In this document: positions 1-64,000 of the stretch, piece after piece
How the letters are laid out: each line of letters opens with the position of its first letter
Numbering within the stretch: the stretch's first letter is position 1
Source of the DNA: Leucoraja erinacea
Taxonomy: Eukaryota
NCBI RefSeq assembly: GCF_028641065.1
Contig: NC_073386.1
Span: 40,796,001 to 40,860,000 of the forward strand
Length of the DNA stretch: 64,000 nucleotides
Direction: 5' to 3'
Program-made: the position numbers and the translations under genes
The notes under the pieces: generated by a model
Databases searched by the model: none
Seen by the model: the letters and a program-made list of their open reading frames with translations, nothing else
What the model was told of the DNA's origin: nothing

Positions 1-51
1 GAGTGGATGCAAAAGTAGGATAACATAGAATTGGTGTGAAGGGGTGTTTGG

Positions 52-345
52 TTTAGAGTTACAGCATGGAAACAGGCCCTTTGGCCCACTGAGTCCAAGG
101 CTAACAGCGATTCACCTACACCACCTCTATCCTACACACTAGAAACAATTTACAGTTTTTACTGAAGCCGATTAACCTACAAACCTTTACGTCTTTGGAG
201 TGTGGAAGGAAATCGGAGTACCCATAAAAAACCCACACCATCACATGGACAGCGTAAAACTCCGTACGGGCATCACCTGTAGTCGGGATCGAATCCGAGT
301 CTCTGGCGCTGTAACGCAGGAACTCTATTGCTGCACCATCGTGCC
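52..345 (-). mobile_element. tRNA-derived V-SINE (HE1-like)
   Basis: tRNA-like head with GGTTCGATCC-type B box, V-domain CTCCG.TTTCCT.CCACA, CR1-like tail GGGCC.AAGGGCCTGTTTCC. Confidence 0.75.
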
Positions 346-1129
346 ATTCTATGGTGATCGATGGTCGGCATGGACTCGGTGGGCCAAAGGGCCTTTTTCC
401 GGGCTGTATCTTTCAATATATTGCATCGCATTGGTGCCTGCTGGCAGTCCCGTAGTCGAGCAGCATTTCTGCTGGGGAAAACCACGGGGCCTTTGAGACT
501 TCATACAAGTTTTCCAACCCAGGTATTATCTGTAAGTGTCATGAGGATCAAGTGAATTGGAGCAGACAGCAGTGCTGCGTCAGTAAGCTTCATCGCAGGA
601 AATGAGGAGGGATTTGCTGTGGGATTTATTGCGTTTATTTCACAGATGTTGCCCTAAAATCGTGCTGGATTTTAATGCTGCCAGTCTTTTATGGCCTCAA
701 ACATGTTTCAAATATTTCACCGGGACTTGCAAGAGAAATAAGTCTGCTTGTGAAGTGGATCTTTTCAAAAAGACAGAAGCAGGGTGTTTTTGTTAATGGG
801 GATGTTTTAATCCATTGCTTCTGGATCACTATGTCACTGGCCTTGCCAGTGTTTATTGCACTCTCCTCGATACCCAATGAACAGAATGGAGATAAGAGAT
901 GCTGCCTGGCGCGCTGGGTTACTCCGGCACTTTGTGTTTGTCTTCGGCTTAACACATGAAAAGAATTGCTTGTTTGCCCATGTCAGAAGAGAAACAGTAG
1001 TGGGTCTGGAATCACAAACTGGGCCAGACTTGGTGAGGATGACAGGTTCGGGGGCGGGTGGCGGGGGGGGGGGGGGGGGGGGATGTTCAGTGCATGTATG
1101 AGAGAGAACAAGTCACACAGACATGGGCA

Positions 1130-3139
1130 GGCAAAAAGGCAGAATTAGTGAACCAGATTATGAAAAAGGCATTTATTGACAAAAAAAAAAGGCATTAAAA
1201 CGCATGTTTTTCCACCAACAAAATATGGTTAAAAATGATAATATAAAGGTATACTACATTAAATGACTAAAGTTGCCTGGTCGCACATAATTACTAGCAT
1301 TTTTTTTCAAATTATCTGGTGTGTGTCGTCTATGCCTATGCCGTCTGTCAGACAGAATATGCTTCAGTTGTGAAAAACTTATTTCTACCTCAGCTGAGGT
1401 TACTAGTGCATACCTGAAACTAGCTACAGACTCTATATTTTCTGTCGATATCTTGTGCATTACTATTACCTTTGAGAATTTTAGCTATGTTTTGTGTTTC
1501 TTCAAGATCCTTGTTACCTAAAATCACTCTCTCACATTTTCCTTGTATGTCTTTACCTACATCGCCAGGAATTTTACGAATATCGTCAGTTACTTTGTTA
1601 AAAACCTGCACATTATTCACTAATGTTCGCCATGTTTCTCAAGGGAAGTAATAGCTTGTGGGAAGTTTGCAAAATTGGAAGCAATAAACACAAGATCGCA
1701 GTGAAGAGACTTTTACTGCATGATTTTACAGACGATCCTGACTGCAGCAGATTCGTCTTTTTCAAAACAGTTGACGATTTCTTTTATCTTTTCAAAATTT
1801 GCAGCATAGTAGAGTACAGCAGAGAGCCATGTACCCCACCTAGTCAAAGTGGGCTTAGGAGGTAGCGGAATCTCTGGTGCTATTTCCTTGAACAACATGT
1901 GACGGTGCTTTGAGGAAGATTTTCTTGACATTGGAAACTAGGCGATCAACATTTGGAAACAAGCTACATATATGCTTGCCAATTCTATGAAGTCCTTGAG
2001 CTAAGCATGTCAAATGCAACATTTTGGGGATTAAAACTTTAAGAGCACGAGTAGTTTTTTTCATGTACGGAGCTGCATCAGTTACAAACAGAAGAACATT
2101 CTCGTGTTTTATACCTTCTGGCCAAAGTACAGCAAGTGAAGATGTAAACAACTGAGCAATAGTTGAGCTGTTTGACTTCCCCAATACTTCCAATGTGAAA
2201 AATACTCCTTTGATGGTTGCCTCCAGTGTACCGATGACCACATTGGCAACATATCTCCCCACATTGGTTGTCTCGTTTATTGCGATCCATATTTTGTTGC
2301 ATGCAATTTCATCTCTAATTTTCTGCACAACAATGTTGAAGTTGCTGTCAACATAATTCTTCCATAATGACGACTCGCTTGATATATGTTGTGTATTTCT
2401 CTAAAAAACCTTTGAGAGATTTGTTTTCCAATTTCCACAATGGAATTCCAGCATCAATGAATGCCTTGCACAGATCACTCAAACTCAGATTTGCGACTGG
2501 AGCCAATAGTGAGGAGACAAGCTTGGGTATTTCGCTTGGGTAGTCTACACCCCAGCGGTATCAACATTGACTTCTCTAATTTTAGATAGCTCGTGCCTTT
2601 TTCCAACTCCCCTTCCCCCTTCCCAGCTCTCCTTCTAGTCCTACTGTCTGTTCCTCGTCCTTTCTTTTTCCCCGCCCCTCCCACATCAGTCTGAAGAAGG
2701 GTCTCGACTCGAAACGTTGCCTATTCCTTCTCTCCATGGATGCTGCCTCACCCACTGAGTTTCTCCAGCATTTTTTGTCTACCTTCGATTTTTCCAGCAT
2801 CTGCAGTTCTTTCTTAAATAGATCTTGGAGAAGACTGAACCAGCGGGCAGCGGCACAAAGAAATGAACGACCGACGCCCCCGGTTTTGCCCCGGTGGTGG
2901 TGGACATTTTCTTGTAAGTTATACTATGTTAACACGTTAATAATAACATTAATATTAACGTGTTAACATAGAAAACGTCATTGTGATCACGGTACAACTA
3001 GAGAAAATAGCACAACCTTTTAGCAAAATGGCAAAAAAAGTGATTTACGCACTCGATCGTGAAAAAGGCATTATCCTGGTGAAATCATCAAAAAAGGCAT
3101 GAAAAGGCACATGGCATTTATGGCAAAATCCTGGCTCTA
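1130..3139 (-). mobile_element. Decayed hAT-superfamily DNA transposon (DUF659 / CGGBP-like transposase)
   Basis: Frameshifted minus-strand pieces: IWIAINETT..GRYVANVVIGTL, LLFVTDAAPYM, HLTCLAQGLHR, LPPKPTLTRWGTWL, VTSAEVEISFSQLKHILSDRR; subterminal AAAAGGCA repeats at both ends; interrupted by a Penelope insertion. Confidence 0.8.
2522..2820 (+). mobile_element. Penelope-like element 3' end (GIY-YIG C-terminus + hammerhead-like motif)
   Basis: Encodes FRLGSLHPSGINIDFSNFR*, then a pyrimidine tract, CTGAAGAAGGGTCTCGACTCGAAACGTT (2691-2718) and the family tail CCAGCATCTGCAGTTC. Confidence 0.75.
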
Positions 3140-3307
3140 GTAATAACCATTTGACAAAATAGTGATATGAGCACAGGGGAGGGGGTGAAAGAAGAGGGGG
3201 GAGGAGGGGGGAGGGGGAGGGGGAGGGTTGTTAGAGATGACCCAAAAGACATCTTATGATGTCTTTGGTGTTTCAGTCTCCCATATCCTAGTGATGTGCT
3301 GGTAGGA

Positions 3308-3505
3308 AAGACACAAATGCTGGAGTAACACAGTGGGTCAGGCAGCATCCCTGGAGAACATGGATAGGTGACGTTTTGGGTCAGTTTGAAGATGGATCCA
3401 GACACGAAACATCATCTATCCACGATCTCCAGAGATACTGCCTGACCCAATGAGTTACTCTGGCATGTTGTGTCTTTTTGTTGTAACCCAGCATCTGCAG
3501 TTCCT
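3308..3505. mobile_element. Palindromic (inverted + direct) short Penelope-derived element
   Basis: Minus copy 3308-3380 abuts plus copy 3382-3505 of the same family. Confidence 0.7.
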
Positions 3506-4604
3506 TATCTCGACATTTTGATGTGCTGGTAGGTTGACTGGTCAACGTAAATTGCCCCAATGTGGGAAAGTGGCAAAAGCATCAAAGGGCAGTTGTTAGC
3601 ATGTGGGAGAGACTGGGTTACAGAGCTGCAGGAGAGATGGGGGAAGGACACTGACGAGATTATTCCACTGGGAAACGGCACAGAGCGATGGTCCTCTCCT
3701 GTGTGTAGGGAAGGAAAGTTGTGACTCCAGCCCCCACATTGCAGCTGCGAATGTTTGTGTCGATCGCTTTCCCTTCTCTCCACCACCGGCCCAGTCACCG
3801 GGAGGGAGTTTGCAGCTGGGATCTCTGACGCCCATGGCTGCAGCTGCCTGCATCAGCTCTGCCTGAGCAACCGTGTTAAGCACCACCCTGGCTCCTGGTG
3901 CAAGAGGTGGGGTGTGTGGGGGGGTGTGGGCAGCCTAGAGAGCACACCGTCAGCAAGATGGGGATGGGGAACAGTGCAGTCGATGGAGGAGAGAATTGTC
4001 TGTATCCGTCCAACTGCCAGCTACTGTGGGGTGGAATTAACAGCCCTTGTTAAGTTGACTTGCCTTCCTCTCGACATTGATGAAGTGCTCGCTGGTACGA
4101 GCTCCTCAGACCCACTTCAGAGTGGCTTTTGATAAATGCCTCCCTGCCAAGGCAGCAGTGGAATATCTCATTTTCTGTCTTACAATCTAATCACGGCATG
4201 AATAATTCATGTTCCGTGGCTCTCAATATTAAACACATTTGCAGTAATGTCCATACTTTTCGCCATAAATCATTGGTGATTGATTTGATTTGAGCTGCTT
4301 CGAGGGGCCTCAGAATCTGGCTGATTAGCATATGGTAAATGGGAAAAATCCTGTCACCGTTCCCTCTTAATCCTGACCCCAAGATAAACATCTCAGCTGA
4401 AATAGGTTTACTTAAAGGTCTTCAGTTGGAGCCCCTGGGGCTTCTGTATCAATGCCTCTTCTTCATTCACTGCAGATGTGTGAGATATGCATTGTCCCGG
4501 GCCTTCTGTAAATACTGGCACACTCCTTGGTCTCTCCCGCTCGCTCGCATGCTGACAACTCTCCCTAGGAATCGTTTGCTAAATTTTACGATTAATCCGT
4601 AGAT

Positions 4605-4992
4605 AGAGTCATGAAGTCATACAGCGTGGAAACGGGCATTTCAGCCCAACTCGCCCACAATGGCCAACATGTCCCATCTACATTAGTCACACCTGCCTAC
4701 ATTCAGACCATATCCCTCCAAGGTACACAAAATTGCTGGAGAAACTCAGCGGGTGCGGCAGCATCTATGGATCGAAGGAAATAGGCGACGTTTCGGGCCG
4801 AAACCCTTCTTATCCCTCCAAACCTGTTTTATCCATGTACCTGTCTAAATTTTTCTTAAACATTGCGATAGTACCAGCCTGAACTAATTCCTCAGGCAGC
4901 CTGTTCTATATACCCACCACCCTTTGTGTGAAAAAGTTACCCCTCAGTTTCCTATTAAATCCTTCCCCTCCTCACCTTAAACTTATGTCCTC
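4605..4992 (-). mobile_element. CR1/HER1-like LINE 3' end
   Basis: Reverse strand ...ERFNRKLRGNFFTQRVVG-like coding end plus GGGC(C/T)GAA.GGCC.GTTTCC tail. Confidence 0.7.
4722..4810 (-). mobile_element. Short Penelope-derived insertion with 11-bp TSD inside a CR1 tail
   Basis: TATCCCTCCAA at 4711-4721 and 4811-4821 flanks the family sequence. Confidence 0.8.
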
Positions 4993-5142
4993 CGGGACTG
5001 ATGACAGAAGTGGTTTGCACATGTGGCCGGAATATAGGGGTGAGCTCTCCTGCTCCCTTGGACAGTCGAACGAATTGTAGAGCCAGCACTTCGATACGTG
5101 CTGCCCCATGAGGAGAGGGCAGCAGGGCTGGGGGAGGAGGGG

Positions 5143-5175
<33 letters not shown>

Positions 5176-5539
5176 GTGAGGGCAGTCAAGGCTGAAAACG
5201 TCAGACCTAATCCTCTTTTTCAATCTAATTCCACGCACCAACAGACTCAGGAACAGCTTCTTGCCCCCTATTATCAAACTTTTGTAATGTCCTTCCATAG
5301 GCTTGGGGTACAGTCCCGATTCTCCAACCCTACCTCATGTTGACTTTGGACTTTTGCCACTGAGACGGTTAGACTATGCTGAGAACTGTATCTCTCCTTT
5401 CACTCTACTTTTTGCACTTGTATTTGGCTTGATTGTATTTATATGTATCGGATTGTCTGATTTAATTGGGTAGCACACAAATAAACGTTTTCACTGAACT
5501 TCAGCACTCGTGACAATAATAAACCGTAAAACTAAGTGA

Positions 5540-6210
5540 GCGGTCTCATGGCCCTCCGTTTCTTCCTCCAACAGAACCCCGATCAATTTCCCTCTACTAA
5601 CACTCTCCTCTGTCTGGTAGAACCTGTCCTCACCCTCAACATTGATTGAATTGATTGAATTCCTTTATTGTCATTCAGACCTTACGGTCTGAACGAAATT
5701 TCGTGCCTGCAGTCATACATAAAATAATACAATAATAAACAACAATAAACACAAATTAACATCCACCACAGTGAGTCCTCCAAACACCTCCTCACTGTGG
5801 TGGAGGCAAAAATCTTAGGGCTGCAGTCTTCCCTCCTCTTCTCCCTCTGCGCTGAGGCGATTCCCCACCGGGCGACGGTACAAACAGTCCCGCAGCTCAC
5901 CGAACCCTGCGAACGGGCCGGTTCAAACACTGCGGTTCAACAACATCTCCTTTGGCTCCTCTCACTTCCTACAAGTTAAAGGAGTAGCCATGGCCACTTG
6001 CATGGGTCTCAGCTATGCCTGCCTTTTTATTGGTTACATCAAACAATCCTCGTTTCAGGCGTACACTGGCCTCAATGACTGCATCAGGGCTGCCATCGTG
6101 CGGAATTCGTGGATTTCATTAACTGGCAATTCACATTGTCACCTTTCCGTGCCCGCTAGAGATGCTGCTTGACCTGCTGAGTTGCCCCAGCACATTGTGT
6201 CCTTTTGTGC
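5540..6210 (+). mobile_element. Penelope-like reverse transcriptase fragment, interrupted by a Rex1-type tail (about 5642-5935, -)
   Basis: ALRFFLQQ...TLLCLVEPVLTLN / NNISFGSSHFLQVKGVAMATCMGLSYACLFIGY matches the PLE RT QxxGxAMG motif. Confidence 0.7.
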
Positions 6211-8619
6211 AGTATAGATTTGGTGTGTTGAAATCCGTAACCTTTGGAGAGTCATTTTGGTTCCTGCCCAACCACTTACAGGGGTCAACAACGCTCTCAA
6301 ATTAAACCGTTGCAAAGATAAAGTGCATCAAAAATGTTGCCTGGCACCATCAGTAGACCATACATGTTGGGATTTCCAACTTATTTAAAAAAACAAAACA
6401 ATATTCTCAACAATTTTACACCAGTATTTTCTTTGTGGATTAGGATGGGGGTGGTCTCACTATTTTGAAAAGAAAAGGAAGATGGTGATTCTGCTGATGC
6501 TGTCGGCTGCAAGTGGTTTCCTTGGAGACGAGTTATTGCTGTTAAGTGACTAAGGGGCAAGACATGAAGGCCGGCTACATCGTTGGTTGATCTCTGATTG
6601 GTCCCGCTGCACGATGACGAGACATCACTAATGAGCACACGTCTAATTTTAACCTTCAGCCCTACAAGGAACGACTGGTAAAAAATACAATCTGGCATCT
6701 TGTTTACACTGTGCTAAAACCCTGCATCTAATGAATGGCTCTGTGGTGCCGCTCTCTGTTGCAAGGGTAGATGGAGTTGTCACTCTGAGCTCAGCAGGCA
6801 GGCAGGCAGCACAGCCAGTAACTGGTTAACTGGCCAGTTAGTCGGATGTTTGCAGTGAAGAGGAGAATTGGGTTGGAAATGGGAATGATCTTTCATATCC
6901 AGTTGGACTTAGTTTTAATTTAGTTTGGTTTAAAGCTACAGCTTGGAAATAGGTTCTTCGTCCCACCGAGTCCATGCTGACCATCGATCACTCATTCACA
7001 CCAGTTCCCTGTTATCCCACTTTCGCATCCACTCCCTGCACATTAGGGGCGATTTTTACCTACAAATTGGGCCAATTAACCTGCCATGTCTTTGGGACGT
7101 GGGAGGAAACCAGAGCCACCCGATGGAAACCCACAGGGGGTCTGTGCAAACTCCACTCAGACAGCGCCTGAGGTCAGGATCGAACTCGGGTGTCTGGAGG
7201 TGTGTGGCAACTGCATGGAGTTTCTCCCTGTGACCACATGGTTTTTCCTGAGTGCTCCGGCTTCCACCCACACTCCAAAGACGTACAAGTTTGTAGATTG
7301 ATTTGGCTTTGCTAAATAAAATTGTAAATTTCCCCCAGCGTGTAGAATAGTGTTAGCGTACGTGACGATCGCTAGTCGTAACGGACTCGGTGGGCCAAAG
7401 GGCCCGTTTCCTGAATCTAAAGTCTAAATCTCAGTATCTAGTCTGGGGCGTGCACTCGGGAACGTGAACGTTCCAATACGATCATCAGAAATTTGGAAGT
7501 GCTGTCTTTCCACTCCCTAAACCTCACAGCCCCTCCATTCCCCCCCACCCTCCCACAGCCCTGCTGCAACCTCACGCTCTCCTCTGATGTGAAGGTGAAC
7601 ATTGAGGGGCTATCAGAGGTCTCTAGGTTAGGTTGTGGTTTTACACTGAATGTGTAAAGTCCCTGCTTCTGAGTATTCAGTGAAATCAGATGGATCGCTT
7701 TAAATCCTTGAGTTTTCCTCATGGCTAATTTACATTGTAATTGCTGGTGATGAATGTATCCTCCCACGGTTTGGAATCAATATTCTGTCACTGGGTGTAT
7801 TTAGCGGAACATTTGAACAAGATTGCCAGCCAGTGCCAACTGCTGGATCTAGCCAGGGGCACAAGCAGCTTGGGAATGCGAAGGAGGGGCTGGGGGTGGG
7901 GTGCGGTAGGGGGAGGGGGAGGAAGGGCTGTGGAACCAGAGAGGGCGAGTGCAAGAAGGGGAGCGGGGACAGACTGGTGAGTAGGTGAAGTGGGAGCGGG
8001 GGGGCCTCAAGATGCATGGAGTGGGGAACGAGCCTGGTGGCAGTTTAGGAGCAAGACCCAGAGTGGGGCTGAGTGTAGAATGGTGCGGCACAAGGTGTAC
8101 AAAATGGGAGGCGGCAAGTGGAAGATAGGAAGCGGACCACCGGAGACAGAGGCGGGTGCGACTGCAAGAGAAGGGCATGAGGGACGTATAAATGCAATGA
8201 AAGTTTAGTGAAACCATCAGCGGTTTTGCCTCTTGTCCTAACTGTTCGGAGAGTTAGGACTCTCCTTACACTGCAAGTCCTGCAGACGTGAACAAAAAAT
8301 CAGACATTATATCAAAGGCTGGACTTTGAGTACGAAGGTAAGCAAAATGGAATTAGGGGAATCCAGGGATATGGGGATGGTGCAGGAAAATGACACTGAG
8401 GTCAAAACAAAACATCAAGTGCTGCAGGACCTCAACAGATCAGGCAGCATCTGTGGAGGGAATCGACTGGCCGGAACCCTTCTTCACACTAGGGATATAA
8501 GATCAGCTATGATTAAACTCAGGAACAGAGCAGGCTTGAGGCGCTGAATGGCCTACCTCTGTGTCTTTTATTCCTATGTAATCAGGAGTTGACCACTCAG
8601 CCACTTGGCCCTGTGGAGT

Positions 8620-9440
8620 TATTAGAGTCATAGAGTCTTACAATGTGCCCACCCCTGGATTAGAGTCATAAATACAGTGTGGAAGCAGGCCCTTCGGCCC
8701 AACCTGCCCAGACCAACATGCCCCATCTACACTAGTCTCACTTGCCTGCATTTGGCCCTTATCCCTCTAAACCTGTCCTATCCATGTACCTGTCTAATTG
8801 CTTCTTCAATTTTACGATAGTCCCTGCCTCAACTACCTCTACCAGTAGCTCGTTCCATATACCCACCACCCTTTGTGTGAAAAAGTTACTCCGCAGATTC
8901 CTATTAAATCTTTCCCCCTTCACCTTAAATCTATGCTCTTTGATTCTCAATTGCTACTTTGGGCAAGAGACTCTGTGTCTACCCAATCTATCCCTCTCAT
9001 GGTTTTGTACATCTCCATAAGATCACCCCACATCCTCCTGCGCTCCAAGGAATAGAGTCCCAGCCTGCTCAACCTCTCCCTATAACTCAGGCCCTCGAAT
9101 CCTGGCAACATCCTCGTAAATCTTCTCCGCGCCTTTTCCAGCTTGACAACATCTTTCCTATAACATAGTGCCCAGAACTGAACATAATGCTCTAAATGCT
9201 GACTCACCAACGATTTATATGAATGCAAAATGACCTCCCAACTTCTACTCTCAATACTCTGACTGATGAAGGCCAATGTGCCAAAAGCCTTCTAGACCAC
9301 GCTATCTACCTGCGTTGCTACTTTCAACAATCTCCTTGATCCGTCTGCTCTACAGCACCCCAGAGTCCTACCTTTTACTGTGTAGGTCCTGACTGTGTTA
9401 GTCTTCCCAAAAGGCAACACTTCACGTTTCTCTGTATTTC
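8620..9440 (-). mobile_element. CR1/HER1-like LINE 3' fragment
   Basis: ORF-track peptides LYKSLV..HLEHYVQFW...RRFTRMLPG...LGLYSLERRR and RFNRNLRSNFFTQRVVGIWNEL. Confidence 0.85.
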
Positions 9441-10217
9441 CTGACTCCTAGCTGGGTGGATTGTTTACATCTGAAGCATTTCCAGAAGCCACCTGTGGGT
9501 TGTGCTATGAAGGCCACATGTTTGGTGTTGGCTGAAGCCTACTGTTTCTCGCTGACTTTGTGACATTCTGGTGTCTCATCCCATCAGTGTCAGAGAGAAC
9601 CCAGATGGCAGATTCAATAGAGGTTAATGTTCCACTGAAGGCAGTCCCTCAGAGCGCTGACGAGGCAGGCACTGTTAAGTCACACAATGGAGCTGATGTG
9701 GACCAGGCCTTTGCAAACACTGGATCCAATTGGACTAAAACCTGAAGCGTTCGATTTTAATTTCAATTTCCGTCCAATTGCACATAAATAACTGGGTGCT
9801 GCAGCGTAAATTCACATCACCGCTTGAGGAATGGCACGCTGTTACATGGTGCGCCACAGTAAAAAAACATCCACTTCAAGTGAAAATATACAATTGAGGG
9901 GTTATGGGGAGAAGTCAGGAGAATGGGGTTGAAAGGTTATGATAGATCAGCCATGATTGAATGGTGGGGTAGACCTGATGGGCTGAATGGCCCGATTCTG
10001 CTCATGCCATGAACATATGAATTCAGTTCGGATTCTAGTTGACTATTGCATAAGATGTATGCACAGCAAGATCTATTGCATAAGGAATGTGGATGGTGCA
10101 TGAGCAAGATCCACTGGGGTTCTATGTACTTGCACTACTGGTCCTGTGCCATGTTATAAGAGTGTTGCCGTTATTACCTGATATCAAGAGACTCAAGGGA
10201 GTTTATTATCATGTGTC

Positions 10218-10800
10218 AAGATACAAGATACAAGATACAAGATACATTTAATTGTCATTTGGACCCCTTGAGGTCCAAACGAAATGCCGTTTCTGCAGCC
10301 ATACATTACAAACACATCAAGACACAACATAATTATTTCACATCGCTGTGATTAAACTTATCTCTCCACTGAATGGTGCTGCCCCCGGCTGAGTTGTGTT
10401 TTAATTGTGCACTGGGGTCTATGTTAGAGCCCCCGGCGTGCGCTGCAGAGTCCCGTGCGCATGTGTTATAAGGAGTTCTTCAACCCCGCGTTCGCCGTTA
10501 GCCTGATAAAGCGGTCAAGGGAGCCGCGGGCTCAAGGGACCTGCCGTTGGAGCCTCCGACTCATGTAGCAGCAGCAGCAGCAGCAGATAGTCCTCCAAAA
10601 CTCGGCTGATCTCCCCGGCTTCTTCCTGTTGGAGGCCGCTCCTCATTGCGGCCCCAACGACAACGGAAACCCGACGAGAAAAGGTCGGGTCTCCAGTGCT
10701 TTGCTTAACAAAAACTACATTAAAACACAGACAGAAAAATAATAAAACGCGGACAAACTGCAGAGGCCGCTGCTGACCAGAGTCGCGCCGCCCACCGGAC
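10218..10800 (-). mobile_element. Probable internally deleted Rex1/Babar-type non-LTR element nested in another Rex1 tail
   Basis: (AAGATAC)n tail, stem-loop TTTGGACC-CCTTGA-GGTCCAAA, GC-rich 5'-like end; host tail resumes near 10920. Confidence 0.45.
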
Positions 10801-10919
10801 GCGACAAGTGCAGTTCACATTTCTCTTAGAAAACACCGCCCAGGAGGTCAGCCTCTCGTGGTTTCCACTGGGGCTCACTCACCTCCCCTCCATTGTAGTA
10901 AAAGGCTATCTATCTATCT

Positions 10920-11340
10920 ATAGGACAATGAAATTCTTGCTTTGCTTTAGCACAACAGAACATAGTAGGCATTTACTACAAAACAGATCAGTGTGTCCAT
11001 ATACCATTGTATAAATATATACTCGCATGAATAAATAAACTGATAAAGTGCAAATAAACAGATTATGGGCTATTAATGTTCAGAGTTTGTCCGAGCCAAG
11101 TTTAATAGTCTGATGGCTGTGGGGAAGTGGCTATTCCTGAACCTGGTCGTTGCAGTCTTCAGGCTCCTGTATCTTCTACCTGAAGGTAGCAGGGGGATGA
11201 GTGTGTGGCCAGGATGGTGTGTGTCCTTGATGAAGCTGCCAGCCTTTTTGAGGCAGCGACTGTGATAGATCCCCTCGATGGACGGGAGGTCAGAGTCGAT
11301 GATGGACTGGGCAGTGTTTACTACTTTTTGTAGTCTTCTT
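10920..11340 (-). mobile_element. Rex1/Babar LINE 3' fragment
   Basis: LQKVVNTAQSII..LPSIEGIYHSRCLKKA..HPGH..LLPSGRRYRSLKT.TTRFRNSHFPTAIRLLN. Confidence 0.85.
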
Positions 11341-12804
11341 TTGTAGGGGCTTTTTGTCGCAACAGGCCCTTTGATTAGTGTGCGTGTGGCAGAGGTTATG
11401 GGGAGAAGGTATCTGATCCCTAGGAGTGTCAAGGGAGGGGAGCGGAGGGATTGATCACTAGGGGGAGTCCGGGCAGGGGGGAGGGGCAGAGGGGAGGTGT
11501 CTCATCCCTAGGAGTGTTAGAGGAAGGGGGCAGAAGTGATTGATCCCTGTGCGGGGGGCGGGGGCGAGGGGAGGCGGCCAATCACTAGGGAGAGTCGAGG
11601 CGGGGGGGGGGGGGGGGAATGGAGGGGAGGTGAGTGAGCCCCAGTGGAAACCAAGAGAGGCTGTACCTCCTGGGCAGTGCTCATTCTAAGAGAAATGTGA
11701 ACTGCACTTGACGCAATGAAATCCAATAAGCCACCTGATCAATGGGGTCGGGGCTGCACCCTGCGGTGTAGGGAGGAGAGCTGCCCCAGTGCTGTTAAAC
11801 CATCAGTGAAAGCAGAGATGAATGATGCTGAGAGCAGTCTGTGATTGATGGGACAGGTGGGGGTTATGGAGGCTACTGTGACAGACCTCGTCCATCCGTG
11901 ACTCGCTGTCGTTTTCCCTTGGGACAGTGGCCAGCTCCGGCAGGGTTTGCCTCCAATTCCCAGCACAGCTGGAGGGGAGGGGGGTGGGTGGGTTAGATGC
12001 ATCATTGGCCCAGGCCCAGACCCAGCTGTGGTCAAAGCTGTCCGCAGGCTCACTGCCTCCCCCTGCTGTCTGGGTATGGTAATGCTTGCATCACCTTGGC
12101 CTGCAAGTCCCCAAGCACTTCACAACTGGGAACTGCAGTACTCCCAAAGCAAAAAGGACATAGAGTGCGGGAGTAAAGTAGCTGCTCTTTCAGCATCTTT
12201 GGAGAACGTGGATAGGTGACGTTTTGGATCGAGACTTCTTTGGACTCGATCTTGGAAAGGCACACAGCAAGATTCTATGAACATGGGCCTGATCATTTCA
12301 TAAGTTCTAGCAGCAGAATTAGGCCATTCGGCCCATTGAGTCTACTCCACCATTCAATCATGGCTGATCTATCTTTACCTCTCCAGGAAGGAGGATAGCC
12401 CTGCAGATAGTCACAGATTCATGCAGTGTGGAAACAGGCCCTTCTGCCCAATGTACCCCCCACACCAGCCAACATGTCCCATCTACACTGGTTTCGCCTG
12501 CCTGCGTTTGGCCCATATCCCTCTAAACCTGTCCTATCCATTAAATATTTGAACAGCAACTCGGGTTCTTGGCAGGTGGGAATTGACTTTAAATGACAGT
12601 GCCTCCACTGACAGATTCATGATTAGTAAGGATGTCAAAGGTTATGGGAAGAAGGCAGGAGAATGTGATTGAGGGGGAAATATAGATCAGCCATGATTGA
12701 ATAGCGGAGCAGCCGATGGAAGAATGACCCAACTTGGCCTTTGGTAATTACTGATGAACATGGAGCAGTATCAGTGCAGCCCAGGTTAAGAACACAGAAC
12801 ACAG

Positions 12805-13272
12805 TGTTGCTGCCTCACAGCCCCAGAGACCCGGGTTCGATCCTGACCTCAGGTGCTGTCATAGAAACATAGAAATGGCAGGAGGAGGCCATTCGGCCCT
12901 TCGAGCCAGCACCACCATTCATTGTGATCATGGCTGATCGTCCCCTATCAATAACCCGTGCCTGCCTTCTCCCCATATCCCCTGACTCTGCTAGCCCCTA
13001 AAGCTCTATCTAACTCTCTCTTAAATCCGTATGTATGGAGTTTGTACGTTCTCTCTGTGATGATGTGGGTTTTCCCTGGATTTCTCTGCTTGCCTCCCAC
13101 AATCTAAACACGTACAGGCTTGTAGGCTAAATTGCTTCGGAAAAAAATTCTAAATATTCCGTAGCGTGTGTAGGATAGTGTTGGCGTATGGGGGTGATTG
13201 CTGGTTGGTGCAGACTCAGTGGGCCCAAAGGCCTGTTTCCGCACTATATCTTTAAACTAAACTAAACTAAAA
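12805..13272 (+). mobile_element. V-SINE interrupted by a young CR1 tail (about 12861-13028, -)
   Basis: B box GGTTCGATCC, V-domain, (CTAAA)n tail. Confidence 0.8.
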
Positions 13273-13780
13273 CAAGACATCATAGGAATAGGTCCTTCAC
13301 CCCACAATGTCTGTGCCAGACATAATGTCAAGATGAACTATAATCACATCTGTCCTCACATGATCCATACCCCTCCATTCCCTGCATATCCATGTGTCTA
13401 AGTATAAAACCTCTTAAATGGCACTGCACCATGTGCCTGCACCATCACCCCTGACAGTGTGTTCCAAGCACCCATTTTTCTATGTAAAAAAAAATGGCAC
13501 ATCTACGTTAAACTTTTCTGCTCTCATCTTAAAGCTCTGCCCTCCAGTCTGTGACATTCCCACCCTGGGGAGAAAGGGTTGGGACTCTCCATCCCATTTA
13601 TGCCTCTAATAAATGTATATACTCCTGTCAGGTCCCCCCTCAGCCTCTGCCACTGCCGACAGCCATCCAGCATCATTCGGATAACACTAAAAACTGGCAA
13701 CGTGGTCAGCACAGACATTGTGGGCCGAAGGGCCTGTTCTTGTGCTATATTGTTCTAAACCTGTCAGTGCCAGGTTTGTG

Positions 13781-13960
13781 TATGAAGGAACTGCAGATGC
13801 TGGTTTAAACTAAAGATAGACACAAAATGCTGGAGTAACTCAGCGTGACAGGCAGCATCTCTGGAGAGAAGGAATGGGTGACGTTTCAGGTTGAGCCCCT
13901 TCTTCAGACTGACGTCAGGGGGGGTGGAGGGGGAGAGATAGATTAGGAAGTGTGAAGGGT
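13781..13960 (-). mobile_element. Short Penelope-derived element with hammerhead-like core
   Basis: Minus strand CTGAAGAAGGGGCTCAACCTGAAACGTC at 13880-13907 plus family tail. Confidence 0.7.
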
Positions 13961-15850
13961 GCCAGGTTTGTCTCTGGGATGGAGCGGTGGAGCTGACGTC
14001 CGTATCTGGGCACAGACAACGCTGCTGCAATTAACCTGGTCAAGAAGGCAACGGCCGTATTGTAACGGTCGGTTCATAATAAAATGCACCCTTCGGATAT
14101 TTTACTGACTGCCATTCTCTCGAATTGTCCGGGCAGTTTGCCAGTTGTGAGTGCGAACTGTGATCCAGGATATTCCTGGATTTTGAGACTTGCAGGGGAA
14201 TTAAGGTGAAGTGTGTTCCCAATGCCGCATCAGGAGGGCTGCCTGCAGCTGTGAGCATCGCTGGGGCAGTTTTCAGTCGGCTCCCACACAGAGCGTGCCG
14301 CGCTGGAACAGAACGGGAAACCTCGCAAAGCAGGGATACAGGCCACCTGGGGTGACGAGTGTACAGCACGCCACCAGTCTGCCAAGGGTGGCACAGCGGT
14401 AGAACTGCTGCCTTACAATGGGCAGCATTCTCAGCAAAGGAAGTGGCGGCACAGTGGCATAGCAGTGGAGTTGCTGCCTTACAGCGCCAGAGACCCAGGT
14501 TCGATCCTGACTACGGGTTCCCAGAGAAAACACACGCAGTCACAGGGAGAACATGCAAACTCCGCACAGACAGAGGGACCCTGCCTCAGTGGGTCGTGGA
14601 GGTGGGTTCTCTGGATACTTTCAAGAGAGAGCTAGATAGGGCTCTTAAAGATAGCGGAGTCAGGGGATATGGGGAGAAGGCAGGAGCGGGGTACTGATTG
14701 GGGATGATCAGCCATGATCACATTGAATAGCGGTGCTGGCTCGAATGGCCGAATGGCCTACTCCTGCACCTATTGTCTATTGACAGCGCCTGTAGTCAGG
14801 AATGAGCCCGAGTCGCTGGCGCTGTAAGGCAGCAGCTTTACCGCTGTGCCTATAGGCAGCCCACCGACCTCAGCTGGGAACGTTGCCCATTGTAAAGGCA
14901 CCGAGCTCAGTGTAAGTCAGTGGCTGGTACCAATCAGCTTCCTGTGCCTATGTTCACTCCACCAAACGGATGCCTTGATGCTGAGCAAGGGGGACAGTTG
15001 GAGGTCATTGAGCAGTAAGAAAAGATTAAACCAAGCTGACGTGCGCCAAGTAACATTAGCGGAGGGTCCACATCTCCCTGCCTTCACTGAAGCTGACAGA
15101 GTGATTACGTCCACTGATCGCGATTGTTAACCTTGATGGGGACAGCGACCGTGCTCACTCTGCAGACGTGGTGAATGGAGGCCAGCCTGAGAACATTCCC
15201 CCCTGATGACCCTGACATCAAGCAGGCCAAGAGCTCCAAGCACCCTGCCTGGGGTCAAACCCTGATATCATTGACCCACATCTCCACAAGTCTGCGAGAA
15301 GTCTCTTGGAGAACACGGATAGGTGACGTTTCAGATTGGGGCCTTTCTTCAAATTGACCTGCTGAGACACCCCAGCACTTTATGCCTTTTTTGGTGATCC
15401 AGCAACTGCAGTTCCTTGTGTCTATACTTTCCAGGGATTCAGCTTGCTACCAGTTTCGATACAAGACTGTTCAGATACTTGAAGCAGTCTGATTCTGAGC
15501 CAGGACGTGGGAGAGGTTAAATCACCATTATGGTCAGTAGTGGCAACACTTCCTCTATTTTTACTTTACTTAAAACCTTTGTTACCACTCCCCCATCACT
15601 AACTGACCAGTTAACTAATCCAGTTGCCCAAGGCAAATTGATGTTAACTACACGAGTTCAGTTCAGTGATTCTCTCTGATAGTAGGTAAGGATTTCAATC
15701 TGCTCTTCCGTTTACCTGAATTGAGCTCAATTTCTGTGCAAGAACTTTCAAGCCCCTAACCAATGCTTCCAACCCTGGCTGTGACTTGGGGAATGATACA
15801 AAGGCATGGGACAAAGAAATGCCAAATTTTTGCCAGTTTATTGACTCGTA

Positions 15851-16290
15851 TGGCGGCACGGTGGTGCAGCGCCAGAGACCTGGGTCGAATCCCGACTACG
15901 GGTGCTGTCTGCACAGAGTTTGTACGTTCTCCCCATGACCGCGTAGGTTTTCTCCGGGTGCTCCAGTTTCCTCCCACATTTCAAAGACGTACAGATTTGT
16001 AGGTCTGTAGAAGGTCAGTCTGTAGAAGGGTTTTGGCCCGAAACGTCGCCTATTTTCTTCGCTCCATAGATGCTGCTGCACCCGCTGAGTTTCTCCAGCA
16101 ATTTTGTGTACCTTCGATCTTCCAGCATCTGCAGTTCCTTCTTGAACAGATTTGTAGGTTAATTGGCTTTGGCAAAAATTGTAAATTCTCCCTGGTGTGT
16201 AGGATAGTGCTTGTGTACGGTGTGATCGCTGGTTGGCGCGGAGTCAGTGGCCTGTTTTCACACTATTACTAAACTAAACTAAACTAAATA
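15851..16290 (+). mobile_element. V-SINE (HE1-like), host of the TSD-flanked PLE mini-element
   Basis: GGCACGGTGG head, TTTTCTCCGGGTGCTCCAGTTTCCTCCCACA V-domain, (CTAAA)n tail. Confidence 0.85.
16005..16145 (+). mobile_element. Short Penelope-derived insertion with 14-bp TSD inside a V-SINE
   Basis: ACAGATTTGTAGGT at 15991-16004 and 16146-16159. Confidence 0.8.
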
Positions 16291-16719
16291 TCTGCAAACA
16301 AAAATATGTTGAGTTCACTATTAACACTATAATATTACAACATTACATTCTGTTAAGTAGAAAATGGGTCAAACACGGGCAGGGGGGCTAGTTTGTCTTC
16401 TTTGTCATTGCGGGCAGGTTGGGCTAAAGGGCCTGTTTCCATGCTGCTTGACTATAATTCCATAACAATGTAACAAGAGTATTTAATCACGTTATAATTG
16501 GAGCTGAAGGGATTTTTTTTATTAAGTAATCGTGTTTAATCATTCAATTGGGAAAAAAACAATTGTGAGTTAACTGTGTTAATTGCATTGTAAAACGAAA
16601 ATAGAATACTAATATATCTGAAGAGTTTTCCCAACCCACCCCAGTGCCAATTTATTGAAGTTCTTTGAAGAAGCACTAAGCTTGAATAAAGCGGAACTGA
16701 TGAATTACAAGGATTTCCA

Positions 16720-17810
16720 AAAAGCTTAGGTGCTGTATCAAACACGATTGCTGAAACTAAAAGCTCGTGGTGTAGATGAGGTAATGGCATTGTTAGAAGA
16801 TAGGCTGGCTAACTGGAAACAGATTGTAGGCATGAATGGATCTTTTGCTAGTTGGCAAAATGGAACAAGTGATATAGCAAAAGGATCAGTCCTGGGTTCG
16901 CCACCATTTTGCAATTTACAGAAGTGATTTGGATAAAGACATTGAAGATGTACTTGTGTAGGAAGGAACTGCAGATGCTGGTTTATAGCAAAGATAGCCA
17001 CAAAGTGCTGGAGTCACTCAGTGGGTCAGGCAGCATCTCCAGAGAACATGGATAGATGACCTTTCAGGTCTGGACCATTCTGTCTGAAGAGGGTCAGGCA
17101 ACATCACTGGAGAACATGGATAGGTGGCGTTTCGGGTCGGGACCCATCTTCAGACTAAAGAACTCCGCCCCAACCAGCGATCACACAGTACACAAACGTC
17201 ACCTTGCCCTTGGGTTCCAAAACGTCACCCATCCTTTTTCTCCAGAGATGCCACCTGACCGGCTGAGTTACTCGAGCTCTGTGTTTATCTGAGGATGTAC
17301 TTGTTCCATTTGCTGAAGATTCAAAACCAGGCAGGAAAATCAGTTGTGAAAATAGATCAGGTGCTATAGAGAGATACAAATACGCCAGATGAGTGGACAG
17401 GTGGACTAAAAAATGACAAATATGAAACTATCCAATTGGCAAGAATAATGTAAAAGAATTTTGCATATATTTGGGTGACTCTTTAGAAGTCTAAAACGCA
17501 AGAGGATCTGTGTGTCCCAATGCATGATTCACAAAACATGCAGAGAATATTTAGGGACGGAGGATGCGAATGCAAAAGTGGAGATGTCGTACCTCACATT
17601 ATTTAGGGCATAGATGATATCACATCTGCAGTACTGTGTATAATTTCAGGCTAACACCAGGTTGTCTTTCGAGGAAAGATTGGACACCCTGGGCTTGTGT
17701 CCGCTAGAGTTCAGAAGAGGGAGTAGATGCTTAATTAAAACCAATAAAGCATGTGGGGCCTTGTCACGTTGGATGTTTTTAAGGCAGAGGCAGAGAGATG
17801 CATGATCGAA
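16720..17810 (+). mobile_element. Old CR1 LINE RT remnant interrupted by a palindromic Penelope-derived cluster (about 16955-17290)
   Basis: RLLLKLKARGV...LANWKQIVGMNGSFASWQ..TS.I..GSVLG peptide; later LGLCPLEFRR-like segment. Confidence 0.7.
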
Positions 17811-18257
17811 GGGATGAATGAAATTCTTCCTGACCACCATCCTAATGGATGAGCTTATCCCACCCATGGACATGGTTGTAGACTTTCCATATCCGAGGGA
17901 AATGGCCTCTGTGTCAAGCTCCATCAGACCCTGCCTGTCGTGGAGCAAGACTCTCCACCTCCATGCAACAGATGACAACTGCAGCCATGCCATGCCCTGC
18001 CAGCTCTGCGGCCATGTACAGCTTGCAGTTCAACACCCGGTTCTGGATGCAAGGTAGTCTGTCCTCCGTGTCGCTGGAATGCGGAGATGGGCAGATCGAT
18101 GAGAGGCTGTCACAAAAGGGAGGGTGTTTCTGAGACGGCACAGGGAGCTTGTAACATATCACAGCCAGAGCCAGCTCTGGGCAGAGACGGGGCAGCAGAG
18201 GACATGGGATGGATGATACCAGCAGAAGGCTGGAGCGAACCGGGCTGTGACAACATC

Positions 18258-18512
18258 TGGGGCAGCGGTAGAGATGTTGCCTTACAGCGCCAGAATTCCA
18301 GGTTCGATCCTGACTACAGGTGCTGTCTGAATGGAATTTGTACGTTCTCCCTGTGGTTTTCCCTGGGTAGTCTGGTTTCCTCCCACACTAAATAGACGTA
18401 CAGGTTTGTAGATTAATTGGCTTCGGTAAAATTGTCCCCAGTGTTTCGACAGTGCTAGTGTATGGGGAACGCTGGTCGATGCGGACCTGATGGTCTCGCT
18501 AAACTAAACTAA
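18258..18512 (+). mobile_element. V-SINE (HE1-like) followed by a PLE mini-element (about 18516-18615)
   Basis: B box and V-domain; downstream CTGAAGAAGGGTCTCGACCCAAAACGTT. Confidence 0.8.
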
Positions 18513-18790
18513 ATTGTCTGAAGAAGGGTCTCGACCCAAAACGTTACCTATTCTTTTTATTCAGAGATGCTGCCTGACCCGTTGAGTTACTCCAGCTATT
18601 TGTGTCTATCTTCAAAACTAAATTAAACTCTGCTACTGGACGGCCTCTCAAAATCCGTGCATGAAAAACGCATGATGTGCTGATAGGAATACATTGACTT
18701 GTGCCCCAGTGTAGAGTGGGCCATGGATAATTTGGTAGATCAGAGGCATGAACGCCCCAGGTTGCTCACTATGTTGTTGTGTCTCTGCAG

Positions 18791-19047
18791 ACTCGGCCAT
18801 ACAAGTGAACTCCACGTCGATGAGCTCGTCTCCACACTCGACTGTGAACTCAGTGGTCAGCCATCACTCGATGATCGGATCCTCGATAAACGCTTCGCGC
18901 TCTCTCGCCTCCTCCATGGGAAACTTGGGCTCTCCGGTCAACGGGCTGGGATCGCCCTATCCCGTCATCACCTCGTCCATAGGTTCTCCCTCGGTCTCCT
19001 TGCTGTCTACCCCAGGCATCGGCTATGGACCGCTCGGCAGTCCCCAG
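18791..19047 (+). CDS. RXRG: RXRG exon 2 (A/B domain)
   Basis: tctctgcag|AC TCG GCC... to CCC CAG|gtaaaa; encodes (D)SAIQVNSTSMSS...GSPVNGLGSPYPVITSSIGS...GYGPLGSPQ, a Ser/Pro-rich RXR N-terminus; preceding intron phase 1. Confidence 0.9.
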
Positions 19048-20116
19048 GTAAAACCTCAGCTAGGGCAAAGGTTACCGTTTTGGGGGCTATCTCAAATTAA
19101 TGAACGGAACAAGGGTAATGTAATAGAGCCACTGGTTCTCTGTCACAGACACCCGGGTTGAACTGCCACCTCGAGTGCTCTCTGTGTGGAGTTTGCATGT
19201 TCTCCTTGTGGGTTTTCTCCAGGTACTCTGGTTTCCTCCCTCATCTCATAGACTAGTGGATGGGCAGAAATTGGCCCCTTAGCCCACTGAGACTGCGCTG
19301 ACCAGATATCCCCGTACATTAGCACTATCCTACTCACTAGAGACAACTTTACCAAATCCAATTAACCTACAAACCTGCACATCTTTGGAATATGGGAGGA
19401 AAACCGGAGCACCCGGAGAAAACCCATGCAGTCACAGGAAGAACATGCAAACAGCATCCGAGGTCAGGATCGAAACCATGTCCCCGGAGGTGCGAGGCAG
19501 CAGCACTACCTCCTGCAGCACCATGCCGACATGCTGGCGGGCTTGCTCTGTTTGCCTGGTGTGGGTAGCTGTTTGTGATTAACACAGGCAGAGCAGTCCA
19601 CACTGCACAGGACATCAGCTGCATGTAGCAAGACAAAAACACTCATTGCAAAAGGCTTAACGCATGCTTTAGAGAGCCTTCTCACTGAGACATGTTCCTC
19701 ATTGAGCAGTTGTTCTCTCAGCTGGACAGCAAAATTACTGGGAGAGGTGGGAGTGGGACAAAGCCTGTCCTTTACCCAGTGAGTGGCGCCTTCTCAAAGC
19801 TCACAGATGTGTGCAGGGGTGAGGAAACAGCATGGATGTGTTTAAGAAGTAGCAAGGCAAGTGAACGTGGGAGCAGGAATGGGGTGTGATGACTGCGGGA
19901 GATGAAGTGACACAGGAGACAGTTCCTGTGGAGCATAAACACTGGCACAAAACTGTTCAACCCAATGGTTCTTTCTCTGGTATTAAATTCTGCACAATCC
20001 CTGAAACACTTCATGAAGAGTTTAAAAACTGCCTATGCTGGAAATCTGAAATAAACCACATAAAAGCAGTGGAAACACTCAGCAGGTCAGGCAGCATCTG
20101 TGGAGAAACAGTTTGA

Positions 20117-20653
20117 GTTTAGTTTATTGTCATGTGTACCAAGGTACAGTGAAAAGCTTTTGTTGTGTGCTAACCAGTCAGCGTAAAGACAATACATGAT
20201 TACAATCTAGTCATCCACAGTGTACAGATACATGATAACGGGAATAATGTACAAGAATAATGTTTAGAGCAAGATGTACGAGAATAATGTTTAAAGTCCA
20301 GTTAGGTCAGAACAAAGATAATCCAAGGATCTCCAATGAGATAGCTAGTAGCTCCGGACTGCTCCCTAGATGTTGCTAGTGTGGTTCAGTTGCTTGATAA
20401 CAGCTAAGAAGAAACTGTCCCTGAATCTGGAGGTGTGTGCTATCACACTTTTATACCTTTTGCCCGATGGGAGAGGGGAGAAGAGGGAGTGACTGGGGTG
20501 AGACTCGTCCTTGATTATGCTGGTGGCCTTGCCGAGGCAGCGTGAGGTGTAAATAGAGTCAATAGATGGGAGGTTGGTTTGCATGATGGTCCGCTCTGCG
20601 TCCACAATTTCTACAATTTCTTGAGGTCTTGGATGGAGCTGTTCCCAAGCCAA
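20117..20653 (-). mobile_element. Rex1/Babar LINE 3' fragment
   Basis: NLPSIDSIYTSRCLGKATSIIKDESHPSHSLFSPLPSGKRYKSV..TSRFRDSFF; ATGACAATAAAC tail. Confidence 0.85.
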
Positions 20654-21409
20654 ACAGAGTTAAACTTTGACCCAACATCAAACACCTTCCCTACAACTTA
20701 AAACCCCTTGAAAAAATATATTTTACTCTTGCAATAGAGACACAAAGAACTGCAGTTGCTGATTTATTGTGGAGGTCGTTTTGGCTGTAATAGTGAGATA
20801 TGTAGGATTTTAAACAGGAGCGATTCTGATAACAAGAGTTCCCCCTCTGTGGTCACTCAATGCACAGTCCTGGAGACGCCTCACATTCCTCACTGCTTTG
20901 CCCCTATACAGGGCCGAAGTAATTTGTGTCATTCCCGGGACTGGATGTAGTCACAGCTGCTGTATAAATGATGCAGAGGAGCCCCCGGCATGGCTGGTGC
21001 CTCTCTGTAATTTAACGTGAGCTGATGTCGGCTCACGTGAGCACATTATATAACAGTCACTCTGCTGCAGGCCACTTGGCAATGATCCCAGCCAGCTGAA
21101 GCCCCAGTAAATCTGTTCGACAAACACAATATTGCCCATCACCCAGAATCCAGATACACACAATGTCCCACTAACTCGCCACCTCTGTGCTCCACATCAA
21201 TGCTGGCTCCCTGTTTGATTGTGCCTCAATTTTCAAGCTCTGCGATTGGCATTGCAATCTCGTTCCTTTCCCTGCCTCCAGCCCTGCACCCACCCAGGTC
21301 TCTATGTCCCTGTCTCTGTAGAAAGCATTCTTTCAGGAGGCATTGCAGCCTGGTTTGGGAACAGCTCCAACCAAGGCCACGAGAAACTGCAGAGAGTTGT
21401 GGATCTGTA

Positions 21410-21700
21410 CCTAACCTGCGCTGTCCCTGCTTTGGGATTGCGTGATGGGACAGTGTACAGGGATTTTTATTCTGTATATGAACCTCTGTTGTTGCTCTGG
21501 GACTGTGTGATGGGGTAGTGCAGAGGGATCTTCATTCTGTATCTAGGAGTGTGATGACAGTGTAGTAAAGTTCACTCCCTGCCCTGTGAGTGTGATGGGA
21601 CAGTGTCGAGGCAACTTTCCTCTTTATCCAAGCCGTGCTGTCCCTGCCCTGGGAATTTGTGCTGGGAGTGATGTGAGGTAATAGAGCTCTTTGCTTATCC
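21410..21700 (+). repeat. Degenerate satellite-like repeat (TGTGATGGGACAGTGT.GAGG core)
   Basis: Several diverged tandem units; the same family occurs inverted at about 40580-40640, 41890-42010 and 42250-42305. Confidence 0.55.
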
Positions 21701-22044
21701 AGCAGTGAAAGGCACCAACAGTTTGGTTCCCGAGAGTTGATGGGGAACTGAGAGGCATGAAAGATTCCTTCTATCATTCATTTTCGCCTCTGCCCCTGAT
21801 TCTGCCTCAGTATATGGGACAGCACCCATTTCGCACACAGCCTCCTGTGCATTGCAGAATGAGCTGCAGCAGGTAGAGACACTGCCTCGCAGCGCCAGGG
21901 GCTCGGGTGCAATGTCAGCTTCCGATGCTCTCCGTGTGGAGTTTGCACGTTCGCCCTGTGGGTTTCTTCCGAGTACTTCGGTTTCCCCCCACATCCCGAA
22001 GACGGATCAAAGGGTTCATTGGCTCTACATTTGTTACTGTTTTT

Positions 22045-22332
22045 TTAGACTTTTAGAGAAACAGGCCCTTCGGACACTGAGTCTGCGCCAACAAGCAATC
22101 CCCACACACTATCACTATGCTACATACTAGGTACAATTTACAAATTTACCAAGCCAATTAACCTACAAACTTGTACGTCTTTGGAGTGTGGGAGGAAACC
22201 AGAGCACCCAGAGAAAACCCATGCAATCACAGGGAGAACATATAAACTCCATACAGACAGCACCCTGAGAAAGGATCAAATCTGAGTCTCTGGCGCTGTA
22301 AGTCGGCAACTCTACCGCTGCGCCACTGTGTC
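22045..22332 (-). mobile_element. V-SINE (HE1-like)
   Basis: Complete head, V-domain and tail on the minus strand. Confidence 0.85.
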
Positions 22333-22907
22333 ACCTGTGTAATGTGTGTGTGTGTGTGGTAGAATGTATGGGAGGGAGTTGATGGCTTTTGGGGAGAATA
22401 ATAGTGATGTATGGGTGTAAATAGGGGTTGATAGTCAGTGTGGACTTGATGGGCCGAAGGGCCTGTTACTGGGCTGTAATTCTTTATAAGGTGAGCAGAA
22501 TATTCCATTATAAAATGCCCACCCAGTGTGCAGTGAGGTCTGAGCAGGCTGTGCTGAGCTGTGAATTATATCCCCGAGCAGTGCAATCCATTCTCCCTCG
22601 GCCCAGGCTGTCAGCTGCCTGTTCGGGCTGCTGGTTCAGTACAATGTTACAGCTGCAAGTGTTTGGCAGGCAGACAACATCATGGAGTGGCCGCCACGTT
22701 GCTCACTCACCCCAGGCTTCCAGCCCCTCTCCACCTCCCTCCTGCTTTCAGCCCAGCACAGCTTGGCGCTCAGCTCAGCGGAGATGATTGCATTGTGGAG
22801 CCCGGGAGCTGTCCACCCATTCCAGGAGATCCACTGGCATGGGTGTGGTGTGAGTGCAGCCCCTCTGAAAGTGCCCAGGGCACATGTTCTGACTCCAGGC
22901 AGGGACA

Positions 22908-23590
22908 AGGCCTTCATCAGTAAGAATAACGAGTATAGAAGGTGGGTGGTCATGTTGCAGTTACATCAGATGTTGGTGAGGCCACATTATTGATAGACAC
23001 AAAATGCTGGAGGACCTCAGTGGGACAGGCAGCATCTCAGGAGGGAAGGAATGGGTGACGTTTCGGGTCGAGACCCTTTTGTATTGTGTTCAGTTTTGGG
23101 CACCGTGTTATTAGAACGATGTTGTCAAACTGGAAAGGGTGCAGAGAAGGGTCACAAGGATGTTACAAGGACTCGACGGCCAGAGCTATTGGGAGAGGTT
23201 GAGCAGACTAGGTGGATCAGGGGTGATCATACAGAAATGTACAAAATCATGGGAGGAATTGATCTCTTGAGTCTCTTGCCCAGAGTAAGGAAATTGAGAA
23301 CCAGAGGACATAGGTTTAAGGCAAGGGGAAGAAAGATTTAATAGGAACCTGAGGGATAACTTTTTACGCAAAGGGTGGTGGGTGTATTGAACAAGCTGCC
23401 CAAAGAGGTGTTGAGGCAGGTACTATCACAGCGTTTAAGAGACATTTGGATGGGTATATGGATAGGATGGGTTTAGATGGGTATGGGCCAAACGCTGGCA
23501 GGTGGGAATAGTGTAGATGGAGCATGTTGGTGGGTGTGGGCATGTTGGGCCAAAGGGCCTGTTTCCACATTGTATGACTCTATGATTCTA
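22908..23590 (+). mobile_element. CR1/HER1-like LINE 3' fragment with a Penelope-derived insertion (about 22990-23080)
   Basis: AFISKNNEYRRW.VMLQLHQMLVRPH / CVQFW...RTRGHRFKARG...; CR1 tail ending TATGACTCTATGATTCTA. Confidence 0.8.
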
Positions 23591-26099
23591 ATGACTCCAC
23601 AGGGCCAAGGAGCTGACTGGTCGACTACGGATTACATACGAAAGAAAGACACAGAGGTAGGCCATTCAGCCCTTCAAGCCCACTCCGCCCTTGAGTATAA
23701 TCATGGCTGATCTTATATCCCCAGTGTGAAGAAGGGTCACGGCCTGATTCCCTCCACAGTTGCTGCCTGATCTGTTGAGGTCCTGTTGTGTTTTGACCTT
23801 AGTGTCAGTTTCCCGCACCATCCCCATATCCCTGGATTCCCCTAATTCCATTTTGCTTATTTTCGTATTCAAAGACGGGCCTGTGATATAATGTTTGATT
23901 TTTAGAGGGGGGGGGGGGCAGTGGCAATTGGCATGCAGATGCCCGCAGAAGGTAGGAGATATGTTGAAGAGGATTCCTGTAACCGGCCTCTGGGTGTAGG
24001 AGGTGCTATCGCCAAAGTAAGCACCTGCCTGAGGCATTTGCCAATTTGTGCCATGCTGTTACATTGGCACGACTCAGCCACCCAGTACCTGTACCCATGC
24101 CTCCCAGTCCGCCACCCTGCACAGGCTGGTACTGCCATGTGGGGTGGCTCCACCGCCAGGGGTGCAGCCTTGCAGGTGATCCATTCCCAGTGGCTACGTG
24201 CAGCTCTTGAATCAGCATTAGCACCAGTGCTGCCACACATGCAAAGTGGTTGTGTTGTTTCTGGAGCTTGCCGGACCTGGCTGCGATGATGTTTTCCACT
24301 GTCTTGCAGAATGTACGTATAATCTATGTTTTGCTTTCAGTCTGCGCGTCTGTTGGCTGCTGCAAACAAGATATTCATTGATTGAATTGAAAGATACAGC
24401 GTGAAAACAGGCTCTTTGGCCCATCTAGTCCACGCCTACCATCAATCGCCCTTCACAACAGTTCTATCCCACTTTCGTTATCCACACCCTTCACACTTGG
24501 GGCAATTTATAAAAGCGAATTAATCTACAAACCTGCACATCTGTGGGATGTTGGAGGAAACCGGAGCACCAGGAGGAAACCCACGTGGGCACAAGGAGAA
24601 TGTGCAAACTCCTCACAGACAGCACCCGAGGTCAGGATGGAATCTGGGTCTGCGGCGCCGTGAGGCACCAACACCACTGTGCCATCCATTGCACCCGTAC
24701 CTCATTGTGTACCCTTGTGTAGATGACAGTAAACTCAACTGGACTTGGCTGGCTGTCTTGGAATGACCATAAAACACCTCCCGCTTCCCAAACAGTCCCG
24801 AGGTACTTGGGAATATCCCAAGGAGATGGAGAGAGGCTCCATGTGTGGTGCTTAAGCAGTGCTGCGTCTCAGAGAGATGCTGCTCCTGTGGTACTTAAAC
24901 AGAGTTGCGTCTCTCTGGAGGTTGTTAAACGCCACTGAGCTTTACACTGGTTACTTGAGGCAGCAGCACCACAAGCAGAGAGGGCTGGACAGGGTGGAGC
25001 CGGCTTTACTGGCAACGCAGTTAATTCCATTAGTGAGTGATGAAAAATGCAGCCAGTCCCCGCAGTGCACTGCACTGCTCCATCCCAGGGCTTACATTAA
25101 TTGCAATCCCTCATCTTCATTCGGCAAGAAATCAATAGTTAATGTGGAAACTGTCACAGAGGGTTTTTTTTTTAAAAATCTGACAACACTAGTTATTGCT
25201 GTAAATATTTATTAACCCCCACGCTCCCCTCCCCCCAGTTTTCCTGTATGCAATGCGGCCCTGCCTTGCACAGTACTGCAGGACTGGGCGGGAAGTCTCA
25301 ATGCCATGAAGAGGTTAAATGTCCCCAGCCAGAGTCTGCACTGCTCCTCCATAATAGCTCTGGGAATTGAACATTAATCTCCAACATCCTAATGCAAGCA
25401 TAAAAAAATTAGAGGGCAATTCATCCATATGACAAACAATGTTTATTGTTTTTATGCTTTTATTTATTGCTGATTAATAATGCAAATACCGATCAAATAA
25501 GACTGACAGGTGAGCATTATTCAGTTTGGGGATGAGGAAGGTGGCACAGTGACACAGCGGTGGCATTGCTGCCTTCTAGCACCAAGGACCCGGGTTTGAT
25601 CCTGACTACGGGTGCTGTCTGTACGTAGTTTGCACCTTCTCCCTGTGACCGAATGGGTTTTCTCCGGGTGCTCTCCGGTTTCCTCCCACATTCCAAAGAC
25701 GTGCAGTTTTGTAGGTTAATTGGCCTCTGTGGTAAGTTGGCCTTAGTGTGTAGGATAGAACCAGCCTATGTTTCCATGCTGTTTCTCTGAACTAAATTAA
25801 ACCTGTCTGCTCCCTGTTTGTCTAGGAGGCACCCAATGATGGGACAGTGAGGAAAGGATGGTCAGTGGGAAAGTGGGAAAAACCTCCAATAATTTGCCCA
25901 ATCACCAGGGTTAATCCATGGGCACGGTCGGTATAACCCTATACGTTTTAACATAGTTATGGATCAGGGTGAGAATGGAATTTGGTGAAGTGGTGGGCAC
26001 ACAAGTGACTGCAGATGCTGGAATCTGGAGCAACAAACAATTTGCTGGGGGAACTCAGCTGGCTGACCCCTTGTGCTCTTCCAGCAGAATGTCTGTTGA

Positions 26100-28890
26100 A
26101 GGAGATGTACATGGTGGATCATGAAATCTGGGAGGTATATGGTGAGATTCTAGGTGACATGTCAATATTAAGAATGAGGGTGCGCTGGGTCTCATGAAGA
26201 GCATTAGAGTGGATAGGTCCCTGGGGCCTGATGGGAGCTATCCCAGGTTATTGAAAGAGGCAGCGTTTTGTTATTGAAAGTGAGCATGGTGAGATTCTAG
26301 GTGACATGTCAATACAGGTGCACAACCTTTTATCCGAAAGCCTTGGGACCAGACACTTGTCGGATTTCGGACATTTTCGGATTTCAGAATGGAAGATTTT
26401 TAGCGTAGATTAGGTAGGTAGCGCGGGCGGCTTGAAAAGTCTGGAGCAGCTGCCTCCTCCCCGGAGACCGGGAGAATCATTGCATAAATGTTAGTCAGTT
26501 AGTTTGGAGGGATTTATGTGGTGGTGGTGGTGTAGGGGTGAAGGGGGAAACTTTAATTCTTAGTCCCCTACCTACCTGGTCGGCGACTCCCAACCTCGCG
26601 GAGCTGGGGGCTCCGTGGTGGCGATTGGAGCTCCGACCCCGGCAAACTCTACCCCTGGTGACATGCTCAATATCCAGCGACGCTCCGCGATGTTGTTGTG
26701 TGTCGGCGGGGACCCGGTGGCATTGCTCGCGACGCCGCCGACTCCCGACATTCTCGGAGCTGGGACGTCCGGCCGCGGGCCGCGCTGGATTTGGAGCGCC
26801 TCGCAGCCGGGGTCTTGCACAGCGACCCGGTAAGGCATTGACCGCTCCCCGCCTCTCCGACCAGGTAGGGGACTAAGAATTAAAGTTTACCCCCTTCACC
26901 CCCCTTCACATAAAAGCCCTCCAAACTAACTGACTAACATTTAAGCAATGATTTACAGATGTTTAAGCGTCTCCCGGTCTCCAGGGAGGAGGCAGCCGCT
27001 ACAGTAGTACAGACCTGGGTTGACCGTGGGTCATTTTGGGTCAAGTTTGGCGCCAAACGCGAGCTTTGGTGCGCAGACGACATCTGGAAAAAATGGCCGG
27101 TTTTCGGAGCTTTTCGGTTTCTGGAACACCGGATAAAAGGTTGTGCACCTGTATTAAGAATGAGAGCTTGGGCCTTGATAGAGATATTTAGCATCAGGCG
27201 GCCCAAGAGGACTGGGAATAACGAATATTGTTTCTCTGTTTAAGAAAGGCAATAGGGACAAACCAGGAAATTAACGGATGGTGAGAATTGTATCAGTGGT
27301 AGGGAAAATATCAGAGAAGTTTCTTACAGATAGGTTCTATTGTCACGTCTGGAAGCTATTTTCACATCTGGAAATGCATAGACATATTAGGGGTATCAAA
27401 GACATATCTTTGTAAGGGGGAGATCATATCCTACAAAATTTTTGATGAGGGAGGGCAGTTGCTGATGCCTGGATAGAACATAGAACAGTACAGCACAGAA
27501 ACGGGCCCCTCGGCCTGCAATGTTTATGCCGAACATGACACCTAGTCAGACTGAACTCATCTGCCTGTACATGATCATAACCCTCTATTCCCTGCACTTC
27601 CACATGCCTAGCTAAAAGCCTCTTAAATGCAACTATTGCATCTGCCTCCACCACCACCCTTGGCAACGCGTTCCGGGCCCCCTCTGCACTCTGTGTAAAA
27701 AAAACCCATGCCCCGTGTATCTCCATTATACTTTCTCCCACTCACCTTCTAGCTATGCCCTCTATGCGTAGTAAGGTGGATGTTTCCACCTTACTACATG
27801 GCCTTTAGTAAAGCATTTGGCCAGGTCCTTCATGGAAGACTGATCTAAAAGTTTAAAGCACATAGGATTCACAGAGATTTAGTGGATTGGTTTCAAAATT
27901 GTCTAGGCATAGAAAACAGAGGATAGGATTAGAGAGGTTTTAATCTGATTGATAGGCAAGTAAAAATGGGTGGAGTTGTGGTTGGTAAGGAAGGTTGCCA
28001 AAGCATTGAGCAGGATATGGTTCAGTGGAAATAGATAGAGAAAAGGCAGATGGAGTTTAATCTGGACAATTGTCAGATGTTGCATTTTAAGAGGTCAAAT
28101 GTAAAAAGAAAGTATAAAGTAAATGCCAGAACGCTTTGGAGCATTAATGTGCAGAGGGATTTTGGGGTGTAAGTGCCTAGATCCCTGAAAGTGGCACCAC
28201 AAGTGGATAGGATGGTAAAGAAGGTGCATGGCACACAGTCAGGCCATTGAGTACAAAGCCAGGAAGTCATGTTGTGGCTGTATAAAACTTTGGACAGGCC
28301 ACATTTTATTTCAAAGGTAAATGTGTGTACAAGTACAAAATTACAATTAGAGCACTATTCTAAGGAGACGTCAATCCAAAAAAAAAAAGAATAGACAAAC
28401 AAGTATCAAAGCAAAACATTATTACTCTTATCTAAGATGCCCTAATGTGGCTGGGCCATAATTGGAGCACTTTAGTGCAGTTCTGGTTGGCATGTTATCT
28501 GGAGGATGTGGAGGCTTTGTAGAGGGTGCAGAAGGTTCACCATGATGTTGCCTGGATTACAGAGTAATAGCATTATTTGGGGGTTGGACTAAGTTGGAGC
28601 ATTGAAGTCTGAGGGGCAACCTGATTCAAATATATAAAGTGATGAGAGACACAGATATGTACGTATTCAGGCCTTTCCCCAGAATGGAAACCTCAAACGC
28701 TAGAGGACATAGCTTTAAGGTGAGAGGGGGGAATTTTATTTACAAGGCACCTTATTTTACACGGGGTGTGGAATGTAATGTCTGTGGCGGTGGTGGAAGC
28801 AGATACAATAGCAAAGCTTAAGTGGCATTTAGACAGGCGGAGCATGGAGGGATATAGACCAGTGCACGCTGAAGGATTTAGTTTAAATTG
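26100..28890 (+). mobile_element. Old fragmented CR1 LINE ORF2, hosting the MITE and another LINE tail (about 27475-27765, -)
   Basis: Degenerate motifs: GPDG.YPRLLKEA, KKGNRDKPGN, FSKAF..V.HGRL..K.KAHRI, LYKTL.RPH, N.RGHSFKVRG. Confidence 0.65.
26315..27151. mobile_element. Tc1/mariner-superfamily (pogo/Tigger-like) foldback MITE, 837 bp
   Basis: Perfect 22-bp TIRs CAGGTGCACAACCTTTTATCCG (26315-26336 / 27130-27151), TA TSD, internal ~135-bp inverted arms (about 26449-26583 / 26857-26995). Confidence 0.9.
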
Positions 28891-28896
28891 GCATCA

Positions 28897-29450
28897 TTTG
28901 ACATTCTTGCCATAGAGGGAGTACAGAGACATTGTTGCCATAGAGATAGTACAGAGAAGGTTCACCAGACTGATTCCTGGGATGTCAGGACTTTCATATG
29001 AAGAAAGACGGGATAGACTCGGTTTGTACTCGCTAGAATTTAGAAGATTGAGGGGGGATCTTATAGAAACGTACAAAATTCTTAAGGGGTTGGACAGGCT
29101 ATAAACAGGAAGATTGTTCCCGATGTTGGGGTAGTCCAGAACAACGGGTCACAGTTTAAGGATAAGGGGGAAATCTTTTAGTACCGAGATGAGGAAAACA
29201 TTTTTCACACAGAGAGTGGTGAATCTCTGGAATTCTCTGCCACAGAAGGTAGTTGAGGCCAGTTCATTGGCTATATTTAAGAGGGAGTTAGATGTGGCCC
29301 TTGTGGCTAAAGGGATCAGGGGGTATGGAGAGAAGGCAGGTACAAGATACTGAGTTGGATGATCAGCCATGATCATATTTAATGGCGGTGCAGGCTCGAA
29401 GGGCCGAATGGCCTATTCCTGCACCTATTTTCTATGTCTCTATGTTTCTA
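28897..29450 (+). mobile_element. Young CR1 LINE 3' fragment
   Basis: DILAIEGVQRRFTRLIPG...; 3' UTR ending CTATGTCTCTATGTTTCTA; nearly identical to the copies at 31.3 kb and 36.7 kb. Confidence 0.9.
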
Positions 29451-31254
29451 TCATAGTTGACACAGATGTGGTAAGTCCAGGGCCTCTTCATGTGCTGTAC
29501 TGCCCTCGGTTTCTAAAGCTAACCAAATGACGACATACTCAGTCCAATCTCAGTGGAACAAGAGAAGGTTGCCTCGTGAATCGGACAGCACTGGGGCAGA
29601 TTGCATCTTAGCCCGTTCTTGGCACTAAGCCGCAAAAGGACTATTCAAACATAGGAGGCAATGCTAAAAGGCTGATTGGGTTCTCAGTTAATTAGAGAGG
29701 TTGGGTGGATGAAGACACTTCCACCAAGGAAAAAATGCTCAATGTGAGATGTGAGGTAGTCATGGCTACGGAGGGAGTGGGCATGGAACTCACCCGTAAA
29801 TGTAGCTATTGGTCATTCTTCACACACGCAGTGATCAGCTCTTGGGTATTATGGGCCAACACCCTAGAATGTTTCCAGAGCTGATTAACAGTGATGCATA
29901 TGAGCATCTCCTTGGTCGGACTGAACAGGATGGGCTGAATGGCCACCTTTGGTGATGAGGGCAGCGCGATCATGAGAACTGGTCAGGAGACTGCTCCGGG
30001 TCAGTTGTCAGCTGGCAGGTTCCTCCATTTCTCCCAAATCCAGCCACTTCCCTGGGCATTGCCTTCTGCACAAGGAGCGAGGGAGTTAAACTCCCTGCTG
30101 CCGCCGGTGTTGGCATAGCATCGATGGAGTCAGCAGGAAGGAGAGCATCACCTTCTATTTTTAGGGAGTGCCGAGGTGTTGCAGTGACAGGATGGGATGC
30201 TCAGAGGGCTCCCCAGCTGTCTGAGTAATGTAGTGTGACACCACTGGCCTTTGGGAGTCAGTGCCTGTGCTGCTAATGGATCCAGATCCTGGCCCCACTC
30301 CCATCACACTAGGATCCAGCTCACCAGAAGCTCCACATTAACTCCTGCACCTCTGCCTTCAGTGGCCACACAAGCTTTCCTTCCGCACTTGCCCACCATC
30401 ACTCACCCCTCCCGGAAGTCACTCCCTCTTTCAATGTCCTCTTACTGATGTCCACACCCTGTCTTTTTAACCACATAGACCATCACAGCCAAGTCATCGC
30501 TCATCTCAACCAATAAACAAACACAAAGTGCTGGAGTAACTCAACGGGTTAGGCAGCTTCCTGGGGGGCATGGATGGACGACATTTAGGGTGAAGACCCT
30601 TCTTCAGACTTCCCCTCCCGAGATGCTGCCTGACCTGCTGCGTTACTCGAGCACTTTGTGTGTGTTTTTTTTTTGTAAATTGGCATCTGCACTTCCTTGT
30701 TTCCTATTATAAAGTGAACATTTTTTATTTTTCACAAGGTACCACATTTTCCAGATCTGTGCCCACTCATTTTACATATTTATAGCCCCACTGTAACCTC
30801 CTTATATCCACCATAATTTTTTTCCGACCTGTTCTGCACATCGTTGATAAATTTAGCAATTGTACATTCCATGCCTTCAAAGATTTATAAAAATCATAAA
30901 TAATTGAGGCCCTAACACCAATCTCTATAATACACCACTCATTACATTACATCTCACCTGCCAGAAAAATAAACATTTATCTTTACCCTTTGTTTCCTGT
31001 TAGCCATCCTCTCTTTAACCCTATCTTGGAACAGTACCGCACAGGACCAGGCCTCTCGGCCGATAATACCAGTGCCTAACATGGTGCCAAGACAAACTGG
31101 TAGCTGCCTGCACATGGTCCCTATCCCTCAATACCCTGCACACTTCCTTTAAGCTTTGCCCTTGCACCTTACCATCTAGTATATGTTATATCCATCCTGG
31201 GCAAAAGCTTCTGACTGTCTACCCTATCTATGCCTCTCATAATATTAAATATTT

Positions 31255-31868
31255 ACATAGATACATAGAAAATAGGTGCAGGAGTAGGCCATTCGGCCCT
31301 TCGAGCCTGATCCGCCATTCAATATGATCATGGCTCATCATCCAACTCAGTATCCCGTACCTGCCTTCTCTCCATACCCCCTGATCCCTTTAGCCACAAG
31401 GGCCACATCTAACTCAGTCTTAAATATAGCCAATGAACTGGCCTCAACTACCTTCTATGGCAGAGAATTCCAGAGATTCACCACTCTCTGTGTGAATTTT
31501 TTTTTCTCATCTCAGTCTTAAAGGATTTCCCCTTATCCTTAAGCTGTGACCCCTTGTCCTGGACTTCCCCAACATCGGGAACAATCTTCCTGCATCTAGC
31601 CTATCCAACCCCTTAAGAATTTTGTAAGTTTCTATAAGATCAGCCCTCAATCTCCTAAATTCTAGCGAGTATAAGCCGAATCTATCCAGTCTTTCTTCAT
31701 ATGAAAGTCCTGACATCCCAGGAATCAGTCTGGTGAACCTTCTCTGCACTCCCTCTATGGCAATAATGTCCTTCCTCAGATTTGGAAACCAAAACTGTAC
31801 GCAATACTCCAGGTGTGGTCTCACCAAGACCCTGTACAACCGCAGTAGAACCTCCCTGCTCCTATACT
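31255..31868 (-). mobile_element. Young CR1 LINE 3' fragment
   Basis: LYRVLVRPHLEYCVQFW...RTRGHSLRIRG; same tail as the 28.9 kb copy. Confidence 0.9.
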
Positions 31869-32199
31869 CGATTTCTATCAGGTCTCCCCCTCAACTTCTA
31901 GCATTCCAGAGAAAACAAACCAAATCTGTCCAACCTCTCCTGGTAGCTAATAGCCTCAAATCCAAGCATTAATACACTACCTCCTGCGTCATCTTACATT
32001 TTCCACGCTATTGGTGATGTAACTCCATATCAAATGCCCTTTTAGAATCTAAATATCATACATTTGCCAGTTCCCTCTTATCCTCAGCTACTGTAACTTC
32101 TTCAATAAACTCATATTCAATGGACAAACGTGATTTACTAAACCATGTTGACTTTGCTTGACTCATTCATGTACTTGCCATGATGCCTTGGGGTCTCAT

Positions 32200-32836
32200 G
32201 CAGGACAGAAGCACGTGAGATGCTAGAAGTTGGTATGGAGGATGGTGTGGGAAAGGTTAGTGGGCAGAATAGGCAGGTGAAAGGCGGAGAGCGAGGAAGG
32301 AGGGTTGGTTTAAACTGCACGTATTTTAATGCAAGGGGCCTGATGGAAGAGGCAGATGAGCTTAAGACATGGATAGGGTACGAGCGACTGGGACGTTGTA
32401 GACATGACTGAAACCTGGTTAACGGACGGCAGGACTGGCAGCTCAATGTTCCGGGGTACAGGAGCTTCAAGAGAGACAGGGGTGAGGGAAGAAGAGGAGG
32501 GGGGGTTGCATTGTTGGTTAAGGAGGATGTCACGGCTGTGTTCAGAGGTGACATTATGGACAGTTCGTCTAGTGAGACTATATGGGTGGAGCTGAGGACC
32601 AAGAAAGGGATGATCACCTTGTTGGGAATGTACTACCGACCCCGAATAGTCAATGGGAATTAGAAGAACAAATATGCCAGGAGATTGCAGACAGCTGCAG
32701 GTCAAGTAAGGTTGTTATAGTAGGGGATTTTAACTTTCCCAATATAGACTTGGGAAAATCATAGCGTGAAGGGTTTAGATGGGGTGCAATTCCTCAAAAG
32801 TGTTCAGGAGAGTTTTCTTAAGCAGTAATGTGGAGG
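32200..32836 (+). mobile_element. CR1 LINE ORF2 AP-endonuclease fragment
   Basis: LNCTYFNARGL, TETWL, GGVALLVKE, GMYYRP, VVIVGDFNFPNID (frameshifted). Confidence 0.85.
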
Positions 32837-32863
32837 CTAGGCACATGGCGTGAGTAATTACTC

Positions 32864-34516
32864 AGGGTAGGCAGTCAATCAGCTATTAAAAAATCTTAAA
32901 CCGTGCATGCGCAGATTGTTCTCCTCTCCGTAAACTGACAGTCGACTTTTATAAAGCAATTTGTCTTCAAAAGCCATATCTCTTAATAAAGTACTGTATT
33001 TCCTGGCAATGAAGGCGCATCTGCGTCAAAGACGCACCCCCATTTTGAGTTGCTACATTTTGAAAGAAGGCTGGCAGGACATAGAATTTTATTGCTCAAA
33101 AAAAAAAGTGACAATTCAATTTGCCCAAGGCTTCCATATCTCCTTCATTCTGAATTACTGAATGGGTGTGGGTTGGAGGGTGACGGCAGGTGGAGAGATG
33201 GTGGGAAAGACGGGAGCAAACCGGGACAAGTTGAATCAGTTGTGATCTTATTGAATGACAATACTAGTTTAAGGGACCAATTGGGGGGAGAGTTCCTTTC
33301 AGAGCATATGGAGTCTGGCCAGGGGTAAAGTTGCGGGGAGGGCAGGAGCATTGAGAAGGAGGGGGTCGGGGATCATGCCAGTAACTCACTCACCGCTGCC
33401 GTGGCGTTCCGGGCGCAGAGCCACCGCATTGTGGCGAGGGAGGGAAGTAGTTCGGGTGGCTGCGAGCGGCCGCCAGGACCGGACAGCGGAACCGGCCGCC
33501 ACCTCACCACCTTCTGCCAGCCCGCTCACCTCTTACAGATAACAGGACAGCGGGCGGTGGAGCTCACTCCTGTGTCAGCGCGATCAAGGGACCAATTGAG
33601 GTTACTCGCGCTGACACAGGCGTGAGCTCCACTGCCCTCTGTCCTGTTATCCGTCGTCCACTGATCCGCTCTTGAGCTTGTCCCCTCACTGTCCGGTCTA
33701 CATTGAAAGAGTGAATGCTATGCAGTGTCACCCAGCGCAGCAAGTGAGGCCATGTCCTGCTCCCGGCGACAGTCGGAATTTAAGAATTTGCGGGAAGCGG
33801 CTGACATGAGCGAGGCCGGTGAGCAACAGGAGAGAGGTGTTCAGACGGAGAGTACTGCCAGAGGTGAGCGGGCCGGCAGATGGCGCCGAGGTGACGGCCG
33901 GTTCCGCTGTCCGGTCCCGGCGGCCGCTCGCAGCCACCCGAGCCACTTCCCTCCCCGGCCACAATGCGGTGGCTCCTCGCCTGGAGCGCCGCGGCAGTGG
34001 TGAGTGAGTGAGTTACTAGCATGATCCCCGACCACCTCCTTCTCAACACTCCTGCCCTCCCCACAACTTTACCCCAGACCAGACTCGCCACGTGCTGTGA
34101 AAGGAACTCTTCCTCCCCCCCCACCCCCAGTGGCACTGTCCTTTTACAGCCGCTCCCATCAGCTGCCAGCAATTGTTCTTGATGTTGCTGTACTGAGGGA
34201 TGGCCAAGTCTATCTTTCTTGGCAAACATCCTGACCTTCAGCCTCCAAGACACAGGTAAATTTTCAAGCCTTATTTTTGGGTAAAAAATAGTGTCTTCAT
34301 TGCAGAGAAATACGGTATTTAAAAACATATAGCTCAAAGAAATCTACTTACCACATAATTTGTACACAAACTCCATTCTTCTCTCTTTGTTTCTTAAGAT
34401 ACTCTTAAGATAAGTACAATCCATGTTTGAAAAACCTGCCAAGAAACTTGCGCTGCGCATGTGCAGTACGCAGTCTACGGTGCAAAGGCAGAATTTCAGC
34501 TGCCTTCAGCTACCCT
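32864..34516. mobile_element. Non-autonomous DNA element with short AGGGTAG...CTACCCT termini (outer element)
   Basis: Inverted termini; subterminal GCATGCGCA / TGCGCATG motifs at both ends; hosts the TA-flanked element listed next. Confidence 0.45.
32994..34315. mobile_element. Tc1/mariner-superfamily (Tc2/pogo-like) foldback MITE, about 1.3 kb
   Basis: TIRs C(T/C)GTATTTC...GCAATGAAG flanked by TA (32992-93, 34316-17); ~190-bp inverted arms 33352-33540 / 33855-34045 and an inner hairpin 33538-33651. Confidence 0.8.
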
Positions 34517-35475
34517 TGTCATTGAAGGTTTGAAGCAGTGTCTATGGAACAAGCTGCCAGAGGAGGTAGTTGTGGCTGGGACTATCCCCTTTTAAGAAAC
34601 AGTTAGACAGATACATGGATAGGACAGGTTTGGAGGGATATGGACCGAGCGCACGCAAGTGGGACTAGCGTAGCTGGGACATTGTTGGCGGTGTGGGCGA
34701 GTTGGGCCAAAGGGCCTGTTTCCACACTGTACCTCTCTACGACTCTCTGACATATGAAGTTAATGAGTCTGCAGTTTCCTACTTTTTGTTGCCCGCCCTT
34801 TTTGAACAAACAAGCTACATTGACTATTTTCCAATCCAGGTTCAGGAACACCTTCTTCCCTTCAACCATCAGGCTATTAACCACCACAACCTCCAAGTAA
34901 GCTCCAAATTGTTTGTTCCCAGGGCTGGGGATGGGCATGTTCATGGAGCCTCCACGTCCAGTTGCATGTGTAGTAATCCACTACCATTCATGTCATTTTT
35001 CCTGGCAATCCTGAAGAAGGGTCCCAACCCAGAACATCACCTATCCATTTTCTCCAGAATTGTTGCTTGACCCGCAGTGTCACTACAGCATTTTTTTATC
35101 TCTCCTTTGTATAAACAAGCAATTGCAGTTCCTTTTCATTACATTATACCATTCATGACCAAATGCGTTAGGACTTAAGAGCTTCAATCTGATTCATTAG
35201 GTTGTGAGGATGTTTAGCTCAGTCTATTGCATGTAATTTTTGCTTTTGACAACACAAGCAGCCCTATGTTATTTCACCTTGTTTGCCCTTCAGCACGCAT
35301 TCAGTGTTGATGGCGTTTTAGTTATGGTAGAGTGAGGGATATTATAAGCGACAAGGCTACAGACTAAGGTTCTGTACTTAGCCTATTTATACCTCCAATG
35401 CTGATTCAAAACTGCTGGATAGATTCTGAATCTATCCTTTATAAGACCAGTATCATTCCCATGCATAAGAAACGG

Positions 35476-35773
35476 GGTGGCACGGTGATGCAGCAGTAGA
35501 CTTGCTATATTACAGCGCCAGGGACCTGGGTTCGATCCTGACTATGGGTGCTGTCTGTGCGTAGTTTGTATGTTTCCCCTGTGACCACGTGGGTTTTCTC
35601 CGGGTATTCTAGTTTCCTCTCACATTCCAAAGACATACAGGTTTGTAGGTTAATTGGCTTTGGTAAAATTGTAAATTGTCCCCAGTGTGTAGAAAAGTGC
35701 TAGCATATGGGGTGATCGATGGTCACCTTGGGCCAAAGGGCCTGTTTCTGCACTGTATCTCTAAAGTCTAAAG
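35476..35773 (+). mobile_element. V-SINE (HE1-like), full length
   Basis: GGTGGCACGGTG head, GGTTCGATCC, V-domain, CR1-like tail. Further copies at about 6905-7430, 14440-14850, 19270-19527, 24380-24685, 25541-25802, 38065-38375, 38660-38950, 40748-41032, 54027-54308, 57643-57800, 58448-58810, 62064-62354. Confidence 0.9.
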
Positions 35774-36692
35774 TAACAGCGGAAACAAGAGCGGAAGGAC
35801 AGAATGCCCCTGGAACCAGCTCTGTTATTTTATAAGACCACAACTGGTTTGCCCTTGTGTCCAGGCCCTGCCTGGTCCTTTGAATTCCCTTATAGAATTA
35901 ATTAATATCTGTCCATCTCCACATTGAATGTGGAAGGTAGACACAAAATGCTGGAGTAACTCAGCAGGACCGGCAGCATCTCTGGAGAGAAGCAATGGGT
36001 GACATTTCGGGTCGAGACCCTTCTTCAGAAACAAAGAATGTGTTCGTTGATTCCACAGCTCTCTAGAGTAGAGAATTCCAAAGATGTGTAAAATCCTCTG
36101 GAAAAAGCCAGAGCTGAACACACTCCTCGGCACCTGCATACAATGGTATCTATCTTGTCCCTTCCTATGTGTGGTGGTGGAGGAAAGATTGGTGGAAACA
36201 GTGCTGTGACGTGAAGCCTCTTTCCTTGACCCCCTCGTCTCTGTTGTAAAATGGCAATGCCTTATTCTGAAACAATCCCCTTATTTCAAGATTGTTCCAC
36301 AAGGGACTCGGTATTCACCCTATTAATTCCCCTCAAAATCTTATATATCATTTTTTTTTAAAATTATTTTTAGAAGCAATTGTACAAGAATAAAACATTC
36401 GGCATATAAAATTATACAATCATTGTACAGCTTCAATTTTAACCTTTTAACGAAAATAATGGGAAAAGAGAAAGGAAAGAACAAGAAAGAGAACAATTGA
36501 AAGGTGAAAACTAGTACCCCTCGACTACCAAAGTAGTGTGGCCAAAAAAATCCTATATATTTTAGTGAGATTACTTCTCCAAGGCTCCAATCATTCTTCC
36601 CACGGCAACTCCTTCATCTCAGAAATCGAGGCAGTGAATCCAATCGGACCTGCCTCTAATGCCAAAAATTTCCTTTCAGAAGTAAGGAGACC

Positions 36693-37885
36693 ACATAGAA
36701 ACATAGAAATTAGGTGCAGGAGTACGCCATTCGGCCCTTCGAGCCTGCACCGCCATTCAATATGATCATGGCTGATCATCCAACTCAGTATCCCGTACCT
36801 GCCTTCTCTCCATACCCCCTGATCCCCTTAGCCACAAGGGCCACATCTAACTCCCTCTTAAATATAGCCAATGAACTGGCCTCAACTACCCTCTGTGGCA
36901 GAGAGTTCCAGAGATTCACCACTCTCTGCGTGAAAAAAGTTCTTCTCATCTCGGTTTTAAAGGATTTTCCCTTTATCCTTAAGCTGTGACCCCTTGTCCT
37001 GGACTTCCCTAACATCGGGAACAATCTTCCTGCATCTAGCCTGTCCAACCCCTTAAGAATTTTGTAAGTTTCTATAAGATCCCCTCTCAATATTCTAAAT
37101 TCTAGCGTGTACAAGCCGAGTCTATCCAGTCTTTCTTCATATGAAAGTCCTGCCATCCCAGGAATCAGTCTGGTGAACCTTCTCTGTACTCCCTCTATGG
37201 CAAGAATGTCTTTCCTCAGATTAGGAGACCAAAACTGTACGCAATACTCCAGGTGTGGTCTCACCAAGACCCTGTACAACCGCAGTAGAACCTCTCTGCT
37301 CCTATACTCAAATCCTTTTGCAATGAAAGCTAACATACCATTCGCTTTCTTTACTGCCTGCTGCACCTGCATGCCTACCTTCAATGACTGGTGTACCATG
37401 ACACCCAGGTCTCGCTGCATCTCCCCCTTTCCCAATCGGCCACCATTTAGATAATAGTCTGCTGCCCTGTTTTTGCCACCAAAATGGATAACCTCACATT
37501 TATCCACATTATACTGCATCTGCCAAACATTTGCCCACTCACCCAGCCTATCCAAGTCACCCTGCAGTCTCCTAGCATCCTCCTCACAGCTAACACTGCC
37601 CCCCAGCTTAGTGTCATCCGCAAACATGGAGATATTGCCTTCAATTCCCTCATCCAGATCATTAATATATATTGTAAATAGCTGGGGTCCCAGTACTGAG
37701 CCTTGGGGTACCCCACTAGTCACTGCCTGCCATTGTGAAAAGGACCCGTTTACTCCTACTCTTTGCTTCCTGTTTGCCAGCCAGTTCTCTATCCACATCA
37801 ATACTGAACCCCCAATGCCTTGTGCTTTAAGTTTGCATACTAATCTCTTATGTGGGACCTTGTCGAAAGCCTTCTGGAAGTCCAA
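36693..37885 (-). mobile_element. Young 5'-truncated CR1 LINE with uninterrupted 366-codon RT/C-terminal ORF (36785-37885)
   Basis: DFQKAFDKVPH...GVPQGSVLGP...FADDTKL...LVRPHLEYCVQFW; 3' UTR with ATGTTTCT tail repeats. Confidence 0.95.
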
Positions 37886-39084
37886 TTGAGTGCAGTCACC
37901 ATTGCCCTGCAGATTGCATATTCCAACCTCCTTTGCAACAACACCCGGCTGTATTTGCTTTTCCGATTACGTGTTGCAGATGTGTTTACATTCCTCAGTT
38001 TCATGTGCCAGGACCTTGAGACCCAGTGAGCTACGATGTTCTGTCGTCTCCCTTCGCTCAAGTAGGACGGCCACGGTGGCCCAGCGGGTAGAGCTGCAGA
38101 CTCACAGCGCCAGAGACCCGGGTTCAACCCTGACCTCCGTCTGGAGCTTGCACACTCTCCCTCTCCCTGCGTGGGATTTCCCCGGGTGCTCTGGTTTCTT
38201 CCCACATCCCAAAGACGTGCAGGTTTATAGATTAATTTGCCTCTGTAAATTCCCCCTGGTGTGTAGAGAGTGGATGAGAATGTGGGATAAGATTGAACTA
38301 GTGTGAACGGGTGATTGATGGTTAGCATGGAGATGGTGGACAGAAGGGCCTGTTTCCATGCTGTACCTCTAAAACAAAATACACTGCTTCTCTATTCCTC
38401 ATCCACATTGTGTAACCACAACTTCCTGTGTGTGTATTTAATGTTCCAAATTGTTGCTCTCTTGCTTGTCCTATCCACATCCCCAGGCAGGTTTTGTGTC
38501 CTTGTCCATCTGCCTAAGTATCATCTTCGGATTTGGCCACAGTGCACTCCAACCTTTCATCCAAGTTATCTGATCGTTAGCCAATTCTTTGTCCACACTG
38601 GTAATTTACCCTTTGTACTATCAGCTCATGCAGTAAAATGCTTTTGGTATCACCTTCACTTTAGACTTGAGAGATACAGCGTGGAAGCAGGCCCTTCAGC
38701 CCACCGAGTCCGTGCTGACCAGCAATCACCCCGTGCACTAGCTCTATCCTACACACACTAGGAACAATGTACAATGTTCAGAAGCAAATTAACCTACAAA
38801 CCTGCATGTCTTTGGAGTTTGGGAGGAAACCAGAGCACCCGGAGAAAACCCACGCAGTCGCAGAGAGAACGTACAAACTTCGTACAAGCAGCATCGTAGT
38901 CAGGATCAAACCTGGGTCTCTGTAAGGCAACAACTCTACCACTCTGCCACCCCAAAGGCATTGCAAAGGCATTGGGGTGGGTGGGCTTTGTAATCAGAGG
39001 GAGTAGACAAAGATTAAAAGGGTTCTGGTAAACGGAAAATGGCAAAATCACAAATTCTCTTGTGCCTTTCATGCTTTGTCTCAG

Positions 39085-39223
39085 ATTAATGCAGTGAACG
39101 ATGTCAGCAGCAGGGAGGATATTAAGCCACCCCCCGGCTTGGGCGGACATGGAAACTTCAACCCTTACAGCCCCAACTCAATGGCCAAGCACATCTGCGC
39201 AATATGTGGAGACAGATCCTCAG
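39085..39223 (+). CDS. RXRG: RXRG exon 3 (end of A/B, start of zinc finger 1)
   Basis: ttgtctcag|ATT AAT... TCA G|gtaatg; [19 protein letters not shown]...[14 protein letters not shown]. Confidence 0.96.
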
Positions 39224-41645
39224 GTAATGCATACACGACTCTGAGGCTCAGTATTGGGGGCCGATGCTCCGGACATTTCATGAGCCATCTCACATTCTGG
39301 TTGTTAGGGTCCCCATTTCTCTTCAGCCATCATTATGAATGTAGACACAAAGTGCTGGAGTAACTCAGCGGGTCAAGCAGCAACTCTGGAGAAAAAGAAT
39401 AGGTGACGTTTTGGGTCGGGACCCTCCTTCAGACTCATCATCCTCCCCAAGTGAAGATGGACAAAAATGTTTCATCTTATTGCATCCCACCTACTGTATG
39501 CCCAAGACACCCCACACACACTTTGACTCTTTAATGACTTTCAGTTTCCAGTCCCTCTGCACCTCCAACCCCCCATCAGACCCAACCAATTTCCCTCTAA
39601 GAATAATCTCCTCCACCTAGTGGACCTGCAAAACAAACATTATTGCACCCATCCTTTTTCTCCAGGGATGCTGCCTGACCCACTGAGTTACTCCATATTT
39701 AGTCTATATTCGGTATAAACCAGCATCTGCAGTTTCTTGCAACACACTGTTATAAATATGTTCTGCCCGTTGCCCATTCTGGACACAGTGTCGAGGAAAG
39801 ATTGAAATACAGGGCTAACATCCCAGAAAGGGATCATCTGGTAACCTGCATCCAGTACATTCTTACAGGAAGAACAGTGAACCACGGTGAGAGGGAGGGA
39901 AAGGCAGTCTGCTCGGATTGTAAATTAACAGAAGAGGTTTGGGTGTTGTTGGAGCTGGGGGGTGTGAAGTGAACAGGGTGGTACAGTGGTGCTTGATGGA
40001 TCTGTGCAGTCGGTCCCTATAATGATGGGTGGCTGAGAGACGGCTCTCTGCTGATTTTAATTATAGTGTGGCACGGGACTTCATAAGTTCTAGGAACAGA
40101 ATTAGGCCATTCGGCCCATCAACTCTACTCCACCATTCAATAATGGCTGACCTATCTTTCCCTCTCAACACCATGCTCCTGCCTTCTCCCCATGACCCCT
40201 GACAACTGTACTAGTCAAGAATCTATTCATCTCCGCCTTAAAAATATCCATTAACTTGGCCGCAATTAATTCCACAGATTCACCGCCCTCTGATTAAAGA
40301 ATTTCCTCCTCATCTCAGTTTAAAGGGCAAGAAGTGCTGCACTGTGGAAGGGGCAATACTGCTTCACTGTAGCAGGGTGATGCCCAGTGTTAAGGCATTG
40401 CTATGCCTGCTATGTTGAGGCACTGCACTCTCTCAACACCATGCCACCTGACATATCAACAGGGAATACTCTACTGGAAATACATCGCTGGTCAGGCAGC
40501 ATCTTTAGTTTGCGGGCCTCATCCTGGTCAGGAGCTGCCCGAATCTGCCCAGAGAGGCATGGGGTTTACAATATCTACACCCTCTACACTGTCCCATCAC
40601 ACACAGGGCTGGGACAGCACAGATTAGATATACAGTATCAGTAAGCAGTCAGGACTGATCAACAGATAGAACAGAAAAACCAGGGAGCAGCAAACTGCTG
40701 GGGATGGGGAGCAGTCAGGGTCAGTGGAGAGAGACTTTTCTAGCATCTTTAGTTTTAGTTTTGGAGATACTGCACGAAAACAGGCCCTTTGGCCCACCGA
40801 GTCCACGCCGACCAGCGGTCCTACACACTAGGGACAATTTCTAGTCTTTACCGAAGCCAATTAACCTACAAACTTGTATGTCTTTGGAGGAAACCAGAAC
40901 ACCCAGAAAAAAACCCACACCGTCACCGGGAGAAGGTACAAACTCTGTACAGACAGCACCCATAGTCAGGATCGAACCCTGGTATCTTGCCCCATGAGGT
41001 AGCAACTCTACCGCTGCGCCTCTGTGCCACCGTCTCTGTGGAGAGGGATACAGCGTTAATACAGTCAGAGGTGTTGTCTTCCCCATACCACATTAAGCTG
41101 AGACACGGTCTGGAGTAAACCCCATGGGCAGATTCGGGCAGATTCGGGCAGCTCCTGACCAGTAGGATCCTCCTGTGCAGAAACCAACCGCCTGCCCAGT
41201 TTTAAGCCGAACAGGAGAGGCTGCGCCTGGGAATTGTTGGCCTTACTGCAGAGAGTCGGCGAGCCCGCTGAAGCTACGGACCCACAGCAGAAATTCAACC
41301 TATTCCATTCTCTTTTAATATAAATGAGAGCACTAGAGCTTTGAAATGTTTAAATCTTTGATGACCCCAGCAATTACATTCAAACGTGCTGCATTATGGA
41401 TGTTTTAATTAGGGCGCTCTGCATTTGTGAGTGGAGTAGTTAGTAGCCGGCACGGGGTGCTCTGATTGATCCCACGAGGGCAAGGGGATGCCGGATGTAA
41501 TGAGCAGCACGGGTGGCACGGTGGTGGCGCAGCGGTACAGTTGCTGTCTCACCTCAGTGTAACCTGCAACCTCAGTGTAATCCTGGCATTGCCTCCTGGT
41601 CGGGCTGTGTCACCGCTGGCCCTCTCTTCACCACACTGGTTCTGA

Positions 41646-41945
<300 letters not shown>

Positions 41946-42029
41946 TAGAGGGTGGGAGACAGAGTAACGCTCCCTCTACACTGTCCCATCACACACTTCC
42001 CAGAGCAGTAAGAGAAGGTTCGATACAGC

Positions 42030-42238
42030 AATGGGGCTGTCCCACTTAGGCGACTGCCAGGGACTAATTTTAATGGGATTCACCCACGACACTTGGCGAC
42101 AACCTACGACAGCACCTACGTCAACCTACAACAACAAACATTCTCCCCAATGTCGCCGAACATTTTTCAACATGTTGAAAATTTTGCGGCAGTCGCCTAA
42201 AGTTGCCCAAAAAATCACTTAAGTGGGACAGGCCCATT
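42030..42238. mobile_element. Small MITE (PIF/Harbinger-like TIR)
   Basis: TIRs AATGGGGCTGTCCCACTTA / TAAGTGGGACAGGCCCATT. Confidence 0.7.
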
Positions 42239-42665
42239 AAGCTCTCTCGTCACTTCTCCATCACATATTGCTAGGGCAGGGACAGCACGGGTTAGATACA
42301 GAGTAGAGTATCAGTAAGCAGGCAGGACTGACCACCAGATTGAAGAGAGAAGCAAGAGAGCCACAAACTGGGAGGAGCCAGGGTGATTGTGGAGAGGCCT
42401 CCATTTTCTAGGCACTACAGGCATGTGAGATGAATACACGCCTGCTCTCCAAAGGCTTGTCCTGCCTCCCTGTGAGTTGTTTATGGGATGACCTGGACCC
42501 TCAGTGTTGGCAGAAGGACAATGTATGAGGAATGGGAGCAGGAGGGAGCTGGCAAGTGTGGGGAGAAGGGGGTGAGAGCCGCAGGGCGGCTGGAGACGGT
42601 GGGTGGGCGAGTATTGGCGCTCGGTGTGATTGCTCGTCAGTGTCAGTCCTGTTTCCCATCCACAG

Positions 42666-42826
42666 CCGTGCAGGAGGAGCGGCAGCGGGGGAAGGAGAGG
42701 AGTGACAACGAGCTGGAGCCCAGCAGCAGCATCAATGACGACATGCCCGTGGAGAAGATTCTAGAAGCCGAGCTGGCTGTGGAGCCAAAGACGGAGACGT
42801 ATGTGGAGGCCAGTCCGGGAAATTCG
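42666..42826 (+). CDS. RXRG: RXRG exon 5 (T-box/hinge, LBD helix 1)
   Basis: ccacag|CC GTG CAG... AAT TCG|gtgtgt; [16 protein letters not shown]...[29 protein letters not shown]; 161 bp. Confidence 0.95.
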
Positions 42827-43059
42827 GTGTGTAGACAGAATCCCTTCCACCTCTCTTTCTGCTTAACTTCAGGACAGGTGGATATTTGTGCCATTTAATT
42901 GTTATGATTCAGACTCTCCTCCTCTGTCTGGGCGGTCTCCCGTCTACCACCATCTTCGCCTGCCTCAGCCGGTGCCAGCATTCACTGCCGGGCACGATGC
43001 CCGTCACCCTATGTCGGATGGAGGGCTGACCCATCACAGCCCAGCAACCGCTAGCCAAA

Positions 43060-43078
43060 TGACCCTGACCTCTGACCT
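43060..43078 (-). promoter_or_regulatory. Composite DR1+DR0 nuclear-receptor response element candidate
   Basis: Plus strand TGACCC TGACCT C TGACCT = AGGTCA-G-AGGTCA-GGGTCA on minus; in non-repetitive sequence of RXRG intron 5. Confidence 0.5.
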
Positions 43079-43769
43079 GTGTCATGTGCATTGATGCCCT
43101 GGTGTGATTCTCATAAGTTCATAAATTCTAGGAGCAGGATTGGGCCATTCGGCCTATCAAGTCTATTCCACCATTCAATCATGGCTGATCTATCTTTCCC
43201 TCACAACCCCAAACTCCTGCCCTCTCCCCATATCTCCTGACACCCTTGCTAATTACGAATCTATCAATTTCTGCCTTAGAAATATCCATAGACCTGGCCT
43301 CCACAACAATGAATTCCACAGATTCACCACCCACTGACTGAAGAAATTCCTCTTATAAAGATATGTCCTGTTATCTGAGGCTATGGCCTCTGGTCCTAGA
43401 CTCTCCCACAAGTGGAGACATCCTCTCCATGGTTACTCTATCCAGGCCTTTCACTCTATTCCGACAATCAAATGCAGAGTGGCCGCTGACCTCGGTTAGA
43501 AACCACCCAGCACCTGGAGTGGTGACATCTCTGTGTTATGTAAACTGAGCGTCCTCCATCACTGCTTCACTAGATTCATGTACTGAACACAAGGTCACCT
43601 CAGTGCTACTGTGGAGAGACATCCTGCTATGTGAGCCTGTTGGCCGGGGCAGGTAGGGGAAGCTTTTGTTTTATCCCAGCCACAAGGGACTGCAGATTGT
43701 GGAATCTTGAGCAAAACACAAAGTGCTGGTGGAAATCTTAAATGTTTAAGAAACATTTAGGTATGTGTA

Positions 43770-44165
43770 AGAAGGAACTGAGGATGCTGGTTTACACCGA
43801 AGATAGACACAAAATGCTGGATATACTCAGCGGGTCAGGCAGCTTCTCTGGAGAAAAGGAATGGGTGACATTTCGGGTCGAGAACCTTCTTCAGACTGAA
43901 AGTCAGGGGAGAGGGAAATTAACAGTTTGAACAAAAGCTCAGAACAAATCAGTGCCGGCACTGATGGCCAAGGAAAGGTGGAGCCCACAATGGTCCATTG
44001 TTGGCTCTGGCAGAGGTGATAACAAAGGGATAAATGGATGTTGACGGTGGAACTATCAGAATGACTAGGGCAGTGGTGGAGGTGGGGGATGGATGAGAGA
44101 GGGAATGCAAGGGTTACTTGAAATTAGATACGTCAGTATTCATTCCACTGGGTTGTAAGCTGACA
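43770..44165 (-). mobile_element. Penelope-like 3' end with hammerhead-like core
   Basis: Minus strand LQPSGMNTDVSNFK*, pyrimidine tract, CTGAAGAAGGTTCTCGACCCGAAATGTC, family tail. Confidence 0.7.
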
Positions 44166-44274
44166 TTTGGAAGCCTTTAGACAGGTACATGGATAGGACG
44201 GGTTTAGAGGGATATGGGCCAAACGCAGGCAAGTGGGACTATATTTACTGTTCAAAATGCTTATGATCGCACAA

Positions 44275-44445
44275 NNNNNNNNNNNNNNNNNNNNNNNNNN
44301 NNNNNNNNNNNNNNNNNNNNNNNNNNNNNNNNNNNNNNNNNNNNNNNNNNNNNNNNNNNNNNNNNNNNNNNNNNNNNNNNNNNNNNNNNNNNNNNNNNNN
44401 NNNNNNNNNNNNNNNNNNNNNNNNNNNNNNNNNNNNNNNNNNNNN
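44275..44445. other. Assembly gap (171 N)
   Basis: Run of N in RXRG intron 5. Confidence 1.
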
Positions 44446-45039
44446 CTGCCCTCTGGTGGTTATTTACAAACTGCCGATCCATCGCACTGAAGTTTGCAGG
44501 GATAGGAGGGAGACTTCCCCAGTGTCGTGATTCAAGGTTGAGTTAAACCGTTCACAGTCTGCTCCAGCCCCTGCTTGCAATCCTGTGCACACAGTGTTCA
44601 GCGTTGATATATCATGCAGAGTTCATTGAGTGTGTAAACTGCTGGTACATAAACTAGAGGTCTCTGATTTGTGCATGAAAGTCTCAACTAATGTTCAGTC
44701 TGCTCGACCTCAGTATATATTAAAGAAGGAAGTTGCCTTGGTATCATTCCTCTGAAAATCCCAGAGAACTTAACAGCCAATGAGGTCCTCCCTTAGGAGC
44801 GTTGCAATGTAAGAAATGCAACGCACGCTGCCAAATACTGCAATTAGATTTTTAAAAGTTTAGAATCATAAGTGTGTAATTGTCATATTCACCAGGATAC
44901 TTGTTGCAGCATTACAGGCACAATGTACACAACACAACAAAAATAAAGGCAACAGCACACTTATAAACCCGGGCTAAACTGGCTACTCTGGCTAAACCAG
45001 ACGGCGATTATGCAAGCCAAAGTACATCAATGCAATCAA

Positions 45040-45480
45040 GTCAAGTTTATTTGTCACATACACATACAAGATGTGCAGTGAAATGAAAGTGGCAATGCCT
45101 GCGGATTGTGCAAAAACTATAGAACAGAAACAGAATCACTATTTACATTTTAGAAAAAAAAACAATTTAAAAAAGACACAACACCACAGTAAATTAGTCC
45201 CTGGTGAGATAAGAGTTTACAGTCCTCATGGCCTGTGGGAAGAAACTCCGTCTCATCCTCTCTGTTTTCACAGCATGACACCTCGGAGGCAGCTGGAACA
45301 GTCCGTTGCTGTGGTGGTAGGGGTCCCCCATAATGTTGCTGGCTCTGGATCTGCACCTCCTGGTGTATAGGTCCTGCAGGGGGATGAGTGTAGTTCCCAT
45401 AGTGCGTTCAGCCGAACGCACTACTCTCTGCAGAGCCTTCCTGCCCTGGGCAGAGCAATTACCGAACCTGATAGTGATCT
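45040..45480 (-). mobile_element. Rex1/Babar LINE 3' fragment
   Basis: FGNCSAQGRKALQRVVRSAERTMG..L..LQDLYTRRCRSRA..I..DPYH...RMRRSFFPQA.R.VN. Confidence 0.85.
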
Positions 45481-46412
45481 TTAGTAGCACTAAGTATAGT
45501 TTAATTTATTGTAACGTGCACCGCAGTACAGTGAAAAGCTTTTTTGCTGTTTATCCGGTCCGGGAAATTACTATACATGCTTACAATCAAGCTGTCCAAT
45601 ACAGGATAAATAGCATAGTTAGAGTAAGAAATGCTGTTGTTGAAATAAAGATTTAAAAGAGTGGAGTGATTGTAATGAACAATTGCAGATCCACTTCTGG
45701 GACGAATATGCAAAGATTCACCTGGCTAAGGCACCAGATGGTGGCAGGACTTTGATGCTGAGGTTGTTATGATTATGGTGGTGCAGGGGGACTCAAAAAT
45801 CTGCCAGTTGATGGGAAGAAGCTGCTCTAGAACCTGGAGATCACGATTCTCAGACTCCTGTACTTTCTTCCCGATGGTAGCAGAGAGATGCTGCTGACTA
45901 GATTTTCTACTAGTCAGAGAGTCTAGGACCAGAGGTCAGAGCCTCAGAATAAAACATTGTACCTTTAGGAAGATGAGGAGGAATTTCTTTCATCGGAGGG
46001 TGTTGAATATGGAATTAATTTCCACAGAAGGCTGTGGAGGTCGACAATTAATATTTTTAAGGCAGAGATTGATAGATTCTTGATTAGAACGGGTGACAGG
46101 GATTATGGGGAGAAGGCGGGGGAATGGGGTTGAGAAGGAAAGAGAGATCAGCCATGATTAAATGGAGTCGACTTGATGGGCCGAATGGCCTAAGTCTGCT
46201 CCTATCACTTAAGAACTTATGAACTTCCCCTGCCTTTTGTCAGACCACCTTCAGACCCAGAAGGGACTCAGCAGTGGGGTTACCTGCGCTATTAAAGGAG
46301 GGCGAGAAAATGAGTCTGAGGAAGGGTCCATGGCTTTGTTTTAGCTTGTGTGATCTGTGGTAACATTGACTAAAACCGCTGTCTGTACCTTCTCCCCCCC
46401 CCGGTCCTCCAG

Positions 46413-46542
46413 TCCAACGACCCAGTCACCAACATCTGTCAGGCGGCAGACAAGCAGCTGTTCACGCTGGTGGAGTGGGCCAAGAGGATCCCTCACTTCT
46501 CCGACCTCCCCCTCGACGATCAGGTCATCCTTCTTCGGGCAG
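46413..46542 (+). CDS. RXRG: RXRG exon 6 (LBD)
   Basis: cctccag|TCC AAC GAC... GCA G|gtgagt; [43 protein letters not shown]; 130 bp. Confidence 0.98.
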
Positions 46543-47064
46543 GTGAGTGGAAGCTCCGAACCCTCGACCAGGCCCAGCCTCGCCCAGTGTGAAAGCATAT
46601 GTTCGTAAGTCATAGGAGCAAAAATTAGGCCATTCGGCCCATCGTCTACTCCACCATTCAATCGTGGCTGATCTATCTTTCCCTCTCAACCCCATTCTCC
46701 TGCCTTCTCCCCATAACCCCTGACACCCTTACGGATCAAGAACCTATCAATCTGCATCTTAAAAATAGCCATTGACTTGGTTTCCACAGCCGTCTATGGC
46801 AATGAATTCAACAGATTCACCACCCTCTGGCTAAAGAAATCCCTCTTCATCTCCTTTCTAAAGGTACATCCTATAGCAGGAGTGCAAAGCACAAAGGGTG
46901 CAGGGAGGAAAGGGGATTGGGAGACGGGTATGTGTAGAGGATAATGAAACAGATTGGAGTTTAATGGTTGAGGCTCTGGTTAACATAGGGCAGGTGGGAA
47001 GAGTCGGCCAGGGGTGCAGAGGGAAGGAAAATTAACAAGAGACTGTAGATGCTGGAATCTTGAG

Positions 47065-47895
47065 CACGAACCTGTGACAGAGGTTCACATGCACCTCCTC
47101 CAACCTCATCTACTACATTCGGTGCTCCCAATGTGGCCACCTTTATATCAGCGAGATCAAACATAGACTACTTTATTATAGTCTAGAGATACACCACGGA
47201 AACAGGCCCTTCGGCCCACCAAAGATAGGCACAAAATGCTGGAGTAACTAGGCGGGACAGGCAGCATCACTGGAGATCAACACCCTTCTTCAGAATCGAT
47301 AGTAGGATTAGGTGAGAAGAAGGGTCTCGACCCGAAACATCACCCATTCCTTCTCTCCAGTGATGCTGCCTGCTCCACAGAGTCACATCAGAATGTTGTG
47401 TCTATCTTCAGTGTAAACCAGCATCTGCAGTTCCATCTTGCACCTTCCGCCTACTGTACACTAACAGTGTCCTACACATTAGGGACAATTTACAATTTTT
47501 ACCGAAGCCAATCAGCCTACAAACCCGCACGTCTTTGGAATGTGGGAGGAAACCAGAGCATCGGTGGAAAACCCACATGGTCACAGGGGGAATGTACAGA
47601 CTGGGTACAGATAGCACCCACAGTTAGGATCGAACCCGGGTCTCTGCCGCTGTAAGGCAGTAACTTTACCGCTGCACCACCTTGCGCCAAATACTTTGTT
47701 GGGTCTGCCAAGGCCTGCTAGATCACCCGGGTTGCTAACTCCGCTTCCCGTTCCCACACTGACCTTCCTGACCTGAGCATCCTCCATGGCCGGAATGAGG
47801 CCACACCAAACTGGAGGAAAGGAACCTCCGATTCCGCTTGGGTAGCTGACAACCCACTGGTATGAACATTGAATTCTCCAATTTTAAGTAACACC
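47065..47895 (+). mobile_element. Penelope GIY-YIG endonuclease remnant split by a V-SINE (about 47170-47680, -) that itself contains a palindromic PLE mini-element
   Basis: QRFTCTSSNLIYYIRCSQCGHLYI.E.KHRL, then ...FRLGS.QPTGMNIEFSNFK*. Confidence 0.7.
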
Positions 47896-48070
47896 TGTCC
47901 ATTTTCTCCCCCATCTCTTTCCTGCCCAACCATCCACCCTGGTGCACCCATTACCCTCTCCCACAGTGGGCCCAAGGGCCTGTTTCATTAGTTCTAGAAG
48001 CAGAATTAGGCAAGTTGGCCCATCTACTCTGCCAGTCATGGCTGATCTATCGTTCCTTCTCAACCCCATT

Positions 48071-48533
48071 AACCATATAACCATATAACAATTACAGCAC
48101 GGAAACAGGCCATCTCGGCCCTACAAGTGCATGCCGAACAAATTTTTTTCCCCTTAGTCCCACCTGCCTGCACTCGTACCATAACCCTCCATTCCCTTCT
48201 CATCCATATGCCTATCCAATTTATTTTTAAATGATACCAATGAACCTGCCTCCACCACTTCCACTGGAAGCTCATTCCACACCGCCACCACTCTCTGCGT
48301 AAAGAAGTTCCCCCTCATATTACCCCTAAACTTCTGTCCCTTAATTCTGAAGTCATGTCCTCTTGTTTGAATCTTCCCTATTCTCAAAGGGAAAAGCTTG
48401 TCACATCAACTCTGTCTATCCCTCTCATCATTTTAAAGACCTCTATCAGGTCCCCCCTTAACCTTCTGCGCTCCAGAGAATAAAGACCTAACTTATTCAA
48501 CCTATCTCTGTAACTTAGTTGTTGAAACCCAGG
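48071..48533 (-). mobile_element. CR1 LINE 3' fragment inserted in another CR1 tail with CCCATT TSD
   Basis: LSYRDRLNKLGLYSLERRRLRGDLIEVFKMMRG, TRGHDFRIKG..FFTQRVVAVWNELP; TSD at 48065-48070 and 48534-48539. Confidence 0.85.
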
Positions 48534-48723
48534 CCCATTCTCCTGCCTTCTCCGCATAACCCCAGACACCCGTACAAATCAAGAAACTGTCGATCTCCGC
48601 TGTAAAAATATCCATGACTTGGCCTCCACAGCCATCTGTGGTTTCCATGTTGTGTCTCTAAACTAAAACTAAAAGGTGTGTGTGCTGTGGATTGGAGGCT
48701 CACCCTGTGCGTCTGCCCTGCAG

Positions 48724-48856
48724 GCTGGAACGAGCTGCTCATCGCCTCCTTCTCGCACCGTTCCATCTCGGTGAAGGACGGCATCCTCCTGGCCACCGGG
48801 CTGCACGTGCACCGCAGCAGTGCCCACAGTGCCGGCGTCGGCTCCATCTTCGACAG
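48724..48856 (+). CDS. RXRG: RXRG exon 7 (LBD)
   Basis: cctgcag|GC TGG AAC... GAC AG|gtaggg; [45 protein letters not shown]; 133 bp. Confidence 0.98.
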
Positions 48857-49272
48857 GTAGGGGAACCGCTGGCCGCGCTCCAGTGCCCTTCCTCCTCTCT
48901 CCCTCCTCCTCCCTACGGCTCCACGCCAGTCGCTGTCAGTGCGTTGGGAGACGATGCTTTACCCACCCTTCCGCACCACCCCGTACCCGACCCGCCGCCT
49001 CCCCCTCCATCACCCCTCTCCCCTCCCCTCAGGCCCATTCTGGAGCGCTGGTGCCCTGTGACACCTCCAGTGAGAGGGCAGTTGTTCGGGTCGGGCCCCT
49101 TCACTGTGTGAATTCGCCCTGGTGTAGGGCAGCGGAAACAAGTGGCCGAGTGTGGGAGAGAGGAACGGGGAGGTCATTAGTGGGACTGATGGGCCTGCTC
49201 CACTGGGGGCTGGCAGGGAGTCGATGAGCTGAATGAGTTTTTTATTCGTTCAGCCCATGTCTCTCCCTCAGG

Positions 49273-49750
49273 ACACGTGACACCCTGTTGTGTACCGTGT
49301 CTCCACACACGTGACCCTGCTGTGTACCGTGTCTCCACACACGTGACCCTGCTGTGTGTACCGTGTCTCTCTACACACGTGACCCTGCTGTGTACTATGT
49401 CTCCACACACGTGACCCTGTTGTGTATGGTGTCTCTACACACGTGACCCTGCTGTGTACTGTGTCTCTACACACGTGACCCTGCTGTGTACTGTGTCTCT
49501 ACACACGTGACCCTGCTGTGGACCATGTCTCCACACACGTGACCCTGCTGTGTACCATGTCTCCACACACGTGACCCTGCTGTGTATGGTGTCTCCACAC
49601 ACGTGACCCTGCTGTGTACCGTGTCTCCACACACGTGACCCTGCTGTGTACCGTGTCTCCACACACGTGACCCTGCTGTGTACCGTGTCTCCACACACGT
49701 GACCCTGCTGTGTATCCGTGTCTCCACACACGTGACCCTGCTGTGTACCA
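49273..49750 (+). repeat. 32-bp minisatellite, 15 copies, in RXRG intron 7
   Basis: Unit CACGTGACCCTGCTGTGTACCGTGTCTCCACA; 15 CACGTG counted (49274 to 49729). Confidence 0.97.
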
Positions 49751-50227
49751 TTGGTGCCACCACACACTTTGCTTCACGCTTCATTTCCGTGCATCAGGGA
49801 GACCAGAGCCCGCCCTGACAACAGTGTTGTGGAGGGCTCGACAGAGGCTGAGTCCGCCCTGCATCTCTCCCTTCCCTGATGACCCATGTAATCCCATCGC
49901 ATGCTACACTTACCCTGACCACAGCGCAGTGCCCATCAGCATCTGGCAGCAGCTTAGTCGGGTAAGGGAGAGACACCGAACCATCACACAATGACCAATG
50001 TACATTCAGGCCAGCACTTGGTTGATGAGTTTATTTTTCAGGGGACCTGTTGGAGGAGGGAGAGGTGGAGAGGAGGTTGGGGCGGAGGTGGCAGAAAGCT
50101 GGTGGTCTGAGGTGACAAGATGCCAGGGTGGGATGAGTGCAGGGATTTTGGATGGTTTTGGTGTTGAGGGGTTAGACAGAGTCCTGGAGAGGAGAGGGAT
50201 TTGCCACAGAGTAACCATTTTATAAAT

Positions 50228-50550
50228 GTAGTTTAGTTTATTGTCACGTGTACCGAGGTACAATGAATAGCTTTTTTGTTGTGTGCTATCCTGTTGGCGG
50301 AAAGACAATACATGATTGCAATCAATCCGGCCACAGTGTACAGATACAGGATAAAAGGAATAACGTTTCGTGCCAGATTAAGACCAGTAAAGTCCGATTG
50401 AAGATAGTCCAAGGGTCTCCAATGAGACAGATAGACTGCTCTCTAGTTGGTGATAGGATGGTTCATTTACCTGATAAACTGTCCCTGAATCTGGGTGTGT
50501 GTGTTTTCACACTTTTATATCTCTTGCCTGATGGGAGAGGAGAGAATAGG
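50228..50550 (-). mobile_element. Rex1-type LINE tail
   Basis: Same family as 20117-20653 (GTGACAATAAACTAAAC tail). Confidence 0.75.
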
Positions 50551-50661
50551 GAACAAAAAACGTAGCCCATTTTGAAATTGAACATTGGGGAGTCAAAATG
50601 GCAAAATAATATATGAGATCACATACAAATGCAGCTCTGATCCTTCTAACATCTCTACTAG

Positions 50662-50753
50662 GGTTTTGACCGAATTGGTTTCCAAGATGAAAGACATGCA
50701 GATGGACAAGACAGAGCTGGGATGCCTGAGAGCCATTGTTCTATTCAATCCAG
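50662..50753 (+). CDS. RXRG: RXRG exon 8 (LBD)
   Basis: ctactag|G GTT TTG... CCA G|gtatgg; [30 protein letters not shown]; 92 bp. Confidence 0.98.
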
Positions 50754-51381
50754 GTATGGCCTGCACCAACACTTTCACAGCGACGGATGAGGAAGGACCA
50801 TGTGGGTGTGAGGACATCGATGCCATGGGGGGGATCAATGGGAACCCGGTGTGGGGGGGCCACTGTGACGGAGGGGGGGAAGAACAATGGACAATGGAGG
50901 ACCCGGCACTGCTGTGAGGGAGGGGGAGGGGTAGAGAACAAAGGGAGACCTGGCGTGGGGTGTACTTTGTAACTTTGTAAGCGCCCTCTATGTGGCGACT
51001 ATTTGCATACCTTGGATATGCAAGCAAGGAAGTTCACTGACTTGTCACATGTGACAATAAAGTATTCATTCATTCAGCTAAGGGTAGTGTTAGTGTGCAG
51101 GCTGATCGCTGGTCGGCACAGACGCTGGGTCGAGGGGCTTATTTTCATGCTGTATCTCAAAAGAGTAAAGTCTGACAAGACAGGCGGTTCTTCAGGGCAG
51201 GATGAATCAGGAAGGGGTTTGGCCGACATAAGTGAGAAGGATGGAGTGAGAAGGATGGCTTTTTTGGTGGAATGGTGTGTAGTGAGTGAATATGATGATC
51301 GTGCTGGTGAAATGTTTGTATCTGGCCTATTCTGTATGTCTGTATTTTAACTAACGTGAATATTTTCAATATGCTTTTTAG

Positions 51382-51487
51382 ATGCTAAAGGCTTATCGAA
51401 CCCAGGTGAGGTGGAATCTTTGAGGGAGAAGGTCTATGCATCTCTAGAAGCTTTCACAAAGCACAAGTACCCAGAGCAGCCAGGCCG
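51382..51487 (+). CDS. RXRG: RXRG exon 9 (LBD)
   Basis: ctttttag|AT GCT AAA... GGC CG|gtaaga; [36 protein letters not shown]; 106 bp. Confidence 0.98.
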
Positions 51488-51770
51488 GTAAGAAACTCCA
51501 CACATCTCTGCTCCTCTGTTGCTGTCATAGCTTCTGTGTAGGGCTGTATTCCCTTGTTCTTAACGTCTCCGCCGATCCTGTCACAACACTGGCATCTACC
51601 CCACAGTGCGGAACATGGAAAAATGCCCAGGTAGCGAAGGATTAAAAGCACCTGGTTTTATCCCTCGCTTTGGGAGCGGCTGCAGACATTACGTGGGCTC
51701 TCCACCACTATCTCCTCCATCAGTCTTGTCACACCAGCTACTGACGAGAACCTTCCCTCTGTCTCCCCAG

Positions 51771-51918
51771 GTTTGCCAAGCTGTTGCTCCGACTGCCGGC
51801 CCTGCGATCGATCGGCCTCAAGTGCCTCGAGCACCTGTTCTTCTTCAAGCTGATCGGCGACACCCCCATCGACACCTTCCTGATGGAGATGCTGGAGGCT
51901 CCTCATCAAATGACGTGA
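51771..51918 (+). CDS. RXRG: RXRG exon 10, coding part (dimer interface, AF-2)
   Basis: tccccag|G TTT GCC AAG...; [51 protein letters not shown] at 51916-51918. Confidence 0.98.
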
Positions 51919-54900
51919 ATCCATTTCCCGCGTCCATCCCCCCCCCCCGCCCACCCTTCCTTAATGTCAAAATCTGTAAATATGTTCACTAATTGTGTGA
52001 ATAGAACCAAGATAATGCCATCCGTCTAACTTGTAAAACAACACCTTGTATTTTGTACCTTGAACAAGCACAGCGTAGCAATTATTTGATAGTTTGTTAC
52101 AGGGATTTTAAAAGACAAAGTTCTATTTGGAGACGATTGAATCAGGTTGACAAATCGGTACCTCTCACGCTTCAGTCCGCACTGTCAGCTAGCTCCCCAC
52201 TGCCTGGGTTCATGTTGCCTTGGGGCCCCACTCACAACCTGAACCTGCAGCACATTCTCCACCACTGTGATGCACTGATGGTTTAAGCTGCAGGGCTCCC
52301 CCCCCACTTCACCACACAGCCAGCCAGCTCCCATTCACAAAGCACCCTTGCAACCCAGTCCTGCTTCACTGAACCCTCTCCTGTTCGTTACTCCCATGCT
52401 CAAGACCTTGTCAAGGCTCCCCAGATACCTTGTCAAGGCGAGCCACCTTCTTCTACCTGGCACTGTTTCAGGATCAGCTGCCCCTACTCTCAGGTTCAGG
52501 GTCAAGTCTTTGAGCTGCTGATTAATCATGAAAGCAGCTTCAATCCCCTGCTGTGTTTGTTTCTCCAGTGGCCCCGTGTACTGGGAACAGACTGGGGTCA
52601 CTCTGGAATCAGTCGGGTGCAGGCAATCGGTAGCAGGATGGAGGGAGCTTGACAAGATGCTTGCATCCATTAGAGGATGGGCCAGGTGAATGGGAATGGG
52701 CAAGGGATGGGAGCTGGAATAAGCAGCATAAGTGGGAGGATGTAACCCCTTCACCGAGACTGTGTGCTCAGCTGCACCTCAATGTCCCGAGCACCTTTAC
52801 GTATCCTGTCTTTGCACGCAGGTCCATTGCCTTTTTCCCATCCCTTGTCGCCCTGAGTGTGCGGATAAAACTCAGGAGCTTTTCACTTTGACACGAAACT
52901 AGGAATTACCAGCGTGGGGAGTCAGGTTCAACGGGTTGCTAAAGGTTTTCTATAGGGACTAGTGAACCAGTTGGATGTTTGTGTCAATCTAACCCTCAGT
53001 TACAGCTGTTGTCAGGGTTCTTCACAGTTCACGCTGCCCTGGTTAGATTGAACATCACCTTCCCGGTTTATTAAACGCACGTCAGCAGTGCGGAAATCAG
53101 TTGTCATCTCAGTAACATCTCCCAAATGCTCAAAGTAACATACTCTTCTAGTTTTGTAACATTTAACGTGATATTTTGGACTGCAGCCTCGTGAGCGTTT
53201 ATTATGTCCCTGTGGGATCATCAGGCACCGTGTTTTATTTCCAATCGGTTTATCTTCATCCCACCCTTTAGGTGCTGTCCAAACTTCACTGACAACTCAC
53301 TACCTACATCAATGCGTTCCCCAGTGAAGACTAGCTAGATTGCTCCCGATGTCCCTGGCTCCCTCCCCTTCCCACTCCGCTGTCTGGTCCAGCTTATCCC
53401 TACACTGCCAGCTCTCAGTCCCCACTCTCATCAAATCTTCCTTTAAAACCCACTGCTTTGACCAGGGTTTGCGCTCCTCTCACCAACCACCTCCACCAAA
53501 TGTACAACTATGGATGTTAAAACCAGCACTGCTAAGGCCTTTCAGCCCATCAAATTAGTCCTAATGCTTTGTAGAGCAACCCATGTTCAATCAGTCCCAC
53601 TTTCCTACTGACAATGTTCCCCCCAGTGTCCGTCCTAGTCCCTTTCAGAAGCCCTGACCGACAGCTCTCACCACCTGTACATGCAGCGATCTCTGGATCA
53701 TGGCAATGCTGCTTTACCTCGCCTCACCGTACTGTCCTTTGGCCAGATAACGTATCTATCTGCCTGTTGCCACAAGTGGTGCGGTTTGCAAAACCCCACC
53801 TGGTGCTGCCACATCTTGCCTGAATCCCCTACCTCCATTTGCAAAGCACAGCTTGTACTTGGAGGCAATCTTATTCCCATGCCAACACATGTACAACACC
53901 AGGTGGACTCCAATTACTGCTGGGTAGCACTGTGGTGCAGTGGGTAGATCCACTGTGTCATAGTACCAACAAACTGGGTCCAATGCTGACCTCTGGTGCT
54001 GTCTTTGTGGAGTTTGCATGTTATCCCTTTAGACTTCAGGGATACACCATGGGAACGGGCCCTTCAGCTCACCGAGTCTGTGCCGACCAGCGATCACCCC
54101 GTGCACTAACATTATCCTACACACTAGCGACAATTTTGCATCTTACTGAAGCCAATTAATCTACAAACCTGTCCGTCTTTGGAATGTGGGAGGAAACTGT
54201 CACAGGGAGAACGTAAAAATTCCCTGCAGACAGCACCCGTCGTCAGGATCGAACCCGGGTCTCTGGCGCTGTAAGGCAGCAATTCCAACGCTGCTCCACC
54301 ATGCCGCCCTGTACCATTCTCTCCTGCATGCTCCAGTTTCCCTCTACATCCCAAAGACGTGCGGGTTGTTAGGTTACTTGGCCACTGTCAATTGCCCCTG
54401 GTGTGCAGAAGTGATGAATCACCCTGAAGATTCAGGGTAGTCGGGGTGTTGTGTTGTTGATAGGAATATGGACAGAATAGATTGCAGGGAGTATTCGTGG
54501 AGATGCAGGACTGATGCGCTTGCTCTCTGAGCCCAACAAAATGAGTCCAATGTGTAGGAAGGAACTGCAGATGCTGGTTTACATCCAACGTAGCCACAAA
54601 ATGCTTTTCGAGTCTGGACTCTTCTTCAGACTCAGGAGTCAAATTACCTCATTGTTTGAAGTGTGTAAAAATGAAATGCAGGAACACAAAATGTAGTGGC
54701 CCTCACTGTAAAGACAAATTGAAAAACTTGCTAAACAGTAAGGGATGTGACACTGTCAGGGGAGAAGGCAGGAGAATGGGGTTGAGAGGGAGAGATAGAT
54801 CAGCCATGATTGAATGGTGGAGTAGACTAATGGGCATAACGGCCTAATTCTGCTCCTATCACTTATGAAAACATTGTGGAGACCCACGCACCACAACATT

Positions 54901-56074
54901 GTGAAAGATAACATACAGGCAGAAATATCTAATATACGTCTGGCCTTGGAGGCTTGAAAATAAAGGGAAGATCCATTTAAAGTGTACAGAATGTTGGTCA
55001 GGTCCCACCAGGATTGGTGTAGTGGGGCCATACACCAGGGAAACGGGTCCCTTTAGCCCATCATGTCCACTCCAGCCACCAGTTACCCAATCCAGTTTCC
55101 AGTATCAGCCTGTGGCCTTTTATACAATGTTTTAGGTGGTCAGCCAGATAATTGTCCAACATTGTGCCTGTTCCTGCCTCCATTAGCCCCCTGGGCTAGC
55201 AGATCAGAGAGTTGCCTGCCACAATGAAGGAAGACGCTTCAAAGGTTGAGAATGGTTTGCCTGAAGTTATATTCTTCTGAGTGTGAGTATTTGAGGGGTG
55301 ATCGCAGTGAGGTGTTTAGGGTAACTAATGTGCTAGATTCCAAGAACTGATTTCCTATGTGGTGGTTTTAAAACGGGCTGGGGAACAAAGTGAAGGACAG
55401 GGGAAAAGCAGGAATCAGCTGTTCATCCAGGGTTGAGAAACCAGGATAACTTCCGCCCCACCTCCCACAGAAAACTGAAAAGCAGTTGTAGTGTGCTGAA
55501 TGTATGTAGTGTGTGCCGAGCCATGGGATACACAGCAAAGGTAGGGAAATGAAGAAGATGCATCGCAGCATCGGGGCGGAGCTCCCTTCATTTTGAGCCC
55601 AGCCATTTTGACTCCACGTCATGAGCTGTTTTTGGACACCGGATGTTAGCTTCTAACAATGAACAGCATTTATGTGGCACCTCTGATGCTGGAGCACTGC
55701 AAAGTACATCACAAGACCGTTATCAAATTAATTGCCTGACCGTTTATTGGGGAAATGACAGATCCTTGATCAGAGGGAGGTTTATTAGAGTGGCAACTGA
55801 ATGCTCTTCTGCCTTTTCTCTTTGCCCTTTCCCTTAGATGACACCTGGACTCCCCAGTCCCTTTACCCCACATTTACAGTGGGTCAGAGAGGCAGGTGGG
55901 ATCGCCGGAGTCTGAGGGTTGACACTGCAGCCCGTTTATGCCTGCCATGCACACTGTGCGTTACGTGGAACCAGACATACGCTGTCCCCAGCCATGCACA
56001 CCCTGACTACAACCCACGCACTGCAACAGAACACACGGTCACTCCACACTGTGTGCCCAACTGCTAATGTTGGT

Positions 56075-56260
56075 AGGTAGACAAAAGTGCTGGAGAAACT
56101 CAGCGGGTGCGGCAGCATCGATGGAGCGAAGGAGATAGGCAACGTTTCCCGAAACGTTGCCCGTCACCTTCGCTCCATAGATGCTGCTTCACCCGCTGAG
56201 TTTCTCCAGCACTTTTGTCTACCTGTTGATTTTCCAGCATCTGCAGTTCCTTCTTAAACA
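56075..56260. mobile_element. Near-perfect palindromic Penelope-derived element (hairpin 56075-56224)
   Basis: Arms AGGTAGACAAAAGTGCTGGAGAAACTCAGCGGGTG... / ...CACCCGCTGAGTTTCTCCAGCACTTTTGTCTACCT centred on GCAACGTTTC-CC-GAAACGTTGC. Confidence 0.85.
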
Positions 56261-57833
56261 TGCTATTGTTGGTAATTGTGCTATTGTTCTGCCTGTATAT
56301 TTTATATATAATACATATAGTGTCTAGTTTATTATTCATGATTGAAAAGTCATCTCAAAAATAGCCCATTGCGCCATGTGGCGTGCACCTTTGGGTCTGA
56401 AGTCTGCATTACACATCTTGCTTCCATTACCACATCTTTATTGCAAGCATCAAAATCACAGCCAGTAACACAAATTGAGAGGTTAATTGACAAAGAAATA
56501 AACTATGCACTGTATACGTGTGTGTGTGTATGTGTACACTTATTGTATACATATACATGCCTGTATACATACATATATACCCGCTTTGTTTATATTTATG
56601 TAGTATAAGTATGAAATAAATTGGCTGTGAGTGGAAGCTACTCTTATTCCAGACCGGGAGAGTCAGGCCTTCATCCAATGCTTGTCCCAGCTTGTATTCT
56701 TTCTGTTGTACTGCCACTGTACAGATAGTCCAAGAATAACTTTCAAAGAAAGGGCGACAGTTGCAGAGATTTGACATCCATTTTCCTTTCACCTGAACAA
56801 ATGCTTATATTTTTGTACTGTATAAATCGGAGATAATGAGCCACTTGCTGCAAATTAGCTCCAAGACACTGCCCCAAGCAGCAGGCACGAGGTATAACAT
56901 GAAGCTTGACATCACTATGTGTCTGTTTGGAGGAGTTTATTCTGTACCTGTCTGTCTTTGGACTGCTCTGCAGCATCTATACAGCTTTGGTATAAACTCT
57001 CTTTTAGCAACAACAACAATTTAACTATTTTGTCTGTAATTGTTTGCTTTGTAAATACACTGTTTAAATTCTGCCTTGTTGTTTGGTGTGTGATTGCTTC
57101 TTCCTTCGGCAGTCTGAGTGAGGGGTTATCACTGACTACAAACAATCAAGTCTTTCCACCCACTTACCATGTAACTGGGGGCAGCACAGTGGAGCAGCGG
57201 TAGATCTGCTGCCTTACAGCACCAGAGACTCGGTCCTGACTATGGGTCACACCACATGGACCCAGATAAACATAGACTCACACAAACCGTCAGTGTTGTG
57301 AATGGGAATATTACCCTCTGCACCCGGACCAAACTCTTCTTGGGAGGAGGTGGGGGAATTGTGAGCTCTGGTTATTTAAATCTACACACAGATCGGCAAC
57401 GTTGCACAACCTCATTGGCTTTCTGCGGCTGAACGAGAAAGACAGCATGTCTTTCCTAACCCTGACACGATGCTTCTGCCACAAAGTACTTTTGAAGAAA
57501 GGTAGCCTTGCTCTATCGATTATACTTGAGTTTGATGATTGTATTCATGTACAGTATTATCTGACCTGATTGGATAGCGTTAAAAACAAATCTTTACACT
57601 ACCTCGTGACATGTGATAATAATAAACCGACACCCAAACCCAGGTGTTGCACGGTGTTGCAGCGGTAGAGTTGCTGCCTTACAGCGCCAGAGACCCAGGT
57701 TCAACCCTGACTACGGGTGCTGTCTGTGAGGAGTTTGTACGTTTTCCCTGCGATCACATGGGATTTCCCCGGGTGCTCTGGTTTCCTCCCACACTCCAAA
57801 GGCATTGGTTTCAGTTTAAAAAAAAATCTAAAT

Positions 57834-58036
57834 TGGTTGATCTGAGAGATTAATGCTGGTTGATCATGAGAATTGATGCTGGTTGATCTAGAGGATTGAT
57901 CTAGAGGATTAATGCTAGTTGATCTGGAGTATTAATGCCAGTTGATCTGGAGTATTAATGCTAGTTGATGTGGAGTATTAATGCTAGTTGATCTGGACTA
58001 TTAATGCGAGATGATCTGGAGGATTGATGCTGGATG
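57834..58036 (+). repeat. About 23-bp minisatellite abutting the acetyltransferase stop codon
   Basis: Unit ATTAATGCTAGTTGATCTGGAGT, about 8-9 diverged copies. Confidence 0.85.
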
Positions 58037-58383
58037 TCAGTTTAGGTCCATGGTACATTCATACCAAGGATCAGGACCATGAGTGACAGTGGATGGGCCA
58101 AGCAGGGTGAAGCCAGCCTTGGTGTAGAGGGGCAGGAGTTGCAGGTGGCAGATGAGACAGATCCTCCTGGCGGTGGGGCGGGAATGTCGTACGACCTCCA
58201 CAAAGTGCCGGAGCAGGCTCAGGGCGATCCCACGGCGCCGCCACGCCTGGTCCACACACACGGAGTGAATGCAGATGGTTGTCCCTGCAGATTCATGGAC
58301 TTCCATGGACCTCTGGGTGATGTGGTCTGCAACCGATCGAGTCCCACAAATAAATCCCACCAGCTTTCCGTTGATAAAATTAC
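58037..58383 (-). CDS. GNAT acetyltransferase, non-vertebrate-type AANAT / PAA1-like, exon 2
   Basis: Acceptor tttctttcaag|GT AAT TTT in frame with exon 1; (G)NFINGKLVGFICGT...ICIHSVCVDQAWRRRGIALSLL (GNAT motif A)...ICLICH...LYTKAGF (motif B)...HGPDPWYE...MDLN*; spliced product 164 aa. Confidence 0.88.
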
Positions 58384-58874
58384 CTTGAAAGAAATTTAAA
58401 TAGTTACTTTCAGATCACCGTCCCCATCCCCAACCGTGGATATTTGTGGAGGCACGGTGGCGCAGGTGGAGTTGCTGCCTTACAGCACCAGAAACCCTGG
58501 TTCGTTCCTGACTACGGATACTTTCTGCATGGAGTTTGCACATTCTTCCTGTTACTGCATGGGTTTTCTTCGGGTGCTCCGGTTTCCTCCCACATTTAAA
58601 AGATGTGCAGGTTTATAGATTAATTGGCTTTGGTAAACATTGTACAATTGTCACTAGTGTGTAGGATAGTGTAGTGTATGGGGTGAGCACCCGGAGAAAA
58701 CTCACGTGGTCACAGGGAGAATGTGCAATCTACGTACAGACGGCACCCAAAGTCAGGATCACACCCGGGTCTCTCATGCTGTAAGGCAGCAACTCGACCG
58801 CTGTGCCGCCCATGAATGAGAGAATCTGGAGAGGGAAATGATGGACGGGACTGTGGTGAGAATAAGATGAATGC

Positions 58875-59720
58875 ACAAGTTCACAAGTTATAGGAGTAGA
58901 ATTAGGTCGTTCGGTCCATCGAGTCTATTCCGCCATTCAATCATGGCTGATCTCTGCCTCCAAACCCTATTTTCCTGCCTCCTCCCCAAAACCCCTGACA
59001 CCCGTACTAATTAAGAATTTGGCAATCTCCGCCTTAAAAATATCAACTGACTTGGCCTCCATAGCCCACTCTGGCATTGAGTTCCACAGATTAACTACCC
59101 TCTGATTTAAGAAGTTTCTCCTCACCTCCTTTCTAAAAGAGCGCCCTTTAATTCTGTATGACCTCTGGTCCTAGACTCTCCCACTAGTGGAAACATCCTT
59201 TCCACATCCACTCTATGCCTTTCATTATTCTGTAAGTTTCAATGAGGTCCCCCCTCAACCTTCTAAACTCCAGCGAGTACAGGCCCAGTGCTGTCAAATT
59301 CTCATCATATGCCAACCCACTCATTCCTGGAATAATTCCTGTAAACCTCCTCTGGGCCTTATTCAGAGCCAGCACATCCTTCCTAATCTATGGGGCCCAA
59401 ATTAGTTTACAGTACTCCAAATGCGACCTGACCCGCGTTTATAGAGTCTCAGCATTACTTCTCTGTTTTTTGTATTCCAGTCCTCTTGCTATAAATGTTA
59501 GCATTGAATTTGCCTTCCTCATTACGGCTATGACTTGCAAATTAACTTTTTGGGAGTCCTGCACCAGCACTCCCATGCCTCTTTGCATAGATTTACGTAT
59601 TATCTTGCCATTTATAAAATAATCCACGCCTTTATTCTTATTACCAAAATGCATGACCCCGCACTTTACAGAATTTCATCTGCCATCTCTCAGCTCACTC
59701 TCCTAACCCGTCCAAGTCTT
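58875..59720 (-). mobile_element. CR1 LINE 3' fragment in the acetyltransferase intron
   Basis: MHFGNKNKGVDYF..., KANSML.FIARGLEYK, QRRFTGIIPGMSGL...LGLYSLEFRRLRGDLIETY. Confidence 0.85.
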
Positions 59721-60039
59721 TCTTGATCAGAGGGATCTCAGAGTACAAGTAGCAGGTGGACATTGTAGTGACGAAGGCTTTTGGCACGTTGTCCTCCATT
59801 CAGTCAATTAATTAAGAACAGAAGTTGGGACGTTATGCAAGAGTTACACAAGACGATGGTAAGGCTGCATTTGGAGTACACATTGTGTTCAGTTCAGGTC
59901 GGCCAACTCCAGAGAGGTTGCCTGCTCCGAATCAGACACTTTTTGTTGGATGGGTCGTTGATAAGTGTGCGCAGAGGGTCGTGCAATTTCTCTCTAATCT
60001 GACAGTGTTCCAATTAAGATCCTGACAAATTCTGCATTG

Positions 60040-60900
60040 CTAACATTGCACGGTGGCCACGGGATTTAATCCGCCGGCTGGCTGCACACGCTGACGCAAG
60101 GTATTAGTAGTGGCCGAATACTTGCAATGGACAGAATGCAACAGCGCACACAAATCCCCGAGTTGCAATTAAAGCCCAGTCTCTCTCACCTAGGAATAAC
60201 TCGCCCACTTCTCTCTGCCTGTATTGCAGCTTTCTTAAACTGGCCGCTTCCTCCGGCGGAAACGCGGACACTTCCAGAGCCAAGGCGGGGGCTACCTCCT
60301 CTGCCGACAAGGTGCGAATCTCTCCCTCCGGTTGCATTTTACCGGCGCCCGCCAGACCTCTTCTCCAAACCTCGGGCTGCGCTAAAGTGTTCGATCTATT
60401 AAAAGAGAGGGCGGTGCCTGCGGTCAGAGTGTACTCTGCGGTATTCCCTGCACTCCCACATGTACGCCCACAGTTTACCCTGGACGCTCCCCCGTGTGTA
60501 CACAGCACCCCTTGGGTGTCCCCCACTCCACTCTACCCCGCTCTCTATTCCGCCTTGTGCGTTGCACAAAAACAAGATCAAGTGCTGGAGTAACTCAGCA
60601 GGTCAGGCAGCGTCTGTGGGGAACGTGGATCAGTGAACTGTCGGGTCATGCCCTCAATCCGCCGGCACGCTGCTCTTTCGCAAGTCAGTGAGCAGCAGTG
60701 ATTTTGGCGGCCTTCTCTCACGGTCACCCCCTATTTCCACCATTTTTTACAGCGCAAAAATTGAGTTTTTAACAGGTAAGAACGTACGTGTTGCGTGCGT
60801 TTACTAGTGGATGCCGAAAGCTACCTTGTACTCCAGAAGGATTGAGCTGCTCCGTGCGACACGCCCTTTGACCTGATGATCTTACGCGCAACCTCATACC
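60040..60900. promoter_or_regulatory. CpG-rich promoter region of the acetyltransferase gene
   Basis: Visibly high CpG density relative to flanks, spanning exon 1 and upstream sequence. Confidence 0.55.
60190..60337 (-). CDS. GNAT acetyltransferase, non-vertebrate-type AANAT / PAA1-like, exon 1
   Basis: ATG at 60337 (AAAATGC context); MQPEGEIRTLSAEEVAPALALEVSAFPPEEAASLRKLQYRQREVGELFL-G; donor CTA G|GTGAGA, phase 1; lies in a CpG-rich region. Confidence 0.85.
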
Positions 60901-63900
60901 CAGGATACTTCCTCGTGTGAACCACAGTATTCTCTGGGTTCCCTATTGTACACAACAGTTTACCATGGCCTGTAGTAGTACACTCCACAATATTCCCTTG
61001 GGAATATCCCTTTGAACAGTCAACAGCACTCCTCCGTGAACACTCCAGGTTTAATTTACTTTAGTTTAGAGATACAGCATGGAAACAGGCCCTTCAGCTC
61101 ACCGAGTCTATATCGACCGTGGATCACCAGTTCACACTAGTTCTACATTATCCCACTTTCCCATCCACTCCCTATACACTTGGGGCAATTTAACTATAAA
61201 CCCAAACCCGTACAGATATCTTGTGGGATTTATTGGGATGTATTTGGCAAACTTTTATTCCATACACCCCCCCCCAGCAGTAATCCCTACAATTCATTTT
61301 ATGCACTGCACCGCATCTCCCATTCACTCCCTTCCTCACTGTATTCCCTGGGAAATCCCTGTAGTCCATCAGAACTCCTCACTGCACACCCCACTGTCAT
61401 TCCTGAGCCCCCCCCCCCCCTCCCCCCCTCGTGCACTCCACGGTATTCTCTGGGTACTAATACATGCCATAATATTTGCAGGATATTTACCCTTACACAC
61501 CCTCCAGTGTTCCCTAAGTTTGCCACAGACACACCACAGTATTCCCCACACTCTCCCATAAACACTGCAATATTCCAACTTCTATGCTCTATCTAAATAC
61601 CTGGGCAATCTTTGCCTTGGTCCCACATTTCTTTTCAACACAAATTATTCACCAGTCTCAGAGCAACCAAATCAATCTCATTCACCCACCAAGATTCCTG
61701 TCACATTTTCTCTCCCTGTCAATTCTCACACCAGCCACCTACACTGGGGGATAAATCCCTGATGTCCACCACGTCTTTGAGATGTGGGACTAAACCAGAG
61801 AACCCACACAAACACTTATCAGTTTGAGACTGGGTTACAGGAGCAGTGAGGGAACAACTGGGTCTTGGCTTCATGTTCAGCACAGATGTTGTGGGCTGAA
61901 GGGCCTGTTTCTGTGCTATACTGTTCAATGTACTAGCTGCATCTGTGTGCCTTATATGATTCCCATCACCACTGCTTATACAGCCAGTGGTGTTTCCCTT
62001 GGAAACATTTATCTAAATTAATGTCATTTGTAAAAATCTCTCACAGGAGGTTGAAGCATGTTTACTTTAGACTTGAGAAATATAGCACAGAAACAGGCCC
62101 TTTGGCCCACCGAGTGTGCGCTAATCAGCAATCACCCCATACATTACAACTACCCTACACACAAGGGATAATTTACAATTGTAAGCCGATTAACCTAGCA
62201 ACCTGTACGTATTTGGAGTGTGGGAGAAAAGCAGAGCACCCGGAGAAAACCCACGAGGTCACAGGGAGAACATACAAACTCCATGCAGACAGTACGAGTA
62301 GTCCGGTTCACACCCAGGACTCTGGCGCTGTAAGGCAACTCTACCGCTACGCCACTTCCCATCCCTTATGGTTTTAAGCTTTGCACATCAGTAACCCATG
62401 TTGCTTTTGGCTAAACCTGTCACAATTTAACTCCCCACCTAAGGCCAGCTGTAATTGGATTTGCCAAGAGAACCATAGAAACATAGAAAATAGGTGCAGG
62501 AGTAGGCCATTCGGCCCTTCGAGCCTGCACTGCCATTCAATATGATCATGGCTGATCATCCAACTCAGTATCCTGTACCTGCCTTCTCTCCATACCCCCT
62601 GATCCCTCTTTTCCTATTTCTGCAGGCAGTAAAAAACAGTTCCCTGTTTCATTGTCTGTCCCTTCCACGAGTTAAAATAACAACTGGAAAATATTAGATT
62701 AAAAAAATGATGGGATTGATTTAAGAGGTAGGGTTCACCAGGCACCGAGTCACAAGAAGCAAGATGCTGCCAAGTGAACTTTTGGAACAATTCTAAATGC
62801 ACTGATTTGAGTTCTAATTGATCAATAAACCATCCAGAGGGACCAAGATGAAGAAAGCTTTTTATAGACAAACATTAAAACATAATTGCCCAGTCGTAAG
62901 AGTCGCCCATTGAAGCTGAAAGCTTCCTTCAGATCAATGAACTGAGCTGGGGACTTTGCTGAAAATGTCAATTTAGATGACTAGAAGCTCTATAGGGCAG
63001 AGAATTACTGAGCTGAAGGGACATCCAGGCAGTCACTGTGGAATTAGTGTGAAAAGGAGCGGAAGAACACCAGGAAAGAAACCAAAGACTTATCTTAAAT
63101 TGTGATAAAATTGGGCCACAGAAGGCAAGCAAATCATGGGGACATATTTTCAGTGACTGAACTGGAAAACAAATTACTCTGAATTTGTATTTAACCAAAA
63201 GCAGACCTAGAGCACATTTGAGTAATGTGTACATTGTTTATTTTCTAAAAAGACCAAAACAAGTAGAGAAGTATTAGAGAAGGCATACGATGGAACCACA
63301 TGTGCCTTCTCTAATTGTGTTTCAGTGTTCACAAACTTTGCATTCGATCCAGACAGGATGCACTTTCCCATGCAAAAGGTGGCAGTAATGTTGAAAATAC
63401 TTCTGCAAATAGCAGTTGATATTGGGTTATTGTAATTTTAACTCAGATTTTTATTAAGTATGACTGAAAATGGGACAAGGGCATACTGATCATCCCCATG
63501 CGGTCCAGAGGTAGGAGGACTTGTCCATGTACCTGGTCCCATTTTCCCCCAATACCTGATATCCCACATCATTGGAGCTACAAGGATGTACGGTAACCCC
63601 GACACCCTCTGTTCCTTTTTTCTGATCCACCCAGGTCCTCTCACACGCATTTCCTTCCAAACCACCACCCAACCCTTTTCAACCTGGTTCCTTTCACCTA
63701 TCACCCACATAATCTAATGGATCCTCTTTTCTCTTCCCATACATGTCCTATCTGCCTACCATCCTTCCTTCCTTCCTTACTGAGCTCTACTTATCAACTT
63801 CTGCTTTCTTCACTCATCCCACTCCCCCACTGCCCATCAACCCCTCCTCATCTGCATCCAGCATGCCAGCTTTTTATCCCACATCATCTACCAAATCTCT

Positions 63901-64000
63901 TCTGTACTCCTTCCAGGAGTTTGGCATCCTTCCTACAACTGTTTGTGGGATAACTGTGCAGATGTCCTGGTAATGTGAAAGCTACTTTGGACATGAACCA

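Follow-up and report, generated by a model that had tools for sequence, protein, structure and literature searches.

The window (the whole 64,000-nucleotide stretch of skate DNA analysed here) carries an RXR gene on its forward strand, traced over 18790–51910 from exon 2 (about 18800–19050) to the last exon (about 51760–51910). One RXR exon scores 82.8 bits against RXR-gamma and 81.4 bits against RXR-alpha, too close to settle the paralogue. Copies of a short repeat are strewn across the window. A profile built from nine of them, used for our copy counts, gives 36 matches when the window is searched alone and 33 when it is searched together with all loci, bearing out a preliminary description that had claimed more than 15. 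A second dispersed repeat lies at 8733–8804, 12499–12541, 23445–23510, 34603–34667 and 48155–48219, and matches 44170–44240. Downstream of the window, an ankyrin-repeat-like exon is discernible by eye only (L110:9770–10000, +).

The copy at 2691 has the sole strictly intact core in the window (1 of 33 copies). Its repeat is whole, about 135 nt long (2684–2819, +; nhmmer E 7e-41), and is composed of a hammerhead, a middle of about 65 nt and a tail of about 40 nt. The hammerhead is a minimal type I motif (min-HHR, 2691–2718, +): core bases 2691–2697, a bulged A, helix II (2699–2702 with 2707–2710, including one G·U pair), GAAA at 2711–2714, the self-complementary ACGT and the triplet GTT (GUU in RNA), with the predicted cut after 2718. 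The conserved core with palindromic 15.2–16.2, the bulged base and G10.1–C11.1 are all present. The anatomy claimed for this copy (core, helix II, GAAA, ACGT and triplet) could thus be located in full, the triplet being GUU and not the GUC expected. Helix I has two pairs only, its third position being A–C, where a minimal type I hammerhead would have 4–5 bp; an early caveat that this helix is very short was well placed. An Rfam search of the window, suggested as a check, returned no hammerhead family at gathering score and none at E up to 10. Energy folding, which can miss ribozyme folds, did not form the hammerhead in the 2691 copy, in the young subfamily or in a natural dimer; helix II at 2691 is predicted to be unformed, a competing pairing taking over. 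About 100 nt past this copy is a near-perfect AT-rich palindrome (2920–2970) with a weak microRNA-model match, probably a chance one.

Directly upstream lie the decayed end of an endonuclease (to about 2583; tblastn E 4.6e-5 over 2476–2583) and a pyrimidine-rich 3′ UTR reached by blastn extension (2476–2690, +), so the 2691 copy is a 5′-truncated insertion of a Penelope-like element (PLE) and not one of the short copies that we call stubs. A similar truncated PLE copy occupies 43765–44165 (−), with an endonuclease end remnant, 3′ UTR and a repeat (43901–43765) whose palindrome is broken. The motif had been said to follow a GIY-YIG C terminus at both places. At 2476–2583 this is borne out by tblastn; the remnant near 44100 is visible by translation and by a 37-nt DNA match, with no tblastn match at 1e-3. 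Further PLE reverse transcriptase (RT) or endonuclease remnants, with no intact repeat directly after them, are found at 5542–6136, 47039–47170 and 47802–47885 (+).

The eight places listed initially as examples are all copies of the repeat; beyond 2691, each is damaged in a core base, in the palindrome or in a pair of helix II. By profile, the copy at 13778–13914 (−) retains its core bases and three of the four helix II pairs, 16956–17160 (−) comprises two partial copies head-to-tail (U16.1 changed in the first), and the stub at 18514–18615 (+), just upstream of RXR exon 2, has G12 replaced by A. The stub at 35928–36033 (−) has a broken palindrome, that at 39335–39440 (−) has A9 and G12 changed, and 47218–47443 is a head-to-head pair in which the sense copy (47307) is altered at C3 and U4. 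The profile also finds a stub at 16011–16148 (+), with core A6 changed and a 14-bp target-site duplication read by eye, and a copy with a U·G helix II variant, truncated inside the core, at 4719–4811 (−). The variant stem at 4787–4811 had been said to keep helix II paired; its change is one-sided (U–A to U·G), and the first core bases are missing. Head-to-head pairs recur at 3298–3507, 15306–15418, 30517–30699 and 56059–56259, the last an overlapping pair that makes a long hairpin with a weak score against microRNA precursor models. Between the target duplication and the core of the 16011 stub (16000–16030), there is a short duplicate of the stub's own 5′ end, resembling an abortive template jump.

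Judged by sequence, the repeat appears to be the terminal repeat (pLTR) of a Neptune-type PLE, in agreement with the Penelope origin first proposed. A single ORF encodes RT (YIDD), a cysteine linker and GIY-YIG in one frame, and the repeat follows its stop codon in sense. Pfam matches are below curated cut-offs (RVT_1, E 1.4e-4; GIY-YIG, E 2.6e-4). In the frame at L199, YIDD is at residue 435, the CX2-5CxxC linker motif at 655 and the endonuclease (EN) at 694–708. A linker of this type, rich in cysteines and placed ahead of the EN, is a mark of Neptune elements, Nematis also sharing it; Neptune and Poseidon are the only PLEs that Li et al. (bioRxiv 10.64898/2026.07.22.740005) report in vertebrates. 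Open frames of 750–900 aa persist at many loci, mostly in the young subfamily, which is about 3% diverged. The unit order is ORF, 3′ UTR, hammerhead, tail, 5′ UTR, ORF, with the start codon 166 nt after C3, outside the ribozyme and past the tail. A full unit of about 4 kb (L195:3430–7395, −) runs tail, 5′ UTR, ORF, 3′ UTR, hammerhead, tail; the tail is present at both ends, the ORF of this copy is split over two frames, and the element ends in the same unit as the repeat at 2684–2819. Features of EN+ PLEs are present: a pLTR with a tail, plus tandem and inverted copies. The L195 copy also has a low-complexity Pro-rich N-terminal region, and long copies at L181 and L200 bear an inverted 3′ end (endonuclease end and hammerhead) on their 5′ side.

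For genome-wide figures we used 10-kb stretches of the larger contigs, 100 in all, placed at round coordinates (999,900 bases). The profile matched 378 times, in 93 of the 100 stretches and over 3.6% of sampled bases, against 0 matches on 1.0 Mb of reversed sequence; by extrapolation, the genome holds an estimated 0.8 million copies or so. An exact 30-mer core occurs 11,482 times and an exact 31-mer core of the young subfamily 15,778 times, the reversed-pattern control giving 0 in each case. Strictly intact cores remain in 27 of 374 random copies. The core is kept in the majority of five of six sequence clusters, and the oldest cluster shows CpG decay at G12 and C15.2. Helix differences between subfamilies are all one-sided changes from U–A to U·G, and GUU is the triplet of the youngest subfamily. 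When other hammerhead families were sought by the core CUGAUGA, the first 100 of 2,420 matches were mainly variants of the same PLE repeat.

Core decay was followed in 432 unselected copies. G12 is changed in 33% of them and other CpG bases in 22–34%; G12 and the palindrome, both within CpGs, are changed in 26–33%, like other CpG bases. At non-CpG core positions there are 52 changes in the 3′ part against 115 expected from base-matched flanks, and 102 against 127 in the 5′ part. In this comparison of core with flanks, of the kind proposed at the outset, non-CpG core bases change less than flanks, but G12 and the palindrome decay as other CpGs do. This conservation fits constraint on source elements with neutral decay of the copies, and selection on copies could also contribute. 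Covariation in helix II, another suggested check, is no better at true pairs than at slid controls (p<0.05 in 1 of 4 true pairs and 3 of 12 slid pairs; 484 gapless-core copies of 866).

These data bear on whether intact sense copies serve the host as regulatory ribozymes that cut pre-mRNA, RXR included. Strictly intact cores exist (the 27 random copies, plus 2691), and RNA reads of the repeat are plentiful, with coverage about 20 times that of the ORF in a bulk RNA run; reads were chosen by species label, and their species may differ from that of the window. Against such a role, G12 is unprotected, helix I is 2 bp and helix II at 2691 is predicted to be unformed. Nor is strand bias evident around RXR, with 14 sense and 19 antisense copies. 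In the accessible parts of the respective sources, monomers are inactive in vitro (PMC4209133), as are eight of nine Xenopus dimers (bioRxiv 2026.07.22.740005). We regard host ribozymes of this kind as very improbable. For RXR itself, intronic sense copies had been proposed to cleave RXRG pre-mRNA; all five sense copies that lie between exon 2 and the last exon lack an intact core, and the intact copy at 2691, a monomer with no partner, stands 16 kb before exon 2 (the position of exon 1 was not established). Ribozyme cleavage of RXR pre-mRNA is unlikely, given that G12 decays like any CpG and that helix II covariation does not exceed controls.

Most copies stand apart from coding sequence, as initially proposed: for 349 of the 378, the 450 nt upstream contain no ORF remnant. 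We mapped the ends of 48 young copies by alignment to ORF-linked references, counting positions from C3. At the 5′ side, 27 copies end at −6 to +2 (mode −2), 20 are spread from −11 to beyond −700, and one was unaligned. At the 3′ side, 22 end at +88 to +97, 17 at +125 to +132 and 9 elsewhere, the two clusters being the two edges of the tail. The 5′ boundary is equally visible among the 15,778 exact cores, of which only 6,587 keep the six upstream bases; 58% lose identity within 6 nt before the core (1,299 breaks at −2, 2,939 at −3 and 1,656 at −4), when point mutation at 3% per site would explain at most about 17%. Target duplications of at least 8 bp are present at 21 of 203 copies, where shuffled pairs average 3.05, and are thus detected in only about a tenth of copies. 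Close pairs among the 378 copies are head-to-head in 70 cases, same-strand in 10 and tail-to-tail in 3. No pile-up of 5′ ends occurs among the randomly sampled copies at the predicted cut after +27, meaning that the template was uncut or rejoined; copies cross the site intact, and stubs start about 30 nt upstream of it. At one locus (L167:5015–5200), three head-to-tail units of 42–43 nt, made of the core alone, precede a full stub.

Taken together, including its element of an RNA 5′ end, we consider it probable that stubs are by-products of the PLE's own reverse transcription and not a separate ribozyme family. By analogy with anole Poseidon in vitro, the PLE RT would start inside the RNA at the two tail boundaries. 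It would often run off just before the core, most likely at a major RNA 5′ end, and the resulting cDNA of 95–135 nt would be inserted with target duplication; less often, synthesis would continue into the 3′ UTR and ORF. Any role of the ribozyme would probably be confined to the tandem RNA of the active element, where it would cut weakly, as a dimer or with the help of protein. Copies decay after insertion, and the stubs in the genome, like 2691, would be inert.

One rival makes the stubs a non-autonomous family, SINE-like or retrozyme, that sustains itself, its members being transcribed, cleaved by their own ribozyme and moved in trans. Such a family would account for the 349 copies that lack a nearby ORF remnant and for the target duplications on some copies, and tandem arrays with a core in most units do exist. 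Stubs and ORF-linked copies, however, have an identical exact core, which together with the heterogeneous stub ends speaks against a separate family, and the non-autonomous ribozyme-bearing family suggested in the preliminary description is not sustained. Stubs also span the cut site, beginning about 30 nt upstream of it, and most of them stand alone or in head-to-head pairs. Array junctions vary from locus to locus, with 33 distinct locus-junctions at 24 loci. We hold such a family to be improbable.

What fixes the 5′ boundary is a separate question. Run-off at an RNA 5′ end has to contend with the many copies and jump junctions that reach −30 to −400, and hence with some templates longer than the proposed start would allow. 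The boundary could instead be an RT stop on a tandem or circular template, set by proteins at a pyrimidine tract/AG resembling a 3′ splice site or by the edge of the ribozyme fold. Such a stop would suit the pyrimidine tract ending in CAG at −4 to −2 in all subfamilies, the spread of ends over about 8 nt instead of a single base and the frequent extension of templates upstream. It would also suit the lack of a clear extra G at the boundary: counted by hand among the first 100 matches listed for each break, an extra G is seen in 38 of 100 at −3 and 36 of 100 at −4, making a cap-derived G weak at best. Yet a stall at the fold would be expected on its 3′ side, not its 5′ side, and the boundary sequence appears to resemble an initiator element. 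A spliced template was considered and rejected, since target duplications flank the stubs directly and the stubs have no upstream exon in common; this weighs against the RT stop as well. RNA reads show no start or end pile-ups on the repeat, in fragmented libraries that show such ends poorly. We judge an RT stop rather unlikely, though it is the chief alternative, and keep run-off at an RNA 5′ end within the preferred explanation.

The ORF start gives a further view of copying. An exact 34-mer from this site has only 114 matches, many of them clustered. We sampled 40 such loci, 12 chosen as clusters and 28 as single matches from the first 100 listed. In 24 of the 40, a junction connects a point at +190 to +310, a short way into the ORF, with the terminal repeat or the 3′ region behind it. 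These loci contain 33 distinct locus-junctions with microhomology of 0–5 nt, one junction being common to two loci; 10 of the 33 land at −10 to +10 (the stub boundary) and 2 at +26 to +35 (the cut site). Some of these copies form hammerhead arrays of 2–13 units. Among them are L301 (G000:C1:24.09 Mb; 13 units, core pattern in 3), L302 (C9:41.12 Mb; 12 units in two inverted halves, core pattern in 10) and L303 (C23:3.11 Mb; 10 units, core pattern in 7), and tandem arrays of pLTR and ORF start are also present at L304–L312, with units of about 60–290 bp across L301–L312. The arrays of L301 and L303 stop at +93/94, a usual 3′ end of the element, and are truncated on the 5′ side. Junctions repeat within an array, yet also vary inside it, and they differ between loci.

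The arrays suggest internally deleted mini-templates that RT copied repeatedly, which would make them retrozymes arising de novo. DNA-level amplification, as discussed in bioRxiv 2026.07.22.740005, or assembly error are possible alternatives; among the reads and contigs listed from four RNA runs, none clearly bridges an L303 junction. A joint reading would combine stubs and arrays: RT starts at the tail and usually runs off at an RNA 5′ end just ahead of the hammerhead, leaving strong-stop stubs by the hundreds of thousands, but sometimes jumps from the terminal repeat to the first 30–150 nt of the ORF, giving a mini-template that is copied round within one insertion and yields arrays de novo, with no later DNA-level amplification. 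We put this forward tentatively, as somewhat short of an even chance. The term 'retrozyme-like', as first applied to the repeat, suits these rare tandem arrays elsewhere in the genome and not the dispersed stubs, which are not tandem (10 same-strand pairs among 378 copies). The arrays of L301–L303 agree with non-LTR retrozymes in being tandem series of hammerhead-bearing units, expected at 150–450 bp each. A retrozyme family has the same unit at many loci, and the arrays depart from this.

As a ribozyme discovery, this repeat is unremarkable, since the motif, its PLE origin and its dispersed solos have been described before (Cervera and de la Pena 2014, PMC4209133). Less familiar are the fixed 5′ ends near the core and the ORF-start junction arrays, which likely record the copying of the parent element. 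We found no published description of either, although supplements, Repbase and subscription papers may contain one, and no literature, by title, on a skate family of such repeats, which Repbase or supplements may hold. The value of the repeat lies elsewhere. How PLEs transpose is poorly understood, and the copies form a very large natural data set on the process; their end positions indicate where transcription and RT may begin in a Neptune element, which can be tested. The arrays are relevant to the step from PLE to retrozyme, left open in the 2026 preprint. If the joint reading given above is true, the copying cycle of Penelope elements is written in this genome to the single base, together with the birth of retrozymes.

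Comparison with known systems draws on the accessible portions of the papers cited. Like the min-HHRs of PMC4209133, the skate motif has no loop 3, a palindromic 15.2–16.2, an unpaired base between 9 and 10.1 and G10.1–C11.1. That work likewise describes single motifs dispersed by the thousands, opposite-strand pairs and Neptune elements of fish that carry the motif; solo motifs are widespread there, and monomers inactive. The skate helices are shorter (helix II 4 bp and helix I 2 bp, against 7–8 and 4–5 bp in Schistosoma), a 2-bp helix I being reported in what we could consult only for Drosophila virilis. Copy number is far higher in the skate (an estimated 0.8 million repeats against 4,000–9,000 motifs), and the GUU of its youngest subfamily sets it apart from the motifs described there.

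Anole Poseidon (Frangieh et al. 2024, PMC11167929), for which internal RT initiation, a tail and an uncut template are described, shares with the skate element an RT–GIY-YIG ORF, two 3′ end positions bounding a 30–40-nt tail and the copying of uncut RNA. Unlike Poseidon, the skate element has its start codon 166 nt after C3, past ribozyme and tail, and a cysteine linker; its sharp 5′ boundary at the core is not described for Poseidon in the available text of PMC11167929. EN+ Neptune PLEs (Craig et al. 2021, PMC8557442; Arkhipova et al. 2013, PMC3846280) offer a close parallel, with a cysteine linker, 5′ truncation, partial tandems, head-to-head inverted copies, an optional tail, solo pLTRs and internally deleted derivatives. 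Rotifer solo pLTRs are ascribed to recombination or deletion, whereas many of the skate solos have fixed ends and are flanked by target duplications.

Animal non-LTR retrozymes (PMC7229834; Li et al.), whose PLE origin is put forward in the 2026 preprint (bioRxiv 2026.07.22.740005), resemble the rare skate arrays in units of 160–290 bp, a type I hammerhead in many units and derivation from a PLE pLTR. They differ from the dispersed skate stubs in being tandem, and from the skate arrays in that the latter, known from DNA, include the ORF start, locus-specific junctions and the normal 3′ end of the element.

What the first reader, a model, noticed from the sequence alone, without database searches (positions are those of the whole stretch)
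58037..60337. Hidden two-exon non-vertebrate-type AANAT (PAA1-like) gene tail-to-tail with RXRG
Seen: two unremarkable ORF-track entries join through a phase-1 GT-AG intron (60189-58384) into an intact 164-aa GNAT, with E..AFPPEEAAS, ELFLG.F...LVGFI.GT, CIHSVCV...RRRG, LYTKAGF and HG..W.E. Known: this pattern is that of fungal PAA1 and amphioxus-type AANATs. The protein lacks the RRHT/RRNS 14-3-3/PKA flanks and the paired-His motif of the melatonin-making vertebrate AANAT. As I recall, such a form has been reported in chondrichthyans and is absent from bony vertebrates, so the family itself is not new. Inference: the single intron and the position next to RXRG (in mammals RXRG is followed by LMX1A, and vertebrate AANAT lies elsewhere) may record the ancestral locus, and suggest the NV/VT split was not a simple whole-genome-duplication pair.
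Basis: partly seen in the sequence, partly recalled or inferred. Interest (0 to 1): 0.8.

Follow-up and report, generated by a model that had tools for sequence, protein, structure and literature searches.

The report
Known skate non-vertebrate-type AANAT gene
This is a real and already described skate gene for the old, broad-acting form of the melatonin-pathway enzyme AANAT; the only new point is its chromosomal position, which suggests that the melatonin-making form did not arise from it by whole-genome duplication.

Summary
Exon 1 (60337-60190), a 1806-nt phase-1 GT-AG intron and exon 2 (58383-58037) give an intact 164-aa GNAT, convergent with an RXR gene (probably RXRG) ending at 51918. 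The gene is not new: the protein matches 160 of 164 residues of the deposited little skate NV-AANAT (UniRef W6SQY3) and nests among 13 chondrichthyan sequences (100/99). It lacks every vertebrate-type hallmark tested and most likely acetylates many amines without circadian control (inferred from amphioxus relatives). 'Ancestral locus' is not supported: the amphioxus orthologue lies on BFL4 (CLG I/O), not CLG L/M, and amphioxus genes are intronless. 'Not a simple WGD pair' is supported: vertebrate-type AANAT1/2 occupy the 1R pair of CLG H, whereas this gene shares a chromosome with this RXR in 3 of 3 checkable species (CLG L/M). A 2014 paper called that synteny untestable; my searches found no later report, but Falcon 2014 itself could not be read.

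The parts
60190..60337 (-). NV-AANAT coding exon 1 (codons 1-49 plus first base of Gly50)
   Evidence: tblastn of relatives
58384..60189 (-). Single phase-1 GT-AG intron, 1806 nt; at least 1002 nt are repeats found elsewhere in the window
58037..58383 (-). NV-AANAT coding exon 2 (Gly50 to stop): GNAT core
58265..58273 (-). Cys87-x-His89, aligned to ovine His120-x-His122: only the second histidine is kept
   Evidence: alignment; both residues invariant in 54 of 54 aligned homologues
58223..58240 (-). GNAT motif A (residues 98-103), acetyl-CoA pyrophosphate loop
   Evidence: alignment to ovine residues 131-136; region named as acetyl-CoA binding in PMC9160868
58124..58126 (-). Tyr136, aligned to ovine Tyr168
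   Evidence: invariant in 54 of 54
60001..60750 (.). CpG-rich stretch over exon 1 and upstream (GC 0.55-0.58, CpG o/e 0.78-0.84): likely promoter
   Evidence: promoter role is inference
56936..56941 (-). Nearest AATAAA downstream of the stop, 1.1 kb away: candidate poly(A) signal
   Evidence: use not shown
18790..51918 (+). Retinoid X receptor gene (probably RXRG), nine matched coding exons, convergent with the AANAT gene; first exon not located

Best explanation
An intact, ordinary chondrichthyan NV-AANAT gene of a rajid skate (Leucoraja erinacea or a close relative). SHOWN: two exons joining to 164 aa; AANAT fold; placement in the chondrichthyan NV clade; absence of vertebrate-type hallmarks. 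INFERRED mechanism: a GNAT that binds acetyl-CoA at motif A (98-103), lets a deprotonated primary amine attack the thioester directly, with His89 helping proton exit and Tyr136 protonating the CoA thiolate (roles carried over from ovine His122 and Tyr168; the Tyr role is recalled). With one histidine instead of two and a floppy loop three residues shorter, it should be slower at neutral pH, have an alkaline optimum and accept arylalkylamines, alkylamines and diamines. Without the flanking regulatory regions it should escape night-time PKA/14-3-3 control. Its likely job is body-wide amine inactivation or detoxification, not timed melatonin synthesis. INFERRED history: the NV/VT split was a single-gene duplication older than 1R; the VT copy sat on CLG H and was doubled by 1R (AANAT1, AANAT2); the NV copy lies on the CLG L/M chromosome and its location has not been stable across chordates.
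For: 160 of 164 residues identical to W6SQY3; PMC4259306 Table 1 lists L. erinacea and C. milii NV-AANATs. Identity 63-86% to ten other elasmobranch proteins, 59% to C. milii NV, 54-55% to three amphioxus proteins, 40-49% to invertebrate, fungal and algal ones against 28% to ovine AANAT. Chondrichthyan clade of 13 rows 100/99. Model of the deposited skate protein pLDDT 96.1; top five Foldseek hits are all ovine AANAT, TM 0.80-0.92. Three-residue loop gap, His120 to Cys, no flanks. Amphioxus enzymes: pH optimum 9 or above, broad substrates, expression along the body, no circadian rhythm (PMC2897805). Chondrichthyan NV form expressed throughout the body (PMC4394704 citing Falcon 2014). Synteny.
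Against: No activity or expression data for this protein; the amphioxus enzymes assayed were alpha and delta', not the beta form closest to chondrichthyans. Those enzymes have their lowest Km for serotonin (0.01 or below), so serotonin acetylation in vivo is not excluded. The tree holds no vertebrate-type sequence and no yeast Paa1, and does not resolve amphioxus as sister to chondrichthyans (open forks). Synteny rests on equal 'longest contig' lengths of protein clusters (same chromosome, not adjacency) and on linking this RXR to the skate 'Rxra-1' on Leri_10C by name and context only. Over the whole ligand-binding domain the Rhinoraja orthologue of this RXR scores higher against solved RXR-alpha than RXR-gamma chains.
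Confidence: 0.9

Rival explanations
1. One reading: the RXRG neighbourhood and the intron are the ancestral chordate state of the AANAT gene, and the vertebrate-type copy moved away.
For: Same chromosome as this RXR in Rhinoraja, Heptranchias and Narcine, so the linkage is at least as old as elasmobranchs. Intronless, multi-copy amphioxus genes on several scaffolds could themselves have moved, so amphioxus is an imperfect outgroup.
Against: B. floridae orthologue on BFL_4 (CLG I/O), not BFL_8 (M) or BFL_15 (L). Amphioxus genes intronless; a review says the same of algal, fungal and bacterial homologues. More than half of the intron is dispersed repeat. Vertebrate-type genes have three coding exons; by recall their introns are at other positions.
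Confidence: 0.15
2. Published scenario: NV and VT are ohnologues of a vertebrate whole-genome duplication, and one copy was later translocated, hiding the paralogy.
For: The 2022 review PMC9160868 says the data suggest duplication 'through vertebrate genome duplication'. Neither vertebrate locus matches amphioxus, so the gene has moved at least twice among three lineages and single-gene moves are clearly possible.
Against: AANAT1 (by RHBDF2, chicken 18, gar LG10) and AANAT2 (by RHBDF1, chicken 14, gar LG13) already fill the 1-alpha/2-alpha slots of CLG H, and lampreys have the VT form. An NV ohnologue would have to be a 2R sister of one VT copy, needing VT features twice or their loss.
Confidence: 0.17
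3. The enzyme has a specific physiological substrate (serotonin or another neurotransmitter amine, or polyamines as for yeast Paa1) rather than a general detoxifying role.
For: Amphioxus enzymes show very low Km for serotonin and neural-tube expression. Glu30 is invariant in 54 of 54 homologues and position 29 is acidic in 51 of 54, which would suit cationic substrates. Kept intact in all 12 chondrichthyan species with full-length hits.
Against: Amphioxus activities fall within a five-fold range over five amines at 10 mM; body-wide expression reported for the chondrichthyan form.
Confidence: 0.25
4. A pseudogene or a chance join of two open frames.
For: 42 GT/AG pairs give some open frame; no RNA evidence was available here.
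Against: No stop or frameshift; catalytic residues intact; gap-free match to orthologues across the junction; CpG-rich 5' end.
Confidence: 0.02

Closest known systems
Leucoraja erinacea NV-AANAT, UniRef W6SQY3 (P0001)
   Same: 164 aa, 160 of 164 identical; sister in the tree (100/98).
   Different: K36/Q and P155/A, plus positions 47 and 49, where the deposited record reads the last intron bases instead of the end of exon 1.
Callorhinchus milii NV-AANAT, UniRef U5LKN1 (P0017); chondrichthyan NV-AANATs of Falcon et al. 2014
   Same: 59% identical, same clade (100/99), same Cys-x-His and short loop.
   Different: Chromosomal position of the chimaera gene could not be checked (no contig length shown).
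Amphioxus AANATs (PMC2897805), beta-like P0008, P0015, P0018
   Same: 54-55% identical; no flanks, one histidine, short loop.
   Different: Intronless, seven copies, and on BFL_4 (CLG I/O) rather than a CLG L/M chromosome.
Vertebrate-type AANAT (ovine 1CJW, 1IB1, 1KUV)
   Same: Same fold (TM 0.90-0.92), motif A, His122 and Tyr168 equivalents.
   Different: 28% identity; no His120, no proline tripeptide, no flanking regulatory regions; two coding exons against three; different ancestral linkage group.
Yeast Paa1 / S. pombe C9.02c-like fungal acetyltransferases
   Same: Fungal homologues at 40-49% identity; several orthologues are named 'C9.02c-like' by NCBI.
   Different: Paa1 itself was not among listed hits and was not compared; the link of C9.02c to Paa1 is recalled.

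Membership tests
NV-AANAT | GNAT/AANAT fold with motifs A and B | tested here: met
   Pfam PF00583; only sequence hits at E<=0.001 in PDB are ovine AANAT; Foldseek top five (model of the 97.6% identical P0001)
NV-AANAT | Clusters with described NV-AANATs | tested here: met
   Clade with L. erinacea and C. milii NV records, 100/99; no VT row in that tree
NV-AANAT | Lacks flanks, paired histidines and loop tripeptide | tested here: met
   features as defined in PMC2897805
NV-AANAT | Broad amine specificity, alkaline optimum, body-wide expression | not testable with these tools
   Known for amphioxus alpha and delta' and reported second-hand for chondrichthyans
NV-AANAT | Intronless gene (amphioxus, microbes) | tested here: not met
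   One intron. Descriptive, not defining: the deposited skate NV record shows signs of the same intron
VT-AANAT | His120/His122 pair | tested here: not met
   Cys87-x-His89; Cys in 54 of 54 aligned homologues
VT-AANAT | Proline tripeptide in the floppy loop | tested here: not met
   Three-residue gap against ovine AANAT
VT-AANAT | N- and C-terminal regulatory flanks | tested here: not met
   Residue 3 aligns to ovine 33 and the protein ends 8 residues after the match to ovine 188 of 207; no upstream in-frame Met in the exon 1 frame. An unseen upstream exon is not excluded
VT-AANAT | Linkage to RHBDF1/2 and globin genes | tested here: not met
   Neighbour is an RXR gene; VT context. Only 3.7 kb of window lies upstream of the gene
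Yeast Paa1 orthologue | Direct sequence or tree relation to Paa1; polyamine acetylation | not tested
   Paa1 not among listed hits
RXRG (neighbour) | Closer to RXR-gamma than to alpha or beta; PBX1-LMX1A-RXRG block | tested here: inconclusive
   For: 3 of 3 teleost hits of the A/B exon are RXR-gamma-B; exon 48726-48857 best to RXR-gamma, 80.2 vs 78.8 bits; skate Pbx1 and 'Rxra-1' baits 130 kb apart on Leri_10C = chicken 8. Against: 3 of 5 named elasmobranch hits are called alpha-B; whole-domain scores favour alpha

The most novel reading that the evidence does not exclude
The melatonin timezyme did not arise from a vertebrate whole-genome duplication: NV and VT AANAT split by a single-gene relocation before 1R, the VT copy was already on CLG H when 1R produced AANAT1 and AANAT2, and the family sits on three unrelated ancestral linkage groups in amphioxus (I/O), chondrichthyan NV (L/M) and VT (H). 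This would date the neofunctionalisation to the vertebrate stem before any genome doubling and move AANAT1/2 from 2R to 1R.
Probability: 0.65. Interest if true: 0.45.

Novelty: already known. Interest (0 to 1): 0.3.

Why it matters
The gene and its family are described, so the protein adds nothing categorical. Two smaller things are useful. First, the chromosomal position makes testable a point that PMC4259306 said sparse chondrichthyan data had blocked and that a 2022 review attributes to genome duplication: whether the pineal timezyme is a WGD product. The maps assembled here say probably not, which bears on when melatonin timing arose relative to 1R. Second, the deposited skate protein appears mis-joined at two residues, which matters to anyone expressing or aligning it.

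Tried and rejected
Falcon et al. 2014 (PNAS), the primary description, is not held; everything from it is second-hand, and it may already describe the intron or neighbours. The 50%-representative search (2049 hits at E<=0.001, best 150 listed) carries no names and yielded no vertebrate-type sequence: among 259 stored proteins (9 of them RXRs) one had a chance RRHS and none of the 166 matching the strand-4 pattern had His at the first position, 142 had Cys. So no NV+VT tree could be built. 'Absent from bony vertebrates' was only weakly tested: 13 of the 120 rows listed name a vertebrate, all chondrichthyans, but about 48 rows show no organism, 45 hits were not listed and the search is word-seeded. 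A second outgroup was sought and not obtained: Mercenaria (contig 104,084,471) and B. belcheri (15,485,220) could not be tied to a linkage group. A search for VT intron sizes found nothing relevant. A search for CLGM with MHC gave nothing useful. Skate gene IDs were considered as a proxy for position and rejected for order: IDs two apart lie 8 Mb apart. Eukaryotic genomic DNA of relatives is not in the collections offered, so intron conservation and gene adjacency in other species stayed unchecked.

Full report
Observation. On the minus strand, 60337-60190 (148 nt) and 58383-58037 (347 nt) join over a 1806-nt GT-AG intron in phase 1 to 164 codons and a stop. Because 42 GT/AG pairs in the ranges tried give some open frame, the frame alone is weak; homology decides. 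Both exons are hit by the nine full-length relatives tried, and 11 of 11 other chondrichthyan proteins run through the junction without a gap. Exon 1 lies in a CpG-rich stretch. At least 1002 of the 1806 intron bases are repeats present elsewhere in the window. An RXR gene on the plus strand has nine matched coding exons from 18790 to 51915 and its stop ends at 51918, 6.1 kb from the AANAT stop. I noticed no gene between them, but did not scan that gap against libraries.

What it is. Exon 2 is 99% identical to UniRef W6SQY3, 'serotonin N-acetyltransferase' of Leucoraja erinacea; the full protein matches at 160 of 164 positions. Table 1 of PMC4259306 lists an L. erinacea NV-AANAT and a C. milii NV-AANAT. 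In a 32-row tree the window protein is sister to the skate record, inside batoids (99/97), inside a chondrichthyan clade of 13 rows with the C. milii record at its base (100/99). The tree used 31 of the 250 GNATs fetched (30 named, one unnamed), has no vertebrate-type row, is midpoint-rooted and leaves deep forks open. The window is therefore from a rajid skate, L. erinacea or a close relative, and the gene is a known one.

A correction to the deposited record. W6SQY3 differs at positions 47 and 49. There it reads the three codons that the end of the intron gives in the exon 2 frame, which would need TT and AT as intron ends. It is the only one of 54 aligned proteins with Phe47 or Gln49. This also implies that whoever assembled the record had the same intron in front of them.

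Not the vertebrate type. Against ovine AANAT the skate protein lacks three residues in the floppy loop, has Cys for His120, keeps His122, motif A and Tyr168 equivalents, starts at ovine residue 31 and ends well before residue 207 (run with W6SQY3). These are the features PMC2897805 uses to separate the two groups. Cys87, His89, Tyr136 and Glu30 are invariant in 54 of 54 named homologues. A model of W6SQY3 (pLDDT 96.1) matches ovine AANAT best (five top hits, TM 0.80-0.92, 27-28% identity). The nearest ESM Atlas cluster for the Pristis orthologue is a chordate 'serotonin N-acetyltransferase' cluster, possibly its own.

How it most likely works. Shown: fold and residues. Inferred: acetyl transfer from acetyl-CoA to a primary amine, with one histidine for proton exit. 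PMC2897805 ties the second histidine to faster catalysis and the tripeptide to a slower off-rate, and found amphioxus enzymes with pH optimum 9 or above, activity on putrescine, alkylamines and arylalkylamines within five-fold, expression along the body and no circadian rhythm. A review citing Falcon 2014 reports body-wide expression for the chondrichthyan form. I put general amine inactivation first. Against it: the amphioxus enzymes have their lowest Km for serotonin, the beta form closest to sharks was not assayed, and nothing was measured for this protein.

The neighbour. The A/B-domain exon finds nine proteins: six chondrichthyan RXRs (three named alpha-B, two gamma-A, one unspecified) and three teleost proteins, all RXR-gamma-B. 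One ligand-domain exon scores best to RXR-gamma by a small margin, whereas the Rhinoraja orthologue as a whole scores better to RXR-alpha chains. In the little skate paper a gene called Rxra-1 has its promoter bait at Leri_10C 40.71 Mb and Pbx1 at 40.58 Mb; LER10 equals chicken 8, and PBX1, LMX1A and RXRG share one 881-kb human interval. RXRG is thus likely. The argument below does not depend on it much, because chicken 8 and 17 are the two CLG M copies; that RXRA lies on chicken 17 is recalled.

The NV protein and this RXR have the same longest-contig length in Rhinoraja (60,992,755), Heptranchias (89,404,954) and Narcine (257,710,454): 3 of 3 species with both values, out of nine RXR hits. 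That shows one chromosome, not adjacency. Vertebrate-type genes lie elsewhere: AANAT1 by RHBDF2 and cytoglobin (chicken 18, gar LG10), AANAT2 by RHBDF1 and the globin cluster (chicken 14, gar LG13). In cartilaginous fishes AANAT2 and RHBDF1 flank the globin cluster, and white shark also has an AANAT by UBE2O and cytoglobin. Chicken 14 and 18 are the 1-alpha and 2-alpha copies of CLG H. So the two VT genes look like 1R ohnologues on CLG H, lampreys have the VT form, and the NV gene is on a CLG L/M chromosome. The simplest reading is an NV/VT split before 1R, not by WGD. PMC4259306 stated that sparse data precluded this comparison and favoured 2R for AANAT1/2; PMC9160868 attributes NV/VT to genome duplication.

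The B. floridae orthologue (54% identical) is on a 34,244,393-bp sequence, the exact length of BFL_4, which derives from CLG I and O; CLG M is BFL_8, CLG L BFL_15, CLG H BFL_13. Amphioxus thus matches neither vertebrate locus. All seven amphioxus genes are intronless, and VT genes have three coding exons, by my recall with introns at other positions. The intron is more simply a gain in the chondrichthyan or vertebrate line. Amphioxus copies may themselves have moved, so the ancestral-locus idea is unsupported rather than excluded.

Novelty. The gene and family are already known. Searches for NV-AANAT (five papers), for AANAT with RXRG and synteny (none) and for related phrases since 2014 (nine papers) showed no report of the RXR linkage, but the library lacks most subscription papers and the primary paper.

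What I saw of each paper. PMC4259306: introduction and methods, sections 10, 12, first part of 13, passages, supplement rows. PMC2897805: parts 1, 4, 5 of 7 and passages. PMC9160868: passages and section 7. PMC4394704, PMC4730296, PMC7010912, PMC6804575, PMC8053990: passages. PMC7269912: passages, part 2 of 8, supplementary tables, one supplementary passage. PMC10115646: passages, first part and searches of a supplementary workbook that is held cut; three PDFs unreadable and may bear on skate gene order. PMC10013865: passages and an empty supplement search. bioRxiv 10.1101/2025.09.19.677436: one passage; its supplements were not seen and hold the synteny figures. Falcon et al. 2014: nothing, known only through citing papers.

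Verdict. Real, intact, already deposited NV-AANAT; interest 0.3, carried by the linkage-group argument and the junction correction.

Noticed in passing
window 60199-60190 and 58393-58384: The deposited skate protein W6SQY3 appears mis-joined: it drops the last 10 nt of exon 1 and reads the last 10 nt of the intron, with non-canonical ends.
   Followed up: yes
window 57834-58031: A 23-bp tandem repeat (about 6 copies, decaying further down) starts 5 nt after the AANAT stop codon, in the presumed 3' UTR.
   Followed up: no
window 56300-57100: AT-rich stretch that looks like a 3' UTR end on the + strand, with AATAAA at 56497 and 56615 (+) and at 56941 (-); the RXR and AANAT transcripts may end within a few hundred bases of each other.
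   Followed up: no
window 60410-60396 (-): Pyrimidine tract plus AG 58 nt upstream of the ATG could be an acceptor for an unseen upstream exon; the Rhinoraja model extends 36 residues upstream in this open frame.
   Followed up: no
P0121 residues 89-122; window 8551-8664 and 23588-23659: An extra segment in the Rhinoraja RXR isoform matches two scattered places in the window, one on the opposite strand, so it is probably repeat-derived.
   Followed up: no
window 44275-44445: Assembly gap of 171 N inside an RXR intron.
   Followed up: no
window 18790-51918: Databases name this chondrichthyan RXR inconsistently (alpha-B in three species, gamma-A in two); it seems to keep alpha-like residues that mammalian RXR-gamma changed.
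   Followed up: partly
PMC10115646 SI Table 10, Leri_10C 40.58-40.72 Mb: Pbx1 and RXR promoter baits are only 130 kb apart, which may mean the gene order differs from the mammalian PBX1-LMX1A-RXRG order.
   Followed up: no
PMC7269912 Supplementary Table 6: BFL_4.1 is listed for both CLG I and CLG O and BFL_4.2 for neither, a misprint, so the amphioxus gene can only be placed on I or O.
   Followed up: partly
P0064 (Hemiscyllium isoform X2): A 134-aa isoform leaves the family sequence just after the Cys-x-His strand, suggesting an alternative donor inside exon 2 in that shark.
   Followed up: no
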